Source of the DNA: Deltaproteobacteria bacterium
GTDB taxonomy: Bacteria; Bacteroidota; Bacteroidia; Chitinophagales; Saprospiraceae
Assembly (NCBI GenBank): GCA_050258615.1
Contig: JBLMZC010000021.1
Location: 12,404 to 76,403, forward strand
DNA: 64,000 nucleotides
Reading direction: 5' to 3'
Shown: positions 1 through 64,000 of the stretch, piece by piece
How positions within the stretch are numbered: position 1 is the first letter of the stretch
Layout of the letters: each line of letters begins with the position of its first letter
Notes under the pieces: model-generated
The model's input: the letters and a program-made list of their open reading frames with translations, nothing else
What the model was told of the DNA's origin: nothing
Database searches by the model: none
Program-made: the position numbers and the translations under genes

Positions 1-378
1 AACAGGAAAAAAATCGATATGAAACTGACCAATGAAATTGTCAGTAAAATCTCAAAACACACCACCAGGGAAATAAGTGTTGAAAATATTCAGAATGAAG
101 TGTGTGAGTTCTTCAATATTTCCCTTGACAAACTTAAGGGAAAGGACAGGCACAGGTATATTACAGAGGCTCGTCAAATTGCTATATATTTTTCAAAGAA
201 AATGACTGAACACTCATTGAAGGAAATTGGAATTCAGTTTGGAGGAAAAGATCATACCACTGTCCTTCATTCAATAAAAACGGTGAAGGACCTTATGGAA
301 AATGATCCGGTTTTCAATGATAATGTAGTGAAACTGGAACATAAACTTGAAAATGGTTTGATTAAAATGTCAATATGA
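1..378 (+). CDS. dnaA: Chromosomal replication initiator DnaA, C-terminal DNA-binding domain (5' part lies upstream of the window)
   Basis: Frame 1 is open from base 1, with no stop before the listed ATG at 19. The stretch ITEARQIAIYFSKKMTEHSLKEIGIQFGGKDHTTVLHSIKTV is the DnaA domain IV helix-turn-helix signature. Confidence 0.85.
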   Translation, partial: NRKKIDMKLTNEIVSKISKHTTREISVENIQNEVCEFFNISLDKLKGKDRHRYITEARQIAIYFSKKMTEHSLKEIGIQFGGKDHTTVLHSIKTVKDLMENDPVFNDNVVKLEHKLENGLIKMSI

Positions 379-496
379 TGTCATTTTAATATTTACTTAT
401 CTCTCTGCAGTATTAGCAAATCAGTTAGTAAAGTCCATTTAAGAAAAGAAACAAAATAAAATTCCCTGCGTTATATTATTTTAATGCAATAGTTAT

Positions 497-1480
497 ATGT
501 CACAAAAGATATTTCTGCTGGTTATTTCAATTATTATGTTTTTTGGTTGTAATAATGAAATTGACCTAAATGAAGAATTCAAGGAGATTCCGGTAGTATA
601 TGGAATTTTGAATGCAAAAGATACAGCACAGTATATCAGAATCGAAAGAGTATTCAATGCAGCTGGTGAGTCTGCGCTCGATCTTGCCAGGAATGCTGAT
701 TCATTATATTACAAAAATATTACAGTAATATTGAAGGACTCCCTGGCAGGCAAAGAATTTGTTCTTGACAGAGTTGACGGAAATACAGATAAAAGAGTAA
801 GGGAAAATGGGATATTCGCAACTGCACCTAACTATCTGTATAAAATAAAAACAAATAAAATCGGAATCAAACCCGGAAGAAAATACATTCTCAGCATTTT
901 TGACAAAAATCAGGCTTTATTGACCAAGGGAGCAGTGACAATTGTTGATGATATGTCAATCTATTTACCAGCTTCAAATGAAAAGCCCATTAAACTGGCA
1001 TATTTTTCATATGTCAATGTAAACTGGGAAGGGGGGAACAATGCAGGATATTATGATGTATTGATAAGTTTCAATATAAAAGAGAAAGATAATTCCGGCT
1101 CCGGTACCTGGACGGATAAAGTATATACCTGGAAAGCAGGAACATTTATTTCAGAACAGAAATTGAGGTTGACGGGGGAAGATTTTTATAAATTTCTCGG
1201 TTCAGCCATCGAAACAAAAGAAAATGTAAAAAGAAGGTTCACAGGATTTGATATTACAGTTAGAGGCATTGGTAAAGAACTGAAGGATTTTATAGATATA
1301 CTGCATTTTGACAGTGGGATAACATCATCACAGCAAATACCGACCTATACGAATCTTTCATATGGATATGGTGTTTTATCATCTCAGAATTCAGTAATTT
1401 CAAAAGGTTTTTTGCTTGATGAAGTAGCCAGGGACTCACTTTTTAAAGGAGTTTATACCAAACGACTAAATTTTGAATAA
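497..1480 (+). CDS. Hypothetical lipoprotein (possibly DUF4249-like)
   Basis: The N-terminus MSQKIFLLVISIIMFFGCNNE is a signal peptide with a lipobox Cys. No catalytic motif recognised. Confidence 0.5.
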   Translation: MSQKIFLLVISIIMFFGCNNEIDLNEEFKEIPVVYGILNAKDTAQYIRIERVFNAAGESALDLARNADSLYYKNITVILKDSLAGKEFVLDRVDGNTDKRVRENGIFATAPNYLYKIKTNKIGIKPGRKYILSIFDKNQALLTKGAVTIVDDMSIYLPASNEKPIKLAYFSYVNVNWEGGNNAGYYDVLISFNIKEKDNSGSGTWTDKVYTWKAGTFISEQKLRLTGEDFYKFLGSAIETKENVKRRFTGFDITVRGIGKELKDFIDILHFDSGITSSQQIPTYTNLSYGYGVLSSQNSVISKGFLLDEVARDSLFKGVYTKRLNFE

Positions 1481-1503
1481 ATACGCGTTAATATTTTCCC
1501 TTA

Positions 1504-2553
1504 ATGAATAAATGGAAAAGTTATACAAGTTTAATCAAAATAAAAGGCCACATTTATGATTTAAGTCTATCACGAAATCTTGATTCAATCCGGAGTTCAG
1601 GAATTGATGATGAGATAATCAATTTCATTGAACTATGGATTTCTGACATTGATCATATAGAACAGCGCACTTCAGGGACCACCGGAGAGCCAAAAATCAT
1701 AAAGATCCATAAAGATATAATGGTATTCAGTGCTAAAAATACCGGTAAGTTTTTACATCTAAAACCAAATGACAGGGCGCTTCTTTGTTTACCTGTTGAT
1801 TTTATAGCCGGCAAAATGATGATTGTCAGGGCATTGGTTTTAGGATTAGATCTTGATTATCAAAAACCTGTGGGGACTATAAAATTAGCTGAAAAAATAG
1901 AGTTTTGTGCTATGACACCCTTTCAGCTTCTTAACTCAATTGAAAACGGTACCTTAAACAAAATAAAAAAGCTGATTGTAGGTGGGGCACCTGTTAGCGA
2001 AGCATTATTAGAAAAGCTTCAGCAATTCACTACCTCAGTTTATGAAACCTATGGTATGACTGAGACTGCAAGCCATATTGCACTGAAAAAGCTCAATGGA
2101 CCAGACAGAACTGATCACTTCATGCTTATGGATGGAATCGATATTAAGACTAACCATGAATCTCAACTTATTATAACTTCAAAAGGGTTAAAAATAAAAA
2201 ACCTGCTTACAAATGATATCGTAAGAATTTCAGGACGGGATTTATTTAAATGGATTGGCAGAAAAGACAATGTGATCAATTCAGGCGGAATAAAATTGTA
2301 TCCCGAATTGATTGAATCAAAACTTAAAAGTGAATTTCCTAATGATTTTTTCATATTCGGGTTACTTAATGACCGATTTGGACAATCACCTGCTATAGTA
2401 ATTGAAGGAGTTACTGATATCGATCTTGAGGCCCTATTCAAACGTAAACTTGAAAAATATGAAATTCCCGTAAAGGTATTTAATATCAATAATTTTGTCA
2501 GAACTGTTTCAGGAAAAATCAACAGGAATGCTACTATTGAAAATTTATTATGA
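1504..2553 (+). CDS. AMP-dependent synthetase/ligase, short MenE-like (O-succinylbenzoate-CoA ligase family)
   Basis: Adenylate-forming motifs TSGTTGEPK, YETYGMTETAS and GRKDNVINSGGIKLYPELIE. The ~350 aa size is typical of Bacteroidota MenE-like ligases. Confidence 0.65.
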   Translation: MNKWKSYTSLIKIKGHIYDLSLSRNLDSIRSSGIDDEIINFIELWISDIDHIEQRTSGTTGEPKIIKIHKDIMVFSAKNTGKFLHLKPNDRALLCLPVDFIAGKMMIVRALVLGLDLDYQKPVGTIKLAEKIEFCAMTPFQLLNSIENGTLNKIKKLIVGGAPVSEALLEKLQQFTTSVYETYGMTETASHIALKKLNGPDRTDHFMLMDGIDIKTNHESQLIITSKGLKIKNLLTNDIVRISGRDLFKWIGRKDNVINSGGIKLYPELIESKLKSEFPNDFFIFGLLNDRFGQSPAIVIEGVTDIDLEALFKRKLEKYEIPVKVFNINNFVRTVSGKINRNATIENLL

Positions 2554-2718
2554 AATAGCAATTATTTAAATCTTCCCACGTAGTGTTTTAATTTCATCAG
2601 GAGATTATGCAATATGTGCTAAGCAGAAATAATATTTTATACCGACATGAAATTGAAAATAGTACTGACATTTGCAGTCAGAACAAATCCGATTTAAGAA
2701 CCCCAATTCCCCCAATTT

Positions 2719-2830
2719 CAGTCGGCATTATATTTTAAATGCTGACCAAAGTGCCTGTACTGACCAAAGTGTCAGTGTCAGTGTCAGTGTCACGATGCTG
2801 ACCGAAGTGTCAGCACCAAATTATTGGAAT
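2719..2830 (-). repeat. D-family mosaic repeat element, reverse orientation, short array
   Basis: tcggcattatattttaaatgctgaccaaagtgcctgtactgaccaaagtgtcagtgtcagtgtcagtgtcac is the reverse complement of the scaffold plus 18-mer and hexamer arrays seen at 28831-29047, 29111-29380 and 57265-57420. Confidence 0.8.
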
Positions 2831-2864
2831 ATAAATGAATTTGGTATTAAATACCTGCTCTTAA

Positions 2865-3860
2865 CTACTTTTTATTCTCAATTATCAAAGTATATTTTCC
2901 ACATTGCTCTTTTTGGGCAGAATATTCTTCTTCCCATACAAATCTACCTATATAATCTGTTGCAAGTTTTATTGCTTTTTTATCTTTTATGGTACTTCCA
3001 TTATTGATAAAATCCACAAATGTTGATCTTCCTTTTCTGTCAATACAAATTTTAAATACCATTCTCCCGGACTGATTGAGTTTTAATTCGCTTAAAAGAG
3101 GTCGCTTGATTGGCTGCCTTCCGAATATCCCTTTTCCCGAACCATCAAATACACCGGTCCCAGGTCCTCCTGTACCTTTTCCTGATGATGCGTCATCACC
3201 ACTTTTATCATTGCCACTTCCGCTGCCTTTATTGCCCTGCCCTGTCCCTGATCCGTCACTATTGGATGAAGATGCTGAACCTGAACCAGGGCCTGAGGCT
3301 TTTCCTGTTCCGGTTCCTGCACCTGATCCCTTGTTATTAGAAGACTTGTTGCCCGGAACTGCTTCCGGAATGTCATCTTCTTCAGAATTTACGACTACTT
3401 TTGAACTCTTTTTACTGGAACTTGATTTTGACCTGGGTATTTCATTCATTTCAAGTTCAGCCTCACTGGAAGCAAATACATCGGTCTGTTTCTCATAAAT
3501 ATCGGACTCTACTTTTGATGACGATGATTTCGATGCAGGAGTGGAAACCTTAGGCTGAGGCACCTGGCGGGTTGGGTTACTTACCTTAACTTCTCTTGAT
3601 GATGATCCTCCTACGAGTTCTGCTTCCTGATGTTTAGGTCTTTGAGCTCCTTCAGCTGACCTTCCCTTAAAACTATTCGAGGCCCCCCTATTATCAAATG
3701 TAATCTCTATAGCATATTGTTTTTCAATAGCTTTACTTGGTTTTGTATGTGAAAAAGACAGAAGTGCCAAAAGTAAAATAAGAATATGAAATATAATGGA
3801 TATTACAATACCCTTACGTTTATTCTCTTGCTCCTTGTATAAATAGCCTGAATTCATCAT
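2865..3860 (-). CDS. TonB-family energy transducer-like protein with long Ser/Gly-rich linker
   Basis: N-terminal membrane anchor KGIVISIIFHILILLLALLSF, then a low-complexity S/G/P linker and a compact C-terminal domain (GRMVFKICIDRKGRSTFVDF). Confidence 0.55.
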   Translation of the reverse strand: MMNSGYLYKEQENKRKGIVISIIFHILILLLALLSFSHTKPSKAIEKQYAIEITFDNRGASNSFKGRSAEGAQRPKHQEAELVGGSSSREVKVSNPTRQVPQPKVSTPASKSSSSKVESDIYEKQTDVFASSEAELEMNEIPRSKSSSSKKSSKVVVNSEEDDIPEAVPGNKSSNNKGSGAGTGTGKASGPGSGSASSSNSDGSGTGQGNKGSGSGNDKSGDDASSGKGTGGPGTGVFDGSGKGIFGRQPIKRPLLSELKLNQSGRMVFKICIDRKGRSTFVDFINNGSTIKDKKAIKLATDYIGRFVWEEEYSAQKEQCGKYTLIIENKK

Positions 3861-4011
3861 ATTAAGTTTTCTTTACAACGAAAATAATTTATTAATATTA
3901 AAATAAACTCTTAAAAAATTAATTATTAAATTAACATTAACAAAATGCAAATTTAAAAAAACTTCCTATTTTTACAAATTATTATTATATTTAATATATA
4001 AAACAAATAAA

Positions 4012-6261
4012 ATGAAAAACTTTTTTGCCATTTTTTTATATATGATCACATTCACAGTTTCAGAATCTCAAAGTATTTCAAGACTGCATTGCGATGTTAC
4101 CATTGATGAAAAATTGCTTGAGAATGCTTTTTCAGGAGGCTTAAACAGCCCTCAATTCAACACGATGGATATCAATAAAGATGGAAAGTATGATCTGATA
4201 GTCTTCGACCGCGTGGGAAATAAGCTGAATGTTTTTATTATGAACGATGAAAATGACTATGAATTTGCACCTCATTATAATTCAATTTTTCCTGAACTTT
4301 CAGGGTGGATGCTTTTGATTGACTATAATGGTGATGGTAATGAAGATATATTTGCCTCGAAAAACGGAGGTTTTGAAGTATGGAAAAGTTTAGTCAGTGG
4401 AAACCTGATAAAGTTCGAAAAGATAAAAAACTCTAAATATGGTGAAGATATTCTTACGTATAAAGATTCAAATGGTCAGATAATGCTTCAGTGTGATAAT
4501 TCTGATATACCATCTGTAGTAGATCTGGATTCAGATGGCGATTTTGATATACTCAGTTTTGCAGGCACCAATTCGATTTATCATTATAAAAATCTTACTT
4601 CAGAAAATAATATCTCCAAAGACAGTTTCAGGTTTGTACTGGCAGAAACCTGCTGGGGAAAATTTATTGAACACCCGCTGAATGAAACAATATTGCTGAG
4701 CGAAGATCCTGACAGATGTGCAGAGTGGGGATTTGCGAATCCCAGGCATATAGGTTCTACTATGATGACATTCGACAGGGATAATGACGGTGACTATGAT
4801 ATAATACTTGGTGATGTAGGGTCAGAAAAAGTGAATTTTATAAAAAACGGGGGAAATAAATATCAGGCATGGGGAACTGAATTAGAAGCTGGATTCCCAG
4901 AAAACGATATCCCTGTTGATCTGTACACTTTTATAGGAATTTTTCAGCCTGATATTGATGGTGATGGGAAAAGAGACCTCATCTTTGCTCCTAATGCGAT
5001 AAGTAATGAACCATTTCCTCAAACAATAAATAATATTCATTTCTATAAAAATATATCTTCGGGACAAAATGCTGAGTTTGAATATGTGACCGATAAATTC
5101 CTTTCAGAATCAATGATTGACCTTGGTGGACGTGTTTATCCGGTATTTGTTGATATTGACAATGACGGACTCACAGATTTGATAGCTGGTACAGGTCCGG
5201 TGGTTGATAATGATACAATATTACCATCTCATCTGGTACTATTCAAAAATGTGGGCACAAAATCGGTTCCCGTCTTTAAATTGACAGATAGTGATTTTTT
5301 ATCATTTTCCAGTATCAGTAAAAACCTGCAGCTCAATTATTTTGCTCCATCTTTCGGAGACATCGACAATGATGGTGACGATGATCTACTCGTTGGAAAT
5401 CATGAAGGTACCTTAATATTCATGGAAAATATATCAACATCAGACGAACTACCAAAATTCGCTGAACCAATAATGAATTATAAAAATTTGATCATTCAGA
5501 GTTTTTCTGCCCCATTGATAATTGATGTAAACAAAGATGGCCTGAAGGATATATTGATAGGTTGTGGTCAGGATTTTCATACACCACTCAAATATTACGG
5601 CAGCATAGTCTATTTCCAGAATAAAGGAATTACTGGATCGCCTGATTTTGAATCAGATCCATTTATGCTCCCAAATACTCCTGAATTTGGGAATATAAAA
5701 CTAAGCAATGCATATCTGAATACTTCAAATGCATATTTGAGTAGTTATACTGACTCTGATGATGAATATCTTATAGCAGGTAATTATTTTGGCAAGGTCA
5801 ATATATACACAGATTTGTCAAAAAGCATTTATCAGACCAATACACCTTTATATAAGGACTATGGCAGTATTAACATAGGTAGCAATGCCGCTCCTTCAGT
5901 TGCTGACATTGATGACGACGGTTATCTGGAAATGATAATTGGCACTCCAAGAGGCGGATTTGAATTATGGGATACTGATATTAAAGTAAAAGGAAAGGTC
6001 AGTACAAATGATATAAATTATTATTTTAATGTGTATCCTAATCCTTTTCAATCATATATAAATATAGATAATAATATATATGAAAATTCATTTGCAAAAG
6101 TCACTTTATATGATATTTTTGGCAGGCCGGTGGTTAATCAAATTATTAGCCCTGGAAATAATAAAATCAATACAAATAAGTTATCTTGTGGAACTTATTT
6201 TTTAAAAATCAGGTTAAAAGATAAAATCATTAATTACAAATTTATTAAATCCATTTTTTAA
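4012..6261 (+). CDS. FG-GAP/VCBS repeat protein, T9SS cargo
   Basis: Signal peptide. About nine D-x-D/N-x-D-G-x-x-D repeats (DINKDGKYDLIV, DLDSDGDFDIL, DIDNDGDDDLLVGN and others). C-terminal T9SS sorting domain (YPNPFQSYINID...VTLYDIFGRPV...GTYFLKIRL). Confidence 0.75.
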   Translation: MKNFFAIFLYMITFTVSESQSISRLHCDVTIDEKLLENAFSGGLNSPQFNTMDINKDGKYDLIVFDRVGNKLNVFIMNDENDYEFAPHYNSIFPELSGWMLLIDYNGDGNEDIFASKNGGFEVWKSLVSGNLIKFEKIKNSKYGEDILTYKDSNGQIMLQCDNSDIPSVVDLDSDGDFDILSFAGTNSIYHYKNLTSENNISKDSFRFVLAETCWGKFIEHPLNETILLSEDPDRCAEWGFANPRHIGSTMMTFDRDNDGDYDIILGDVGSEKVNFIKNGGNKYQAWGTELEAGFPENDIPVDLYTFIGIFQPDIDGDGKRDLIFAPNAISNEPFPQTINNIHFYKNISSGQNAEFEYVTDKFLSESMIDLGGRVYPVFVDIDNDGLTDLIAGTGPVVDNDTILPSHLVLFKNVGTKSVPVFKLTDSDFLSFSSISKNLQLNYFAPSFGDIDNDGDDDLLVGNHEGTLIFMENISTSDELPKFAEPIMNYKNLIIQSFSAPLIIDVNKDGLKDILIGCGQDFHTPLKYYGSIVYFQNKGITGSPDFESDPFMLPNTPEFGNIKLSNAYLNTSNAYLSSYTDSDDEYLIAGNYFGKVNIYTDLSKSIYQTNTPLYKDYGSINIGSNAAPSVADIDDDGYLEMIIGTPRGGFELWDTDIKVKGKVSTNDINYYFNVYPNPFQSYINIDNNIYENSFAKVTLYDIFGRPVVNQIISPGNNKINTNKLSCGTYFLKIRLKDKIINYKFIKSIF

Positions 6262-6271
6262 AACAATCAAA

Positions 6272-6976
6272 ATGAAAAAAAACATTTTATTATTATTGAC
6301 ACTATTTGTATTTGCAGGATTTTCATTAACTGCTCAGGAGTTGAATAAAGCTTATATGAAATTTGAGGTAACGGATGTAAAATCTGAATCTGCTGATGAC
6401 CCAAATGCGGGAATGATGACCAATGCACTGAAAGGAACCATTACTAAAGTTTATTTTGACGGGCCGAAATCAATAACCAAAATCTCAATGATGGGAGGCA
6501 TGGTAAGTACTAAGATATTGACTGACAAATCAGGAAATTCAGAAATGTACATGGATGCTATGGGTCAAAAAATCCTGACAAAAATGACCAAAGCAGAAAT
6601 CGAAAAGATGCAGAAAGAAGAGGGTAACAAAATTGAATATGTACATCACAAAGAAAAAACAAAAGAGATACTTGGATACAAAGCTCATCTTGTTACTGTG
6701 AAAGACGCATCAGGTAAGATGGAGGGAGCTGACATGCAATTTTGGGTTACTGATCAAATAAAAACAAATGCAGTTGTCAGTCAGGGTGTTGACAATGATC
6801 TTATTGGTGGGTTTCCGTTGGAAATAACTGTCTCCGTACCAAAGCAATTCAGCATGACTACCACTTTAACTGAATTAAAAAAAGACTTCGATGCTTCAGT
6901 ATTTGAATTTGATAAAAAAGGATACAAGGAAATGAGTATGGAAGAACTGAAAAATATGGGAATGGGAGGTTTTTAA
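6272..6976 (+). CDS. Hypothetical secreted protein
   Basis: Signal peptide MKKNILLLLTLFVFAGFSLTAQ. No recognisable motif. Confidence 0.5.
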   Translation: MKKNILLLLTLFVFAGFSLTAQELNKAYMKFEVTDVKSESADDPNAGMMTNALKGTITKVYFDGPKSITKISMMGGMVSTKILTDKSGNSEMYMDAMGQKILTKMTKAEIEKMQKEEGNKIEYVHHKEKTKEILGYKAHLVTVKDASGKMEGADMQFWVTDQIKTNAVVSQGVDNDLIGGFPLEITVSVPKQFSMTTTLTELKKDFDASVFEFDKKGYKEMSMEELKNMGMGGF

Positions 6977-7962
6977 AAAGCATCCTTCAATACAGAATAA
7001 AGGTCAAACAACTGATTTTGCGTGTGGCCTGAATTTAAAACGATCCTCTGAATCAGGGGGTCGTTTTTTGTTGGGTACCTGAATGAAGAAATGATCATAT
7101 TCTTTTTTTTCAGTAACTTATTATCACAATGTTGATTACACAAAAACACAGGAAAATCATCGATATATTTAAAATAACCCGAATCACTGCTCAGCTGTCT
7201 GAAATAAACAATATTCTCTCTCAACTTAAAAAGTTCTTCCTGATAAATCTTTCCGGATTCAAGAAGTGCATGAAAAAAGAAAGGAGGAGATGGAGAAGCC
7301 CCACCCCATAAAGTTGAATTTCGCAAAGCTGAAATTATTCTTCCATTGCCTGAAATCAGACCACCCCGAATACCATATGCTTTTGCCAAAGAAGCTACAA
7401 TTACAAAGTCCAGATTATTTTCTTTCATCATGGTACTGAATCCTTTTCCTTCCTGTCCGATAATTCCAAGACCATGGCTATCATCAATCACGAATGTAAC
7501 ATCTCTGCAATCTTTAAACCGGATCAGCTTTTCTGAATTAAGGCAATTCAAAGTTGATGGATTTATGGAGTTAACCAAAATATACTTATGAAATTTATTT
7601 TTTGAAAGCCTCAATTTCGTATTAAGATTATTAATATCATCGAACACCTCATATTTCATTCTACTTGCCAACAATGATGGATGAACATCATACCCGGCAA
7701 ATATCTCAATATTTGATATTTCTGAAAGATGAGAAGTAAGTAATACCCCGGCGAGAGTTCCCGACGAGGTAATAAGACTATCTTCAGTGCCAAGGAAATC
7801 CGAAAAATACTTTTCAGCTTCATCATATACCGGGGGACACATATTATTGAATCTTGAACCCCCGAAATTAAGTCCATACTTTTGAATTCCGGATTGGATA
7901 CTTTTTTCAAAAGGCCTATTATCTTTCAAATACAAATAAGATGTGCTACAGAAATCAGGCAT
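6973..7962 (-). CDS. PLP-dependent alpha-oxoamine synthase family protein (BioF/Kbl-like, short form)
   Basis: FVIDDSHGLGIIGQEGKGF and VIVASLAKAYGIRGGLISG resemble the AONS-family Asp/His and PLP-lysine motifs. At 329 aa it is shorter than canonical members. Confidence 0.6.
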   Translation of the reverse strand: MPDFCSTSYLYLKDNRPFEKSIQSGIQKYGLNFGGSRFNNMCPPVYDEAEKYFSDFLGTEDSLITSSGTLAGVLLTSHLSEISNIEIFAGYDVHPSLLASRMKYEVFDDINNLNTKLRLSKNKFHKYILVNSINPSTLNCLNSEKLIRFKDCRDVTFVIDDSHGLGIIGQEGKGFSTMMKENNLDFVIVASLAKAYGIRGGLISGNGRIISALRNSTLWGGASPSPPFFFHALLESGKIYQEELFKLRENIVYFRQLSSDSGYFKYIDDFPVFLCNQHCDNKLLKKKNMIISSFRYPTKNDPLIQRIVLNSGHTQNQLFDLYSVLKDAF

Positions 7963-7971
7963 AGATGATTC

Positions 7972-8991
7972 TTAAAATTCTGAAAACATCACAGCGCCTG
8001 TTCCAGGGCGTTCAGACAGAGTTATTTTGCCAAAATCAATTTCATGAGCTGATGCTATATCATTTTTCAAAAGCAGAGCCCCGTCCATATCAACATAGTC
8101 AAGATAAGGCAAAAGCTGACCAACGGCTGCTATGCCCACTGAAGATTCTGTCATACAACCCACCATTGTTTTTAGACCGAGTTTTCTGGCTTCAAGTATC
8201 ATTTTTCTAGCCGGGGTCAGACCACCTGCTTTGACCAGTTTAACGTTGATTCCATGAAACCTGTTAACACACTTCTGAAGATCGTCAAAAGTTCTGCATG
8301 CTTCATCTGCAATAAGGGGAAGAACTGAATTTGAATAGACTTCTTCCATTTCATCCCACTTGTCAGCAGGCAATGGTTGTTCAATAAATTCTACTCCGAG
8401 ATCTCTTAATTTCAATGAATTTTTTATGGTATTGGAAACATTCCATCCTGTATTGGCATCAACCCTGAATTTAGCATCAGTTATAGTTCTGAGTTCAGTT
8501 ATAATTTCAATATCGTGTTTGGTTCCAAGTTTTACTTTGTACAAAGGCCATGGCATCTCGCGAACTTTATCCTTCATAACCTCAATAGTATCTATACCTA
8601 TTGTAAAATTGGTAAGTGGAAGGTCGGTGTTATCCATTCCCCAAATCCTGTATAATGGCTTTCCAGTTATTTTCCCGTACAGGTCATTTGCTGCTATATC
8701 GATTGCACAATGCAAAAATCTTTTTTTATCAAGATGCTGATTCATTGCATCCCAAAACAATTCGGGATCAGTCAGTTCAAAGTTTTCAATTAAAGGCCTG
8801 ATATTTTCAAGATCTTTTTGCATTCCTTCTGTGGTAAAACCATAATAAGGATCAGCCACAGCTTCTCCGTAGCCACAATGACCATCGTGTTCAAGCTTTA
8901 CAATCAAAGTTTTCTGAACTGAATAACTGTTTCTTGAAATCCCAAAGACATGTTTTAAATCAAGTGAGAAAATTTTTGAACTGACTTTCAT
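7972..8991 (-). CDS. Dipeptide (L-Ala-D/L-Glu) epimerase, enolase superfamily
   Basis: Pattern typical of the MR/MLE subgroup: KVKLG, FRVDANTGW, FIEQPL, PLIADEA, NVKLVKAGGLT, MVGCMTESSVGIAA, DMDGALLL. Confidence 0.8.
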   Translation of the reverse strand: MKVSSKIFSLDLKHVFGISRNSYSVQKTLIVKLEHDGHCGYGEAVADPYYGFTTEGMQKDLENIRPLIENFELTDPELFWDAMNQHLDKKRFLHCAIDIAANDLYGKITGKPLYRIWGMDNTDLPLTNFTIGIDTIEVMKDKVREMPWPLYKVKLGTKHDIEIITELRTITDAKFRVDANTGWNVSNTIKNSLKLRDLGVEFIEQPLPADKWDEMEEVYSNSVLPLIADEACRTFDDLQKCVNRFHGINVKLVKAGGLTPARKMILEARKLGLKTMVGCMTESSVGIAAVGQLLPYLDYVDMDGALLLKNDIASAHEIDFGKITLSERPGTGAVMFSEF

Positions 8992-9340
8992 ATGTACTTT
9001 ATAAATTTAAAATGTTTAATATTTTTTTCCAAATACAAATGTAGATTAAATAAAAAAATTGTCAATTAAATAAAACTGATAAATATCCTTATTTGTATAT
9101 AAAATATATTGGAATGGATTGGGTTTATCTCAAATTTGCAAATTTTTTAAAATTGTCTGGGTAATAACGTGGCCTTACTGGAATCCCACAGAGTTTTGAT
9201 TAGCATTTGGTTACTTAAGTGCAAAAATGGGAAACTCCTTCATGATTACTAAATTAAAAAGATCATCAGGAAATATTTATTTTATACCAGTATTGATCAT
9301 AAAATAAGTTGCTGAATTTTTATAGCATAATAAGAATAAA

Positions 9341-10381
9341 TCAGCTTTCAGCAAGTGCCTTTTCCTTAAAAAATAATATTTGGTTCTCTGTATCAAAACC
9401 AGCTTTTATACCAACAGGTATTGTGCAATGATTATCAATATGCCCAAATGAAAATCCGTAGAACACTGGAATTCCAAGCATACTCAGTCTGTCCACCAGA
9501 GTTTCATTCAGTTGAAGAGTGTTTTTTTCATCAGGTTTAGCTTCGCAACCTTTGAATATCCCAAGGAGTATTCCTGAAGCTTTTTGCAAAAACGATGAGT
9601 CGATCAACTGCGTAAGCATCCTGTCTATTCTGTATGGTTTTTCATCAATATCTTCAATAAATATTATATGATTTTCGGAAGGCATTTGAAATTCTGTGCC
9701 TGCCAATGCTGTTAGCAATGACAAATTACCTCCCATAAGCCTGCCCTCCATTCTACCCGGTACAATTATATTATGCCGTAAAGTATCGCCTGAATCATTA
9801 TCAGCATTTTCAAAATTACCGATAGCTGTAAAATTCTCAAAAAACAGGTTTCTGAAACACCTTATCGTATATTCAGTAAATTCAGAACTTGCGACAGGTC
9901 CATGAAAAGTAATTAAACCGGTTTTACGGTATATAGCAATATGCAGGGCGGTAATATCGCTATACCCTATAAAAACTTTAGGGTTGTTTTTAATAAGGGA
10001 ATAATCGATATTATTGAGTATTCTTGTTGTGCCATACCCTCCCCTTATACACCAAACTGCATCAATTTCCGGATCTGAAAACATCTTGTGAATATCATCT
10101 ACTCTACCCATGTCCTCACCTGCAAGATAGCCATATTTTTTGAATATATTATCACCTGTCTTATAATTAAATCCAAGGCTTTCAAGATTTTTTAATGTCC
10201 TTGAAAATGCCTCTTCTGATATGGGGCTTGCGGGGGTTATCAATCCAATAGTATCACCAGGTTTGAGTTTTTTAGGTTTGATCCTTTTGATTGAACGATA
10301 GGAAGATTGATCCGGATCAATGTTACCAAGTCCGGCAAATCCTGAAAAAGCCAATAGCTTATTGAAAGTGCCCCGCTGCAT
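9341..10381 (-). CDS. LD-carboxypeptidase (peptidase S66, LdcA-like) with N-terminal export-like extension
   Basis: LKPGDTIGLITPASP, GGYGTTRIL, GYSDITALH and FGHIDNHCTIP are S66 family motifs. Confidence 0.8.
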   Translation of the reverse strand: MQRGTFNKLLAFSGFAGLGNIDPDQSSYRSIKRIKPKKLKPGDTIGLITPASPISEEAFSRTLKNLESLGFNYKTGDNIFKKYGYLAGEDMGRVDDIHKMFSDPEIDAVWCIRGGYGTTRILNNIDYSLIKNNPKVFIGYSDITALHIAIYRKTGLITFHGPVASSEFTEYTIRCFRNLFFENFTAIGNFENADNDSGDTLRHNIIVPGRMEGRLMGGNLSLLTALAGTEFQMPSENHIIFIEDIDEKPYRIDRMLTQLIDSSFLQKASGILLGIFKGCEAKPDEKNTLQLNETLVDRLSMLGIPVFYGFSFGHIDNHCTIPVGIKAGFDTENQILFFKEKALAES

Positions 10382-10388
10382 AAAACCT

Positions 10389-11078
10389 CTATTTTATATA
10401 AAATGACAAAACAAGTGAAATATAATTTCCCTGGGTTGAATTATTATAGCTCTCTTCACCATGATACTCAGCAAAACCTTTCCAGTCATTGCTAAATGAA
10501 AAACCATACTTTATAATTGGTGCCATAATAATACGTTCAGTTAATTTCATATCAAGCCCACATCCGAAGTCTATTTTCCAACCCGTATCAAAATATCTGA
10601 TGGTCTCAATATACCTGTATGAACCGTTGAAACCCGGAGACACCTGCAGGAAAAAGCTCTTTGGAAAATAATCACCTCTGGTTGAAAAAGAAGGGCAATC
10701 TTTTTCGTAAGATTTTTTTCTAATTTCAAAAGGATAAATGTTCACGTCGAATTCAAGCCCTGTTGTATGACTGTGGTAACCTGACTGAATATCAGATTTT
10801 TTATATTTTGTATCAGAATATAAGTAGTACAGACCGGGTGTGAATTCAATTCTGTAGTTTTTTAACCGGAACCAGTAATTTATTCCTCCACCATAACTAT
10901 ATCTCAGAAAGTAGAATTCTTTGTCTGTATAATCAGACATTACATCATTCCAGTTAATATAACTCTGCTGATTTCCAATAATATCAATTCCTATCTGTGA
11001 TTTTACTGATATTGCAGAACTAAAAAATAAAAAACCTAAAAAAAAACACTTAATGCGTGGATTCAAGGATTTTGTCAT
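10389..11078 (-). CDS. Outer-membrane beta-barrel protein (hypothetical)
   Basis: Signal peptide, alternating aromatic/Gly-rich strands and a C-terminal aromatic residue. Lies 8 bp upstream of the LD-carboxypeptidase gene. Confidence 0.5.
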   Translation of the reverse strand: MTKSLNPRIKCFFLGFLFFSSAISVKSQIGIDIIGNQQSYINWNDVMSDYTDKEFYFLRYSYGGGINYWFRLKNYRIEFTPGLYYLYSDTKYKKSDIQSGYHSHTTGLEFDVNIYPFEIRKKSYEKDCPSFSTRGDYFPKSFFLQVSPGFNGSYRYIETIRYFDTGWKIDFGCGLDMKLTERIIMAPIIKYGFSFSNDWKGFAEYHGEESYNNSTQGNYISLVLSFYIK

Positions 11079-11313
11079 ATTAAATAAAATAAAAATGAAT
11101 AAAAATATAAAAATAAGCAGATTTACGATTTTTCATTAAAAAATCTCGGATATTTTATAAAATGGCAAAAATCAATTCGTGAATTAAATCTCACTTTTTA
11201 ACAAGATAATGGCTAAATTTGAATGGAAATTCCTATTTAAGGATTAATTTTGCTGATTATTCTCTCATGGATATTGTAAGGGGATTCAGATAAATTTAAA
11301 TTAAATAAGATCA

Positions 11314-11730
11314 ATGAAAAATACTTTTGATTTGATGGCAAGGGTATTTATTGCCATTTTATTCTATTATGAAGCACTTGATTCATTCTGGTACTTTGAA
11401 AAAACTAAGGAAACAATGAGCATTTACGGGCTCACCTGGAGGCAGGATCTTTTGCTATCTCTGACTATTGCAGCTCTCATAATTGGTGCCACTCTGGTAT
11501 TAATCGGATATTATTCCAATTTCGGGGCCTTTTTGCTATTATTATATATTGTACCTACAACTTTCATTATTTTTTCATTCTGGAATGACCCTGTGGTAGT
11601 AAGAAGAATTCAGATGATCAATTTTATGAGAAACCTGGCAATTATCGGTGCACTACTTTTGCTTATAGTAAACAAACCGGGGAGTTACAGTGTTAAATCT
11701 TTGATCTATACTTTGAGATTGCCCAGTTAA
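11314..11730 (+). CDS. DoxX-family membrane protein
   Basis: 138 aa with four predicted TM helices. The N-terminal ARVFIAILFYYEALD pattern is typical of DoxX. Confidence 0.55.
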   Translation: MKNTFDLMARVFIAILFYYEALDSFWYFEKTKETMSIYGLTWRQDLLLSLTIAALIIGATLVLIGYYSNFGAFLLLLYIVPTTFIIFSFWNDPVVVRRIQMINFMRNLAIIGALLLLIVNKPGSYSVKSLIYTLRLPS

Positions 11731-11769
11731 TTATGAATTCCGGTTTTCGAATAATTTATAAAGGCTGCC

Positions 11770-12459
11770 ATGAATTATAAATGGTTATTGTTTGACGCTG
11801 ATAACACTCTATTCGATTTTACATTTTCACAGAGAAAAGCTTTGGAAAATAGCTTTGCGCAATATCATCTCGAATACCAGGATAAAATATTTGAAGAATT
11901 TGTTAAGATCAATCTCGATATTTGGACAGCTTATGACAGGAATGAGATGACACATCAGGAAATCAAGCATGAAAGATTCAACAGATTATTTAAAATCCAT
12001 GACATTGAAGGAGTTGATATTGATGAGTTCAATGATTTTTTTATTGATCAACTTATTGCAAATTCCAAATTACTTGAAGGAGCCGAAGAAATACTCACTT
12101 ACCTGCATGGAAAAGCCAAAGTAGCATTGATCACAAATGGAATGAAGGAAGTGCAAAGGCCAAGATATGAACAATGCAGATTAAAGCATATTTTTGATGA
12201 TGTCTTCATTTCAGGTGAATTGGGAATGTCAAAACCCAATCATGAGTTTTTCAGACACGTACATGAACAGACAGGTTATCAAAATAAAGAACAATATCTG
12301 GTAATAGGTGACAATCTCATAGCAGATGTCAAAGGAGGCAAAGATTATGGTTTCCGCACATGTTGGTTCAATATATTAAATGACCGGCATGCTGAAAATA
12401 AAGATGCAGATTATATCATTACCAGACTTGAAGAACTGATCGATATCGTATCAAAATAA
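11770..12459 (+). CDS. HAD-superfamily hydrolase, YjjG-like nucleotidase subfamily
   Basis: HAD motif I LLFDADNTLFDF, motif II ITNG, and motif IV GDNLIADVKGG. Confidence 0.7.
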   Translation: MNYKWLLFDADNTLFDFTFSQRKALENSFAQYHLEYQDKIFEEFVKINLDIWTAYDRNEMTHQEIKHERFNRLFKIHDIEGVDIDEFNDFFIDQLIANSKLLEGAEEILTYLHGKAKVALITNGMKEVQRPRYEQCRLKHIFDDVFISGELGMSKPNHEFFRHVHEQTGYQNKEQYLVIGDNLIADVKGGKDYGFRTCWFNILNDRHAENKDADYIITRLEELIDIVSK

Positions 12460-12472
12460 AAAAAATCAGCTG

Positions 12473-13165
12473 ATGGAAATAATTGGACTGGATATCAGGA
12501 ATATAATTGAATTGAAAAATGCTAATATTCAGCAAGGTGACAGGATAATATTAGAAAATGTAGCTCTTACAATAAAAGAAGCTGAATTTACGTATTTGGT
12601 CGGTGACACAGGAAGTGGAAAAAGCAGCTTGCTGAAAACAATTTATGGTGATTTACCTTTGAAAAAAGGTACAGGGATAGTGCTTGAGCAGAACCTGGCT
12701 GAATTAAATTACAAGAACAAATATATCTTCAGAAGAAAAATGGGAATGATATTCCAGAATTTCAACCTGATAACCAGCTGGACTGTATATCAAAATCTGG
12801 ATTACAGTCTCAGGGCTCTGGACTGGCCGGATAAAGATATAAGGCACAATCGGATAAAAGAGATAGTATTTGAAGTGGGCCTGGCAAAAAAACTTCAGAA
12901 CAGGATATTTGAATTATCAGGTGGGGAACAGCAGAGGGTAGCTATCAGCAGGGCATTGCTCAACAAACCTGATTTGCTGATTGCTGACGAACCAACCGGA
13001 AATCTTGACAAAAACTCAACAAATGAGCTGATGTACCTGATAAAAAAAATTGCTACCGAGAGTCAGACTGCTGTAGTATTTGCCACTCATGATTACAACA
13101 TAATAGAAAAATTTCCGGCCCTGACATATCTCTGCAAGGATGGCAGACTAATGTTTCAGGACTAA
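12473..13165 (+). CDS. ftsE: ABC ATPase, FtsE-like cell-division ATP-binding protein
   Basis: Walker A GDTGSGKSS, signature LSGGEQQRVAISRAL, Walker B LLIADEPTGNLD. Size is about 230 aa. Confidence 0.7.
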   Translation: MEIIGLDIRNIIELKNANIQQGDRIILENVALTIKEAEFTYLVGDTGSGKSSLLKTIYGDLPLKKGTGIVLEQNLAELNYKNKYIFRRKMGMIFQNFNLITSWTVYQNLDYSLRALDWPDKDIRHNRIKEIVFEVGLAKKLQNRIFELSGGEQQRVAISRALLNKPDLLIADEPTGNLDKNSTNELMYLIKKIATESQTAVVFATHDYNIIEKFPALTYLCKDGRLMFQD

Positions 13166-13319
13166 ACTGAAAAGTTTTACCATAAATTTTTCTGTTTTCA
13201 GGCAGTCAATATTCTTATTTATTACGGACAAAATAATAATACATCCATACATCGCCTTCGTTATTGGTAGACTCCCGGGAGTATGCTTTTTTTTAATAAT
13301 CTTTTGCACCACTTCCATC

Positions 13320-13355
13320 AAAACCTTATAGGTTTCCTAAAACCTATAAGGTTTT
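13320..13355. repeat. REP-like perfect hairpin (AAAACCTTATAGGTTT / AAACCTATAAGGTTTT)
   Basis: About 16-bp perfect inverted repeat with a 3-nt loop. The same arm sequence recurs at 57494-57528. Confidence 0.8.
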
Positions 13356-13542
13356 GAAGCACCTAAAGTTTTCAATTTCAGTCACTTTGGAACAGTTTTT
13401 GTCGTTTTATCTTTGTAATTATTTTTTTTAACGTTATAAATCATTTTTAAGATGAAAAAACAAAATTTTTTAGATCAAATTACCCCCCCCCTTTATGGGT
13501 AAATAGCTGTATAACAGCACATTACGATTAGCGGTTTTTAGC

Positions 13543-15378
13543 ATGTTGATTTTATCTTCTTTTTTCTTGTTCAATGCATGCAATAAGGATAGGGAACTAT
13601 TGAATGATTCTGTCGTTAGTCTAAGAAGCGATGCTGTAGCTTATAATCTGAATGGATTGGCATTAGAATTTTTTAACTGGTATAATCTGCAAAAACCACA
13701 TGTGAACTTTGAAGATGCTAATTATGGATTCGTGCCTTTTACATTTGAAATAGACTGGAGCAGTGGATCCATGTTGAATGTATATGGTTATAATTCTTTA
13801 GCATTCAATGTATTAAACAATCCGACCGATTCGAACTTATATATCCGCAACCAGATTTTGTTTGTAAAAAATGGAAATATAATTGAAATAAAAACGCTAT
13901 CATATGTTGCAGATGAAGATTTTTATAATGATTTAGTTTTAATACCAAGTATAATCAATTTTACAGGTTTTGTACTTGAATCATCAGGAAGTCAAAATCT
14001 TATCGATAAAATACATAGAGTATTTTATGGAAAATTATATAAAACAATTATACCTCCACCAGATTTAAACTTAAATCCTATTGTTCCAAAGGCTGATAAT
14101 AATAAAAATTTATCAATGCACCTAAGAGGTGACCCTCAGCCAGAAGAGTGTGACGATTTTTTTAAAAGGAAAACATGGCTTGGCTGATTATGGGATTCAT
14201 TTACTGATTGGCTTAATAGTGGGTCAGGAGATTATGAATGGTGGAAATGGCCTGGTGCAAATTATGGAGAAGGTTTTGGGTGGCCTTTTTGGTCTGGAGG
14301 AACAAGTGGTTCTGGTGGTGGTGGTGGAAATACTAAAATTGATCCATGAGATAATCCGAAGTCTTTAGCTAATTCTGCTTGCATTGATGCTAATTACGGA
14401 TTACTACAGAGCGTATTTCCAGAAATTTTTGATTCTAATTATTTTCCTGATTTTTGTAATACCGGTACAGGAGATGAATTTAATATTAAATTTGCATTAT
14501 CATTATTTTGTTCAAAAAATAACAACAGTATTAATCTTGGTACAGAGGAAGATTTAAATGCATTTAAAAGCTTTGTTTATGAAAGAAAGAAAAAAAGAAT
14601 CCTTATAGCTCTCAATTGGTGCAAGGAATGTAAGGATAAATTTTCAGAAATTGAAGATTCGTATGGTATTGATATTTCACAGGATATAATGATACAGACT
14701 TTATGGAGCCTCGGCAGTTGTGCCAATAAAGGTTCATTGGAATATGTGGCCATCCAATTGATGGTGAGAGAATGTCTTGGTGAGTTTTATAACCTGCTGC
14801 CACAGCTTGGTATTACCGATTTGCAATCTCAGATTGATCTCTGCAATGGTAGTGATGGAGGTGTATTGCCAGATTGCGAGGGCTGTTCGGTGGGTGAAAA
14901 GCAAATTGTTTGGGGCGATCATTTAAGGGCGAGAGAAATGTTGCAATGTGCTATTGATAAATTAGAAGGCTATAATGGTGAAACGCCTTTAAAAGTAAAA
15001 AATGAAATGATGATAAACTTTGGTGGTGAATATAGTAAAGAATTAGCAGATTTATTAAAATTTATCTTAAAAGTAATTAAATTTAGATCAAGCCTTTGCG
15101 ATTATCAAGCAAGTGATGATTGCCCTTCAGGTGTGCTCGCAAGGAGTTATCGATTTTTGCAAGTTACAAAAGTTGAATTATGTAGACCAAATTACTGGAA
15201 TGGAAATGATAGAGATCGAAGTAAAACATTAATACATGAATGGATGCACCTATATTATGGAGCAGATGACTTTGCTTATGCCTGGCAATGGCCAAAATAT
15301 AGTCAATTATCGGCTGTGAAACAGTTTTTAAATGCAGACTCTTTTGCTGAATTTGTAAAATGGGTATGCAATGAATAA
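13543..15378 (+). pseudogene. Lipoprotein with C-terminal aspzincin (M35-like) metalloprotease domain; frame interrupted by two in-frame TGA codons (14185-14187, 14347-14349)
   Basis: Frame 1 is open from 13543 to 15378 except for the two TGA codons. The segments 14188-14346 (53 codons) and 14350-14688 (113 codons) have no ATG/GTG/TTG start yet stay stop-free in AT-rich DNA. The N-terminus MLILSSFFLFNAC has a lipobox. The C-terminus carries TLIHEWMHLYYGADDFAYA (HExxH plus a GTxDxxYG-like motif) and NADSFAEF. Confidence 0.55.
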
Positions 15379-15739
15379 ATTAACAATCTTACTTCTTTTC
15401 TTATTTTCAGGATGTATCATTGAAGAAATAGGATTTCCTGAGAAAGAGATTTGGATAAAGTGCAGGCAAGAATTAAATACTTATGTTAAATGGGGAATTG
15501 CGCAAGATGTGAAAAAACTAGATTCATTCAAAATTGTACAAGCATATTTTGAAGAGGCACAAGGTGGACAAAAACGTTTATTAGGAAAGATTATTAAAGA
15601 AACTACAAATGCTTATAAAGTGAAAAGGTTTTTTCTTTATGAAAAAGATCAATTAAAAAAATCTTTTTCTGTCGATGAAATAATGACGTTTAAAACTGAA
15701 AAGATTGATTCGATGACAGTGTATATTGTTCCAGATTGA
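15371..15739 (+). CDS. Small lipoprotein, overlaps the metalloprotease gene end by 8 nt
   Basis: MNKLTILLLFLFSGCIIEE has a lipobox. The ATGAATAA overlap with the upstream stop suggests translational coupling. Confidence 0.55.
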   Translation: MNKLTILLLFLFSGCIIEEIGFPEKEIWIKCRQELNTYVKWGIAQDVKKLDSFKIVQAYFEEAQGGQKRLLGKIIKETTNAYKVKRFFLYEKDQLKKSFSVDEIMTFKTEKIDSMTVYIVPD

Positions 15740-15790
15740 ATTTATTTTTTACTATTGTGAAGCGTGGGCTACAAAGCATACACTTAATTA

Positions 15791-15819
15791 AGCGTAGGCT
15801 CTTTGTCTACGCTTTTTTT
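15791..15819 (+). terminator. Rho-independent terminator
   Basis: AGCGTAG-gctctttgt-CTACGCT followed by a T7 run, about 50 nt after the 15739 stop. Confidence 0.6.
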
Positions 15820-15868
15820 CAATAATTCTTATGCATTTTTGCATAAATCAATTATCTTTGATTGAAAA

Positions 15869-15972
15869 TTAGAGTGGGTTGATTAACGGCTTAGGCTTGA
15901 GCTTAGGCCGAACAAGGAAATTTAGAGTATGTTGATTAAAGCCTGGCTGGAGTCTAAGCCGAACAGGGGGAA
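15869..15972. repeat. Two tandem ~52-bp units plus a partial third
   Basis: ttagagtgggttgattaacggcttaggcttgagcttaggccgaacaaggaaa is followed by tttagagtatgttgattaaagcctggctggagtctaagccgaacagggggaa, then gtgggtta. Confidence 0.6.
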
Positions 15973-16021
15973 GTGGGTTAAAAGAAAATGGTATATTTAA
16001 AAAAGAAATGGTGAGAAAAAT

Positions 16022-16053
16022 AAAAAACCCCGGCAAATGACCGGGGTTTTTTT
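16022..16053 (-). terminator. Bidirectional rho-independent terminator downstream of the pyrophosphatase gene
   Basis: AAAAAA-CCCCGG-caaatga-CCGGGG-TTTTTTT, 26 nt beyond the 16079 stop. Confidence 0.7.
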
Positions 16054-16078
16054 ATTACAAATATCACATTTGAAGGTA

Positions 16079-18499
16079 TTAATCTTTGATTCTCATCTTA
16101 TAGAATGATCTGTAAACAAAGTACAGAGCTACTGCAAAGAAAACAATCCCAATATAATGGGCCACTTCTCTGAAATGAACAGAAATAGCTATTTCCATTG
16201 CCAGAAGTCCGAACAATGTAGTGAATTTTATGATAGGATTGAGTGCAACTGATGATGTGTCTTTGAATGGGTCTCCGACTGTGTCACCTATGACTGATGC
16301 AGCATGCAATTCTGTTCCTTTTTCCTTCATATCAACTTCAATTACCTTTTTGGCATTGTCCCAGGCTCCTCCCGCATTGGCCATGAATACAGCCTGAAAT
16401 AGCCCAAAGAATGCAATTGATATTAGATAACTTACAAATAATGAAACCGGAGCAGCATATTTGAGTTTTTCTTCAGGTGTCATGCCATCTGTCAGGCCTG
16501 CAGGCGCTGAAAGGAAGGCAAATGCAAGTGCAAAGGAGAATATTGCAATGAAAATATTGAGCATACCTTTCTGTGCATAAACCGTACAAATCTGAACAAC
16601 CTCCTTTGATTTTTCAACATCAGCCTTTTTTGGAGCATTAGGATCAAGATTTATATGCTTTTTGATATATGCAACTGCACGGCTTGCACCGGTAGATACT
16701 GCCTGGATTGAAGCACCGGAGAACCAGTAAATAACCGCACCACCAAGCAGAAATCCGAAGATAGAATAAGGGTTCAATAAATTGAGAACTTCTTCTGGTT
16801 TGATGCCAAGTGAATGTTGTATTACGAGTATCAGCGAAAAGATCATAGTTGTGGCTCCTACTACCGCTGTACCTATCAGTACAGGTTTAGCTGTAGCCTT
16901 GAAAGTATTTCCTGCTCCGTCATTTGCTTCAAGATAATGTTTTGATTTTTCAAAATCAGGAACAAATCCAAAATCTTTTTCAATTTCCTTTTTTACATTG
17001 GGCACTTCTTCGATCAGAGAAAGTTCGTAGATTGATTGCGCATTATCGGTTACCGGACCATAACTGTCAACAGCAATCGTCACAGGTCCCATACCGAGCA
17101 TACCAAAAGCTACAAGACCAAAAGCAAAAATAGAAGGATATATCATCAGGTCTCCCAGACCCTGAGTACTTGCAAAGTAAGCTATGCCCATCAGTAAGAA
17201 AAATACCATTCCTTTCCAGAATGCGCTGAAATTACCTGCAACAAGACCTGAAAGAATATTGAGCGAAGGGCCTCCTTCCTTTGATGCCTGTACTACTTCC
17301 TTCACATGTCCTGATTTAGGACTTGTAAATATCTTTGTAAATTCAGGAATCAGAGCAGCTCCAAGAGTACCGGCACTGATAATAGTGGAGAGTACAATCC
17401 AAAGATTGTTCTGAAGGTCACCGATTAGCAGATAACTGATGACGAAAGTAACGATTATTGAAACTATTGATGTAATCCAGACCAGATTTGTCAATGGTAC
17501 TTCAAAATCAAGATCATCAGCATTTCCATATTTTGCCTGACTGATAGCCCTGTTGATATAAAATGACAAAATTGATGTAACAATCATCAGAATACGCATA
17601 ACAAAAATCCAAACCAGCAGCTGAGTCTGTAGTGAAGGATCTGTTATAGCTAGAAGAATAAATGAGATCAGAGCTACTCCTGTCACACCATATGTTTCAA
17701 ATCCGTCAGCTGTCGGGCCCACTGAGTCACCGGCATTGTCTCCAACACAGTCAGCAATAGTACCGGGATTCCTTGGATCATCCTCACCTATTTTAAATAT
17801 AACTTTCATGAGGTCGGAACCTATGTCAGCAATTTTCGTGAAGATACCTCCGGCAATTCTCAATGCAGAAGCACCCAACGATTCACCAATCGCAAAACCA
17901 ATGAAGCTTGCACCTGCATATTCTCCTGGTACAAACATCAATATGATAAGCATCATTACCAGTTCAAGTGATATCAGTACCACACCAATGCTCATACCTG
18001 CATTCAATGGGATATTGAGAAGTTTGATCGGTTTTCTTTCCAGTGATGTAAAAGCCATTCTAGAATTGGCTAATGTATTCATCCTGATTCCAAACCATGC
18101 AACTGAATAAGATCCCAAAATACCTATAACAGTCCAGGCGAGGATCATCATTACGGCACCGAATCCAAAATTGGCCTCAGATAAGAATCCAAAGTAAAAA
18201 GCAACTGCCGTACCAATAAAAATGAATAAAATAGCAAGGAATTTACCCTGCTGGATCAGATATGTCTTACCGGTTTCATAAATAACCTCTGCTACATCAA
18301 GCATTGACTTGTGTGCACGGAGTTTTTTTACATTGAGAAACTGGAAAAATCCAAATCCCAGACCCAGAATTGTAATCAAAAATCCCCAGTATAATACACT
18401 TTGATTTTTAACATCATCCGGAATTACAAGGTCTGCCTCACTTGCTAAAGCCAGAAAAGGCATAAACAATACTGTAAAAAATGTAAATAATTTTTTCAT
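16079..18499 (-). CDS. hppA: Membrane-bound ion-translocating pyrophosphatase (long, divergent form)
   Basis: Polytopic protein of 806 aa. mPPase motifs GDNAGDSVGPTADGFETYG, GGAWDNAKK and GDTVGDPFKDTSSVALNPIIKF. Confidence 0.85.
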   Translation of the reverse strand: MKKLFTFFTVLFMPFLALASEADLVIPDDVKNQSVLYWGFLITILGLGFGFFQFLNVKKLRAHKSMLDVAEVIYETGKTYLIQQGKFLAILFIFIGTAVAFYFGFLSEANFGFGAVMMILAWTVIGILGSYSVAWFGIRMNTLANSRMAFTSLERKPIKLLNIPLNAGMSIGVVLISLELVMMLIILMFVPGEYAGASFIGFAIGESLGASALRIAGGIFTKIADIGSDLMKVIFKIGEDDPRNPGTIADCVGDNAGDSVGPTADGFETYGVTGVALISFILLAITDPSLQTQLLVWIFVMRILMIVTSILSFYINRAISQAKYGNADDLDFEVPLTNLVWITSIVSIIVTFVISYLLIGDLQNNLWIVLSTIISAGTLGAALIPEFTKIFTSPKSGHVKEVVQASKEGGPSLNILSGLVAGNFSAFWKGMVFFLLMGIAYFASTQGLGDLMIYPSIFAFGLVAFGMLGMGPVTIAVDSYGPVTDNAQSIYELSLIEEVPNVKKEIEKDFGFVPDFEKSKHYLEANDGAGNTFKATAKPVLIGTAVVGATTMIFSLILVIQHSLGIKPEEVLNLLNPYSIFGFLLGGAVIYWFSGASIQAVSTGASRAVAYIKKHINLDPNAPKKADVEKSKEVVQICTVYAQKGMLNIFIAIFSFALAFAFLSAPAGLTDGMTPEEKLKYAAPVSLFVSYLISIAFFGLFQAVFMANAGGAWDNAKKVIEVDMKEKGTELHAASVIGDTVGDPFKDTSSVALNPIIKFTTLFGLLAMEIAISVHFREVAHYIGIVFFAVALYFVYRSFYKMRIKD

Positions 18500-18699
18500 A
18501 AGATAAACTAATTAAGTTGGTTAATAATATGTTAAATGTTTTAAGGTATCTCCCTAAAAAAAATTAGGGACAAATTTAATAAAAAACTCCAAGGGTGCAT
18601 AATCAATGATTAAGTTTTTAATATAAATATAGAATTATTTTATATTACAAAATCAAATATGTCAATTAAATGGCAACATTTTTTATGATTTCATCTCTG

Positions 18700-18988
18700 G
18701 AAGGGGGAGAGGAGGAATTTATGATTTACGATTTATGATTTACGATTTACGAAGTACGATTTACGAAGTACGATTTACGATTTACGAAGTACGATTTTAA
18801 GTGAAAAGTGAAAAACTAAAAGTGAATAGTTGAAAGTGTAAAGTTAAAAGTAGAAAGTGGGATTGGAATTATAGAACATTGGTAATTAAACCTCAAAACT
18901 ATAATACCATAATACCATAAAACCATAATACCTTCTACCTTCCAACCTTTTACCCTTCAACCCTTTAGCCCTTTTACCCTTTCACCTC
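18700..18988 (+). repeat. Type I mosaic repeat element (GGAGGAATTT, then B words gatttacga, A words gtgaaaagt, F words ataatacc/ttaccctt)
   Basis: Tandem degenerate words in fixed order. The B/A junction acgattttaagtgaaaagtgaaaaactaaaagtgaa also occurs at 41101-41150 (reverse) and 56060-56090. Confidence 0.85.
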
Positions 18989-18993
18989 ATATA

Positions 18994-21279
18994 TTATTCA
19001 ATAACTATCTCATCAACAAACAGCCAGTTGTATTTTTCGGTCTGATTTTTTTGATATTCTGCTGCATAAGATGATTTTTTTACAAGGATTTTCAAGTACC
19101 TGAATCTTTTTTGATCAAAAATTCTGATATTAGCATCAAGAATATTTGAATCAGCCAGATTTGCAAGACGCATTCCTCCGATAAGCCTGAATTCAGAATT
19201 ATCCTTTGATCCGTAAATCTCAATTTCCGAAGGTGAAAAAATGCCATCACGATTGTAATTATAAAACCTCATTTTCACATTGTCGATATAATCAGCTGTG
19301 ATCAAATCGATTGTGCCTTCAAAATCACTATTCAGAAATCCAAGCCATTCACTGTCGGAGTATCTTGAGTCACTTGCTTTTATGCCATTCAGAATCACAT
19401 CATGACCACCAGTTGCATATTGGGGTGCAGGTTCGTATTTCAGGGTAATTTTTTTTCCTGCCCCCATGTGGAGGTTGAATTGTTTCTCATATACCGGGAA
19501 TAATGGAATATTTTCATAATAAGCCCTGTATTTTATCTTCAAATCACCGGTAATTATTAAACTGTCTTTGAAAAGTAATGATTCCTGATTTGGGTCAGAG
19601 CCATCAACAGTGTAATAAATTTTTATTTTAATCCCTTCAGGTCCTTTGATTTTCAGGATTACATTTTGACCATCATTGATCGTTTTGCTTTCAAGATTTA
19701 TCAAATGATAAGCAATATTGACTCCATTTTCTTTCAAATATCTGTGATGAGGAATAATTCTTCTGACAAAATTTCCAAAATCTCTCTTATCATTATTCGT
19801 CCACAGTACCTCTGCAAGTGCAATTGCCCTTGGATAGGCCATGTATTCTACCTGTTTTGTAGTTGTGAAATACTCTGACCACAGATTAGCCTGTGCTCCA
19901 AGTATTCGATTAGCCTGGCTAATTAGCAGGCCTTTTGGTATTGGCTTATAGCTGAACACTTTTTCAAGTGAAGTATATCCCCCTATTGCTATTGGTTCAT
20001 TTGCATCAAGTGACTGATAATGATCAAAATAGCAATGACTGCCGGGTGTCATGACCACATTGTGACCCATTTTTGCAGCTTCAATACCACCTGCTTCGCC
20101 TCTCCACGACATAACCACTGCATTTGGTGCAAGACCTCCTTCCAGTATTTCATCCCATCCGATTATTATCTTACCTTTTGAGTTGACAAACTTCTCAATC
20201 CTTTTAATAAACCAGCTCTGCAATTCATGCTCATCCTTAAGATTTTCCTTTTTTATCAGCTCCTGGCAAAAACTACTTTCCTTCCATCTTTTCTTAGGTA
20301 CTTCATCGCCTCCGATATGGATATACTTTGAAGGGAAAAGTCCTGCCACCTCCGACAAAATATCGGTAAGGAATGTAAATGTCTCTTCACTTGGACAAAA
20401 AATGTCTTCTGATACTCCCCAGGTTGACCACACACTGAAAGGTCCTGGAGTGCAGGCATATTCAGGATATGCTGCAAGTGCAGCCTTGCAATGGCCGGGC
20501 ATTTCTATTTCCGGAATTATCTCGACATGCCTTTCATTTGCATAATTTACTATATCCAATATTTCTTCCTGTGTATAAAACCCGCCATGTCTGGTTTTGT
20601 CAAATTTCCTTGGTAAATCACTGTATCTTCCGGATAGTGTACTGTCTCTGAAAGCCCCAACTTCAGTCAGTCTCGGATATTTTTTGATTTCGATTCTCCA
20701 GCCCTGGTCATCAGTAAGGTGCCAGTGGAATTTATTGTATTTATACTTCGACATCAAATCAATATACTTTTTTACAAAATCAGCAGGAGCAAAATGTCTT
20801 GCCACATCGAGATGCATTCCGCGATAACTAAATGTCGGACTATCAGAAATTTCGAGAGCAGGGATTTTATTTTCCCTGGTATTGAATCTTATCAGTTGTA
20901 TCAGGGATTGGGTACCATAAAATAATCCTGCTGTTGTTTTGGCAGTGATCTTTATATAGTTTCGGCTGATATCCATTTTATAACCCTCAGGATCATTAAT
21001 TTTTCTATCTAATTCCAGTAAAATATAGTTTTTCCTGCCAGAAGTATTTATATTGACAAGCCCTAGCTCTTCGGCTATGATAGATGCAACAGGCAAAATT
21101 CCGGGAATTCTGACATCAAAACTGATCGATGTGTTCTTATCATAAGTGAATGAGTTTTTTTTGGTTATCAACTTTTTAGGAGCAGGAATGATATTTATAA
21201 ATGGAGGCTGTGAATATATAATTTCAGGAATGAATATTCCAAGTAAGATTATTGCAGGAATGAAGTTTTTGAAGTTCAT
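18994..21279 (-). CDS. Beta-N-acetylhexosaminidase, GH20, with C-terminal discoidin-like domain
   Basis: RGMHLDVARHF, HWHLTDDQGWRIEIKKYP and HIGGDEV are GH20 catalytic-domain motifs. Signal peptide present. Confidence 0.85.
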   Translation of the reverse strand: MNFKNFIPAIILLGIFIPEIIYSQPPFINIIPAPKKLITKKNSFTYDKNTSISFDVRIPGILPVASIIAEELGLVNINTSGRKNYILLELDRKINDPEGYKMDISRNYIKITAKTTAGLFYGTQSLIQLIRFNTRENKIPALEISDSPTFSYRGMHLDVARHFAPADFVKKYIDLMSKYKYNKFHWHLTDDQGWRIEIKKYPRLTEVGAFRDSTLSGRYSDLPRKFDKTRHGGFYTQEEILDIVNYANERHVEIIPEIEMPGHCKAALAAYPEYACTPGPFSVWSTWGVSEDIFCPSEETFTFLTDILSEVAGLFPSKYIHIGGDEVPKKRWKESSFCQELIKKENLKDEHELQSWFIKRIEKFVNSKGKIIIGWDEILEGGLAPNAVVMSWRGEAGGIEAAKMGHNVVMTPGSHCYFDHYQSLDANEPIAIGGYTSLEKVFSYKPIPKGLLISQANRILGAQANLWSEYFTTTKQVEYMAYPRAIALAEVLWTNNDKRDFGNFVRRIIPHHRYLKENGVNIAYHLINLESKTINDGQNVILKIKGPEGIKIKIYYTVDGSDPNQESLLFKDSLIITGDLKIKYRAYYENIPLFPVYEKQFNLHMGAGKKITLKYEPAPQYATGGHDVILNGIKASDSRYSDSEWLGFLNSDFEGTIDLITADYIDNVKMRFYNYNRDGIFSPSEIEIYGSKDNSEFRLIGGMRLANLADSNILDANIRIFDQKRFRYLKILVKKSSYAAEYQKNQTEKYNWLFVDEIVIE

Positions 21280-21305
21280 AGCTCTTTATTTAAATTTAAA
21301 AAATA

Positions 21306-24017
21306 TCAGAATTCGATAGTGTCACCAATATGTAGTGAATTGTCTGATTTTTTGTCTTTATTTTTAGTTTCTTTTTTTTCAATTATTTCTTCATCAGGAA
21401 ATGATTTTTCATCATTTGTATCACTTGTCGTTTCATCTTTGAACCTATTATTTTCTTCTTCAGAATAGTCTTCTTCTTCATTAAATTCTTCTGAAGCAGT
21501 ATCGTCATCCATCATGATTTTATTAGTATGCTCTATTGATTTAATTGTGAATTCACCAATTTTATTTCCCATAGCTTTCCAACCTTTGATGCCGACTATT
21601 TCGGATGCATTCAGTTCTTTTTCCTGATTGATCTTATTGTGAATATATGTAATTTTGATTATCGGATTTTCATCAAAACTGACAAAGTACAACCTGGCAT
21701 CTTTATGTTCTGAAATGAAGAGGAATTTTTCATCTACCTTATTGGTCTCGATCTTAAACCTCTTTACCATCGACCACTGTTTATCACCATCGTAGTGGAC
21801 GGCAGTGATCACGGTATCTTCATTTAACTGATGAATATCTGTGATGTTTTGATAATCGAGTGTGATCACTTTACTGACTTCTTTTATTTCATAATGCCCA
21901 GATTTGTAGATCACTATGATTTTATCTTCAGTATCGAATTGACCAAGATATTTTCCCAGCTCGTTTTTATTCAATTTTCCCGTTATTTCATCGTACCAGT
22001 ATTTTTGTTTTCCGAGAGAAGATTTTCCTTTTTCCAGAAAACTCACCTTTTTTACCGGATATTTGGTGACCGTATTACCAAGGGAACTCCTGCCTTTTAT
22101 CATCAGATTTCCAAAGTCAAAATCAAAAACCTTGTTTTTTGCTTTGCAACCAGGTGTAAGGAATACTTTGACTATTTCTGTTTCACCGTTTGGATTTACT
22201 GAAAAATACAGGACTTTACTGAAATTATGATCTGTGATAAGATTATATTCTTTATCCCTTGTTATAGCATTAACCTGGAATCTCTTTGCATATGTATTGC
22301 CGGTATTTCCATCGAGATAGATAAGGTGATAAGTTGTGCGTTCATCATCTTTTTTCCATAATCCGGCATGAAGGAGGTTTTTACCCATAAATACCTTATC
22401 TCCTATACGGTTGATTATGCATTTTCCATCCTGTCTGAAAGCTATTATGTCATCGATATCAGAACACTCACAAACAAAATCACCGATTTTGGAATTCGTA
22501 CCAATAAATCCGTTTTCAGGATCGATATAAAGCTTGGCATTGTTTACGATCACATTTTTAGTTGCAATTGTCTCGATATTGATTATTTCAGTACGTCTTT
22601 CCCTGCCGGTACCGTAAGTTTTTTTAAGGTGTTCGAAATATTTGATGGTAAATTCGGTGAGGTGTTTCAGATCGTAATTTACCTGCTTCAGTTCATTTTC
22701 GAGTTCTGCCAGATATTCGTCGGTTTTAAAGGAATTATACTTCGATATTTTTTTGATTTTAATCTCTGTGAGTTTAATGAGATCGTCCTGTGTGATCTCT
22801 CTCATCAGCTTTAGTCTCTTATCAGCTGGCTGAAGTTCGGAAGGAGTAGCAACATATTTTCTCAAGCCTATGTCGATTATTTCCAGGGCTGTCTCAAAGC
22901 TTTCTGCCTCTTCAATGTCCCTGTATATCCTATTTTCAATAAAGATCTTTTCAAGGCTTGTGAGGTGCCATTTTTCGAGCAGTTCATTTTTTTTGATCTC
23001 GAGTTCCTGCCTTAGGAGTTCTTTGGTCCTGAAAGTTGACAGCTTCAGGATTTCAAGCACTGTGAGGAATTCGGGTTTATTATTGACAATTACACATGCA
23101 TTGGGAGAGATAGAAACTTCGCAATCAGTGAAAGCATATAGCGCATCACGGGTAACTTCAGGTGAAATGCCTGGCAGTAACTGGACTTCTATCTCCACAT
23201 TTTTTGCTGTATTGTCAGTGATCTTTTTTATTTTTATTTTTCCTTTCTCCACTGCTTTCAGTACACTGTCTATCAGTGTCTCGGTGGTAACTCCATAAGG
23301 CAATTCATTGATTATAAGGGTTTTCTTATCAAGAATGTCGATTTTTGCCCTTACTTTCACTTTTCCGCCACGCTCACCATCCTTGTACTCTGAAATGTCT
23401 ATTTTTCCTCCCGTCTGGAAATCCGGATATATGACCACTTCTTCGTTCTTTAGTATGCAAACCGATGCATCTATTAATTCAATGAAATTGTGAGGGAGAA
23501 TTTTAGTTGAAAGGCCTACTGCAATCCCTTCAACACCCTGAGCGAGTACCAACGGAAACTTCATCGGGAGATGCACTGGTTCCTTGTTTCTGCCATCGTA
23601 AGATTGTTGCCATTCTGTAGTCTGCGGATTGAAAGCCACTTCGAGAGCAAATTTTGTTAGTCTGGCTTCGATATAACGTGGTGCAGCCGCTGAATCACCT
23701 GTACGAATATCGCCCCAGTTTCCCTGAGTATCGATAAGCAGATCCTTTTGGCCAAGATTGACCAGTGCATCCCCAATTGCTGCATCTCCATGTGGATGAA
23801 ACTGCATAGTATGCCCAATGATATTGGCTACCTTGTGGTATCTGCCATCATCCATTCTGTACATACTATGAAGAATACGTCTTTGAACCGGTTTTAATCC
23901 GTCTTCAAGCGAGGGAACAGCTCTTTCGAGTATAACATATGATGCATAATCAAGGAAATAGTCTTTATACATTCCCTTGAGACTGATTATTTTATCCTGC
24001 GGATTGAAATTTTCCAT
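21306..24017 (-). CDS. parC: DNA topoisomerase IV subunit A (GyrA/ParC family) with acidic C-terminal tail
   Basis: DGLKPVQRRILHSM, HPHGDAAIGDALVNLGQ and AAPRYIEARL. The ~900 aa form without a GyrA-box is typical of Bacteroidota ParC. Confidence 0.8.
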   Translation of the reverse strand: MENFNPQDKIISLKGMYKDYFLDYASYVILERAVPSLEDGLKPVQRRILHSMYRMDDGRYHKVANIIGHTMQFHPHGDAAIGDALVNLGQKDLLIDTQGNWGDIRTGDSAAAPRYIEARLTKFALEVAFNPQTTEWQQSYDGRNKEPVHLPMKFPLVLAQGVEGIAVGLSTKILPHNFIELIDASVCILKNEEVVIYPDFQTGGKIDISEYKDGERGGKVKVRAKIDILDKKTLIINELPYGVTTETLIDSVLKAVEKGKIKIKKITDNTAKNVEIEVQLLPGISPEVTRDALYAFTDCEVSISPNACVIVNNKPEFLTVLEILKLSTFRTKELLRQELEIKKNELLEKWHLTSLEKIFIENRIYRDIEEAESFETALEIIDIGLRKYVATPSELQPADKRLKLMREITQDDLIKLTEIKIKKISKYNSFKTDEYLAELENELKQVNYDLKHLTEFTIKYFEHLKKTYGTGRERRTEIINIETIATKNVIVNNAKLYIDPENGFIGTNSKIGDFVCECSDIDDIIAFRQDGKCIINRIGDKVFMGKNLLHAGLWKKDDERTTYHLIYLDGNTGNTYAKRFQVNAITRDKEYNLITDHNFSKVLYFSVNPNGETEIVKVFLTPGCKAKNKVFDFDFGNLMIKGRSSLGNTVTKYPVKKVSFLEKGKSSLGKQKYWYDEITGKLNKNELGKYLGQFDTEDKIIVIYKSGHYEIKEVSKVITLDYQNITDIHQLNEDTVITAVHYDGDKQWSMVKRFKIETNKVDEKFLFISEHKDARLYFVSFDENPIIKITYIHNKINQEKELNASEIVGIKGWKAMGNKIGEFTIKSIEHTNKIMMDDDTASEEFNEEEDYSEEENNRFKDETTSDTNDEKSFPDEEIIEKKETKNKDKKSDNSLHIGDTIEF

Positions 24018-24129
24018 TCAGTATTTCTGTATTATTTCATAGATACCTATCAAAAAATAGGATACATTAAAAAATACAAAGATACGTTATAATATGATAT
24101 TTATGAAATGATATATAAAATAAAATTGA

Positions 24130-24500
24130 ATATGTGAATAGAGATCAGAGAACAGTAAACAGTCATCAGGGATTAATTTACTTCGTGACTTTGCAGCTTT
24201 GCCTGAGAGTTAAGAGTGAAAAGTTAAGAGTGAAAAGTTAAGAATGAAAAGTTAAGAGTGAAAAGTTAAGAGTGAATAGTGAAAAGTGAAGTATGAATAG
24301 TGATTAGTTAGCAGTCTTCAGTCGGCCAGTAGTAGTTTTAGGTCTTTTAAAAATAGGTGGCAAACGAATTACAAAGGTAAAACTAGACCAGATAAACGGA
24401 AAACTGACAACAGATTTAAAGTTAAAAGTGAAAAGTGAAAAACCATCAAACCGAGTAACCATGAACAAGGTACGATCTACGATTTGAATGAATGATTGAC
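24130..24500 (-). repeat. Type III composite repeat element (inverted copy of 39457-39730)
   Basis: The reverse complement aligns by eye with 39520-39725, including the non-repetitive cores gttttacctttgtaattcgtttgccacctattttta and ctcaggcaaagctgcaaagtcacgaagtaaattaatccctgatgactg. Confidence 0.8.
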
Positions 24501-24547
24501 TAATTGAGAACAGAAATAATTAACAATTTTAAATTTACAATTTCCAA

Positions 24548-24994
24548 CTACGCAATGCGATCTTTGATATCGGGATTTAATCTCGTAAGTTCATTTTTTT
24601 CAAAGTGTGGGCAATCAGTACATTTGGAGTGGTTTTCAATGCCTTCTATAAGTTTAAAACACCTTGTACATCTGAACCATTCACGGTCAAAGGAACAATT
24701 GCCTCCTGCGATCTCAATTTTTCTTCCTTCAACAAATGCAATTCCAATTATGTGCAAAGCACGATTGTATATACGGGTAAATGTAGGTCTTGATACCTGC
24801 ATTAATTGAGCTGCATCGTCCTGGAGCATTTTTTCATAATTCACAAGCTTTATGCTTTCGAATTCCTCAAAACTCATACTCAAAGGTTCAGTATCTACAT
24901 TTGTACATCCATAAGGTATAAAGCCTGACATTTGTGGCGGACTTGTTATCTTCCTAATTTTGCTGGGTCGTGGCATTTTTTTTACTCCTGACAA
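24548..24994 (-). CDS. DUF134/UPF0251-family DNA-binding protein with C-terminal CxxC...CxxC zinc-ribbon-like tail
   Basis: PRPSKIRKI, FIPYG, EEFESIKLVNYEKMLQDDAAQLMQVSRPTFTRIYNRA, and CTRC...CTDC. The true start is possibly the internal Met at 24976. Confidence 0.65.
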   Translation of the reverse strand: MSGVKKMPRPSKIRKITSPPQMSGFIPYGCTNVDTEPLSMSFEEFESIKLVNYEKMLQDDAAQLMQVSRPTFTRIYNRALHIIGIAFVEGRKIEIAGGNCSFDREWFRCTRCFKLIEGIENHSKCTDCPHFEKNELTRLNPDIKDRIA

Positions 24995-25205
24995 TTTCCC
25001 TTACATCGGGATAAATTAAATAAATAAAAAATATGGCTGACAAAAATAAAATGATTTTTCCGATCAGGCAGTACTTGCCACAATAAAAATTATCACCAAA
25101 CCCAAAAAGACATGTTGCACAACCAAGTATTACCATCAGAAGATAATCGACAAAAACCAGAACTGGCAAAATAAAAACCAATTTGAAAATTAATGAATTT
25201 TTCAT
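24954..25205 (-). CDS. Small Cys-rich membrane protein (hypothetical)
   Basis: Two hydrophobic helices flank GCATCLFGFGDNFYCGKYC. Overlaps the DUF134 ORF start. Confidence 0.4.
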   Translation of the reverse strand: MKNSLIFKLVFILPVLVFVDYLLMVILGCATCLFGFGDNFYCGKYCLIGKIILFLSAIFFIYLIYPDVREIVRSKKNATTQQN

Positions 25206-25370
25206 GATCAGATATTTTATACAAATATAATGAACCTGCGTTCATAAATCAAGTTTTCAAGGTTTTTTTTTAAGAAATTAGACCAAATCTTGATAAAAAT
25301 AAATTTTATTGATTAAATATAGCTTTTTATTAAAAAATTCAGGTATTTTGAACTTTTTTAATATTGATAA

Positions 25371-26564
25371 ATGAAGTTACCCGCATATAGCAATAGCATA
25401 CGTAATTGGTCTTTGCACCGAAATATAGTATTTCTCAATCATGGTTCCTTTGGAGCAACACCATTGCCCATAATTGAAAAACAAAATCAGTACAGGCAAA
25501 TGATGGAGAACGAGCCTGTTGATTTTTTTGTAAATATTATGCCAGACTTATTAAATAAAAGCAAGGCAATGCTTTCAGAATTTCTTGGAGTCAAAAAAGA
25601 TGAACTTATATTTGTTCAAAACACTACCACCGGGGTCAATCAGATTCTTGCTTCTTTCCCATTTAAGCCTGCTGATGAATGGCTTGTAACATCTCATGCT
25701 TACGGTGCCTGCATGAATGCCATTAAACACTTAGTTAGTCGAAATAATATAGTTTTAAAAATAGCAGATATTCCTTTCCCGGTCAAAAATGATGAAGAAA
25801 TTCTGAAGGCAATTGGGCGAGAGATCAGTCCGAATACAAAACTTGCCCTGATCGATCACATTACTTCTGCCACCGGAATGATCTTTCCTATAAATGAAAT
25901 AATAGATCTTTTACATGCGCATGGAGTGAAAGTTATTGTTGACGGGGCACATGCTCCCGGGATGGTACATCTGAATATTAACGAACTGGATGCTGATTAT
26001 TATGTAGGTAATTGCCATAAATGGATGTGTGCTCCCAAGGGAAGTGCTTTTATATATGTAAAAATGGAATTTCAGGAATCAGTTAAACCATTGGTAATAA
26101 GCCATTTCAATGATACAGATATTGGTGGAGATTCTCACTGGAGTAACCAGTTTTTGTGGGATGGTACTCATGATTTCAGTCAGTACATTTGTGTCGGAGA
26201 TACCATAGATTTCATGAGTTCATTGCATTCTGACGGATGGCAGGGAATTATGGATCATAATCACAGACTTGCATGGCAGGGCGCAAAACTAATAGCTGAA
26301 AAACTGAACATTGAACTTCCCCTTGAAGAAAAATATATAGGCTGCATGGTAAATATCCCCATGCCGGAGGGTGAAGAGGGATTTCCGAAATTCAATGAAA
26401 CCTGTCCTTTGAAAAAAGTCCTTTTCGAAAAATATAAAATTGAAGTTCCAATTTTCTTTTTTCCATCTGCACCAAGACAATGGCTTCGGATCTCTGCACA
26501 ACTTTATAATAGCCTGGAGCAGTATGAATATTTGGGTGATTGTCTGCATAAGGAATTAAAGTAA
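25371..26564 (+). CDS. Class V aminotransferase-fold PLP enzyme (isopenicillin-N-epimerase/cysteine desulfurase-like)
   Basis: LNHGSFGATP, VDGAHAPG and GNCHKWMCAPKGSAF (PLP lysine context). Confidence 0.7.
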   Translation: MKLPAYSNSIRNWSLHRNIVFLNHGSFGATPLPIIEKQNQYRQMMENEPVDFFVNIMPDLLNKSKAMLSEFLGVKKDELIFVQNTTTGVNQILASFPFKPADEWLVTSHAYGACMNAIKHLVSRNNIVLKIADIPFPVKNDEEILKAIGREISPNTKLALIDHITSATGMIFPINEIIDLLHAHGVKVIVDGAHAPGMVHLNINELDADYYVGNCHKWMCAPKGSAFIYVKMEFQESVKPLVISHFNDTDIGGDSHWSNQFLWDGTHDFSQYICVGDTIDFMSSLHSDGWQGIMDHNHRLAWQGAKLIAEKLNIELPLEEKYIGCMVNIPMPEGEEGFPKFNETCPLKKVLFEKYKIEVPIFFFPSAPRQWLRISAQLYNSLEQYEYLGDCLHKELK

Positions 26565-26890
26565 TTACGATTCAGCAGTAGGACAGCAGTCGGCAGTCGG
26601 CAGTCAACAGTCGGCAGTCGGAAGTTGGCAGTCGGAAGTCGGCAGTCAAGAGTCGGCAGTCAGCAGTCGGAAGTTAACTCAGTAAATAAATAATTCAATA
26701 TCTCAATATCTCAGTTGGCAGTTGGCAGTTGGCAGTCTTCAGTCAGCAGTCTGAAGTCAGCAGTCTGAAGTCAACAGTCTGCAGTTAACTAAATAACTCA
26801 TTAAATCAATAACTAAATAACTCAATAAATAAATAAATAAATAATCAAATCACTCCTTTAATTATTTTGCTACCATAATAATTCCTCTCC
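26565..26890 (+). repeat. Type II mosaic repeat element (C words ggcagtc/cagtcttcagt alternating with E words ataactcaataa; ends AATTCCTCTCC)
   Basis: Starts right after the 26564 stop. Same module order and orientation as 46148-46463. Confidence 0.85.
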
Positions 26891-26974
26891 TTCGATTTTT
26901 CAGGCCAAAACTGTTTGAGGTAGGTGACAGTAATGCCACAGAAGACCAATTTCACAAGAAAGCAAAAAGAAAAA

Positions 26975-27115
26975 ATCACATTATAATGTGATTCAGGCAA
27001 ATTTCATTATTCAAACAGGGTTATTTATAGCGAAAATCACACTAAAATGTGATTATGTTTGTATAATTTAAAAAATAAACATACTTTTGATGCAAAAATC
27101 ACAGTATAATGTTAG
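26975..27115 (+). promoter_or_regulatory. Three putative HipB operators (AAAATCACA-N6-TGTGAT) plus a TActTTTG -7-like promoter motif
   Basis: atcacattataatgtgat (26975-26992) is a perfect 18-bp palindrome. atcacactaaaatgtgat lies at 27036-27053. atcacagtataatgttag (27098-27115) overlaps the hipB ATG. Spacing is 61-62 bp. TACTTTTG at 27082-27089 fits the Bacteroidota -7 consensus TAnnTTTG. Confidence 0.55.
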
Positions 27116-27318
27116 TCTCGATATTAGGGGAAACCATTAAAAACAGAAGAAAGGAGTTAAACATAACTCAACCTCACTTAGCTGAACTGGCAGAAGTGAG
27201 CACCAATACTTTATATAAACTTGAGCGTGGGCAAGGCAATCCTTCGTTAAATATATTGAATAAATTAGTGGAAGTATTAGGCTTGGAATTAATACTTGAT
27301 GTAAAGAAGCAACATTAA
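27109..27318 (+). CDS. hipB: XRE-family HTH protein, HipB-like
   Basis: 69 aa with the typical HTH_3 pattern IKNRRKELNITQPHLAELAEVSTNTLYKLERGQGNPSLNIL. First gene of a tightly packed triplet. Confidence 0.75.
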   Translation: MLVSILGETIKNRRKELNITQPHLAELAEVSTNTLYKLERGQGNPSLNILNKLVEVLGLELILDVKKQH

Positions 27319-27322
27319 GTAA

Positions 27323-27652
27323 ATGAGAGCATTAGAAATATATTGTAATGGGATTTTGGCAGGAATACTAATAGAAGAAAATCGTCGACATTATGTTTTC
27401 AAGTATGACGACAGATATTTTACTGATACAAGTAAGCAAGCAATAAGTTTGACCTTGCCAAAATCGCAAAAAGAATACAGTAGCAATTTTTTGTTTCCAT
27501 TCTTTTTCAATATGTTGAGTGAAGGGGTAAATCGAAAATTGCAAAGTACTCAATTGAGAATAGACGAAGAAGATAATTTTGGCTTGTTAGCAGCAACAGC
27601 ACAATATGATACGATAGGGGCAATAACAGTAAAAACAATAGTGGTAAAATGA
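27323..27652 (+). CDS. hipS: HipS-like protein (stand-alone HipA N-terminal subdomain)
   Basis: 109 aa. MRALEIYCNGILAGILIEENRRHYVFKYDDRYF resembles the HipA N-terminal (couple_hipA) domain. Its stop overlaps the next start (ATGA). Confidence 0.65.
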   Translation: MRALEIYCNGILAGILIEENRRHYVFKYDDRYFTDTSKQAISLTLPKSQKEYSSNFLFPFFFNMLSEGVNRKLQSTQLRIDEEDNFGLLAATAQYDTIGAITVKTIVVK

Positions 27653-28653
27653 ATGTAGATGAATTACAATACTGTCCGGGAACTTTGGCTGAAGGTTTTT
27701 CTACTTACAGCCCAAGCTGCTTAAGGAATTTGTTTAATGGCAAAAAAGTAAATCATATTTTGGCTTATGAGCATCCACAGCAAAGTGAACAGATGGCTGA
27801 GCAGTTCATGGAAAATCGAAAACACATATCTATATCAGGAGTGCAGGAAAAATTAAGTTTGCTTTTAGAGAAAAATATATTGCGATTGACGAAAGAAGGA
27901 GAACGTGGAATGTATATACTCAAACCGATACCAAGGGATCTGAAAAAGGTTGACCAAGTTCCTGCTAACGAACATTTGACAATGCAAATAGCTAAACAAG
28001 TATATGGACTAAAAACGGCAGAAAACGCCATGATTTTCTTTAATAATGGGACCCCGGCTTACATCACTAAACGATTTGACATAAAGGAAGATGAAAGCAA
28101 ATGGGGAACGGAAGATTTTGCAACGTTGGCAGGGAAAACAAAAGACAATTCAGGACAAAATTTCAAATATGAATATAGTTATGAAGAGGCGGGGCTTTTG
28201 ATACAAAAATATGTTTCCGCTTGGAGGGTTGAAATAGAAAAATATTTTTCTTTAGTAGTATTCAATTTTTTGTTTTCAAATGGTGATGCTCACTTGAAAA
28301 ACTTTTCATTGCTGGAATCATTAAAAGGGGACTACTTGCTTAGTCCGGCTTATGATTTAGTAAATACAAGACTGCATGTAGACGATACTGATTTTGCATT
28401 GGATAAAGGACTATTTGCAGACGACTTTAAAAGTGAGCAGTACAAAAAAAATGGACATCCTTCAAAAAGTGATTTTTATGAATTTGCAAAACGTATAGGA
28501 GTTATTGAAAGCAGATTTAAAAAACTAATAAGTCCGTTTTTGGATAAGCAAGCATTTGTTGAAAAATTAATCTATCATTCATTTTTAAGTGATTCAAACA
28601 AGAGAGGTTATTTGTTGATGTATAATACAAAAAGAAACTATTTAAATTCGTAA
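27649..28653 (+). CDS. hipT: HipT-like Ser/Thr kinase toxin (HipA C-terminal kinase core lacking the N-subdomain)
   Basis: Gly-rich loop HISISGVQEKLSL (the SIS doublet known from HipT), catalytic GDAHLKNFSLL, and the Mg-binding region PAYDLVNT. Confidence 0.75.
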   Translation: MNVDELQYCPGTLAEGFSTYSPSCLRNLFNGKKVNHILAYEHPQQSEQMAEQFMENRKHISISGVQEKLSLLLEKNILRLTKEGERGMYILKPIPRDLKKVDQVPANEHLTMQIAKQVYGLKTAENAMIFFNNGTPAYITKRFDIKEDESKWGTEDFATLAGKTKDNSGQNFKYEYSYEEAGLLIQKYVSAWRVEIEKYFSLVVFNFLFSNGDAHLKNFSLLESLKGDYLLSPAYDLVNTRLHVDDTDFALDKGLFADDFKSEQYKKNGHPSKSDFYEFAKRIGVIESRFKKLISPFLDKQAFVEKLIYHSFLSDSNKRGYLLMYNTKRNYLNS

Positions 28654-28830
28654 ATGGCCTGAGAATTTACTGAAAATAAAAGCGCCTGATAAGATTCCTC
28701 CTTGTTTACTCTCAAAGTAATGATATGCATTTTCGCCCCAAAGGCACCAACTTTGATAATATCATTCCGTACGTAGTGAGGAATCTTTTCTTTCATTGCC
28801 AGCAATTATCTTATATTGAAATCAGGTTAT

Positions 28831-29047
28831 ACCATTTACAATTATTCTTTAGTCCAATTGCAAAAGGTCTTACTGACACTGACACTGATACTGACACTTC
28901 GGTCAGCACAGGCACTTTGGTCTGCACAGGCACTTTGGTCAGTACAGGCACTTCGGTCAGCATTTAAAACATAAAGCCGATACAATACCTCTATAGTCCA
29001 ACTTTGTCGGTACTTTTTCAGATATACTTTCAGTATTACTTTCAGAG
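28831..29047 (+). repeat. D-family mosaic element, copy a
   Basis: Scaffold accatttacaattattctttagtccaattg, then (actgac)n, then about 3.5 copies of an 18-mer, then cacttcggtcagcatttaaaac...tagtccaactttg...cagatatacttt. Aligns with 57265-57420. Confidence 0.85.
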
Positions 29048-29110
29048 CCTGTCTCGCTAAACGGGAGTCCAAGCATAACCCAAAGAATTTAATAATACCA
29101 TTTCTATATT

Positions 29111-29380
29111 AAGGTGATAAGAATGATTTGCAGCAAGAGGACAAAAGTCCTTTGCTGCGGAGTCCCGCTCCGTGATAAAGGTCTTACTGACACTGACACT
29201 GACACTGACACTGACACTTTGGTCAGTACAGGCACTTTGGTCAGTACAGGCACTTTGGTCAGTACAGGCACTTTGGTCAGTACAGGCACTTTGGTCAGTA
29301 CAGGCACTACGGTCAGCACAAGACTGACCTCTTATCACAAACTTTAAATTTAAAGCAGTTTTAAAAAAGAATTCCTCTGA
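29111..29380 (+). repeat. D-family mosaic element, copy b (largest array), preceded by a 12-bp-stem hairpin
   Basis: Hairpin gcagcaagaggac-aaaa-gtcctttgctgc (29130-29158). (ACTGAC)x5 at 29186-29215. (GGTCAGTACAGGCACTTT)x5 at 29221-29310. Inverted flanks gtgataaaggtc / gacctcttatcac. Confidence 0.9.
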
Positions 29381-29526
29381 TTCTGAAGCTTTTTTTTTGC
29401 AATGGAAAATATGCAAAATAATTATATTATTTAATAATAGAATTGGTATAAATTGCAAATTTGAGATACACTAAAAAAACCCAAAAATGACTATCATCTG
29501 AAAAAAATCAATCTAAAACTAATGGT

Positions 29527-31029
29527 TCACTGTGCTCCATAACCCCTGACATTTCCAAATAGTTCAAGCGCATCTTTCCATGGGTATTTGTTGCAAAACA
29601 TCGTTACTTTTGAGGCAATGGTTCCCTGCATGTTCATTCCGAGGGCTGATCTCCACTGGTTTGAGGGAGAATTTCTGTCAAAATCAGCTTGTTCGGAATA
29701 TCTTGCTGAAAGGTATCCTTCGAGATAGTCTTTATTGACTTTCAATTGTTTGGGTATTTCGTTTTTATTTCCCTCAGCACTTGCTATTTCGAGATCACCA
29801 AAATCTCCTGCATCTATTCTGAGTCTGGTATTGCTGGCCGGGCTGTAATGCAGGTCTTTATCCTTGTTGACGAAGAAAATATTATTTTCGACTTTTACCC
29901 ATTCGTTTTTATTGAAGCGTGTATGATCGATCCCTGCCAGTATTGATGCCCCGATTATATTATGGTGAATATTGTAATCGCATTTTGTCATAACTCTGAC
30001 ACCATAGCCCATATCGAGAAAATCCTTCAGACGGCTCCATGTGAAAAGAATTGTGTTGTTGGCAATTTCGACTTCGCCACAGAGTGAAAGTGTATTAGGC
30101 CCACCTGTGCTTGCACAGGTTCCGAAAATTTCAATAGCAGCCATTTTATTGCCTACGAACACATTGTTTTTTACCGTGAATTTTCCACTCCGGTGTCCTG
30201 CCTGAAGTGCAAATGAAGCTCCGTTGATGAAAGCACAATTCTGAATGGTTACATCTCCTCCTGTTGTGGCACTTACAAACTGCAGCAGAGGTTCATCAAC
30301 TGTGGAATAACCCACAGCAGGTTTTTCTGTTGAAGGCAGAAGTCTGCCTCCTTCAATTCCGGTTACAATTCCATCTTTTGCATGATATGCATTTCTCTGA
30401 CCACCTTCAAAAACAAGGTGGTCGAGTATGGTACCGGCAACATCTTTTGTGAATTTCATAATTGCTTTCCTGGTGGATCTTGCACTTTCATTGTCAGGCT
30501 GAATCACAGTAGGATGTGTTTTAATATCCTGGATTGTAAAGTTTTCATCATAGCTGCCAAATATTTTTACTGGTTTGTCGCTTTCGATAAAGCCGACATT
30601 TAGGGTTCCCATTTCAATGCCACCTGCAATAAAAATAGTAGTTCCTGGTTTTGCTATCTGTATGGCTTTGTCCAGATTTTTTAATGGTGCAGATTTCGAT
30701 CCGTCGTTCTTATTATTTCCATTTTGTTTTGAAACATAGATAATGTCACCTGATGCATCAGGCTTTATTGAAGATGACTGTTCAGAGGCATTATTACCTG
30801 CTTTTGATTTTGAAGTTTTTTCTGAAGGTTTGCTGATTTCATCTTCAGCTTTTTTGATTGTCTTATTTATTGCTTTATCAGCATTTCTGTCAACTGCATT
30901 TTCAACAGCTCTTTCTGTTTTTTTTTCAAGTTTTTTACTCAATTTATTGAGATCACCTATTTGTGCATAAGTGCTATCTGTTATTAAAAATGCGAAGATT
31001 ATTGATGCAATAAGTTTTATGGTTTTCAT
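29527..31029 (-). CDS. Secreted right-handed beta-helix-like protein (hypothetical)
   Basis: Signal peptide, Lys-rich linker, IYVSKQNGNNKNDGSKSAPLKNLDKAIQIAKPGTTIFIAGG (typical beta-helix N-cap) and repeated N/G-rich turns. Confidence 0.45.
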   Translation of the reverse strand: MKTIKLIASIIFAFLITDSTYAQIGDLNKLSKKLEKKTERAVENAVDRNADKAINKTIKKAEDEISKPSEKTSKSKAGNNASEQSSSIKPDASGDIIYVSKQNGNNKNDGSKSAPLKNLDKAIQIAKPGTTIFIAGGIEMGTLNVGFIESDKPVKIFGSYDENFTIQDIKTHPTVIQPDNESARSTRKAIMKFTKDVAGTILDHLVFEGGQRNAYHAKDGIVTGIEGGRLLPSTEKPAVGYSTVDEPLLQFVSATTGGDVTIQNCAFINGASFALQAGHRSGKFTVKNNVFVGNKMAAIEIFGTCASTGGPNTLSLCGEVEIANNTILFTWSRLKDFLDMGYGVRVMTKCDYNIHHNIIGASILAGIDHTRFNKNEWVKVENNIFFVNKDKDLHYSPASNTRLRIDAGDFGDLEIASAEGNKNEIPKQLKVNKDYLEGYLSARYSEQADFDRNSPSNQWRSALGMNMQGTIASKVTMFCNKYPWKDALELFGNVRGYGAQ

Positions 31030-31057
31030 AAGAATTTTTTTTAGTTAAATTTATTAT

Positions 31058-31564
31058 TCAGTTTTTAAAAATCCTGGTTATTGTATTATCATGTGGCATG
31101 ACAAGTACTTGAATGGTTTCACCAATAATGATCTTGTTATAGATCTCAGGAGAACATAGCCATTTGTTCCTTATATGTATGTCATCCATAGATTTGGTAA
31201 TACCATCTGAATTGATCTCAAAATAGTCGGTAATATCCATTTTAATATAATGGTTCACCGTTTCTGTGTAGGTGCCCTCATTTGTTCTGCTGCGTATATA
31301 TTTGTCTATTACTATACCATGCAGGACTTTTGGGTTTTTATTCAATCGCATGAGGCCCAAAGCATATCTGCCAGAAAATATCAGAACTCCAACGGTCATA
31401 AAAATACCAACAACAGGCTGTTTTCTGAAAATCAGAAAAGAAGATATTATCAGGATACCACCTACAATGAGTGTGGCAATCAGTATCCATTTTCCTGAAC
31501 TTTTTATAGTTTCAATATTTAATGATTTGTAAACTTCAGCCCAGTTAACAGTATCCGGTTTCAT
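31058..31564 (-). CDS. Hypothetical membrane protein (two TM helices plus soluble C-domain)
   Basis: Hydrophobic segments WILIATLIVGGILIISSFLIF and VVGIFMTVGVLIF. No motif recognised. Confidence 0.45.
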   Translation of the reverse strand: MKPDTVNWAEVYKSLNIETIKSSGKWILIATLIVGGILIISSFLIFRKQPVVGIFMTVGVLIFSGRYALGLMRLNKNPKVLHGIVIDKYIRSRTNEGTYTETVNHYIKMDITDYFEINSDGITKSMDDIHIRNKWLCSPEIYNKIIIGETIQVLVMPHDNTITRIFKN

Positions 31565-31614
31565 TTTCAGAAAATTTTTAGATTCAAAAAAAATGCATAT
31601 AACTTATGAAAAAC

Positions 31615-34257
31615 TTATTCTTTCATAAACCTCAAAGTTGAATGACCTTCAGAGGTTTCAAGCAAAATTAAGTATAATCCAGGAGAGATAGCATTAATAT
31701 TTATCGAATTTTCTCTATTTGATATATTTTTATATAAAATTTGTTTGCCTGCTGTGTTTATTATATAAGCCCTGCAATTATTTTCTATGCCTGAAATGTA
31801 TAAAATATCACTGGCAGGATTTGGGAAGATAACTGGTTTGATAGTATTAATATCCTCAATTCCTACAGGATATGACAATGATACTGTCCATATTTTGGCT
31901 ACTCCTTTTTCGGAAGTCACGGTTATTGTCTGGGGAGTAAGAAAATTGAAAACAGTTCCTGAAGCAGGATTTGAAACAGCCCCTTTTGATATCTTGAATT
32001 CAGGAGTCACCTGAGTTATATCCTTACCAGTGATAACAGCTGTTATCGTATTGTTTGAAGTATTGATGTATGGAGATTCCTTAATGCCATTGAATGAAAA
32101 TGAAAGTATATCATTTCCGGTTTCATCCTGCTCATTTAAAAGGTTGACTGTAATGATCGCCTGAACGTTGGAAATTCCATCTGAAACATTGATGGTAAGT
32201 AAGAACTTCGGTGTCACATCATAATCTATGGCTACTTTATTATTTATAAATATTTCATTTTTTTCCAAATAAAATGCATCAAAATCATTACCTCCGGTCA
32301 ATGTATAAGTAAGAGGTGATCCCTCAGGATCGGTAGCAGTCACTGATCCCACTTTTGTACCTTCAATCGAGTTTTCAAGCAAAGAAAAACTTGAATTTTC
32401 CACAAGCGGCATTTTATTGATCTTGCTTAAAGTTACCTTTAAATCAATCTTGGCTGAAAGTGTATTATCAGATGCATTTATTTTCATAATGTATTGATTT
32501 TTAATATCATAATTAAGCTTTGTTTTGTCGGCAACAATCAATTTATTGCCGTCAATTCCGAATGCATTGTCTTCGTTGCCGGAAGTAATGGAATAAATCA
32601 CAGGATTATTTTCAGGGTCTTTTGCCTGAAGATATAAAACTATAAACCCGTTTGGAGCTGTCTCATCAATAGTGACGCTGGTTACCTGGTTTTTGAATTC
32701 AGGTGCTTCATTGAGGTCTTTTACATTGATTGTCAGCGCTTTGGTGTACAGGCCACCTTTAAAGTCATTTGCCATTACAAACAGGTTTAACTGTGTTGAG
32801 ATTTCAAAGTCTGCAAAGCTGTTCAGCTTAAGTGTTTTTCCGGAAATGCTGAACATGCCATTATCACGGTCATTGATGCCGTTTCCTTTGGCCAGGGTAA
32901 ATGAATGAGTGTCTGATGTATCAGCATCTGTAGCTTTCAGTGTGCCAAGATCACCAGAAAAGTTTTCATTTACTGAATTAACACTAATTGTTATATTAGT
33001 GGGAGGATTGTTGCCCGGCACAAGCACACTGACTGTTATAGGATCGGATTTCAGTTTCAAATCAGTAACCACTGTATTGGTGACTTCAAACCTATAAACT
33101 CCTGAATTGGCAGAAGTAGCATTTGCAACAGAATAAGTAGGATTATTTCCGGAATAAATCTCAACATCATTTAAAAACCATTTGTACCGGTTGTTGTTAC
33201 CCCCAAGTTCATACACTGAAAGTGCTGCTGCATTAAGATTTAACGCAGAACCTTCATTTACACTCACTTCTGCGGTATTTAAAGGATACATTTTGTTTTG
33301 ATAAAACTCTTTCTGATAAAGGTTTTTTAAATTGTTATAAACTGGTTCTATTCCGGCAAATGTAAAATAATTCTGATAAATGTTCATCCTTTGGAGTACT
33401 GTAGTAAACATACCGGCGGGTATAGTTCCTGAAATATTATTTTCTTCAATATGGAAATATTTCAGCTTTGTGAAATTACCATAAGACTGAGGTATAGTAC
33501 CAGAAAACTGATTTACCCAAAATGTTACATAATATAATATACTTTTTGAGCTATCCAACGATGGTAGCGGTCCGGAAAATTTATTACTTCCAAGGTGTAA
33601 TGTGTTTAGTTTCAGTTTATTGATTGATGGAGGTATAACTCCGGACATTTTGTTGTTTGTGAGCGATAGATTTTCAAGTTTTGGAATACTTCCAAATATA
33701 TCACCCAAAGTACCTGTGAATCCGCAACCTTCAGCATCAATATATGTTATGGAAACTAATTTTTTAAAAACTTCATTGGGAAATGGGCAGTTCAAAGGAT
33801 TTTTTGATAAATACATAGATTTAAGTTTGGTGAGCTTTCCAAAGCTTTCCGGGAAAGGTCCGGTAAAATTATTTCTACTTATTGTAAGGTAAACCAGATT
33901 TGATAGATCACCAATTACTTCAGGAAACACTCCTTCCAGTTTATTGTTATAAATATCCAAAGATCTTAACCATTTTAAGCCGGATAATTGATAAGGAATA
34001 TTTCCTATAAGATTATTATCTCCAAGAGATATCTCTTCAATATGTCCGTTATTTACCGTCAAACCTTTCCAGTTTGAGGTCACATCATTTTTTGTTGCAG
34101 TTGTATTAATATTCTCCCAACCAGTTTTATTTTTCCAGTTATTTCCTCCGGTTGAATTGTACAGAGCTTTGATAGCCTGGAATTCATCCTCTGAGACCTG
34201 TGCTATCATTGTAATGCTTAAAAAGCAACTCGCGATTAATAAGAATAAATTTTTCAT
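31615..34257 (-). CDS. Leucine-rich-repeat plus cadherin-repeat surface protein, T9SS cargo
   Basis: N-terminal LRRs (LxxLxLxxNxLxGxIP pattern), cadherin-like repeats (DLNEAPEF, VTATDPEGSPLTYTL), and a C-terminal sorting domain IFPNPASDILYI...GLYLILLET. Confidence 0.75.
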   Translation of the reverse strand: MKNLFLLIASCFLSITMIAQVSEDEFQAIKALYNSTGGNNWKNKTGWENINTTATKNDVTSNWKGLTVNNGHIEEISLGDNNLIGNIPYQLSGLKWLRSLDIYNNKLEGVFPEVIGDLSNLVYLTISRNNFTGPFPESFGKLTKLKSMYLSKNPLNCPFPNEVFKKLVSITYIDAEGCGFTGTLGDIFGSIPKLENLSLTNNKMSGVIPPSINKLKLNTLHLGSNKFSGPLPSLDSSKSILYYVTFWVNQFSGTIPQSYGNFTKLKYFHIEENNISGTIPAGMFTTVLQRMNIYQNYFTFAGIEPVYNNLKNLYQKEFYQNKMYPLNTAEVSVNEGSALNLNAAALSVYELGGNNNRYKWFLNDVEIYSGNNPTYSVANATSANSGVYRFEVTNTVVTDLKLKSDPITVSVLVPGNNPPTNITISVNSVNENFSGDLGTLKATDADTSDTHSFTLAKGNGINDRDNGMFSISGKTLKLNSFADFEISTQLNLFVMANDFKGGLYTKALTINVKDLNEAPEFKNQVTSVTIDETAPNGFIVLYLQAKDPENNPVIYSITSGNEDNAFGIDGNKLIVADKTKLNYDIKNQYIMKINASDNTLSAKIDLKVTLSKINKMPLVENSSFSLLENSIEGTKVGSVTATDPEGSPLTYTLTGGNDFDAFYLEKNEIFINNKVAIDYDVTPKFLLTINVSDGISNVQAIITVNLLNEQDETGNDILSFSFNGIKESPYINTSNNTITAVITGKDITQVTPEFKISKGAVSNPASGTVFNFLTPQTITVTSEKGVAKIWTVSLSYPVGIEDINTIKPVIFPNPASDILYISGIENNCRAYIINTAGKQILYKNISNRENSININAISPGLYLILLETSEGHSTLRFMKE

Positions 34258-34275
34258 AATTAAAAATTGTAAGGG

Positions 34276-34608
34276 TTAACGAATTCTTGATAATTTTATA
34301 ATTAAAGGATGTTTTGAATATAATTCTTTTAGCGTCATGACCGGGCCCTGCTGATTTTCCAAAGTGAAAATCCATTTTTGAGTTTCAGTATTTATAAGCA
34401 TTTTGTTATTTGAAATTATTACCGGGTAGTTAACAGATACCGATGAATCAGAAAATATAATCATCTCACCGGTAATCTGTACAAATTCGGCATTTTCAAG
34501 AAACGGATTCGTCTTGTTGGTCTCTGTAACCTGCCATACCAAATTGTTTTGATCGTTTTCACAGCCCAATATGATCGTAAATAACAGAAATATTAATGAT
34601 TTGTACAT
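34276..34608 (-). CDS. Small lipoprotein (hypothetical)
   Basis: MYKSLIFLLFTIILGCENDQ has a lipobox. Lies 19 bp upstream of the LRR-cadherin gene. Confidence 0.5.
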   Translation of the reverse strand: MYKSLIFLLFTIILGCENDQNNLVWQVTETNKTNPFLENAEFVQITGEMIIFSDSSVSVNYPVIISNNKMLINTETQKWIFTLENQQGPVMTLKELYSKHPLIIKLSRIR

Positions 34609-34684
34609 TTTCCACGTTTTTACAATACAAAATTAATGTGTCAGGTCATTCAAAACCAGATAATGTGGTTGAATGGCAGAATTA

Positions 34685-34890
34685 AGGTGGTAAATGGCAT
34701 TATATCAGGGGTAAATGGAGGGGAGCAGTATTCAGTCAGCAGTCTTCAGTCAGCAGTAGGCAGTCTTCAGTAGGCAGTCAGCAGTCTTCAGTAGGCAGTC
34801 TTCAGTCGGCAGTAGGCAGTCTTCAGTCTTCAGTCGGTAGTAGGCAGTCTCCTACTTCTGACTTCTGTCTCCTTACTTCTGAATTCTTTC
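34685..34890 (+). repeat. Mosaic repeat (ggtaaatgg words, GGAGGGGAG, then a C-word array cagtcttcagt/aggcagt, then cttctgac words)
   Basis: Tandem degenerate words fill the gap between the LytTR regulator stop and the downstream lipoprotein gene. Confidence 0.8.
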
Positions 34891-34895
34891 ACACA

Positions 34896-35612
34896 TCAGA
34901 TTCTTTTGATAGAATCAAGGAAATCCTTTTTATATCCGCGGGCAACAGGAGCATCATGACCTTTCAGGATAGCTGTCTGATCAGGTTCATTGAAATAATC
35001 CAGATGGTCAATATTTATCACATAGCTTCTATGGGTTTGAATAAAATTTGGAGGTAGTTGAGCATGAAATTCCTTCAATGTGATTCGACAAGGATAGACT
35101 TTTTTCTCAGTTATTAACGAAATAAAATTGTCACCATCTGATTTAATGATAATAATCTCATTATAATTAATTCTGACAAGGTTATTTCCGATTTTCGTAA
35201 AAATGAAATCCTTATTATGATGATCAATATTTTTTTGACCCTGCGTTTTATTCTGAAGAGCTATTTTAATGGCTGCGATCAATTCTGCTGATTCAACTGG
35301 TTTGGTAATATAACCTGATGGTTTGGTAGCTACAGCCTGGTCAATGATCTCTTCCCTGTTGAATGAAGTAGTGAAAATATGTGGGATTCCAAGTTCATCA
35401 TGAATTTTTTTTGCAAGCATCATACCATTCATAATTCCAGGAAGCGAAATGTCGACCAGCAGCACATCGGGTTTTGATTGTTTAATCATCTCAAAGGCAT
35501 CATCAGCATTGCTGCATTCTCCTGCCAGCTCAAGTCCTAATTCTTCCAAAACGATTTTCAGGGCTTCAGAATGAATTAGTTCGTCCTCAACAATAAAAAC
35601 ACGGGCAATCAT
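34896..35612 (-). CDS. Response regulator, LytTR DNA-binding family
   Basis: Receiver domain (VEDE...DVLLVDISLPG...TKP) plus a LytTR domain (FIQTHRSYVINIDHL). Confidence 0.85.
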   Translation of the reverse strand: MIARVFIVEDELIHSEALKIVLEELGLELAGECSNADDAFEMIKQSKPDVLLVDISLPGIMNGMMLAKKIHDELGIPHIFTTSFNREEIIDQAVATKPSGYITKPVESAELIAAIKIALQNKTQGQKNIDHHNKDFIFTKIGNNLVRINYNEIIIIKSDGDNFISLITEKKVYPCRITLKEFHAQLPPNFIQTHRSYVINIDHLDYFNEPDQTAILKGHDAPVARGYKKDFLDSIKRI

Positions 35613-35614
35613 TT

Positions 35615-37741
35615 CTAAGGTTTTGGTAAAACAATAGTAAACACAGTTCCTGTGCCCAAATCACTTTTTACTTCGATAGAACCATTATTTTTTTCTAGAT
35701 GTTCCCTGATCAGCAATAAGCCAAGACCTGTTCCTTTCTCTCCGGCAGTACCTGGCTTTGTTTGCTCCTTTCCGAACTTGAATAGATTCTGTATTGTATC
35801 CTGGCTCATTCCGGTACCTGAATCAGAAATAGTGATTAATACTGAACCATTTTTTTCCTCGCATTCAAGCTTAATCGTCCCATTTTCTGTGAACTTATTT
35901 GCATTTGTAATTGTATTTCGCAATATCAGTTTCAGGCTTTCAGGATCGCATAAGACATTTTGATTATTTGCGTTTATATGTACATTATTGTTTTTAAAAC
36001 GAATCTGATCATTGAGCAAATCAATGGTTTCTCTAAAGATGCCATCTACTTCAATGGATTTTTTATCAGGTTCAATTCCTTTTCTCCGTATCAATGCCCA
36101 TTGCAGCAGATTTTCAAGCATCGAGGAAAGATTCTTTGAGTTTTTTGTTATTTCATCAGCAATGGGCAGGAGTTTTTCAGGTTGCCCCTTCTTCAGGAAA
36201 TTTTCTATAATCTTTGCACTTGCCTGATAAGATGAAGTAATGCTCCTGAAATCGTGTGAGATAATGCTGAAAAGCTGGTTCTGGATCTGGTTCAATCTGT
36301 CTAATTCCTTATTCTGGGAGCTAAGTATGGTTTTTTGTTGTTTTACTGTCCTGAACAGTTTATACAGTATTCCCAAAAGTGCTGCAAGTATCAGAAATCC
36401 GATGGTTGCTATATTTCTTTCCCTTTTTCTGAAATTGACTTCCTTCTGTTTTACGTCATTTTCTGATTCAAGCCTGTTTATCTCAAGTTCTTTTTGTGCG
36501 GTTTGATACTGTACCTCCAGTTCTTCGACCTGTTTTGCGGAATTCAGATTGAAAATTGAATCTTTGGAAGATATGTATTGATCAAAAAACTGAAGAGCCT
36601 TTTCAAATTGGCCATTTTTCTTATAAAATTCATAAAGCAGTCTATAAATATTGGATTTTTCCGGGAGAGTTCCGGCTTTTTCTGCTTTTTCAAGGGATTT
36701 TTCAAGGTAGATCAATGCCATTTTGTTATCTCCACGATTCATCATCAATTGTCCCAGACCTGCATATACCTTTGAAAGTTCTTTGTCCTGTCCTAGTGAA
36801 GAGAAAATTTTTTCCGAGTCAGTATAATATTTTAAGGCACTCTGATGATCTTTAAGTGCAGCATAGGATGATGCGAGATTGAAATACCTGATTGCCAGTT
36901 TAGGAGTATTCCCTTCTGCAGCTTCTATTTTTCTGGCTTTATCGATCCATTTAATTGCATTTTTATGATCTTTTTTTAATTGATACACCATCCCTATATT
37001 GTTATACCTGATTGCAGTCATCGACTTGTCTTTTATGGTGTCAAGGATTTCCAGGGACTTGAGGTAATACTGCAGACCTGTATTATATTTTCCCCAATCT
37101 ACATAAACTCTTCCAATACTGTTTAGTGATGATGACTGTCTTTGTTTGTTTCCGGTTTTTTTGTCAAGTTCATAAGCCTGAATAAACAGATCAGTAGCTT
37201 TCTCAAATTGCCCGCCAGAATGATAAAAAACAGCCAGATTGCTGAGACCATCGGCTTTTCCTATTAAATTACGTGAATTTTTCAAATATTGATTTGCTTT
37301 TAAAAGACAATCATAAGCTTCCGTTCTTTTGCCGTAATCCATATAGTTTAATCCAAGGTCATTATAAGCTTCGCCAATAAAATCATTGTCGGCAGGTAAT
37401 ATTGCAGAAGCTATCCTGATAGTATTCAGCAGGTATTTGTTTGATTCATCAATGCTGTCAGAAAAATAAAAGGCGTCTGATACTGCCCGTAGTACCCTGG
37501 CATGAAGCATGGTTTTTTTCGATTGTTTTTCCGAAATGCTGAGAAGTTGTTTTGAAAATATAAGATATTCTTCAGGATAATCTTCGAGTGAGCTGCAAAT
37601 TTTAAGTCCGGTCTCAATTTTTTTAATTCCTGCCTCAGAATGATAAATTCTAAGCAGGGAATCACTTTGAGCTATCATTGAGGATGATAACAAAACGAAT
37701 AATGTAACAAATGCCGGTAGATATAAACGATTCATAAACAA
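35615..37741 (-). CDS. Sensor histidine kinase with periplasmic/N-terminal TPR array
   Basis: Multiple TPR-like repeats, one TM segment, H-box FSIISHDFRS, and ATPase motifs NANKFT, DSGTGM, GTGLGL. Confidence 0.85.
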   Translation of the reverse strand: MFMNRLYLPAFVTLFVLLSSSMIAQSDSLLRIYHSEAGIKKIETGLKICSSLEDYPEEYLIFSKQLLSISEKQSKKTMLHARVLRAVSDAFYFSDSIDESNKYLLNTIRIASAILPADNDFIGEAYNDLGLNYMDYGKRTEAYDCLLKANQYLKNSRNLIGKADGLSNLAVFYHSGGQFEKATDLFIQAYELDKKTGNKQRQSSSLNSIGRVYVDWGKYNTGLQYYLKSLEILDTIKDKSMTAIRYNNIGMVYQLKKDHKNAIKWIDKARKIEAAEGNTPKLAIRYFNLASSYAALKDHQSALKYYTDSEKIFSSLGQDKELSKVYAGLGQLMMNRGDNKMALIYLEKSLEKAEKAGTLPEKSNIYRLLYEFYKKNGQFEKALQFFDQYISSKDSIFNLNSAKQVEELEVQYQTAQKELEINRLESENDVKQKEVNFRKRERNIATIGFLILAALLGILYKLFRTVKQQKTILSSQNKELDRLNQIQNQLFSIISHDFRSITSSYQASAKIIENFLKKGQPEKLLPIADEITKNSKNLSSMLENLLQWALIRRKGIEPDKKSIEVDGIFRETIDLLNDQIRFKNNNVHINANNQNVLCDPESLKLILRNTITNANKFTENGTIKLECEEKNGSVLITISDSGTGMSQDTIQNLFKFGKEQTKPGTAGEKGTGLGLLLIREHLEKNNGSIEVKSDLGTGTVFTIVLPKP

Positions 37742-37827
37742 CTCATAATAAATACTAGCATAAAAGTAAAGAAAAACAACGGTTAAAAATAATAAAAAAA
37801 TCTTAACTAAAGCATTTTTTCAATATT

Positions 37828-38454
37828 TTATTCCTTTTCAAAAAAATAACCTGCTTTTTCAGCCCCCCAGAGGTAATTGTCATTTTCGTCAAAACCCCTG
37901 TCCCAGGTTATCATGCCTTCTTTTATGATAGTGATGATTGAAGTGGCATATTTTGCACCTCTCCAGCCGCTCAAACATTTCTCACCATCTGTAGAACCTG
38001 AATACATTTTTTTTCCGACTTTTTTAAGCCTGACTGCACATCCGGACTTTGAAATAAGGATTTCTTCGCCTTGATCAGCCAGGGGATTTTTGTTTTTCCA
38101 TTGTCCGACAAATCTCAGGGGATCTTTTATTTCGAATATCTCACTTTCGAAAAGATTGTACCCTGTATCGGAAAGTCTGTAGACTCTTTGTCTGTATGGT
38201 TTATCCTGAGTTTTAGCAGCAGCCTGTTCGACATAAAACCATATTCCGTCGGTTCTTTTATCCCAGATCCTTTTCATGTGAAGCCTGATATCAAAATATC
38301 CGGTATCCAGTTTTGACTGTTCCGTCGTGTTATAATTACCTTCCATCTGTCTGGCCAGGCTAAGAAGTTCAGGTGAAAATGCCTGAGCCGAAATACTTAT
38401 TGACAGGAAAATAATTCCCAAAGTAATAAATAACTGTTTTGTCATATTTTTCAT
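37828..38454 (-). CDS. CpcT/CpeT-family (DUF1001) lipocalin-like protein, secreted
   Basis: Signal peptide. The family pattern GNYNTTEQ...FYVEQAAAKTQDKPYRQRVYRL (YRQR motif). Confidence 0.5.
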   Translation of the reverse strand: MKNMTKQLFITLGIIFLSISISAQAFSPELLSLARQMEGNYNTTEQSKLDTGYFDIRLHMKRIWDKRTDGIWFYVEQAAAKTQDKPYRQRVYRLSDTGYNLFESEIFEIKDPLRFVGQWKNKNPLADQGEEILISKSGCAVRLKKVGKKMYSGSTDGEKCLSGWRGAKYATSIITIIKEGMITWDRGFDENDNYLWGAEKAGYFFEKE

Positions 38455-38460
38455 TTTAAA

Positions 38461-39456
38461 TTACAAAATTAAGCCAGGAATGATTTCCAAATGGTTTTCC
38501 TTCCAGATTTTCATCTGCATTTCCTGATCGATATTTCCACCGGAGATAATAATAAGAATTTTCTTTGGTGTAGGTTGTGTTTTAAGCCATTGTCTTGCTG
38601 CTTCCATTGACATGGCACTCGTTGGTTCAATAGATATCTTAAGCAAATGGGTCAGCCACTGTGTCCAGTATACAATGGATTGTTCATCAATTTCATACAT
38701 ATCGTCAAGTTTCTTAAGATATTCGAATGTGATACTTCCTACTGACATAGTCATAGCACCATCAGCAAGTGTGTCAGGTACAGAATCAAGATTGAGTATC
38801 GAATTTGCCCTGAGTGATCTGGCAGCGTCATTGGCATTCAGTGGTTCAGCCCCGATCACTTTGATATCAGGATCCAAACCATGACTTGCGATGACTGTTC
38901 CTGACAGCAATCCACCTCCTCCGCATGGGGCAAAAATAGCATCAACCTGCCCAAGCTCATTTATAGCCTCATAAGCTGCAGTTCCCTGTCCGGCAATGAC
39001 AAGGTCACTGTTAAATGGATGCAACCAGTAGTTACCTTCCTCTGAAGCAGCTGATTTTACATTGTCATCGGTTTCCACCCTTGAATTGCAAAGGACTGTT
39101 TTGGCTCCATAAGCTTGGGTAGCCTGTATTTTTATCTTTGATGAATATACCGGCATGTAGATTGTAGATGGAATATCGAACTCGCTTGCTGCCCATGCAA
39201 CAGCCTGAGCATGATTGCCGGAACTATTGGCAACAATGTGCCTGGGCTTTTTTCCATTTTCAATCAGCCATGCAACACTGTTGGCGGCTCCCCTGGCCTT
39301 AAAGGCTCCTATTTTCTGCATGCATTCTGCCTTGAAATATATCTCATGGCCTATCCATTTGTTGAGTAATGATGAAGTATAAACAGGAGTTTTATTGATC
39401 AGTTTTCCGATCCTGTTCCCGGCATTGATTATATCTTCGATTTTAAGTAGTTTCAT
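38461..39456 (-). CDS. PLP-dependent threonine/serine dehydratase or serine-racemase-family enzyme
   Basis: FKAECMQKIGAFKARGA (PLP-Lys motif), SSGNHAQA and GGGGLLSG (phosphate-binding loop). Confidence 0.8.
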   Translation of the reverse strand: MKLLKIEDIINAGNRIGKLINKTPVYTSSLLNKWIGHEIYFKAECMQKIGAFKARGAANSVAWLIENGKKPRHIVANSSGNHAQAVAWAASEFDIPSTIYMPVYSSKIKIQATQAYGAKTVLCNSRVETDDNVKSAASEEGNYWLHPFNSDLVIAGQGTAAYEAINELGQVDAIFAPCGGGGLLSGTVIASHGLDPDIKVIGAEPLNANDAARSLRANSILNLDSVPDTLADGAMTMSVGSITFEYLKKLDDMYEIDEQSIVYWTQWLTHLLKISIEPTSAMSMEAARQWLKTQPTPKKILIIISGGNIDQEMQMKIWKENHLEIIPGLIL

Positions 39457-39927
39457 AGGTAATTGTTAATGGTTAATTGTAAATTGTAAATTGTAAATTT
39501 TTCATTTTTAGCTTTTCACTTTTAATCAGTTGTCCGTTGTCAGTTGTCTGTATATTGGTGTCGTTTTACCTTTGTAATTCGTTAGCTACCTATTTTTATA
39601 AGATCTCAAACTGCTGACTGCCAACTGAAGACTGCAGACTAATCATTCTTCACTTTTAACTTTTCACTCTTAACTCTCACGCAAAGCCGCAAAGTCGCAG
39701 TGCAAATTAATCACTGATCACTGATAATTTTTCACTCTTCACTTTTAATTTTTCATACTTCAGTCCACAGTCTTCAGTCCACAGTCTTCAGTCCACAGTC
39801 AGCAGTCTTCAGGCTCCACTCCAAAGTCAACAGTTCTTAGATCATTTTCAAATTAACACATTTTCAAAATTTCAAATTGGTACATCATCAAATCATCTCA
39901 TTTTCAAATTTTCAAATTGCCTCATTT
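39457..39927 (+). repeat. Composite mosaic repeat filling the whole intergenic gap (F, G, A words; type III cores; C words; ttttcaaatt words)
   Basis: Runs from the dehydratase ATG (3 nt from CCATTAACAATTA on the minus strand) to the stop codon of the serine hydrolase gene, which lies inside the last cattttcaaatt word. Confidence 0.85.
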
Positions 39928-40971
39928 TCAAATTGACAACTTTCGTATAAGTTTAATCAAAACCCTGAATGACAAATCATTAAATGCAGTCTGATTGACT
40001 GTTCCTGTTATGTACAGATCTCTTTCAGGGCTATAGAAAGCCAGTGCACCGCTAAGTCCTGAATGTCCGATCAGATCCGGAATTTTTCGGAAAGGATCAA
40101 AGATCCAAGGAAGTCTGAACCTGTGAATTCCAATTCCGGATTGCATGGGAAAGAAAATTTTATTCCATTTTTTTAATCCACCGATATAGTAGGCAGGAAA
40201 CAATTTTCCTGAAAAAAAAGCTTCAAGGAATATCATCATTTCCTGTGATGTTGATACTACACCACCATCAGGGCCGAATGAAGACATGGCTTTTGGTATA
40301 TGAAGTTCTTTTTCTTTGAAATACAGAGTCAATGGCTTTTGATCGTTGATATCAGTGTACAGGTATGTTGACTTTAAATCTAATGGTTTAATTATCAATT
40401 CATTATAATTTTCTGATATATTTTTCCCCGTGATATTTTCAATTATTTTTCCCAATAATTGATAATTTGTATCTGAATAATATGCTTTGCCTTTAGTTCC
40501 CGGGGCAAATAACTGATCAAGTGATTTGCTGTAACTTATAATTTCTTCAAAAGGCAGGTATCGGTCGTTTCCTTTGGTGATCTCACTGACAATACTATTG
40601 CCATTATCGTCTTTCTGAAGGAAATAATCAGACAATCCGGAAGTATGTGCCAGAAGGTGTGTTATAGTTAGTTTATCAGAATAATCAGTACCATTATATA
40701 CGTGGAGTTTATTCATTATGTCCCTGTCAAAGTAAGTGTGTATTTTGTCGTTTAAGCCGAGTTTGCTTTGTGATATCAGATTTAGAATTACAGCAGTTGT
40801 AAACAGTTTTGAAGTACTGGCTATAAAAAACTGCCTGTCTTTTTCTATGTTTCCACTACTACCATTCCAGGTTTCTCCCCTGTATTTTAAGCAGAATGAT
40901 GTGCCAAAGATCTTTTTATTATCGATAGCTTTATCAAGAACTGAGTGGAGGGATTGTTGGTTTAGAGGCAT
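39928..40971 (-). CDS. Serine hydrolase, beta-lactamase/transpeptidase-like (class C/esterase family)
   Basis: SxxK motif FIASTSKLFT and YSDTNY (YxN). I place the start at the Met at 40971, because the 16 codons upstream (to 41019) are encoded by repeat words. Confidence 0.7.
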   Translation of the reverse strand: MPLNQQSLHSVLDKAIDNKKIFGTSFCLKYRGETWNGSSGNIEKDRQFFIASTSKLFTTAVILNLISQSKLGLNDKIHTYFDRDIMNKLHVYNGTDYSDKLTITHLLAHTSGLSDYFLQKDDNGNSIVSEITKGNDRYLPFEEIISYSKSLDQLFAPGTKGKAYYSDTNYQLLGKIIENITGKNISENYNELIIKPLDLKSTYLYTDINDQKPLTLYFKEKELHIPKAMSSFGPDGGVVSTSQEMMIFLEAFFSGKLFPAYYIGGLKKWNKIFFPMQSGIGIHRFRLPWIFDPFRKIPDLIGHSGLSGALAFYSPERDLYITGTVNQTAFNDLSFRVLIKLIRKLSI

Positions 40972-40974
40972 AAA

Positions 40975-41150
40975 TATAATTGTTAATGGTAAAAGGGTAA
41001 TAAGGTAACAGGGTAACAAGGCATTTGGTAATATGGGTTATTAAAATAATTGTAAATTGTAAATTTTTAACTTTTACTTTATACTTTCAACTTTTCACTC
41101 TTCACTCTTAGTTTTTCACTTAAATTCGTAAATCGTATATTAATTTCTCC
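40975..41150 (-). repeat. Type I mosaic repeat element (minus-strand order GGAGAAATT, B, A, G, F, CCATTAACAATTA)
   Basis: Starts 2 nt after the GH125 stop and ends 5 nt before the serine hydrolase ATG. Word order and junctions match 18700-18988 and 56017-56226. Confidence 0.85.
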
Positions 41151-41152
41151 AT

Positions 41153-42592
41153 TTAATCAAATTTCATTTCCAATAGTTCAGGATGATAAGAATTTACCTT
41201 GATAATGAATTCTCCAAAAAGGGTATTTGCCCAGGCAAACCATTTTCTTGTGAACTTTGCAGGATCGTCCTGATTAAATGATTCATGCATAAAACCGGTC
41301 CTGTCATGTGTTTTCAATAGTGTTGATATGCATTGTCTGACCTCCGTTTTGTCATTGCTTGTAAGACCTCTCATAATTATGGAAATTGGCCAGATATTTC
41401 CTGTTGAGGTATGGGGACTACCGATTCCTTCTGCTGCAGTTCCTTTGAAATAAAATGGATTATTTTCTGATAATACATATTTCCTGGTGTTCAGGTAAAG
41501 CAGATCATCTGAATTCATGCAATTGAGATAAGGCAATGACAAAAGTGAAGGTACATTTGCATCATCCATAAAATTGAAACTTCCATACCCGTTAATTTCA
41601 TAAGGAATGATCATTCCAAAATCGGGATGATCCAGTACTGCATACCTATTAAGTGCTTTCTTTACTACGAGTTTCAGTTCATGACTTTCATTTGCCATTT
41701 TTACTTCGTTAACCGATGGTAATGAAAATATTTCTGATAAATATCCAAGGATCTCCACAGCAAAATAATTTGACGGGATCAGATACGGGTAGATTGTACA
41801 ATCATCACTTGGTCTGAATATCGAACAGATCAGACCATTAGGCCTGACTGGATAACCATAACCTCCTAATGGAACACCATCTGTAGCCCATGAAGTTGTT
41901 CTTTGAAAAGTATACGGACCCTGGTCGTTATACCGTTGCTGCTCTTTGAATGTCCTGATAATCAGCTCCATTGCCTGCTTCCATTCAGTGGTGAATATCG
42001 ATTCATCTCCTGTTTGTTTCCAGTATCCGTAAGCAAGCCTCACAGGATAACAAAGGCTGTCAATTTCCCATTTTCTTTCGTGGATCCCTGGTTTCATTAC
42101 TGTGAGATCATTTTTCCAGTAACTTTCTTTTTTTAAGTCCTTATAAAAGGCATTGGCATAAGGATCGAGTATGATACACTTTACTTGTCTTTGTATCACA
42201 CCCTTTATCAACTCCTTGAGTTTGTTGTCTTTCTCTATCAGTGGGACGTAAGGCCATACCTGTGCTGTACTGTCTCTCAGCCACATAGCATCGATATCAC
42301 CTGTGATGACGTAAGTATCAGGCTTCCCATCGATATACTCAAAGTCAACTGTTGTGTCAAGAGTATTTGGAAAGCAGTTTTCAAACAACCAGGCTAATTG
42401 CTTATCTTTTATCGATGCTTTCATCTGATCTATGACTTCTTCAACAGCACTGCTGGTGAATTTTCTGTCGCCAGGTGATGGTCTTCTTGAAATGAAATCA
42501 ATATTTGATTCATTTGAAAAACCGAAGTTAGAAAAATACAAACTTGTACCGGCAATAATGCCTGTTTTGATAAATTGTTTTCGTGTATACAT
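41153..42592 (-). CDS. GH125 exo-alpha-1,6-mannosidase family protein
   Basis: GDIDAMWLRDSTAQVWPY and the overall ~480 aa (alpha/alpha)6-type pattern. Signal-like N-terminus. Confidence 0.7.
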   Translation of the reverse strand: MYTRKQFIKTGIIAGTSLYFSNFGFSNESNIDFISRRPSPGDRKFTSSAVEEVIDQMKASIKDKQLAWLFENCFPNTLDTTVDFEYIDGKPDTYVITGDIDAMWLRDSTAQVWPYVPLIEKDNKLKELIKGVIQRQVKCIILDPYANAFYKDLKKESYWKNDLTVMKPGIHERKWEIDSLCYPVRLAYGYWKQTGDESIFTTEWKQAMELIIRTFKEQQRYNDQGPYTFQRTTSWATDGVPLGGYGYPVRPNGLICSIFRPSDDCTIYPYLIPSNYFAVEILGYLSEIFSLPSVNEVKMANESHELKLVVKKALNRYAVLDHPDFGMIIPYEINGYGSFNFMDDANVPSLLSLPYLNCMNSDDLLYLNTRKYVLSENNPFYFKGTAAEGIGSPHTSTGNIWPISIIMRGLTSNDKTEVRQCISTLLKTHDRTGFMHESFNQDDPAKFTRKWFAWANTLFGEFIIKVNSYHPELLEMKFD

Positions 42593-44955
42593 CAGTCAAT
42601 ATTTTTTTGAGATTTTACTGATTCCGGATTGTCGAAAGCTTTCACAGTAAAATGTATTGCCGGAGCACCATCTTCTGAAAAAGCCGAACTAAATCTTATT
42701 TTATGCTTACCGGTTGAAAGTTTCGGAATGCCCATATTCAAAGTGTTTTTCAATTTGCCTTTTTCATCATATATTCTTATTTCATCATGTCCCTCACAAA
42801 GAATAGTTTCTCCTGTCAAAATTTCCTGATCAATTATCAATTCTGTATTGTCATCAAGGAGTATTTTTAAGTTTTTTGCAGATCCATCCTTTCCCTTAAT
42901 ATCAATTTTAAATTGCATTGCCTGTGAAAATGAAGATAACTCAAATTCCCAAATTGCATAAACAGGCTCTCCGGGTTGCCGGTCAATATTTTCAAATATG
43001 AACTGACCAAGGTTTTGGGATTGGTAAAGATCCCATATTCCATCTCCTGTTTTTTTTAAATGGAATTCATTTTTCGGGTCTTTCATCCTTGTTTTTTGCT
43101 CAGTTGAAAAGGCTGAAGACAGGCGTGCTGTCTCCCATTCCCTGATGGCATCGAGGAGTTGCAGGGCAATTGGATTGCTTTTTATGGATTTAGGTCTTGC
43201 TACCATTGCAAATCCGGCATCAAAGCCGGCAGCACGTGCCAACATCCATTCCATTTCGCCCAATGTAGTATTTTTTGTTAGTAGATACCATCCAAGCATG
43301 TGAGGAATGAAATTCCTGTCGAAAAGTTCCTGATTGGAAATCCTGTATTCCTGCATACTTTCCCTGAAACCTCCGTACCATGGTTCGCCCCAGTTGCAAA
43401 AAGTGTTTATGTGCCAGTAATAGGTTTTTGAAAGACTTGTTCCATTCAGGACTTCATGGTCAAGATTATCATAGAAATCTTTTGCAAAAAGATTTATGGC
43501 ATAATCACCCTGTCCTGAAGCCAGGCAGCCTTCGTGACCATCAAAATCCAGATGGCTTATTCCTGTTTCATTAAAGAACTTTGCAAGATTAACAGCAATT
43601 TCTCTTTGAAGATCGAGGTTTGGAAAGAAAACTTCATAGGCATGATCATATAGTTTGCCAATTGTGTCATTCTTCGAATGAGATGAAATAATGGTACCAA
43701 AGGCTCCTCTCTGGCAATCTGTAAGAAAATAAGGAGGTTTTTCAGACACTGTTTTATATCTGATCAGTTCTTTACCGATCTTAACTGTATGCAAATAATT
43801 CCCTGTCTGTTTATTGAAATACTCATTTGTTGAAACAGGTATTTCTGTAACCTTTTCATCAATATTTTCAGTAAGAAAACCAAAACCGGTCAGCGCAAGC
43901 CTGTCATCAGGTATTGGAGTGATATAAGGATCATTTGTATTTATAAAATTGGTCAGAGTGTGAACTCCAAAGTATAAACCGGCATCCTTAGCTTTTTGCA
44001 CACATTTTTTTATGCCTTCATTTCCGGATGGGAAATAGTCAGGATTGAGTTCATAATGTCCCCAGTTTTTAAAAGGACCTTCATGGTAAAGGCTTATAAG
44101 CCCTGCCCTTTTGGTGAATTCTATCATTTCATCGATCTCATTTTCCTTAAAATCGGCTATGAGGTATGAACGTCCTCGCTGTATTGCTTTTTTTACCCAA
44201 ATTCCGTTGATGGTCTGATGAGGCAGATTTTCCGCAATTTCGATGTGTTCAATTATATCCAGCGTTTTTGATTCATGACAAAGGAACAGTGCTATTTTAG
44301 ATCCAACGACTGTTTCTCCTTTGATCGCAGAGACTGGAGTATTTTTGTATTCTCCTCCCCAGGTGTCTGCAAACCTAGGTTTGTCCCTGTTCAGAGTGTA
44401 AGCCTGAAGAATACTTCCCCAATTTTTTTTGATCGCGGCATCGCCCCTGTTCCAGGATTGTCCTTCTTTATTATAATCTCCTCCAAGAGTTTTGATATTC
44501 AAAACCTGTATCCCCAATCCTGTTTTATGGTCACGGACTACTCCGATTATTTCTCCAATTGTTTTTGAAATAGTTACAGGTATGGGGCCCCAGACTATTC
44601 CATCGATTGGTTTTGAGGGCTGAGCTTTAATGATTTCAAAAGTCAAATGAGTTTGTGAGGATTTTACCTTTATTTCGATCTCTATTTTTACTTCAGGATA
44701 ATTCAGAGAGATAATTTTTTTTGAAGGCTGATATCTCAATTGTGATGGACAGTACCTCTTTTGATCAACTATTAGAGTGATCAGAGGTGCAATTGTATCT
44801 TTAAAAAGGTAATTTATATTGTTTTGAATATCTGTAATTTCATAAAAATATCCTTTCCTATCGAAAGATATTTTGAGAGCCCCCGCATTGAATGTGACCT
44901 GACTTCTGCCTGTGAAAAATGCAATCAATAGGAATACAGTTAATTTTAATTTCAT
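42592..44955 (-). CDS. Secreted hypothetical protein, probable glycoside-hydrolase-like partner of GH125
   Basis: Signal peptide MKLKLTVFLLIAFFTGRSQ. Its stop overlaps the GH125 start (TGATG). No family motif recognised. Confidence 0.45.
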   Translation of the reverse strand: MKLKLTVFLLIAFFTGRSQVTFNAGALKISFDRKGYFYEITDIQNNINYLFKDTIAPLITLIVDQKRYCPSQLRYQPSKKIISLNYPEVKIEIEIKVKSSQTHLTFEIIKAQPSKPIDGIVWGPIPVTISKTIGEIIGVVRDHKTGLGIQVLNIKTLGGDYNKEGQSWNRGDAAIKKNWGSILQAYTLNRDKPRFADTWGGEYKNTPVSAIKGETVVGSKIALFLCHESKTLDIIEHIEIAENLPHQTINGIWVKKAIQRGRSYLIADFKENEIDEMIEFTKRAGLISLYHEGPFKNWGHYELNPDYFPSGNEGIKKCVQKAKDAGLYFGVHTLTNFINTNDPYITPIPDDRLALTGFGFLTENIDEKVTEIPVSTNEYFNKQTGNYLHTVKIGKELIRYKTVSEKPPYFLTDCQRGAFGTIISSHSKNDTIGKLYDHAYEVFFPNLDLQREIAVNLAKFFNETGISHLDFDGHEGCLASGQGDYAINLFAKDFYDNLDHEVLNGTSLSKTYYWHINTFCNWGEPWYGGFRESMQEYRISNQELFDRNFIPHMLGWYLLTKNTTLGEMEWMLARAAGFDAGFAMVARPKSIKSNPIALQLLDAIREWETARLSSAFSTEQKTRMKDPKNEFHLKKTGDGIWDLYQSQNLGQFIFENIDRQPGEPVYAIWEFELSSFSQAMQFKIDIKGKDGSAKNLKILLDDNTELIIDQEILTGETILCEGHDEIRIYDEKGKLKNTLNMGIPKLSTGKHKIRFSSAFSEDGAPAIHFTVKAFDNPESVKSQKNID

Positions 44956-45226
44956 CAGTTTTTTGTGTAAAAATAAGACAAATTAAACTATTGCCAATTG
45001 CATATGAAAAATATTCAGTAAAAAATATAAAGCCAAATGAAATAAAGGAATTCTATTCATTAAACTGGACATTTACCAAGCAAGAGTAATGTCAGTTATA
45101 AATTCAATTTCATGACGATATATTATAGGCAATTTTTCGAAAGTGATTCAGAACAGGTTTTTTTTTAGTTATACAAAATGCTTAAAACAAATGTTGGTAT
45201 TCTTTATAGATAAATAAAATTAATGT

Positions 45227-46147
45227 CTATCCTCCTATTTTTACGTCAAGACCGAATGACTGAAAAATCGTAATGATATGGCTTTGTTCTTCAGTTGAAG
45301 GCTCGGACATACCTTGTTCTTCATAGGAAATTCCAAGTTTTTCATATTTTTTAAGGGCAGTTTTATGGTAGGGTAAAATGCTGACATTCTTTTTTTTACC
45401 TGGCAAGGCTAATATATATTCAGCCGATCTGATAATATTTTCATCATCAGTATTTACCCCGTTTATAAGTGGGATCCTGATCTCTATTTCAGCTCCTGAT
45501 TCAGATAGTGCCTCCAGATTAGAAAGTATAAGTTCATTGCCCACGCCAGTCCATTTTTTATGTTTATCTGTATCCATTATTTTTAGGTCATATAAAAAAA
45601 GATCTGATCTATTAGCTATGTCAAGCAATATCTCTTTTTTGATAAAACCTGAAGTGTCAATAGTTCTGTGTATTTTTAAATTACCGCATTCATCGAGAAA
45701 ATTTTTTACAAACGAATGATGCAACATAGGCTCACCTCCCGAAATTGTGATACCACCACCTGAGATATCAAAAAAAGGCCTTTCTTTTTCAACCAGGGAA
45801 AGCAATTCGTTCATTGAATATTCTGATCCAGACATTTCTGTTGCCTTGGTAGGGCATACTTCGGCACAGATGCCACAAATTTTGCATTTTGATCTATCAG
45901 TGATTATCCCTCCTGGTCCTGTAATACATGCATCTTCGGGACAATTTTTCACACATTCCTCACAGCCTATACATCTTGATTTCGTATATAATTTTTGTTT
46001 ACCTGCCTGTTGACTTTCCGGATTATGACACCACTTACAACTCAAAGGGCATCCTTTTAAAAATATGGTCATACGGATTCCGGGACCATCATTAATGGAA
46101 TACCTGTTTATTTTAAATATCAGTGGATTTGTTGGTTTTTTATTCAA
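45227..46147 (-). CDS. Glycyl-radical enzyme activating protein (radical SAM)
   Basis: CPLSCKWCHNPE (CxxxCxxC), two ferredoxin-like clusters CIGCEECVKNCP and CKICGICAEVCP, and GGGITISGGEP. Apparent TTG start. Confidence 0.85.
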   Translation of the reverse strand: MNKKPTNPLIFKINRYSINDGPGIRMTIFLKGCPLSCKWCHNPESQQAGKQKLYTKSRCIGCEECVKNCPEDACITGPGGIITDRSKCKICGICAEVCPTKATEMSGSEYSMNELLSLVEKERPFFDISGGGITISGGEPMLHHSFVKNFLDECGNLKIHRTIDTSGFIKKEILLDIANRSDLFLYDLKIMDTDKHKKWTGVGNELILSNLEALSESGAEIEIRIPLINGVNTDDENIIRSAEYILALPGKKKNVSILPYHKTALKKYEKLGISYEEQGMSEPSTEEQSHIITIFQSFGLDVKIGG

Positions 46148-46463
46148 TGGTAGCTTTTTATGTTAAAAATTCATCCTGTTTATGATTTATGATTTATAAA
46201 TATTTTATTGATTGAGTTTTTGAATTATTGAATTTTTGAGTTATTGAGTTTTTTAGTTATTGAGTTATTGAGTTATTGAAATATTTAGTTATTGAATTAT
46301 TTAGTTAAATTCTGACTGTCGACTGAAGACTGATGACTGCCGACTGCTGACTGAGCTATTGAGTTTTTGAATTATTTTACCAAATACTATAATACCAATA
46401 TATCCAACCGTTCTACCTTGTAACCATTCTACCAAAACACAATTCTCCATTATCAATTATTCA
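46148..46463 (+). repeat. Type II mosaic repeat element between the glycyl-radical enzyme and its activase
   Basis: tttatgatttatga, then ttgagttattgag words, then ctgactgtcgactgaagactg words, then ctattgag, then actataatacca...ttctaccttgtaacc, then AATTCTCC. Same order as 26565-26890. Confidence 0.85.
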
Positions 46464-48938
46464 TTAAAAATTCTCATATTCGGTCCGGTCAATAATCTCC
46501 TGCTGCAGATCCGCATTCATATCGTTAAAATAATCGCTGTAACCTGCCATCCTCACAAGCAAATCACGGTATTCCTGAGGATTTTGCTGTGCAGCGAGCA
46601 AAGTAGCTGTGTCAACAATATTGAACTGCACATGATGACCTCCCAAATTAAAATATGTCCGTATTAGCTTGCCAAGTTTTTCAATATCCTGTTCTCTTTT
46701 AAGTAGTTGTGGAAGAAATCTCAGATTAAGCAGAGTTCCCCCCGACTTGGTCTGATCGAGTCTGGCAAGTGATTTCATCACTGCAACCGGACCATTTATA
46801 TCGCAACCATGAGATGGAGAAGTGCCGTCAGAAATAGATTTTCCGGCAAGTCTGCCATTGGGGGTTGCCCCCAGAACTTTGCCAAAATATATATGGCAGG
46901 TAGTCGAAAGCATATTCACATGATATGTTTCTCCCTTGACATTGGGTTTACCATCAATGGCTTTTATAAGGTCTTCATATACTCTTAGAGCTATGCTGTC
47001 AGCATAATCATCATCATTTCCGAAGAATGGGGTTCTGTTGAGAATGTATTGCCTCATATATTCATTATCTGAAAAATTCATTGATATTGCTTCAAGTATT
47101 TGCTTCATCCGGAATTTTTTATCTTCAAAGACATGTTTTTTTAGTACTGACAAGCTATCAGTTACAGTGGCAAGGCCGGTACACTGAATATAATTGGTAT
47201 TATACCTTGGCCCGCTGTTGTAATAATCTCTTCCTTTTTCAATACAATCATCTATAACTACCGATAAGAAAGGAGCAGGTGCATATTTTGCAAACATTTT
47301 ATCAATGTAATTACTCACTTTTATCTTAAGGTCAACTATGTAATTTAGTTGTTTGCTAAAAGCATTATAGAGTTCTTCGAAATTCAGAAAATCCACAGGA
47401 TCACCTGTTTCTATCCCTGCCAGATTGCCGGTTAACGGATCTGTTCCATTATAAAGGGTTATTTCAAGAATTTTCGGGACGTTAAGATATCCTGTAAGTA
47501 TAAATGCTTCCTTTCCGAATGCCCCTACCTCAATACAACCACTGCAACCTCCTTCCCTGGCATCCGTCAGTGTTTTACCCATTCCTGTCATTTCCCTTAC
47601 ATAAATGTCCGGATTAAATACCGAGGGATAGCCGTGTCCCTGTCTGATAAGTCTGCAGGCTGCCTGTAGAAAATCATCGGGTGTCTTTGAACTTATGTGG
47701 ACTGAATTTCCGGGCTGTAATAAGTGCAGTTCCTCAATGGCTTCCAGCATCAGATAGGAAACTTCACTCACCCCATCCGATCCATCGCTTTTGATACCCC
47801 CGATATTTATATTTGTGAAATCATTATATGTTCCACTCTCTTTTGCAGTAATACCAACTTTTGGAGGAGCGGGTTGATTGTTGACTTTGATAAACATACA
47901 GGAAATCAACTCTTTAGCACTTTCTCTTGACAGTGTTCCGTCTTTAATTCCCATTTCATAAAAAGGATTAAGGTGCTGGTCAAAATGCCCCGGATTCATG
48001 GCATCCCACCCATTTAGTTCAGTTATAATTCCTAAATGAACAAACCAGTACATTTGTATTGCTTCCCAAAAATTAGACGGAGCATATGAAGGTATATGTC
48101 TGCAATTAGAAGCTATTGTCAGTAATTCTTTTTTTCTGAGTTCGTTTTTCTCTGATTTTGCCAATTCTTCAGCCTTAGCTGCATGTCGTTCTGCAAGCAA
48201 AATGATTGCATCACATGAGATTGCCATAGCTTTTAATTCTTCTGCTTTATCAACAGCATCAGGATCGTTCATGTAATCAAGGGAATTCAGATGTGTTTCG
48301 ATATCCTCCTTGAAATCGAGCATTCCTTTAGTGTATATCTTCCCATCAAGTGCAGTATGACCAGGAGCCCTTTGCTCCATGAATTCTGTAAAGAGGCCAG
48401 CCTCATACGCTTTTATCCAGTTTTCTGGAACATGATTGAATATCCTTTCCCTCATAGTCCTGCCTTTCCAATAAGGAATCACTTTTTTTTCATAAGTACG
48501 GATATCTTTTTTGCTGACCAGATATGGCTGCTGTTCTCTTTTGTTAAGCACATCGAAATCTTCAGTACTATGACAGGTGAGTTCAGGAAAAGTTGGTACA
48601 GCTTTAGGTATTGGACCTCTTTCTCCAACTATCAATTCATCATCACCAATATAAATAGTTTTTTTTGAACAGTGGTCAAGAAATGATAATGCACGCATGA
48701 CGGGTACAGAATATTTGCCATTATTTTCCTGGTAAAACTCAGTCTGATGAAGGGCACGTTCGATTGAAATAGAAGGAACAGCCTCAAAACTTTGCTTTCT
48801 TAATTTTCTGATCCTTTCATTCATACCAGGTGAACTAAGATTATTTATTGATTTATAATAATTGCCTTCAGAATTTGGTTTGCGCTGTGGCAGACCGGTT
48901 TTATCTTCTTTACCTTTGATTGTTTTTATTGTCATCAT
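46464..48938 (-). CDS. Glycyl-radical enzyme, PFL-like dehydratase/lyase class, substrate unassigned
   Basis: Glycyl radical motif VRMAGYSDYF. Cys loop GGCSGCIEVG (GCxE type). 824 aa. An alternative start at the Met at 48824 (MNERIRKLRK) is possible. Confidence 0.8.
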   Translation of the reverse strand: MMTIKTIKGKEDKTGLPQRKPNSEGNYYKSINNLSSPGMNERIRKLRKQSFEAVPSISIERALHQTEFYQENNGKYSVPVMRALSFLDHCSKKTIYIGDDELIVGERGPIPKAVPTFPELTCHSTEDFDVLNKREQQPYLVSKKDIRTYEKKVIPYWKGRTMRERIFNHVPENWIKAYEAGLFTEFMEQRAPGHTALDGKIYTKGMLDFKEDIETHLNSLDYMNDPDAVDKAEELKAMAISCDAIILLAERHAAKAEELAKSEKNELRKKELLTIASNCRHIPSYAPSNFWEAIQMYWFVHLGIITELNGWDAMNPGHFDQHLNPFYEMGIKDGTLSRESAKELISCMFIKVNNQPAPPKVGITAKESGTYNDFTNINIGGIKSDGSDGVSEVSYLMLEAIEELHLLQPGNSVHISSKTPDDFLQAACRLIRQGHGYPSVFNPDIYVREMTGMGKTLTDAREGGCSGCIEVGAFGKEAFILTGYLNVPKILEITLYNGTDPLTGNLAGIETGDPVDFLNFEELYNAFSKQLNYIVDLKIKVSNYIDKMFAKYAPAPFLSVVIDDCIEKGRDYYNSGPRYNTNYIQCTGLATVTDSLSVLKKHVFEDKKFRMKQILEAISMNFSDNEYMRQYILNRTPFFGNDDDYADSIALRVYEDLIKAIDGKPNVKGETYHVNMLSTTCHIYFGKVLGATPNGRLAGKSISDGTSPSHGCDINGPVAVMKSLARLDQTKSGGTLLNLRFLPQLLKREQDIEKLGKLIRTYFNLGGHHVQFNIVDTATLLAAQQNPQEYRDLLVRMAGYSDYFNDMNADLQQEIIDRTEYENF

Positions 48939-49163
48939 ATGAGTTTATATTCTTATATAAGAAAAATAATAGAAAAAATTAAAATGATTATACAGAACCA
49001 GTTGGTAAGCCGGTTTAAATCAGATAATATAAAACATCAGGCAATTGTAGAGGCACCTGTAGTTTTTTCGCAGATTATCATATGAATTGAAATGAAACAT
49101 GATACAAAGTTATGATAAAAAAATGAAATGGTAATTTTTTATTATCATTTTATTACATCCAAC

Positions 49164-49634
49164 TTACAAAGACTTCAATTTTTTTGACATCATGAAATTG
49201 TCCAGATACAGGTTTCTGGACTTTTTCTTTTGCCTTGATTCAATTATAAAGCCTGAGTTCAGGAAAAAACCGGCTGCTGTAATGCTAACTTCTGATGTTA
49301 ATTTATCTATGTTTTTGGACCGTGTGAATGCTTCAATCTCATTGATAAGTATTGTGGCAATTCCCCTTCTCTGAAAATCCTTTTGAACGAACAACAGATC
49401 AAGGTAGCCTTCCATTGAAACTGATCCGAACCCCACGATTTTATTTTCTTCCCTGACCAAAAGGAAATGTTGATCCAAAATTTTTTGAGCCCATTTATCA
49501 TGGTCCTTATGCCACGAAGACCAGTCATTAACTTCTTCAATTGTATAATCCTTTATGTTTATATTTTGTATGGTTTCATAAAACAATAAACAAATTTCTG
49601 GTATGTCATCCAATGTTGCACGTTCAGTTTTCAT
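49164..49634 (-). CDS. GNAT-family N-acetyltransferase
   Basis: Acetyl-CoA motif QRRGIATILI. 156 aa. Confidence 0.7.
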   Translation of the reverse strand: MKTERATLDDIPEICLLFYETIQNINIKDYTIEEVNDWSSWHKDHDKWAQKILDQHFLLVREENKIVGFGSVSMEGYLDLLFVQKDFQRRGIATILINEIEAFTRSKNIDKLTSEVSITAAGFFLNSGFIIESRQKKKSRNLYLDNFMMSKKLKSL

Positions 49635-49650
49635 GTTAAAATACTTAAAA

Positions 49651-52278
49651 CTAATTGTTATTTAAGACTATAGATCGTCCTCCTCTGCCACCAGGAGTGA
49701 AACACTTCAATCGTATAGTCTTTGATTCTGCAGGAACAGGGAGTGTATATTTTGCGCTTTCAATCACGGGCTCTGAACCATCAGTTGTAAAACGTATTTC
49801 GAATCCTGGCACAGATGAGTTTGCATATAAAAGCCCATTTTTTATAATTGCTCCAGGTACTGGAATCCTGAATTTGTATCCGCCATTGAGGTATTCTAAT
49901 CTCAGGAGTTCTCTTTGACCTGTTGAATTCATCATTATATTCCATTCCTGTTCATAAAGTGACAATTCTTTTAGCCATTCTGGTTCTTTTGCCCATGCTT
50001 TTTCAGCCACCTGGATCAACCTTGGCAGTATCATATATTCAAGCCTTTCCTCAGATTTTACGGTTTCAGACCAAAGCTGAGCCTGGATTCCCCTGATATT
50101 GGATTTGCCGGAATCTGTCAGTTTTGTTTTATTTATAAGATCATTTTTTGGAATTGACTTTCCATTATTATCATTTTTCAATGATGAATATACATCTAAT
50201 GGATCCCAGCTGAATATATCTTCTTCATCGACATATCCACCCCAGTAAAAACCCGGTTCCTTTGGATCTTTATCATAAGCCATGTCAAGATAAAGAGGTG
50301 ATACATTTGATAAAACTACCTTGTAGCCTTCATTAGCCAGTTTATATGCCGTTTCTTCGCCACCCCATCCATAAACACTGTTCCATGAATACAACAAAAA
50401 ATTATCATTGATATATTTACTATTTACATCATGGACTGCCTTACTGTTTTTAATAATATTATGCATTCCTATTTCTTCCCATCCTGCAGTGATAAGTTTA
50501 TAATTTTTCAATATACCATTTACCCTGTTCAGAAAATACCCTTTCAGGTCATTAGAATTTTTTATATCTTTATTGGTTTGCATTAATTGAATGCATGAAG
50601 GTGATTTTTCCCAGGCACCTCCGGGAACTTCATCGCCTCCAATATGAAAAGTCTTTAATTCGATTCCGGCTTTTTGATAAATTTTAAATACATCTCCGAC
50701 CAGTATGTCTAAAAAATTATAAACACTCTGCTGACATACACACACCACATTGTCATTGTAATTCTGGACTGACCTGTATTCAGATGCATCATTCAGATCT
50801 GACAGAAGGAACACCTCTGCTTTAGCTCGTTCTCCTGAATTCATATATTTTTTGTACCGGTATTTCATGGCTTTGATAGCTGCACGGGCATGACCGGGAA
50901 AGTCAAATTCAGGTATGATCTCAATATGTCTTTCAGATGCATATTTCAGGATTTCAATAAAATCTTCCTGCGAATAAAAACCGGTGCCAGCTGAAATATT
51001 TGGATCAGGATAAGGTCCTGAGCCATAAGCCGGACTCAGCATGTCACTTTCGTTTTCAGTGTGACCTCTTTTTGAGCCAATCTCAGTCAGTTCAGGAATT
51101 GAAGGGATTTCAAGCCTCCAGCCTTCATCATCGGTAAGATGAAAATGAAATTTATTCATTTTATAAAAAGCCATAAGGTCCAGTAGTTTCAATATGGATG
51201 ATTTTGTTTGGAAATTCCTTGCAACATCAAGGTGCATACCCCTGTAACCAAATCTGGGCTTGTCAGTAATATCAACTCCTTCAATTAAAATTTTTTCAGA
51301 AGGATCTTTATATGTTTCAACCGGTAAAAGTGACAGGAGTGATTGTATGGCATAAAAAACACCTGCATTATCTGTTCCTTTGATATAAATATTTCCATCC
51401 TGGATCCTCAGCGTATAAGATTCAGACCCTGACTCATAAATTGCATCACCAATATTTATTTTTCCCGTGCTTAAAAATATATTATTTTTTTCATTAATTT
51501 GTTTAGTGCTAATATTCAATTCTTTGCCAAGGTTGAAGTGCAATCTTTTGTTTAAATAATTAGCTTCTGACAGTAAGGTGGGTTCATGAACAATTAAAAA
51601 TTCAGGAGTAAGCACCAGTCTCGACATAAGTGATCTTAATTTAAAAGGAGTCGGGATGAGTTTCTTAAGATTGGATTTAGGGAGTTTTATCAGTCTGATA
51701 TTATCCAGGAATCTGGATTCAGCATCAGGAGAAGCTATCAAATCTTCAGAATGCCTTGTAGTATGAAGTGGTCCATCTATTGAATAAAAACTAAACTCGG
51801 GTATAACTATTTTCTCATCCATACCTGATTTTATAACAAAATAAAAACCACATGGAACTTCTGTCTCTTTTGTTATCCAGAAATCAGAAACCAGCTTAAC
51901 TGTCAATGAATCATTGGATTGAATACCTATAAATCCTTTCTTTGGTGTCATTCTGAAAAGATCGCCATTTACATGGTCAATATTCACTTTTTCTGATTCA
52001 TCAGATTTCAGGATCATTCGTGAAGGAGCATAATTAAAAAACAATTCCCATTCGTCAGTTAATGAAACAGTATTTTGGTTGATTATTATCAATTCTGATA
52101 AGGTTTGATTTTTTCCCTGGTAGGAATTGGCTATCAATTTCCATTTTATTTTCATTTTGTTTTCTTTTTTTGAAACCGGGTTTTTTGTCGAAACTGAGTT
52201 GGCATGGGGTTTTTGAGAAATAGCACATGCACTTAAAAGAATTGATAAAACCAGCAACAAGGATATTTCAAATTTCAT
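49651..52278 (-). CDS. Beta-N-acetylhexosaminidase, GH20, chitobiase-like with N-terminal accessory domains
   Basis: RGMHLDVARNF, HFHLTDDEGWRLEIPSIPELT and HIGGDEVP. Signal/lipoprotein-like N-terminus (LLSACA). Confidence 0.85.
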   Translation of the reverse strand: MKFEISLLLVLSILLSACAISQKPHANSVSTKNPVSKKENKMKIKWKLIANSYQGKNQTLSELIIINQNTVSLTDEWELFFNYAPSRMILKSDESEKVNIDHVNGDLFRMTPKKGFIGIQSNDSLTVKLVSDFWITKETEVPCGFYFVIKSGMDEKIVIPEFSFYSIDGPLHTTRHSEDLIASPDAESRFLDNIRLIKLPKSNLKKLIPTPFKLRSLMSRLVLTPEFLIVHEPTLLSEANYLNKRLHFNLGKELNISTKQINEKNNIFLSTGKINIGDAIYESGSESYTLRIQDGNIYIKGTDNAGVFYAIQSLLSLLPVETYKDPSEKILIEGVDITDKPRFGYRGMHLDVARNFQTKSSILKLLDLMAFYKMNKFHFHLTDDEGWRLEIPSIPELTEIGSKRGHTENESDMLSPAYGSGPYPDPNISAGTGFYSQEDFIEILKYASERHIEIIPEFDFPGHARAAIKAMKYRYKKYMNSGERAKAEVFLLSDLNDASEYRSVQNYNDNVVCVCQQSVYNFLDILVGDVFKIYQKAGIELKTFHIGGDEVPGGAWEKSPSCIQLMQTNKDIKNSNDLKGYFLNRVNGILKNYKLITAGWEEIGMHNIIKNSKAVHDVNSKYINDNFLLYSWNSVYGWGGEETAYKLANEGYKVVLSNVSPLYLDMAYDKDPKEPGFYWGGYVDEEDIFSWDPLDVYSSLKNDNNGKSIPKNDLINKTKLTDSGKSNIRGIQAQLWSETVKSEERLEYMILPRLIQVAEKAWAKEPEWLKELSLYEQEWNIMMNSTGQRELLRLEYLNGGYKFRIPVPGAIIKNGLLYANSSVPGFEIRFTTDGSEPVIESAKYTLPVPAESKTIRLKCFTPGGRGGRSIVLNNN

Positions 52279-52779
52279 TTTTTCATTTTTTTACAAAAGT
52301 AGAATAATGTAAAATATAAATGATCAATGATATTGTTTTTTTTTGACTAAAAATTATTGCAGGAAATGGATTATCTTTGATTGTAACTTTTCTGACATGA
52401 AGTGTTTTTTCTTATCTGAATTTGTTTAAAAATCGAAATTTAAGGACAGTGCAACCCCAAAAGCATTTGGGATTTTACGCTGGAAATTCCGCCAAAACTG
52501 TTTATTTATCGAATTTTATTAAATTTTTAAACCTTTGGAGCTATCCACTAAATAGTCACTATGATCTACTATTTTTTAAATAGTCCTTTTAGCTCCTTGT
52601 ACGCTGGGACTAAAAATATTTTTACTTCAGTTTTTTCAATCCACCTGTATTTTTTTTAAGGCTTTTATATCCTGAGAATTGTTCTGTTTGTCTATTTTTT
52701 TAAAGTTTTTTAACTCAGGAAGAAGGATGGATATAAAATATATTACCTTTGTTCCTGTCAAATAAATTAATGAAGCTTT

Positions 52780-55700
52780 ATGAAAAAACTATTATTTACT
52801 ATTGTTATTTCTGCATTTACTGTTTTGTCATTTGCTCAGAATTCCAAAACAGTTGATTCTTTACCTGCAGGTATTTATGGCGGCTTGAAATTCAGGAATT
52901 TGAGCCCGGGATTTATTTCAGGCAGAATATCTGATCTTGCAGTAAATCCGGAGAATCATTCAGAATATTATGTTGCTGTTTCTTCGGGCAATGTCTGGAA
53001 AACCATAAATAATGGGACGACATTTGAACCCATATTTGATGATTATGGTTCATTTTCAATGGGATGTATAACCATGGATCCAAAAAATCATAATGTTCTC
53101 TGGTTGGGAACTGGTGAGAATAAACATCAGCGATCGGTAAGTTATGGCGATGGAATATATAAAAGTGTTGATGCAGGGAAATCATGGACTAATATGGGAT
53201 TAAAGCAATCATTTCAAATTGGAAAGATCATAGTTCATCCAGATAACAGCGATGTAGTATTCGTTGCCTGTGAAGGTTCAGTATGGGGTTCTGGTGGGGA
53301 AAGAGGTGTATATAAAACTGAAGACGGAGGAAAGACCTGGAAAAGAACACTTTTTATAAGTGACAATACAGGTGTATCAAATATAGATATCGATCCGAAA
53401 GACCCAAAGATCATGTATGCATCAGCAGAACAGAGAAGAAGGACCAATGCAACCAGAATTGGGGGTGGACCGGAATCTTCATTTTGGAAAAGTGTGGATG
53501 GAGGAAATAACTGGTACAAAATTGACAAAGGTCTGCCTGGCGCTGATAAGGGCGGGATGTTTATCGCAGTTTCACCTGTCGATAACAATGTAGTTTATGC
53601 AATGGTCGAAGCAGCTATGAAAGAAGGAGGATTTTACAGGTCCAATGACAAAGGTGAATCCTGGACAAAAATGAGCAGTTATGTCACAAGTGGTCAGTAT
53701 TACTGTGAGTTTTTTCCAAGTCCATTTGATGTCAATACAATTTATGCTACCGAAACAGTATCAAAGTTTTCGATAGATGGAGGAAAAACATGGAAGCCTA
53801 TTGGGAATAATGGCAGACATGTCGATGACCATGTTTTCTGGATTGACCCTCAGGATAAAGATCATTTTATGATCGGAACCGATGGTGGTTTGTATGAAAC
53901 TTTCGACGGTGGTGCGCATTACAATCATAAAGTAATTCCTGTAACTCAGTATTACAGGGTATTTGTCGATAATACACAGCCTTTTTATTGGGTATATGGT
54001 GGCACCCAGGATAATTCTTCAATGGGTGCTCCATCAAATACCCTGTATGATGATGGGATTTCGCGGGCAGAATGGGAAATAACTCTTGGTGGAGATGGGT
54101 TCTGGCAGGCAGTTGATCCGGTAAATCCAAATATCGTTTACTCAGAATATCAATATGGAAATATCTACAGGTATGATAAAAAAAGTGGGCAAAAACTATT
54201 TATCAAGCCTCAGGAAGAAGAAAATGACAGTTTGTTCAAGTTTCACTGGGACACTCCATTTATCATAAGTCCCTATAGCCCTTCAAGATTATATATTGCA
54301 GGAAATTTTCTGTTCAGGACTGATGACCGCGGCCAGTCATGGAAAAAAGTGAGTGCTGACCTTTCAACAGGAGCTGACCGCAACACCTGGCCTGTAATGG
54401 ACCGTTACTGGGGTATTGAAACCGTTGAGAAAGATGTGTCAACTTCTCTGTTTGGTACTGCAGTTTCACTTGCAGAATCTCCGGTCAGGGAAGGTCTGAT
54501 CTATGTAGGAACCAATGATGGTGCTTTAAGTATTACAAATGATGGTGGAATCACCTGGACAAAAGTGAAAAAAATCGGAGATGCACCCGAATATACTTAC
54601 ATCAGTGATATCGAACCATCGAATTTTGATGAAAATGTGGTTTATATTACATTGAACAATCATAAGAATTTTGATTTCAAACCTTACATTTTTAAAAGCA
54701 TAGACAAAGGTAGAACATGGAAATCAATAAGTGCAAAACTTCCTGCAAATCAACCTGTACATAGTATCAAACAGGATTTTATAAAGAACGATCTTCTATT
54801 TATCGGCACTGAATTTGGTCTTTATTTTTCTGCTGACGATGGTAAGCAATGGATCAGGATGAAAGCAGGACTGCCTACAATTTCAGTAAAAGATGTAACA
54901 ATTCATAAGGGTGAAGAAGACCTTGTAATTGCCACTTTCGGAAGAGGCTTTTATATACTCGATGACTACTCGGCACTGAGAAGCATCAATAAAGCTAAAG
55001 ATAAAGACTTCGAGCTTTTTCCTGTTAAAGATGCCAGACTATATGTTGAAAGAGACAGGGGAGGTTATGGTTTTGGTTCAGTAATACATTTTGATGCCAA
55101 TGAAACATTTGGAGCATCATTTACCTATTATGTAAAAAATGATGAAAAAACTCTGAAACAGGAAAGACGGGAAAAAGAGAAAGACCTTATTAAAAATAAA
55201 AGTAAAATTCCGATTCCGTCACTCCAGGATCAAAGGAAAGAAGCTGAAGAAATTGTTCCGCACCTTATTTTTATTATTAAGGATGAATTCGGCAATGAAA
55301 TCAGAAAACTGAATAAAAATATTTCTAAAGGCATTAACAGACTAAACTGGGATCTAAGGTACTCGTCACCTGAACCTGTATCAGCTACCGATGGAAAATT
55401 CGATCCTGTTAATACAGGAGGTAAAGGTTTATTGGTAAATGAGGGAAAATATTCTGTGACAGTAATAAAATTTTCTAAAGAAAAATATGATACACTGGTA
55501 CTTGATAGAGTTTTTAATGTTGTATCTCTTAATATTAATCCAATAGAATCAGCCACGAAAGATGAACTTGCTCAGTTCAATAAAGAAGTCAGGGAAGCTT
55601 ATCGCAGAGCAGTAAGTGCAAGGAATGAGCTTTCAGAACTAGGCATAAGAATTGGAAGCCTGAAGCAACTGGGAAATAATTCACCTGGAACTACAGTTGA

Positions 55701-56016
55701 AATATTGAAGAAAATAGCCGAAGCCGATAAAGTAATTGCTGATCTGGAATGGGAATTCAATGGTCAGGCACCACCGGCAAGTTCTGAAGAGCGATGGCCT
55801 CAACCTGTTCCTTTGAATGACAGGATAGGGCATGCATATTTTACTCATTTTAGCAATACTTTTCCAGTTACAGAAGGAGAGAAAGATGCAATAAAGATAT
55901 TAAATAAGCGTATACCTATTATTGAAAAGAAGCTTGACGAACTAAAAAAGATCAAAATTCCTGAAATCGAGATGTTCTTTGAGAAAATCAAAGCAGGTCG
56001 TACACCGGGAAGATAG
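52780..56016 (+). CDS. BNR/Asp-box repeat protein, VPS10/sortilin-like double beta-propeller
   Basis: Many Asp-box repeats (SVDAGKSW, TEDGGKTW, SVDGGNNW, SNDKGESW, SIDGGKTW, TDDRGQSW, TNDGGITW, SIDKGRTW, SADDGKQW). Signal peptide. Confidence 0.7.
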   Translation: MKKLLFTIVISAFTVLSFAQNSKTVDSLPAGIYGGLKFRNLSPGFISGRISDLAVNPENHSEYYVAVSSGNVWKTINNGTTFEPIFDDYGSFSMGCITMDPKNHNVLWLGTGENKHQRSVSYGDGIYKSVDAGKSWTNMGLKQSFQIGKIIVHPDNSDVVFVACEGSVWGSGGERGVYKTEDGGKTWKRTLFISDNTGVSNIDIDPKDPKIMYASAEQRRRTNATRIGGGPESSFWKSVDGGNNWYKIDKGLPGADKGGMFIAVSPVDNNVVYAMVEAAMKEGGFYRSNDKGESWTKMSSYVTSGQYYCEFFPSPFDVNTIYATETVSKFSIDGGKTWKPIGNNGRHVDDHVFWIDPQDKDHFMIGTDGGLYETFDGGAHYNHKVIPVTQYYRVFVDNTQPFYWVYGGTQDNSSMGAPSNTLYDDGISRAEWEITLGGDGFWQAVDPVNPNIVYSEYQYGNIYRYDKKSGQKLFIKPQEEENDSLFKFHWDTPFIISPYSPSRLYIAGNFLFRTDDRGQSWKKVSADLSTGADRNTWPVMDRYWGIETVEKDVSTSLFGTAVSLAESPVREGLIYVGTNDGALSITNDGGITWTKVKKIGDAPEYTYISDIEPSNFDENVVYITLNNHKNFDFKPYIFKSIDKGRTWKSISAKLPANQPVHSIKQDFIKNDLLFIGTEFGLYFSADDGKQWIRMKAGLPTISVKDVTIHKGEEDLVIATFGRGFYILDDYSALRSINKAKDKDFELFPVKDARLYVERDRGGYGFGSVIHFDANETFGASFTYYVKNDEKTLKQERREKEKDLIKNKSKIPIPSLQDQRKEAEEIVPHLIFIIKDEFGNEIRKLNKNISKGINRLNWDLRYSSPEPVSATDGKFDPVNTGGKGLLVNEGKYSVTVIKFSKEKYDTLVLDRVFNVVSLNINPIESATKDELAQFNKEVREAYRRAVSARNELSELGIRIGSLKQLGNNSPGTTVEILKKIAEADKVIADLEWEFNGQAPPASSEERWPQPVPLNDRIGHAYFTHFSNTFPVTEGEKDAIKILNKRIPIIEKKLDELKKIKIPEIEMFFEKIKAGRTPGR

Positions 56017-56226
56017 GAGAAGGGAGGATTTAGGATTTGTTATGTGCGATTTACGAAATGCGATTTACGATTTTGGAGTTAAAAGTGAAGAGTGAAGAAT
56101 GAAGAATATTAAATGTAAAATGAAGACTGGAATGTTGGAAACTGGAAATACAAATCGTAATTCGTAATTAATAATTCGTAATTCAACTGTTCAGCCATTA
56201 ACCATTTACAATTAACAATTAAAAAT
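56017..56226 (+). repeat. Type I mosaic repeat element filling the whole BNR-mltG gap
   Basis: Starts at the base after the TAG stop (GAGAAGGGAGGATTT), continues with gcgatttacga words and aaaagtgaagagtgaag words, and ends ccatttacaattaacaatta 5 nt before the mltG ATG. Confidence 0.85.
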
Positions 56227-57264
56227 ATGATTTTAACCAGAAATATTAAATTTATTATTTTAGCACTGATAATTGCCATGATCGCAGCAGGCTTATTTTT
56301 GCGAAAATGGCTGTGGATGGACAATGTTAAAGCTGAAACCGGTGAAACAGAATTATTGATACCGACAGGGTCAAAATATGAAGATGTCCTTGATATTATT
56401 AAGGAGAAAGACCTTTTGAAAAGTTACAGTTCATTTGATCTGGTAGCCAAAGTGCTGAAATATAAGGAACGTGAAATTTTACCCGGAAAGTACATTATAA
56501 AGCCAAACATGAGCAGTCTGATGCTTGTCAGAATGCTAAGGGGAGGATTTCAGACACCAGTAAATATTACATTCAACAATGTCAGGACTATTGAGCAGCT
56601 GGCAGGAAAACTTGGCAAAAATATTGAGCCTGATTCCCAGGAATTGCTTGAGGTTTTAATGGATTCTGCATATCTTGCTGAAATCGGTTTTAATAAATAC
56701 GATGTACTAACTATGTTTATTCCAAATACATATGAATTTTTCTGGAATACCGGAGCTGATAAACTTTACAGAAGAATGAAATCAGAACATGATAAATTCT
56801 GGAAATCAACTGAAAGACAGGAAAAATTGAAATCTCTGGGACTTAATCAGAAAGAAGTTTATATTCTGGCATCAATAGTTGAAAAAGAAACGCTTGTAAA
56901 TAGTGAAAAACCAATTATTTCGTCAGTTTATCTTAACAGGCTTCGTTCAGGGCAGAGACTGCAGGCTGACCCGACGGTAGTTTTTGCTACCGGAGACTTC
57001 AGTCTGAACAGAGTATATCAGAAACATACTCAGCTCAATTCTCCATATAATACATATAGAAAATCTGGATTACCTCCCGGGCCTATTTGTATGCCTGACA
57101 TAAGCACAATTGATGCTGTTTTGAATACAAAGGAAACAAATTATATGTTTTTCTGCGCTACAGGCGATGGAAGTGGCAAACATGTTTTTGCTGAAACATA
57201 CAGGCAACATATTGAAAATGCAAACAAATACAGGGAATTGCTTAATCAGCAGAATATCAGATAA
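56227..57264 (+). CDS. mltG: Endolytic murein transglycosylase MltG (YceG family)
   Basis: N-terminal TM helix, ILASIVEKET, LQADPTVVF, YNTY and GLPPGPI motifs. Confidence 0.85.
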   Translation: MILTRNIKFIILALIIAMIAAGLFLRKWLWMDNVKAETGETELLIPTGSKYEDVLDIIKEKDLLKSYSSFDLVAKVLKYKEREILPGKYIIKPNMSSLMLVRMLRGGFQTPVNITFNNVRTIEQLAGKLGKNIEPDSQELLEVLMDSAYLAEIGFNKYDVLTMFIPNTYEFFWNTGADKLYRRMKSEHDKFWKSTERQEKLKSLGLNQKEVYILASIVEKETLVNSEKPIISSVYLNRLRSGQRLQADPTVVFATGDFSLNRVYQKHTQLNSPYNTYRKSGLPPGPICMPDISTIDAVLNTKETNYMFFCATGDGSGKHVFAETYRQHIENANKYRELLNQQNIR

Positions 57265-57420
57265 TACCATTTACCATTATTATTTAGGCCAATTGTATCG
57301 AGGAACTGACACTGATACAGGCACTTCGGTCAGCATTTAAAATATAATGACGATGCAATAGCTGTTTAGTCCAACTTTGCTGGACTATTACAGATATACT
57401 TTTGGTATAATTTAAAAAAT
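57265..57420 (+). repeat. D-family mosaic element, minimal copy
   Basis: accatttaccattattatttaggccaattg...actgacactgatacaggcacttcggtcagcatttaaaat...tagtccaactttg...cagatatacttt. It has only about 2 hexamers and 1 copy of the 18-mer. Confidence 0.8.
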
Positions 57421-57493
57421 ATTATCAAGATAAATAGATGCAAATTCCATGCCAAAAGTGCTAAAAATCAAAACTTTAACATTTGGAGTCTCT

Positions 57494-57528
57494 AACCCTT
57501 ATAGGTTTTTCAGAAACCTATAAGGGTT
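57494..57528. repeat. REP-like perfect hairpin (AACCCTTATAGGTTT-ttcag-AAACCTATAAGGGTT)
   Basis: 15-bp perfect stem. The arm sequence is shared with 13320-13355. Confidence 0.8.
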
Positions 57529-57530
57529 GA

Positions 57531-57562
57531 AAAAATAGCTGCCCTTCCGGACAGCTATTTAT
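57531..57562. terminator. Bidirectional terminator between convergent mltG and the SPOR protein gene
   Basis: AAAAAATAGCTG-cccttccgga-CAGCTATTT, with an A-run before the stem and T-rich sequence after it. Confidence 0.55.
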
Positions 57563-57613
57563 CATGTATTATTTTTAGAAAAATATAAAAATCTATATGC
57601 TAATTTTCAGTTT

Positions 57614-59590
57614 TCAATCATTTTTAATCGTTGTCAATACTCCATCCTGATCCATCACTATTTCCGCTGAGGCAAATCCACGGTTTTTAACCTTGAGCAA
57701 TGATTCCGATGCATCATCAAATCCGGTATATCCACTGAGTATAAATATAGTCCATTTACCTTTTGACCATTGTTCTATCACTCCAAGGTCTTTCACCTTA
57801 TTCATATCGAAATACAATGGATTGGTATATGCAGCCAGCTTTATTTTGTAATTGCCAACATTTGCAGGTTTTTCGTATTTCTGTGTGTTAGTGAAATTGT
57901 ATGATGATTCCAGCAACTCCATCTCCCTGGTATTGAGAAAATCCTCTACTACGAAAGCATCCCTGAAACCCTGCTGCCTTACTGAAGCAAGTACAGAAGT
58001 CGCCTCACTTTCACTTACAAAATAACCCAGTCGTATTTTATATAAATCTCCTTTCTGAACCTTATATACATTGCCGAATTTAGTCAGATTCTTGAATTGT
58101 GCACTGTTTATCCTCGATTTGGATACAGAAGCAAGCTGAATAAAATAAACATTTGCCGGAGTAAATATCACCTCATCATAAGCTACCATTTTTGCACCTT
58201 CGAGGGCAGCGACGGTTACAAAAGAAGCCTCACTCTCAGCTACTGTCTTCACTTCCTGATTCGCAATCCTCACTCCCTGCTTCTCCTGCAAAGAAGCAAG
58301 ATCTACTGCCTCAGGAACATTATTATATGCCACCTCCTCAGTTTTCTTTTTACTCGAAGGAGAGGCACTGAATAAATCCATACCTCCTTTGGTACCAAGA
58401 CGGCTGCTTGCAAAGTATGCTTTATTGCCATATTCATTTTTTACATAATACAGATCATCGCCCGGACTATTTACTCCTTTCCCAAGATTTACCGGAAATG
58501 ACCATTCATCATTATAAACAGATGCTTTGAAAACATCGTACCCACCGATTCCATTCAAATAATCTGATGAAAAATAAAGGGTAGAACCAGAAAAATACGG
58601 GGTTATCTCATTTCCGGGTGTATTGATATTTTTTCCTGGTGAAACAGGTTCTGTCCATACTCCATTAACTAAGCTTATCATAAAAATATCAAAATTATCG
58701 CTGTTTTTATTTGATGAAAAATAGATCTCACTTTCATTCTGACCAAAACATGCAAATGCCGAAGAATATTCTGCACCATTTACCGGCAAAGGAATTTCAT
58801 TCACAAAATTGCCTGCATTATCAACATCAGCAATATAAATACTCATATCCTTTTCATCTCCGCTTACATGTTTCACACTATTATAAAAACTATTTCTTGT
58901 AAATACCACTTTCTTTCCATCCTTTGAATATCTTACAGGTCCGATTCCTTTATAGCTATTTAATACTCCTGACATAGAAAATGCAATCGAAGCATTGACA
59001 TCAGAACGGTACAGATCAGATAATTCTCTTTGAATCAGACTTTCATTTCTTTCACCTTCATTTTTCCTGAAAGAATTAAAAACGAGTTTGTCATTAAAAA
59101 ATGCAGGTCCGAAATCATCTTCAGTCCCCGAAACCTTTAATTGGCTAATGATAAACCTGTCACCCAAAGAAAGTACATTCTTTGCAAAATCACATGATTT
59201 CATGTATTGATCTGCGAATCCGGGATTAATGCTTTTCAACTTTCCAAACTCCAGTTTAGCCCTGTCATATAAACCAAGTTTCATCAGGAGCTTTCCGTAC
59301 TGGATATTATAATAGCTGCCGTGATCAGGATAAGAAACGATCTTCTCGTACCATCTGGCTGACGAAATAAGGTCATTTGTTCTTTCATATGACTCAGCCA
59401 GTCTTCCCATGGCTAATATATCGTCAGGGTTTACAGAAAGGTATTGCTGATATGAATCTATCGCAAGTTCATAAGCCTTCATCTCAAATTGAATGTCGGC
59501 CTTTTTTGAATTGATTTTTTGTGCAAATGATATATTTACTGTTAATGCCAGTAAAATTATAACAAAGACATTGGATTGTAGTTTTCTCAT
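57614..59590 (-). CDS. TPR / TolB-like beta-propeller / tandem SPOR-domain envelope protein
   Basis: Signal peptide from the Met at 59590 (MRKLQSNVFVIILLALTVNISFAQ). N-terminal TPRs, PD40-like repeats, and two C-terminal SPOR-like domains (YFIQLASVS...YKIRLGYF; YKIKLAAYT...). Confidence 0.6.
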   Translation of the reverse strand: MRKLQSNVFVIILLALTVNISFAQKINSKKADIQFEMKAYELAIDSYQQYLSVNPDDILAMGRLAESYERTNDLISSARWYEKIVSYPDHGSYYNIQYGKLLMKLGLYDRAKLEFGKLKSINPGFADQYMKSCDFAKNVLSLGDRFIISQLKVSGTEDDFGPAFFNDKLVFNSFRKNEGERNESLIQRELSDLYRSDVNASIAFSMSGVLNSYKGIGPVRYSKDGKKVVFTRNSFYNSVKHVSGDEKDMSIYIADVDNAGNFVNEIPLPVNGAEYSSAFACFGQNESEIYFSSNKNSDNFDIFMISLVNGVWTEPVSPGKNINTPGNEITPYFSGSTLYFSSDYLNGIGGYDVFKASVYNDEWSFPVNLGKGVNSPGDDLYYVKNEYGNKAYFASSRLGTKGGMDLFSASPSSKKKTEEVAYNNVPEAVDLASLQEKQGVRIANQEVKTVAESEASFVTVAALEGAKMVAYDEVIFTPANVYFIQLASVSKSRINSAQFKNLTKFGNVYKVQKGDLYKIRLGYFVSESEATSVLASVRQQGFRDAFVVEDFLNTREMELLESSYNFTNTQKYEKPANVGNYKIKLAAYTNPLYFDMNKVKDLGVIEQWSKGKWTIFILSGYTGFDDASESLLKVKNRGFASAEIVMDQDGVLTTIKND

Positions 59591-59697
59591 CTTTGAATTT
59601 TTTAATTTTTTAAACATATTATAGATTGCAAATATATAAAAAATAAATGAAATCACCAAATAATATATATATTTTTTTTATAATTTTAACATTTTGC

Positions 59698-60531
59698 TTA
59701 TAAATTCCTGTTTTTTTGCAACATTTTCTCCATTGCAGCCTGCATTCCTACAATTCTTTCTGATTGAATTTTCATTAAATTTTGCATCTCTGATATTTGA
59801 TTTGTAAGCTCCTGACGCATATTAACTTTTGAGTGAGCAAAGCTCGAAATTCTCATTTTTACCAACCATATCTCATAAACCTCAGGGATATCCCTGACAA
59901 TTTCGGGATATCCCGAATTATCAGAACTGAGCAATATTTTCCCTTCTTCCCTGATATGGTTGTAAACCCTTTTCACCAATATATCATCCCGGAATATGAC
60001 CACATATACATATCCATTTCTTATATTGCTCTGCCACAATGACTTATCTTCAAGTTGTGAGCATATTACAATATCCCCACCCGAAAGTACAGGTTCCATA
60101 CTATCACCTTCTACTTCAAAAGAACGGAAATTTCCATGTCTGAAATAATCAAGGGGCAAAGAGTATAATCTGAGATTCTCTGTATAAACAGGTTCATTGA
60201 TCTGATCTGTATAACCTGCTTTGGCAGTTACGGGAATATGAATGATCTTCTTTTCCTTTTGTTCAGGTGATTCTTCCTGATCTTTTTGCAGTTCATTCTC
60301 ACAAAACTTAGGACCAATTCCTGAGAATAAAAAGACAGGATTAAATCCAAATATTTCCATTGAAACACGAATCAGTTCAATTGTAGCATCCCTTTCTCCC
60401 TTCAGGATTTTAATCCAGCTTTGTGGAGAATAGTCAAGGGCAGCACAAAACTGCCTGTCAGATCTTATATCATTATAAGTCCTTAGTTCTTTATAGCACT
60501 CAATAAATCTCCTGGTAACTTCGTTTGCCAT
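59698..60531 (-). CDS. HTH plus S24 (LexA/CI-like) peptidase-domain repressor with C-terminal coiled-coil tail
   Basis: S24 motifs EVEGDSMEPVLSGGDIVI (Ser nucleophile) and ILVKRV (Lys). N-terminal HTH-like region. Start placed at MANEVT, because the listed ORF begins at an upstream TTG. Confidence 0.65.
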   Translation of the reverse strand: MANEVTRRFIECYKELRTYNDIRSDRQFCAALDYSPQSWIKILKGERDATIELIRVSMEIFGFNPVFLFSGIGPKFCENELQKDQEESPEQKEKKIIHIPVTAKAGYTDQINEPVYTENLRLYSLPLDYFRHGNFRSFEVEGDSMEPVLSGGDIVICSQLEDKSLWQSNIRNGYVYVVIFRDDILVKRVYNHIREEGKILLSSDNSGYPEIVRDIPEVYEIWLVKMRISSFAHSKVNMRQELTNQISEMQNLMKIQSERIVGMQAAMEKMLQKNRNL

Positions 60532-61032
60532 TAAAACTGGTTTTTCGTCTGAAATTAACTCAATTAAGCATTTCAATCGCAAATATAATTATTATTTACA
60601 TATTTAAAAATATTTTAATATTTATTTTTAATTATTTTTTATAAATTGTTTTTCAGTATATTACAATTTATAAATACAATTAACATATATCATATTACAT
60701 TCAGGTAAATACTTAATTAAAATGCGGAATTAAATTACGCGATTTTCCTATTTTGCAAATTATATTTTGGCAATTTGAAAATTTCGAATTTTAATTCATG
60801 TTTATTTGGAGATTTTTTAAACAAGCAAATTATTTATATAAATATTACTTCAATACAAAACTTTATTTACCTTTGACGATCATTTTTATAGAGATTCTGT
60901 TTGTGATCCCTTTCCTGATAATTAAAATGGTTTTCAGGGCTTTTGTTACTACATTGACTTAAGGGGTTATCAGGAATATCAGAAAAATTGTACTTGAGGG
61001 ATTTTTTTTTATTACTTAAATCATTAATTTTT

Positions 61033-62565
61033 ATGAAGGTTGGAATTCCAAAAGAAATATCAAAGCAGGAATTGCGGGTGGGTGCTACTCCAAAAACCGT
61101 TCAGCGTCTTATAAAACAGGGTTTTGAGGTTCTTATAGAAACCAATTCGGGTAATACCTCCAATATATCTGATGAAGACTATAGAGGAGCAGGAGCTGAA
61201 ATTGTAAATAGCAAGGAAGAACTATACTCCAGGTCGGATATCATACTTAAAGTACAGCCTCCGGATCCTGCTGAGGTTGACATGATGCATAAAGGTCAGG
61301 TGACACTGAGCTATTTGTGGCCTGCACAAAATCAGGATCTCATGCAAAAACTCGCAAATAAGGGTGTCAATGCCATTGCAATGGATGCAATACCCCGGAT
61401 TTCGAGGGCTCAGAAGATGGATGTGCTTTCTTCTATGGCAAACATAGCAGGTTACAGGTCTGTTATAGAAGCTGCCAATTATTTCGGCAGATTTCTAAAC
61501 GGTCAGATCACAGCTGCCGGCAAAGTCGATCCCGCAAAAATCCTGGTCATTGGTGCCGGAGTAGCAGGTTTGGCAGCCATAGGAACTGCCAATTCCCTGG
61601 GAGCTATAGTAAGGGCTTTCGATACCAGAAAAGAAGTAGCAGAACAGATTGAAAGCATGGGTGCTAAATTCCTTACGGTTGAGATTGAAGAGGATGGCTC
61701 GACTGATTCGGGTTATTCGAAAGTGATGAGCAAGGAATTCATTGAAGCTGAAATGGCTTTATTTCTCGAACAGGCAAAAGATGTAGATATCATTATCACC
61801 ACTGCTCAGATTCCTGGAAGAGAAGCACCAAAACTTATTCTTGATTATCATGTTGCAGCTATGAAGCCAGGATCTGTAATTGTTGATCTTGCAGCTTCCA
61901 CAGGAGGAAACTGTGTGCTGACGAAAAACAATGAAGTATTTACTACTGAAAATGGAGTGATCATAGTCGGAAAACTGGATCAGTTGCCAAATCAAGCCAG
62001 CCAGCTTTATGGCAACAATTTATGCCATCTCCTTGATGATATGGGCAAAGCAGAGAAGTTCAATATCAATATGGATGATGATGTTGTAAGTCGTGCGATG
62101 GTCACATTCGATGGCAAGATCAACTGGCCGCCTAAACCCCTGCCGGTAAGCCCTCAAAAACCTAAGACTGAGAATAAAGTGCAGAAATCTGAAGAAGATC
62201 AGGCTGAAAAACTTAAAAAGAAAGCAATGAGCACAGTCATTTCACTGGTTGTGATTGGCATATTTATGTTTTTGCTTGGCAAGGTTGCCCCACCTGAATT
62301 TATGGGACATTTTTCAGTTTTTGTTCTTGCAGTTTTTGTTGGCTGGCAGGTAATATGGAATGTGACGCATGCACTTCATACACCATTGATGTCAGTGACC
62401 AATGCTATAAGCGGAATCATTATAATCGGTGGATTATTGCAGGTTAAGGACAGTCTTTCAGATCCTATGACGATTATTGCCTTTATAGCAATTTTGGTAG
62501 CAAGTATAAATATTGTAGGTGGATTTTTTGTTACTCACAGAATGTTAAAAATGTTTAGAAAATAA
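61033..62565 (+). CDS. pntA: NAD(P) transhydrogenase subunit alpha (fused dI and dII-alpha)
   Basis: [17 protein letters not shown] start, the NAD-binding [11 protein letters not shown] motif, and C-terminal TM helices. The listed ORF starts at an upstream TTG (60988). Confidence 0.9.
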
Positions 62566-62569
62566 GATT

Positions 62570-63964
62570 ATGATAACACATCAATTACAAACAGCAGCAT
62601 ATTTATTTGCAGGTATTCTATTTATTCTGAGCCTTGGTGGACTTTCATCACAGGAATCTGCAAAAAGAGGTGTCTTCTATGGTATTTTCGGTATGATCAT
62701 AGCCATTTTATCGACTGTTTTGGGTGCTGAAGTAGAAGGACATATTTATATATTGGTAGCAATTGCCATCGCCTCGGTAATAGGGATTTCAGTTGCAAGA
62801 AAAGTAGAGATGACATCCATGCCCCAGCTTGTGGCAATCCTGCATAGTTTTGTCGGATTGGCAGCAGTTTTGGTAGGCTTTGGTTCATATCTTGACCCTC
62901 ATGCGGCAGAGCTGGTGGGAGCAGAACGATCAATTCATCTCGTTGAAGTATATTTAGGAGTTTTTATTGGAGCTATTACCTTTACTGGATCGATAATAGC
63001 ATGGGGTAAACTGGAAGGAAAGATAAGAAGTAAACCATTGCTTTATCCAGGAAGACACACAGTGAACATTGTCCTTGTTTTGATTACAATAGTTCTTGGA
63101 GTATTGTTTGCTATGGCTCCGGGAATTGATGGGATGTTGTATCTGGCAATAATGACCGGAATTGCACTTTTTATAGGTGTAATGTTAGTTATGGCTATTG
63201 GTGGTGCAGATATGCCAGTAGTAGTTTCTATGCTAAACTCGTATTCAGGGTGGGCTGCAGCAGCTGCAGGTTTTATGCTGGGCAATGACCTTCTGATCAT
63301 CACAGGAGCGCTGGTAGGTAGTTCAGGAGCCATACTTTCAATCATCATGTGTGAAGCTATGAACAGATCATTCCTTTCTGTGATATTTGGTGGATTTGGT
63401 GATGCACCGGTTGCAACTAGTGCTGTGATAGAAGGTGAAGTGACGGCAGCAACTCATGAAGAGGTAGCTGAAATGCTCAAAGAAGCTAAAAAAATACTTA
63501 TTGTCCCAGGTTATGGAATGGCCGTAGCTAAAGCTCAGTACCCTGTGCATGATATGGTTGATTTTCTTAAGTCAAAAGGTAAAGACGTTACTTTTGGTAT
63601 TCACCCTGTTGCAGGTAGGTTACCTGGACACATGAATGTACTTTTAGCAGAAGCTAATGTGCCTTATGATATTGTGCTCGAAATGGAAGAAGTAAATGAA
63701 GAAATGGATCATACCGATCTGGTAATGGTAATTGGTGCTAATGATATTGTAAATCCTGGTGCTCTTGATGATCCTTCAAGCCCAATATATGGTATGCCGG
63801 TAATAGAAGTCTGGAGAGCAGCAAAGGTTATTATAATGAAACGTTCAATGGCTGCAGGATATGCAGGAGTAGAAAATCCATTGTTCTACAAAGAAAATGC
63901 TGATATGCTTTATGGTGATGCTAAAGCTACTCTTGACAAACTTAATACTGAACTGAAGAAATAA
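62570..63964 (+). CDS. pntB: NAD(P) transhydrogenase subunit beta
   Basis: Polytopic N-terminal half. The C-terminal dIII domain carries [28 protein letters not shown] and GANDIVNP. Confidence 0.9.
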
Positions 63965-64000
63965 TTTTGACATAAAAAAGGAAATCTTATAAGATATTAA

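Follow-up and report, generated by a model that had tools for sequence, protein, structure and literature searches.

The BOX elements of Streptococcus pneumoniae and the BIMEs of enterobacteria are modular, mosaic-like non-coding repeats of intergenic regions, in which the modules follow one another in a fixed order, one module varies in tandem copy number, and the whole element may lie in either orientation to the flanking genes, with a possible influence on the expression of its neighbours. The Correia elements of Neisseria are repeats that bring promoters with them, and they carry terminal inverted repeats and a TA target duplication. Arrays of the heptamer TAACTGA have been described from Beggiatoaceae, cyanobacteria and five Bacteroidetes, alongside the cyanobacterial STRR (MacGregor 2015, PMC4679880).

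The module described here defines a new family of modular repeats in intergenic DNA. It occurs at two places in the window, by which we mean the whole 64,000-nt stretch of DNA that was analysed, from an organism found in activated-sludge and bioreactor metagenomes and assigned to Saprospiraceae by the names that its homologous proteins carry. At locus B it lies in the spacer (spacer B, 39457-39927) between a beta-lactamase-family gene (bla, 39928-41019, minus strand) and the PALP gene, which encodes a PLP-dependent serine/threonine dehydratase (38461-39456, minus strand). At locus A it occupies 24147-24442 on the minus strand, within the spacer (spacer A, 24018-24547) between a DUF134 gene (24548-24994) and parC (21306-24017), both also on the minus strand. 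The module is thus sense to the flanking genes at locus A and antisense to them at locus B. The initial annotation had pointed to an inverted copy about 15 kb away and to a motif that runs antisense to the genes around locus B, and was right about the coordinates and both orientations. We consider it probable that spacer B holds a lineage-restricted, non-coding repeat module that has been copied and homogenised by recombination, and no conserved RNA gene.

The resemblance first noticed by eye between 39520-39725 (plus strand) and the reverse complement of 24160-24420 stands up to computed alignment. When spacer B was aligned with the reverse complement of spacer A using MAFFT and blastn, two significant blocks of 79-83% identity were recovered, the first pairing 39498-39675 with 24442-24264 (79% over 186 columns, E 1e-38) and the second 39649-39736 with 24234-24147 (83% over 88 nt, E 9e-21); between them lies an array of A words that is ∼60 nt longer in A than in B. 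The cores proposed at the outset are likewise well above the level of shuffled sequence, the 36-nt core 1 pattern and the 30-nt core 2 pattern each matching twice in 64 kb and not once in 100 shuffles. Common heptamer words fill both spacers and generate many short cross-matches, as would be expected if the resemblance were a chance likeness of AT-rich, low-complexity spacers; E values of this order and a unique 36-mer present twice leave that reading, and the companion idea of an assembly artefact, with next to no credence. Independent assemblies of several sludge runs carry both loci, which argues against an artefact, and the element is present in relatives as well, so that we regard this explanation as already refuted. 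One apparent deletion allele, a joint at 39510>39729 that skips 218 nt at full contig depth, was rejected: it arose because the one long contig matches a second word spacer as well, and the element is spanned without a break by contigs. Placement of run contigs on a 216-nt reference was also rejected as a means of counting copies, as it missed the locus's own 22.5-kb contig (runs X1 and X3).

The spacers of the window are rich in tandem words of period 7 and period 8 as found by TRF. Identity at a lag of 7 nt, ∼0.26-0.30 in the background, rises to 0.53 for spacer B and to 0.49 for spacer A. Spacer B opens with the left word arrays (39457-39525, plus strand), in which (AATTGTA)n at 39461-39499 is followed by A-type words of the form TTTTCAC/TTTTAA, as seen by TRF and by reading the sequence. 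Then come (TCAGTTG)-type words at 39526-39548, the reverse complement of the C words in the TRF output, and core 1 at 39563-39598, which contains the box TACCTTTG at 39567-39574. To the right of core 1 stand the C words CTGCTGA CTGCCAA CTGAAGA CTGCAGA (39609-39640), the first part of which (39609-39628) forms with 39526-39548 an imperfect inverted repeat that brackets core 1 (20 nt, 75% complementary), and the A words TTCACTT TTAACTT TTCACTC TTAAC (39641-39674; TRF), which keep the 7-nt phase of the C words. Core 2 follows, divided into core 2a at 39675-39702 (TCTCACGCAAAGCCGCAAAGTCGCAGTG) and core 2b, a (TCACTGA)x2 doublet at 39711-39724. The right half of the spacer, 39728-39927, consists of A-type words, (CAGTCCA/CAGTCTT)n and (CATTTTCAAATT)n in the TRF output and is not shared with locus A. 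In the locus A copy, on the minus strand, core 1 lies at 24348-24383 with its box TACCTTTG at 24372-24379, an expanded A-word array with a 14-nt period and ∼6 units (TRF) lies at 24208-24310, and core 2a lies at 24181-24208.

The claim that the two loci share two non-repetitive cores holds for core 1 and fails for core 2. Core 1 is the sole truly non-repetitive segment, with a lag-7 identity of 0.31 and no periodicity. Core 2 is itself built of words, TCTCA(CGCAAAGC)(CGCAAAGT)(CGCAGTG)...(TCACTGA)(TCACTGA), or in short TCTCA + (CGCAAAGN)x2.5 + (TCACTGA)x2, within which TRF finds a period of 8 at 39680-39699 and a period of 7 at 39710-39725. A single 7-nt phase extends through the whole module. 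Of the 19 heptamers that lie between the opening word of core 1 and TCTCAC, 10 end in AC in one phase, a count reached by none of 2000 shuffles. As we read it, the module would be composed from left to right of reverse-complement C words, core 1, and C and A heptamer words in that single phase, and in this lineage would end in a captured, solo CGCAAAG-octamer arm plus the (TCACTGA)2 doublet, which together make up core 2.

Copies beyond the two in the window, the lack of which the initial annotation had listed among the grounds for refuting it, are present in relatives. Another species (L027, with 91% amino-acid identity in PALP) has an ortholog of locus B with both cores. In a further species, sp3 (L153 and L156, ParC 84%), which is syntenic over 31 kb, the DUF134-parC spacer holds two tandem module units and the bla-PALP spacer, 788 nt long, holds four (TRF period 128, 3.1 copies, 93% matches); these units have the same relative orientations as in the window, and core 2 is absent from them. 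One of them, B1 (L156 5779-5932), has an extra insert of ∼50 nt with its own palindrome GCTTGATCTTCGCTACGCTCAAGC and CTTTCG-type words. A third syntenic genome, sp4 (L155 and L157, Saprospiraceae_JADJGA01, ParC 81%), is equally collinear but has no module in either spacer, and its bla-PALP spacer is only 135 nt long. In at least two species the module fills this pair of spacers, its copies being mutually inverted and ∼15 kb apart, and its unit number shifts by tandem duplication, from one here to two and four units of 128 bp in sp3. As for density, ∼70 kb of this genome yielded two copies only, and the ∼31 kb of sp3 yielded no locus beyond these two; the ∼6 kb beyond the window ends contained no further module copy. 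The two syntenic relatives also lack the block at 26565-29500 of the window, which comprises a word-array element, a HipB/S/T-like cassette and D-family elements; in L153 and L155 the aminotransferase gene directly abuts the beta-helix gene without it, and its absence from both relatives implies either an insertion here or a shared loss in the relatives.

The word arrays, described from the start as variable, indeed differ even between strains, where the number of A words changes by slippage: the A-word array of locus A is 56 nt (4 x 14) shorter in other strains, as seen in the joint 24209>24266 (X6, X1 and X12). The heptamer array at 24517 is 7 nt (AATTAAC) longer in other strains. These whole-word length variants (24209-24266 and 24517) were seen in runs X6, X12, X22 and X7, and the cores of locus B were invariant among the strains sampled.

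Module copies evolve in concert. In uncorrected distances between the two window copies and the sp3 units, the sp3 units A2 and B3 differ by 0.06 and the window's A and B copies by 0.19, whereas the window's A copy differs from sp3 A2 by 0.28 and its B copy from sp3 B2-4 by 0.20-0.24; the copies therefore cluster by genome and not by locus. At four-fold sites these genomes diverge by 0.63-0.68 in the LytTR gene and parC, the parC sites (0.63-0.67) being saturated, and by 0.22-0.31 in bla, PALP and CpeT. Between species the module diverges about as fast as the synonymous sites around it in PALP and bla. The values agree with a neutral model in which divergence at B keeps to this low local rate and the copy at A undergoes repeated conversion from B or from other members of the family; selection on the module may nevertheless play a part. 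Compared with the synonymous sites of parC, the module at locus A is far more conserved, which could also be a sign of constraint. We observed separately that window 37828-41019 has low four-fold divergence from L156 and L157, with the LytTR regulator and parC a few kb away having high values; this low-divergence bla/PALP/CpeT block could reflect recent exchange between lineages or an unusual synonymous constraint.

The likeness of the copies would be maintained by gene conversion, with the two inverted loci as partners, or else by re-seeding from copies elsewhere, and the module may persist as recombination-driven repeat DNA. With two copies in ∼70 kb and the same two loci in sp3, conversion within a fixed pair is indistinguishable from exchange within a dispersed family. 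A stronger interpretation of the pairing is that the inverted copies serve together, either as binding sites of one regulator or as crossover sites that invert the 15-kb segment between them. The module is indeed at these two loci only, in 64 kb here and ∼31 kb of sp3, the copies are always mutually inverted, and across species they are jointly present or jointly absent. Yet the 15-kb segment has the same orientation in all three species, no recombinase gene lies in or adjoins it, the unit number ranges freely from one to four, and the run contigs contain no inversion joint between the loci, the joints flagged as being on opposite strands falling inside one contig's own repeats. A functional pair of this kind is accordingly very improbable, and homogenisation of repeat DNA by recombination is the reading that we carry forward.

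Whether the module is transcribed bears on a second alternative, that of a small-RNA gene. The initial annotation saw in core 1 a match to the Bacteroidota -7 consensus TAnnTTTG, and TACCTTTG at 39567-39574 is a good box. Measured against the sigma-A type promoter of Bacteroidota (-33 TTTG / -7 TAnnTTTG), core 1 agrees with the -7 consensus at both loci, and in the -33 region locus B has TTG at 39544-39546 with a 20-nt spacer and locus A has TTT at the equivalent place. Intergenic TAnnTTTG sites of the window tend to fall where promoters are expected, 14 of the 22 lying in sense and no more than 200 nt upstream of a start codon. One of them, at 13,408, is 128 nt upstream of the ORF at 13543-14187 and is likely to be a real promoter; it has GTCGTTTTAYCTTTGTAATT in common with core 1, a match of 21 of 22 bases. 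On this match and on the placement of the TAnnTTTG sites, core 1 looks like a genuine promoter of this genome. In the window sequence around that site (13388-13420, GTCGTTTTATCTTTGTAATT), the likeness to core 1 ends immediately after the 21/22-base match.

Conservation of the box is uneven. Among nine module copies it is intact in five, reads CAccTTTG in three and TAacTTTA in one; at locus B it is intact in all three module-bearing species, and at locus A the G at 24372 is replaced in strains of runs X6 and X1, giving TACCTTTA. The proximal parC promoter box, TATCTTTG at 24077-24084 on the minus strand, lies outside the module, and each of the three syntenic species has retained it. The most likely effect of the module on the cell would be that of a possibly portable, outward-facing promoter, acting at locus A as a putative distal, co-directional second promoter for parC and at locus B as a putative antisense promoter directed into the 3′ end of bla, against any transcript that reads through from bla to PALP.

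The RNA evidence consists of unstranded Logan contigs from the one metatranscriptome in which the organism was found (X22), whose coverage is patchy, with 13 contigs in 20 kb; the element was not covered in runs X33-X36 (three RNA runs and one of doubtful type). The deepest RNA contig of these 20 kb (depth 11.4) is 39647-39790, just downstream of core 1 at locus B, and the RNA piece neighbouring it at bla has a depth of 3.3. At locus A, RNA contigs of depth 2 enter from the DUF134 gene and cross the box, a pattern that points to read-through or to carried-over DNA. TAnnTTTG does not occur on the minus strand of spacer B, and to judge from this PALP is probably co-transcribed with bla; such co-transcription could alone explain the RNA coverage at locus B.

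Taken over its full length, spacer B forms a long imperfect palindrome in which word arrays are nested. Its C words at 39610-39640 pair with the (CAGTCCA/CAGTCTT)n words at 39776-39806 (31 nt, 84% complementary), an inverted-repeat search finds the outer left array (AATTGTAAATT)n mirrored by the right (CATTTTCAAATT)n, and core 2 is located in the loop of the resulting hairpin. The spacer folds better than every one of its shuffles, with z = -4.1 on the minus strand (the sense of the genes) and -3.6 on the plus strand. The palindrome would be a large structured intercistronic element if one transcript covers bla and PALP. The long hairpin is specific to locus B and lies outside the sequence common to A and B. 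The shared module itself folds no better than its shuffles (z = +0.69 on the plus strand and -0.46 on the minus strand), and RNAalifold on eight module copies gave -2.03 kcal/mol and four pairs, with no conserved structure; the examination of RNA structure and covariation proposed for the shared cores thus turned out negative. Searches for known RNA genes were equally unproductive: Rfam gave no match in the window at the gathering score and, on 17 related loci, only an unrelated tRNA-Sec, and a tRNA/tmRNA search found none. No terminator was found in a sigma-70 promoter and terminator scan, a method unsuited to Bacteroidota promoters. The module had no blastn match in plasmids and phages, and viral contigs gave no match to core 2 and three chance matches to core 1. 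An 18-mer of core 1, tried against genome contigs, returned 23 single matches of 18-21 nt in unrelated taxa, all of them chance; this query asked for too exact a match, since the copies in L027 and sp3 have differences within the 18-mer.

These results allow the small-RNA reading, which is in line with the repeat-rich non-coding or antisense transcript of the initial annotation, to be weighed. It supposes that the module is a gene for a cis-antisense or trans-acting RNA that starts at the core 1 promoter and is rich in words, and at locus B that RNA would be antisense to the beta-lactamase-family gene. The canonical extended -7 box with its 21/22-base likeness to the probable promoter at 13,408, the general placement of intergenic TAnnTTTG sites in the window, the intact box at locus B in all three species and the position of the deepest RNA contig are all what such a gene would lead one to expect. 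However, the putative transcript would consist of expandable word arrays whose length varies among strains and species, it has no stable or conserved secondary structure and no terminator was found, four of the nine copies have a degenerate box and at locus A the box varies between strains, a syntenic relative (sp4) has no module, and the thin, unstranded RNA contigs are explained equally well by read-through from bla to PALP. We therefore judge a small-RNA gene unlikely and continue to favour a non-coding repeat that may carry a promoter.

Core 2 belongs to a different story. A metagenome collection scanned with TCTCANGCAAAGCNNCAAAGTC yielded at least 120 loci (L033-L152) in at least 118 distinct contexts; among the matches listed, the octamer repeat occurs on contigs of 35-69% G+C and reads TCTCACGCAAAGCCGCAAAGTCGCAAAG in nearly all. 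An inverse arm, (CTTKGCGN)n...GCGTGAGA, lies within 150 nt in 58 of 118 of the matches listed and is imperfect; fixed mismatches C.C, U.U and A.G were observed in these inverse arms. In some genomes the octamer repeats form multi-copy families with longer conserved flanks, for example on five Ga0209172 contigs. Several of the matches listed appear by eye to stand directly after a stop codon, and a test of this placement was not used as it was confounded by spurious long ORFs in high-G+C contigs. Compared with the consensus TCTCA(CGCAAAGN)3, derived from at least 118 instances, the arm of copy B matches at 26 of 28 positions and that of copy A, the decayed TCTCAGGCAAAGCTGCAAAGTCACGAAG, at 24 of 28; the first 25 nt of the former, core 2 as TCTCACGCAAAGCCGCAAAGTCGCA, are identical to the consensus arm. 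The octamer hairpin repeat has no Rfam family, we found no paper that prints the octamer strings, and our literature search turned up no description of it among the few papers that mention GxxExxY.

In one metagenomic locus (L059) two octamer hairpins flank a gene for a 127-aa PDDEXK_3 protein (Pfam E 5e-42), and in two others (L080 and L130) a PDDEXK_3 gene lies 1-404 nt from the arm; the other octamer loci among the matches listed have no adjacent PDDEXK_3 gene. At L059 1500-2266 we noted a (ACAGACTG)n array, then the two octamer hairpins with the GxxExxY/PDDEXK_3 gene between them, then a third arm. The (ACAGACTG)n words resemble the C words of the window, both being built round ACTG/GACTG, and adjoin the nuclease cassette. 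In the window, the inverse arm CTTKGCGNCTTKGCGNCTTTGCGTGAGA occurs nowhere in the 64 kb, and tblastn found no PDDEXK_3 (GxxExxY) gene there. The arm is solo, it is decaying, no PDDEXK_3 gene lies nearby and the sp3 units lack it, from which it follows that it is not the engine of the module: in this lineage core 2 is a passenger that the module has captured and that is now in decay.

Were core 2 instead a recognition arm, the module might belong with MITEs or REPINs as a non-autonomous element mobilised in trans, either by a transposase or by the GxxExxY (PDDEXK_3) nuclease found with the octamer hairpins elsewhere. The module's presence and absence differ between syntenic species, its copies are more alike within a genome, core 2 matches a widespread arm at 25 of 25 bases, a PDDEXK_3 gene stands beside such arms in L059, L080 and L130, and metagenomes hold multi-copy families with conserved flanks round the arm, all of which would suit such an element. 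But the arm has no inverse partner in the window, the sp3 units multiply without core 2, an inverted-repeat search found no terminal inverted repeats bracketing the module at locus A, a three-way alignment made no target-site duplication evident at filled or empty sites, and neither a transposase nor a PDDEXK_3 gene is encoded in the window. That the same two loci are filled in two species argues for inheritance over repeated insertion. Folding and the inverted-repeat search, applied with a REP/REPIN-like palindrome in mind, also indicate that the module itself is not palindromic. Mobility in trans is, on balance, a doubtful explanation to which we attach little weight. We attach less still to a more speculative version, in which a portable promoter cassette is copied between spacers by DNA-level machinery that writes heptamer and octamer arrays, the CGCAAAG arm marking its site of action. 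If it were true, word-array spacers would be the footprint of an active copy-and-paste system and not of passive slippage, and that system, shared across phyla, could move regulatory signals.

For the reading that we prefer, a lineage-restricted repeat spread and homogenised by recombination, the locus shows on a small scale, and cleanly, how an intergenic repeat of Bacteroidota evolves in concert, with zero, one, two or four units in the same two spacers of syntenic species. The promoter-like box travels on the repeat unit, and such repeats can rewire transcription, for instance by giving parC a further promoter or by sending antisense transcripts into an adjacent operon. On a practical level, they also break short-read assemblies. 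Core 2 connects a low-G+C Saprospiraceae genome to an octamer hairpin repeat that recurs near letter-for-letter in contigs of 35-69% G+C. This wider octamer-repeat family is the more interesting object, of which the window holds a decaying solo arm only.

Set beside the described systems, the module has affinities with several. It shares with the Correia elements the character of a short intergenic repeat with an outward-facing promoter-like box, and differs from them in having neither terminal inverted repeats nor a target duplication. With the tandem-octamer (CGCAAAGN)3 hairpin repeats it has in common the 25 nt over which core 2 is identical to their consensus arm, although the window has one arm only, without the inverse arm and without a nuclease gene nearby. 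Like BOX elements and BIMEs, it is non-coding, confined to spacers, fixed in the order of its parts, equipped with a variable unit and found in either orientation; no sequence relationship to them is known, the window module is known from two loci, and in place of a palindromic REP-like unit it has in-phase arrays of 7-nt words round a unique promoter-like segment. The STRR and TAACTGA arrays resemble it in being tandem 7-nt intergenic words, in arrays that differ in length from one close relative to another. TAACTGA itself, letter for letter, has no repeats in the window, but the (TCACTGA)2 doublet at 39711-39724 is one letter per unit away from it, with related words in distant phyla. What distinguishes the present module from those simple arrays is its composite construction, in which a unique core and several word types in fixed order are duplicated together as a block.

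Follow-up and report, generated by a model that had tools for sequence, protein, structure and literature searches.

Three intercistronic spacers consist of short-word arrays from stop to start codon

The window, the whole stretch of 64,000 nt analysed here, contains three gene junctions whose spacers are built from arrays of 7–8-nt words. The neighbouring genes were confirmed by Pfam as GH125, a beta-lactamase-family serine hydrolase, a PALP enzyme, a BNR/sortilin protein and YceG/MltG, and the start codons of the three downstream genes are backed by orthologues of the same length (347, 331 and 345 aa). A first-pass annotation, made from the sequence alone, had described these junctions as packed edge to edge with homologous elements that share one ending. 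On re-reading of the junctions all quoted sequences were found at their positions, the arrays run from stop to start codon, and each spacer ends with CCATTAACAATTA or a copy with one mismatch, 3–5 nt before the ATG.

The GH125-to-serine-hydrolase spacer (40972–41152, minus strand, 181 nt) is occupied by a type I mosaic element, E4, in which a GGAG tract is followed by B (CGATTTA), A (AAGTGAA), G (TTTACAA) and F (TTACC) words and by two final G words. The GH125 stop codon (41153–41155) is followed by 'at' and by GGAGAAATTA at 41150–41141; the B word CGATTTACGA lies at 41135–41126, the A words at 41120–41066, the G words at 41063–41047 and the F words at about 41036–40988. At the 3′ end, CCATTAACAATTA (40989–40977) and 'tattt' precede the hydrolase ATG at 40971–40969.

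The hydrolase-to-PALP spacer (39457–39927, minus strand, 471 nt) is occupied by E3, a type II composite element. Its AATTTGAAAATG words, in one of which the hydrolase stop codon does sit, as first described, are followed by GACTGAA words, A words, a non-repeat core, CAGTC words, a second core, CAACTG words, A words and a G array (39461–39499), inside which CCATTAACAATTA (39472–39460) lies 3 nt from the PALP-dehydratase ATG. The BNR-to-mltG spacer (56017–56226, plus strand) is occupied by E5, a type I element with a GGAGAAGGGAGG tract, B words, A words, inverted B′ words and a G array (56195–56221), where CAATTAACAATTA (56209–56221; one mismatch to CCATTAACAATTA) lies 5 nt from the mltG ATG. 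The arrays supply entire promoter-less intercistronic spacers, in agreement with the earlier description of the elements as complete untranslated linkers.

Word arrays are dense and confined to noncoding DNA

In total, the window holds at least eight word-array elements (E1–E8) and four copies of a second family, and at least 11 spacers carry arrays. Arrays make up 1813 of the 9057 noncoding nucleotides of the window (20%) versus 131 of 54,943 coding nucleotides (0.24%), and lag-7 self-identity is 0.362 in noncoding versus 0.265 in coding DNA. Tandem Repeats Finder (TRF) reported 24 period-7 arrays, 22 of them noncoding, as well as period-8 arrays and super-periods of 14, 21 and 28 nt. Heptamer arrays are rare across 80 more distant Bacteroidota loci (∼1.1 Mb in total). 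A metagenome scan with ParC returned only relatives of at most 63% identity, which were used as a background set and not for orthologous junctions.

A fourth copy, E1 (18700–18993, plus strand; type I with GGAGG, eleven B words, A and F), runs opposite to the minus-strand genes on either side; its F end lies 7 nt from the GH20 stop codon, and a 200-nt unique gap with a promoter (TAnnTTTG at 18571) separates it from the H+-PPase start codon. E2 (24130–24547, plus strand; type II) is likewise inverted relative to transcription, with its G-word end adjoining the stop codon of a DUF134 gene and a unique parC promoter block (24018–24129) beside it. Two elements are of type III: E6 (26565–26862, plus strand), in which CAGTCNN heptamers are followed by TAACTMAA octamers, begins directly 3′ of the stop codon of an aminotransferase gene, beside a hipBA island, and E7 (46148–46463, minus strand) lies in the PFL-to-activase spacer, where reversed G and F words adjoin the PFL stop codon, octamer and CAGTC arrays come next and a unique 45-nt leader completes the spacer. 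E8 (34720–34895, plus strand) is an array of ∼17 CAGTC-type heptamers, inverted relative to transcription, ∼6 nt past the stop codon of a LytTR-regulator gene. The second family is represented by an element at 57265–57413 (plus strand), which begins 0–2 nt past the mltG stop codon, opens with G words and further contains ACTGAC hexamers, an array of an 18-mer and a hairpin, and by further copies at 2722–2830 (reverse complement), 28832–29046 and 29186–29320.

Dispersed copies share word order and non-repeat cores

Several elements belong to dispersed composite families with 77–81% identity across 77–250 nt and a common word order and non-repeat core. The segment 24137–24390 of E2 matches the reverse complement of 39556–39746 in E3 with 81% identity, the non-repeat core included; 26629–26862 of E6 matches the reverse complement of 46207–46377 in E7 (79%, as does the E6 match to 46238–46354), and 18780–18856 of E1 that of 41064–41140 in E4 (77%). 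This homology supports a common descent of the copies, as opposed to independently grown microsatellites, as had been argued from the three junctions.

The evidence first offered for this descent, a B/A junction and a second stretch conserved between copies, applies to only part of the set. Exact copies of the junction ACGAWTTTAAGTGAAAA and the stretch AGTTGAAAGTRTAAAGT are common to E4 (40972–41152) and the additional copy E1 (18700–18993), but exact matches to both are absent from the mltG junction (E5). The B-to-A pattern as such has five matches versus 0.00 expected.

Arrays adjoin stop codons and end at promoters

All elements from E1 to E8 adjoin a stop codon at a distance of 0–7 nt. Their orientation relative to transcription is mixed, with E3, E4, E5, E6 and E7 forward and E1, E2 and E8 reversed; since the clade sample amounts to ∼150 kb, the orientation statistics rest on 8–10 elements. 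The idea that the words follow replication-strand polarity was dismissed because orientations alternate within 64 kb.

Promoters were searched with the regular expression TAnnTTTG, which we take to be the Bacteroidota −7 promoter motif, instead of a sigma-70 scan, because Bacteroidota promoters differ. The expression found no match on the sense strand of the spacer-filling elements, and it matched in every unique gap between a reversed element and the next start codon (18571, 24077 and 34628). Three lineages share a conserved parC promoter block but differ in the arrays next to it. Given the adjacency to stop codons, the mixed orientation and the promoter-bearing gaps, the arrays take up whatever space separates a stop codon from the functional signal that follows.

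The start-proximal 13-mer is a pair of G words

The conserved box proposed at the three start codons turned out not to be a distinct unit: the 13-mer CCATTAACAATTA equals two successive units of a period-7 G-word array, CMATTWA. Allowing at most one mismatch, it has six matches in the window versus 0.34 expected, and six or more matches were obtained in 0 of 100 shuffles; with two mismatches there are 12 matches versus 5.8 expected, an approximately 2-fold excess. G-word doublets occur at eight sites of the window. Three of them end 3–5 nt before a start codon, one lies 2 nt past the mltG stop codon (57267), others are found mid-spacer (28832) and inside E4 (41047), and two near-copies are reversed beside stop codons (46447 and 24518). 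G words also open the second repeat family. G words beside stop codons and the inverted type I copy E1 (18700–18993) likewise lend no support to a dedicated initiation unit.

At the start codons themselves the arrangement is uniform. Wherever an array touches a start, which is the case at three junctions in the window, its start-proximal module is a sense-strand G-word array. The ends of E3, E4 and E5 are otherwise variable in the nucleotides from −1 to −5 and in their spacing to the ATG, and there is no fixed nucleotide at −3.

The leaders formed by these G words are the least structured of the 37 initiation regions in the window. Between −30 and +30 the E3, E4 and E5 junctions have minimum free energies of 0.0, 0.0 and −0.2 kcal/mol, compared with a mean of −4.18 kcal/mol (sd 2.72) for the remaining 34 genes. 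Leaders of Bacteroidota are A/U-rich, unstructured and Shine-Dalgarno-independent, with a Kozak-like context. Ordinary leaders of the window contain 44% A, 36% T, 10% G and 9% C between −20 and −1, and the G-word leaders, which are A/U-rich, G-free and unstructured, match them; ordinary leaders are unique sequence, whereas G-word leaders are made of repeat units. The suggestion that the elements provide a translation-initiation context is partly supported: sense G words form all start-touching ends and the least structured leaders, but E4 is missing in relatives.

Gain, loss and turnover at orthologous junctions

Nine contigs from independent metagenomes encode identical proteins with 99.5–100% DNA identity. 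Within this limited sample they contain one SNP in E3/E4 and no copy-number change in either element, so that the strain copy-number polymorphism of phase-variable contingency SSRs was not seen among them; a gene neighbouring E3/E4 has ∼20 SNPs across the same contigs. The arrays are stable over short time scales.

At larger distances the arrays differ. By the names of its homologues, the lineage belongs to Saprospiraceae. One congener, covered by L017, L101 and L168, has 80–88% protein identity to the window. The first-pass annotation had proposed orthologous junctions as a test of presence and absence, and E4 was absent from the closest relatives (L017–L019) and E8 from L017. At the GH125-to-hydrolase junction the relatives carry an extra 174-aa acetyltransferase gene with plain spacers of 76 nt and 90 nt, in which neither words nor the box were found. 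Because the closest relatives have this gene and plain spacers there, E4 is a lineage-specific element, and because an ordinary leader of 90 nt precedes the hydrolase orthologue in these relatives, E4 is not needed for hydrolase expression.

The other two junctions retain their G-word ends in relatives. In L017 the hydrolase-to-PALP spacer measures 788 nt and consists of four tandem type II units followed by F words, ending with G words (CACCATTAACAATTAATT-ATG). In the BNR-to-mltG spacer of L101 and L103, the 24 nt directly 3′ of the stop codon are identical and the G-word end is kept, while the middle words are entirely different from E5; the G-word end is thus kept at two orthologous junctions. 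Since the distant relatives L167 (78% MltG identity) and L102 (75%) share a plain BNR-to-mltG spacer of 119–120 nt, the array-rich lineages descend from an ancestor in which the whole mltG spacer was replaced. The PFL-to-activase spacer differs from its L017 orthologue by indels of 35 nt and ∼49 nt, multiples of 7. In place of E1 and of the block 26565–29526 (E6, hipBA and family-2 arrays), relatives have other genes or a spacer of 34–129 nt. Arrays are located at sites of gene gain and loss and at a synteny breakpoint, and short-read contigs end within arrays.

Conserved element ends and RNA folding

Between the window and its congener, identity at fourfold-degenerate sites is 0.43 for mltG and 0.51 for PFL. 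The E5 spacer aligns with 0.85 identity versus 0.68 for shuffled controls and the E7 spacer with 0.81 versus 0.69, and element spacers share exact runs of 21–38 nt between species; plain spacers aligned no better between species than shuffled controls. Because element spacers are better conserved than plain spacers and fourfold sites, the ends of the elements appear not to evolve neutrally, a sign of purifying selection or else of concerted evolution, that is, homogenisation with other copies. The conservation of the ends favours some function.

E4 has no inverted repeats and folds more weakly than shuffled sequence (z=+1.14). E5 folds unremarkably (z=−0.9), and in E3 opposed GACTGAAG/CTTCAGTC arrays pair into a single long internal hairpin (z=−3.9). 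No Rfam family matched the whole window at the gathering threshold, and a search of 39400–41200 at E≤1 gave a single chance match. The consensus fold of six type II units reached −3.9 kcal/mol and had no covariation support. A structured cis-regulatory RNA or sRNA was rejected, with no Rfam family and no covariation-backed structure.

Relation to known repeat classes and to arrays beyond the clade

Intergenic heptamer-repeat arrays have been known in bacteria since about 1990, and STRR and LSSR are older names for this class, LSSR units measuring 5–11 nt. The units of STRR1–3 (CCCCAGT, TTGGTCA and CAACAGT) form single-word arrays. Like cyanobacterial STRR/LSSR, which have a heptanucleotide unit, lie in noncoding DNA at many dispersed loci and are abundant in particular lineages only, the arrays of the window consist of head-to-tail 7-nt units (TRF), are restricted to noncoding DNA at many loci of the window and are limited in their abundance to certain lineages, being dense in L017, L101 and L168 and sparse in L102, L167 and L169. 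They differ from STRR in phylum and words, in forming mosaics and, compared with STRR/LSSR, in that conservation of element ends has been measured for the arrays of this clade. The window words are ATTTACG, AAGTGAA, GCAGTCG, CAATTTA and others rather than the canonical STRR1–3 units; TTGGTCA occurs in the window only embedded within the family-2 18-mer.

The elements had been said to fit no known class. This does not stand, as intergenic heptamer arrays abutting start codons, including mixed ones in Bacteroidetes, are published (PMC4679880; bioRxiv 10.1101/2022.06.06.494920). MacGregor 2015 described intergenic heptamer repeats just 5′ of start codons in Beggiatoaceae, cyanobacteria and five Bacteroidetes; spacers of Gramella, Aequorivita and Elizabethkingia are assemblages of several heptamers, and relatives have shorter, repeat-free spacers at the same junctions, repeat presence being strain- or lineage-specific (PMC4679880). 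The TAACTGA-type repeats of that study are often in sense orientation in spacers without ribosome-binding sites (PMC4679880). Long simple-sequence repeats (LSSR) go back to Mrazek et al. 2007, for which, as cited in PMC4679880, growth by slippage was proposed, and Pradhan et al. reported that start-proximal heptamer repeats influence expression in Nostoc (bioRxiv 10.1101/2022.06.06.494920).

The window arrays resemble the TAACTGA-type repeats (PMC4679880) as tandem heptamers that are intergenic only and lineage-specific. Sense repeats a few nucleotides 5′ of a start codon are represented here by the G-word ends of E3, E4 and E5, the other arrays being reversed or stop-adjacent. In contrast to the TAACTGA-type repeats, the window arrays chain many word types in a recurring order into dispersed composites with non-repeat cores, span whole spacers and are in many cases reversed beside stop codons. 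TAACTGA arrays themselves were absent from the TRF output for the window, where the nearest words are the TAACTMAA octamers.

Enterobacterial REP/BIME sequences are also extragenic mosaics of a few motifs at gene 3′ ends and in intercistronic spacers. They comprise hundreds of dispersed copies. The building block of BIMEs is the REP unit, a hairpin-forming imperfect palindrome of ∼35 nt, and BIMEs are associated with RAYT transposases. In contrast, the units here are direct repeats of 7–8 nt, and the palindromic hairpins are lacking from E4 (no inverted repeats, a fold below that of shuffled sequences, z=+1.14) and E5 (z=−0.9). A Pfam scan of 20 window proteins detected no RAYT (Y1) transposase. 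Terminal inverted repeats and target-site duplications, the hallmarks of MITEs, were not seen, and empty sites show whole-spacer replacement.

A scan for the B-to-A word pair in a genome collection, to which the window's own genome does not belong, returned seven loci, two of which look like chance matches. The remaining five contain genuine arrays and come from MAGs with the labels Sumerlaeota, Bacteroidales, Alistipes, Chromatiales and Draconibacterium; in the unrelated Bacteroidales MAG, B, A and TTTGATC arrays fill the folP-to-cdaA spacer to 6 nt before the ATG. (CGATTTA)3 is present in 16 IMG/VR contigs, several of them with ∼60% G+C and adjoining start codons, and (AGTGAAA)3 in 36. As permuted control words of the same composition also occur, in 4 and 6 IMG/VR contigs, and the enrichment over them is only modest, we did not adopt the idea of a universal vocabulary of words. 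A BLAST search of E3 against plasmids gave no match.

A proposed filler of dispensable intergenic DNA under start-proximal selection

The arrays are a dense, mosaic, lineage-specific variant of the known heptamer-array class, and are real and not a product of chance. The account that we favour, and hold to be probable by a narrow measure, is that they are STRR/LSSR-like mosaic repeats, a slippage-driven filler of dispensable intergenic DNA combined with selection on the start-proximal word. Arrays would grow, shrink and swap words in unit-length steps by slipped-strand or unequal recombination, and composite blocks may be copied between intergenic sites, giving rise to the dispersed families. 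They would persist only in dispensable DNA, from a stop codon up to whichever functional signal follows. If the downstream gene is preceded by a promoter of its own, the array would halt at the promoter block in either orientation, and at promoter-less co-directional junctions, presumably co-transcribed within operons, it could take over the whole spacer. Because Bacteroidota need no Shine-Dalgarno site, arrays can come within 3–5 nt of the ATG, where selection would tolerate only an A/U-rich, unstructured word free of G and of start codons, namely sense CMATTWA. The 13-mer box is best explained as reflecting compatibility with the requirements of a leader rather than a dedicated initiation module, within an account that as a whole we rate slightly above an even chance. 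In this account the anatomy, distribution, homology and turnover of the elements, their limits at promoters and the low structure of the leaders are observed; slippage and recombination, the spread of composite blocks, joint transcription of neighbouring genes and selection on the start-proximal word are inferred.

This filler model is supported by the confinement to noncoding DNA, the homologous dispersed composites, the mixed orientation and the promoter-bounded ends, by unit-step turnover and gain or loss at orthologous sites together with the unstructured G-word leaders, and by short-term stability and the same layout in an unrelated Bacteroidales MAG and in published cases (PMC4679880). 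Three observations count against it: element spacers are better conserved between species than plain spacers; strain copy-number polymorphism, which slippage-prone arrays might show, was not seen; and the B-then-A pair recurs in distant phyla, which simple local slippage does not explain.

The conserved ends bring in the possibility, in our view unlikely, of a dedicated post-transcriptional element. Sense arrays, above all the terminal G words, would then be putative protein-binding platforms through which a ribosome-associated or RNA-binding protein (S1, cold-shock or CsrA-like) sets downstream initiation or coupling. A post-transcriptional role is MacGregor's view of the TAACTGA repeats (PMC4679880), and further precedent comes from start-proximal repeats in Nostoc (bioRxiv 10.1101/2022.06.06.494920). 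That all start-abutting arrays present sense G words 3–5 nt from the ATG, that the G-word end is kept at two orthologous junctions while internal words change, and that the elements are conserved above fourfold sites and the leaders extremely unstructured would all fit such a role. However, relatives without E4 have a plain leader in front of their hydrolase orthologue, words were lacking from the ancestral mltG spacer, and the same words also stand reversed and beside stop codons. Moreover, neither the nucleotides from −1 to −5 nor the spacing to the ATG is fixed, the B, A and F words that make up most of an element are variable and far from the ATG, and there is no candidate binding protein. 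Both the lack of E4 in relatives and the varied positions in which the words turn up argue against reading the ending as an initiation box.

A more far-reaching version, which we consider quite unlikely, is a code read in register: a heptad-reading factor would act on polycistronic mRNA or DNA, the arrays would insulate or couple translation, and the vocabulary (CGATTTA, AGTGAAA) would be shared horizontally. If this were true, its footprint would be the conserved ends and the restriction of start-abutting arrays to sense G words.

The filler model takes the dispersed composites as copied blocks; alternatively, they could be non-autonomous mobile elements, MITE-like or REP/BIME-like, with a transposase elsewhere and the word arrays merely as internal make-up. 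Dispersed copies of 77–81% identity with non-repeat cores, differences in presence between congeners, a position beside the hipBA island, gene gain/loss sites and the synteny breakpoint, and short-read contigs that break within arrays are what such elements would leave. We nevertheless regard this as improbable: terminal inverted repeats are missing from E4 and E1, a target-site duplication cannot be defined since comparison with empty sites shows exchange of the entire spacer rather than a clean insertion, ends match gene boundaries and not fixed termini, composition and length differ in each copy, no transposase or RAYT-type gene was found in the Pfam scan of 20 window proteins, and E4 is unstructured, unlike REP units.

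The strict register of the words raises a further option, arrays of protein-binding sites at the DNA level. The ribbon-helix-helix omega repressor polymerises on 7-bp heptads and MetJ on 8-bp met boxes, and a similar polymerising protein on heptads and octads could serve repression, nucleoid organisation or segregation. The 7/8-bp register with super-periods of 14, 21 and 28 bp and the conservation above neutral expectation agree with this, and a function independent of orientation would fit the mixed orientations; but at least ten unrelated word types would demand many specificities, promoters are avoided by the arrays rather than overlapped, and no candidate binder is at hand, which makes this option highly improbable. 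Chance similarity in A/T-rich intergenic DNA, for which the short, A/T-rich words and the mere ∼2-fold excess of the 13-mer at two mismatches (12 versus 5.8) could be cited, is already refuted, with practically no probability left, by six versus 0.34 matches within one mismatch, five versus 0.00 B-to-A matches, homology over 77–250 nt between distant sites and a lag-7 signal specific to noncoding DNA.

The Saprospiraceae clade offers a compact comparative system, with junctions in three states: no array, conserved ends with swapped interiors, and lineage-specific arrays. Arrays stop exactly at promoters or start codons, and their ends are better conserved than synonymous sites, which makes the question of function testable; together, the junction states, sharp boundaries and conserved ends render the choice between neutral filler and post-transcriptional signal directly testable. 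They also raise the question of how near to an ATG arbitrary sequence can come when no Shine-Dalgarno pairing is involved. In practical terms, the arrays break short-read assemblies and can mislead the calling of gene starts. Downstream of GGAGG tracts, an ATG opens mini-ORFs.

Gene content and order at array sites

Comparison with relatives showed that differences in gene content coincide with two array sites of the window (40972-41152 and 18500-18993, compared to L017:9310-10000 and L168:15070-16897 of two congener contigs). At the junction of GH125 and the serine hydrolase, relatives carry a 174-aa acetyltransferase gene that is missing from the window, which has an array at this position; likewise, the GH20/H+-PPase junction harbors an array in the window and lacks the one or two additional genes found in relatives. 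Moreover, in four relatives mltG faces an ABC-transporter ATPase gene in convergent orientation, whereas the window ATPase gene is located at 12473-13165 instead, a gene order which implies that an inversion of ∼44 kb separates the window from these four relatives. Both spacers at the putative breakpoints (13166-13542 and 57265-57613) contain the same hairpin, AACC(C)TTATAGGTTT...AAACCTATAAGG(G)TT, at ∼13325 and ∼57495.

A hipBA block and dispersed family-2 repeats

The region 26565-29526 encodes a hipBA-type toxin-antitoxin module (HipA_N, 27323-27652; HipA_C, 27649-28653) with three operator-like palindromes, AATCACAnTAnAATGTGATT, at ∼26974, ∼27034, and ∼27103. On one side the module is bordered by the type III element at 26565-26862 and on the other by arrays of a second repeat family (family 2). 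Since the matching convergent genes in the relatives L168 and L169 are separated by a spacer of just 34 nt or 129 nt, we infer that the hipBA block is an inserted island with arrays at its borders.

Copies of family 2 are located in convergent spacers at 2722-2830 (reverse complement), 28832-29046, 29186-29320, and 57265-57413. They start with a G word (CMATTWA), followed by (ACTGAC)n hexamers, an array of up to 5.9 copies of the 18-mer CACTTTGGTCAGTACAGG, and a tail with a hairpin. Embedded within the 18-mer is TTGGTCA, the cyanobacterial STRR2 unit. A possible family-2 copy in an array-sparse relative (L169:7499-7627) shares the AAGGTCT-ACTGAC junction with the window but aligns poorly, at 45% mean column identity. 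This copy has a single ACTGAC and lacks the 18-mers, which would suggest, as far as so weak an alignment allows, that the family-2 arrays expanded in situ.

Divergence, lineage label, and assembly

Fourfold-site identity to a single congener genome varies widely from gene to gene, with values of 0.78 for the hydrolase, 0.70 for PALP, 0.51 for PFL, and 0.43 for mltG (38461-40971 compared to 46464-48938 and 56227-57264), suggesting that the hydrolase-PALP segment has recently recombined or been transferred. A MAG labelled 'Deltaproteobacteria bacterium' at NCBI carries proteins P0001 and P0241, which match those encoded at window positions 39928-40971 and 21306-24017 exactly. All close homologues as well as the gene order indicate Saprospiraceae (Bacteroidota), so that this MAG is probably mis-binned or mislabelled. 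The arrays 3′ of the hydrolase stop codon break assemblies: in several short-read metagenomes, contigs L007-L009 and L018-L020 end within them. Such breaks may mask the true array abundance in MAGs.

Element starts and heptamer vocabulary

Type I elements and the CAGTC-type element E8 open with a purine tract (GGAGAAGGGAGG, GGAGAAA, GGGGGAGAGGAGG, or GGAGGGGAG; 56017-56040, 41142-41152, 18700-18722, and 34717-34727). In three cases an ATG follows, giving a mini-ORF of 5-17 codons in which the B words (CGATTTA) read as Y-D-L-R. Immediately past the BNR stop codon, 24 nt are fully conserved in a lineage whose fourfold-site identity is only 43%.

Heptamer arrays were also found in the IMG/VR contigs L104-L119, several of them with ∼60% G+C. 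These contigs contain A/T-rich (CGATTTA)n together with many other heptamers (e.g., L104:3430-3468, L105:8375-8403, and L116:7668-7696), frequently 0-5 nt from a start codon and in both orientations.

Among the 22 noncoding heptamers whose consensus units were read by eye, taken from all period-7 arrays of the window, 14 carry AGT/ACT at a fixed phase, including AGTGAAA, AGTCGGC, AGTCTTC, AGTTGGC, and AGTGATC, and most of the others contain TTAC/GTAA. The cyanobacterial units STRR1 and STRR3 are CCCCAGT and CAACAGT, respectively. Both of these units and TAACTGA (reverse complement TCAGTTA) have the AGT/ACT core in common with those 14 heptamers, which, for units read by eye, may point to a shared bias in mutation or recognition.
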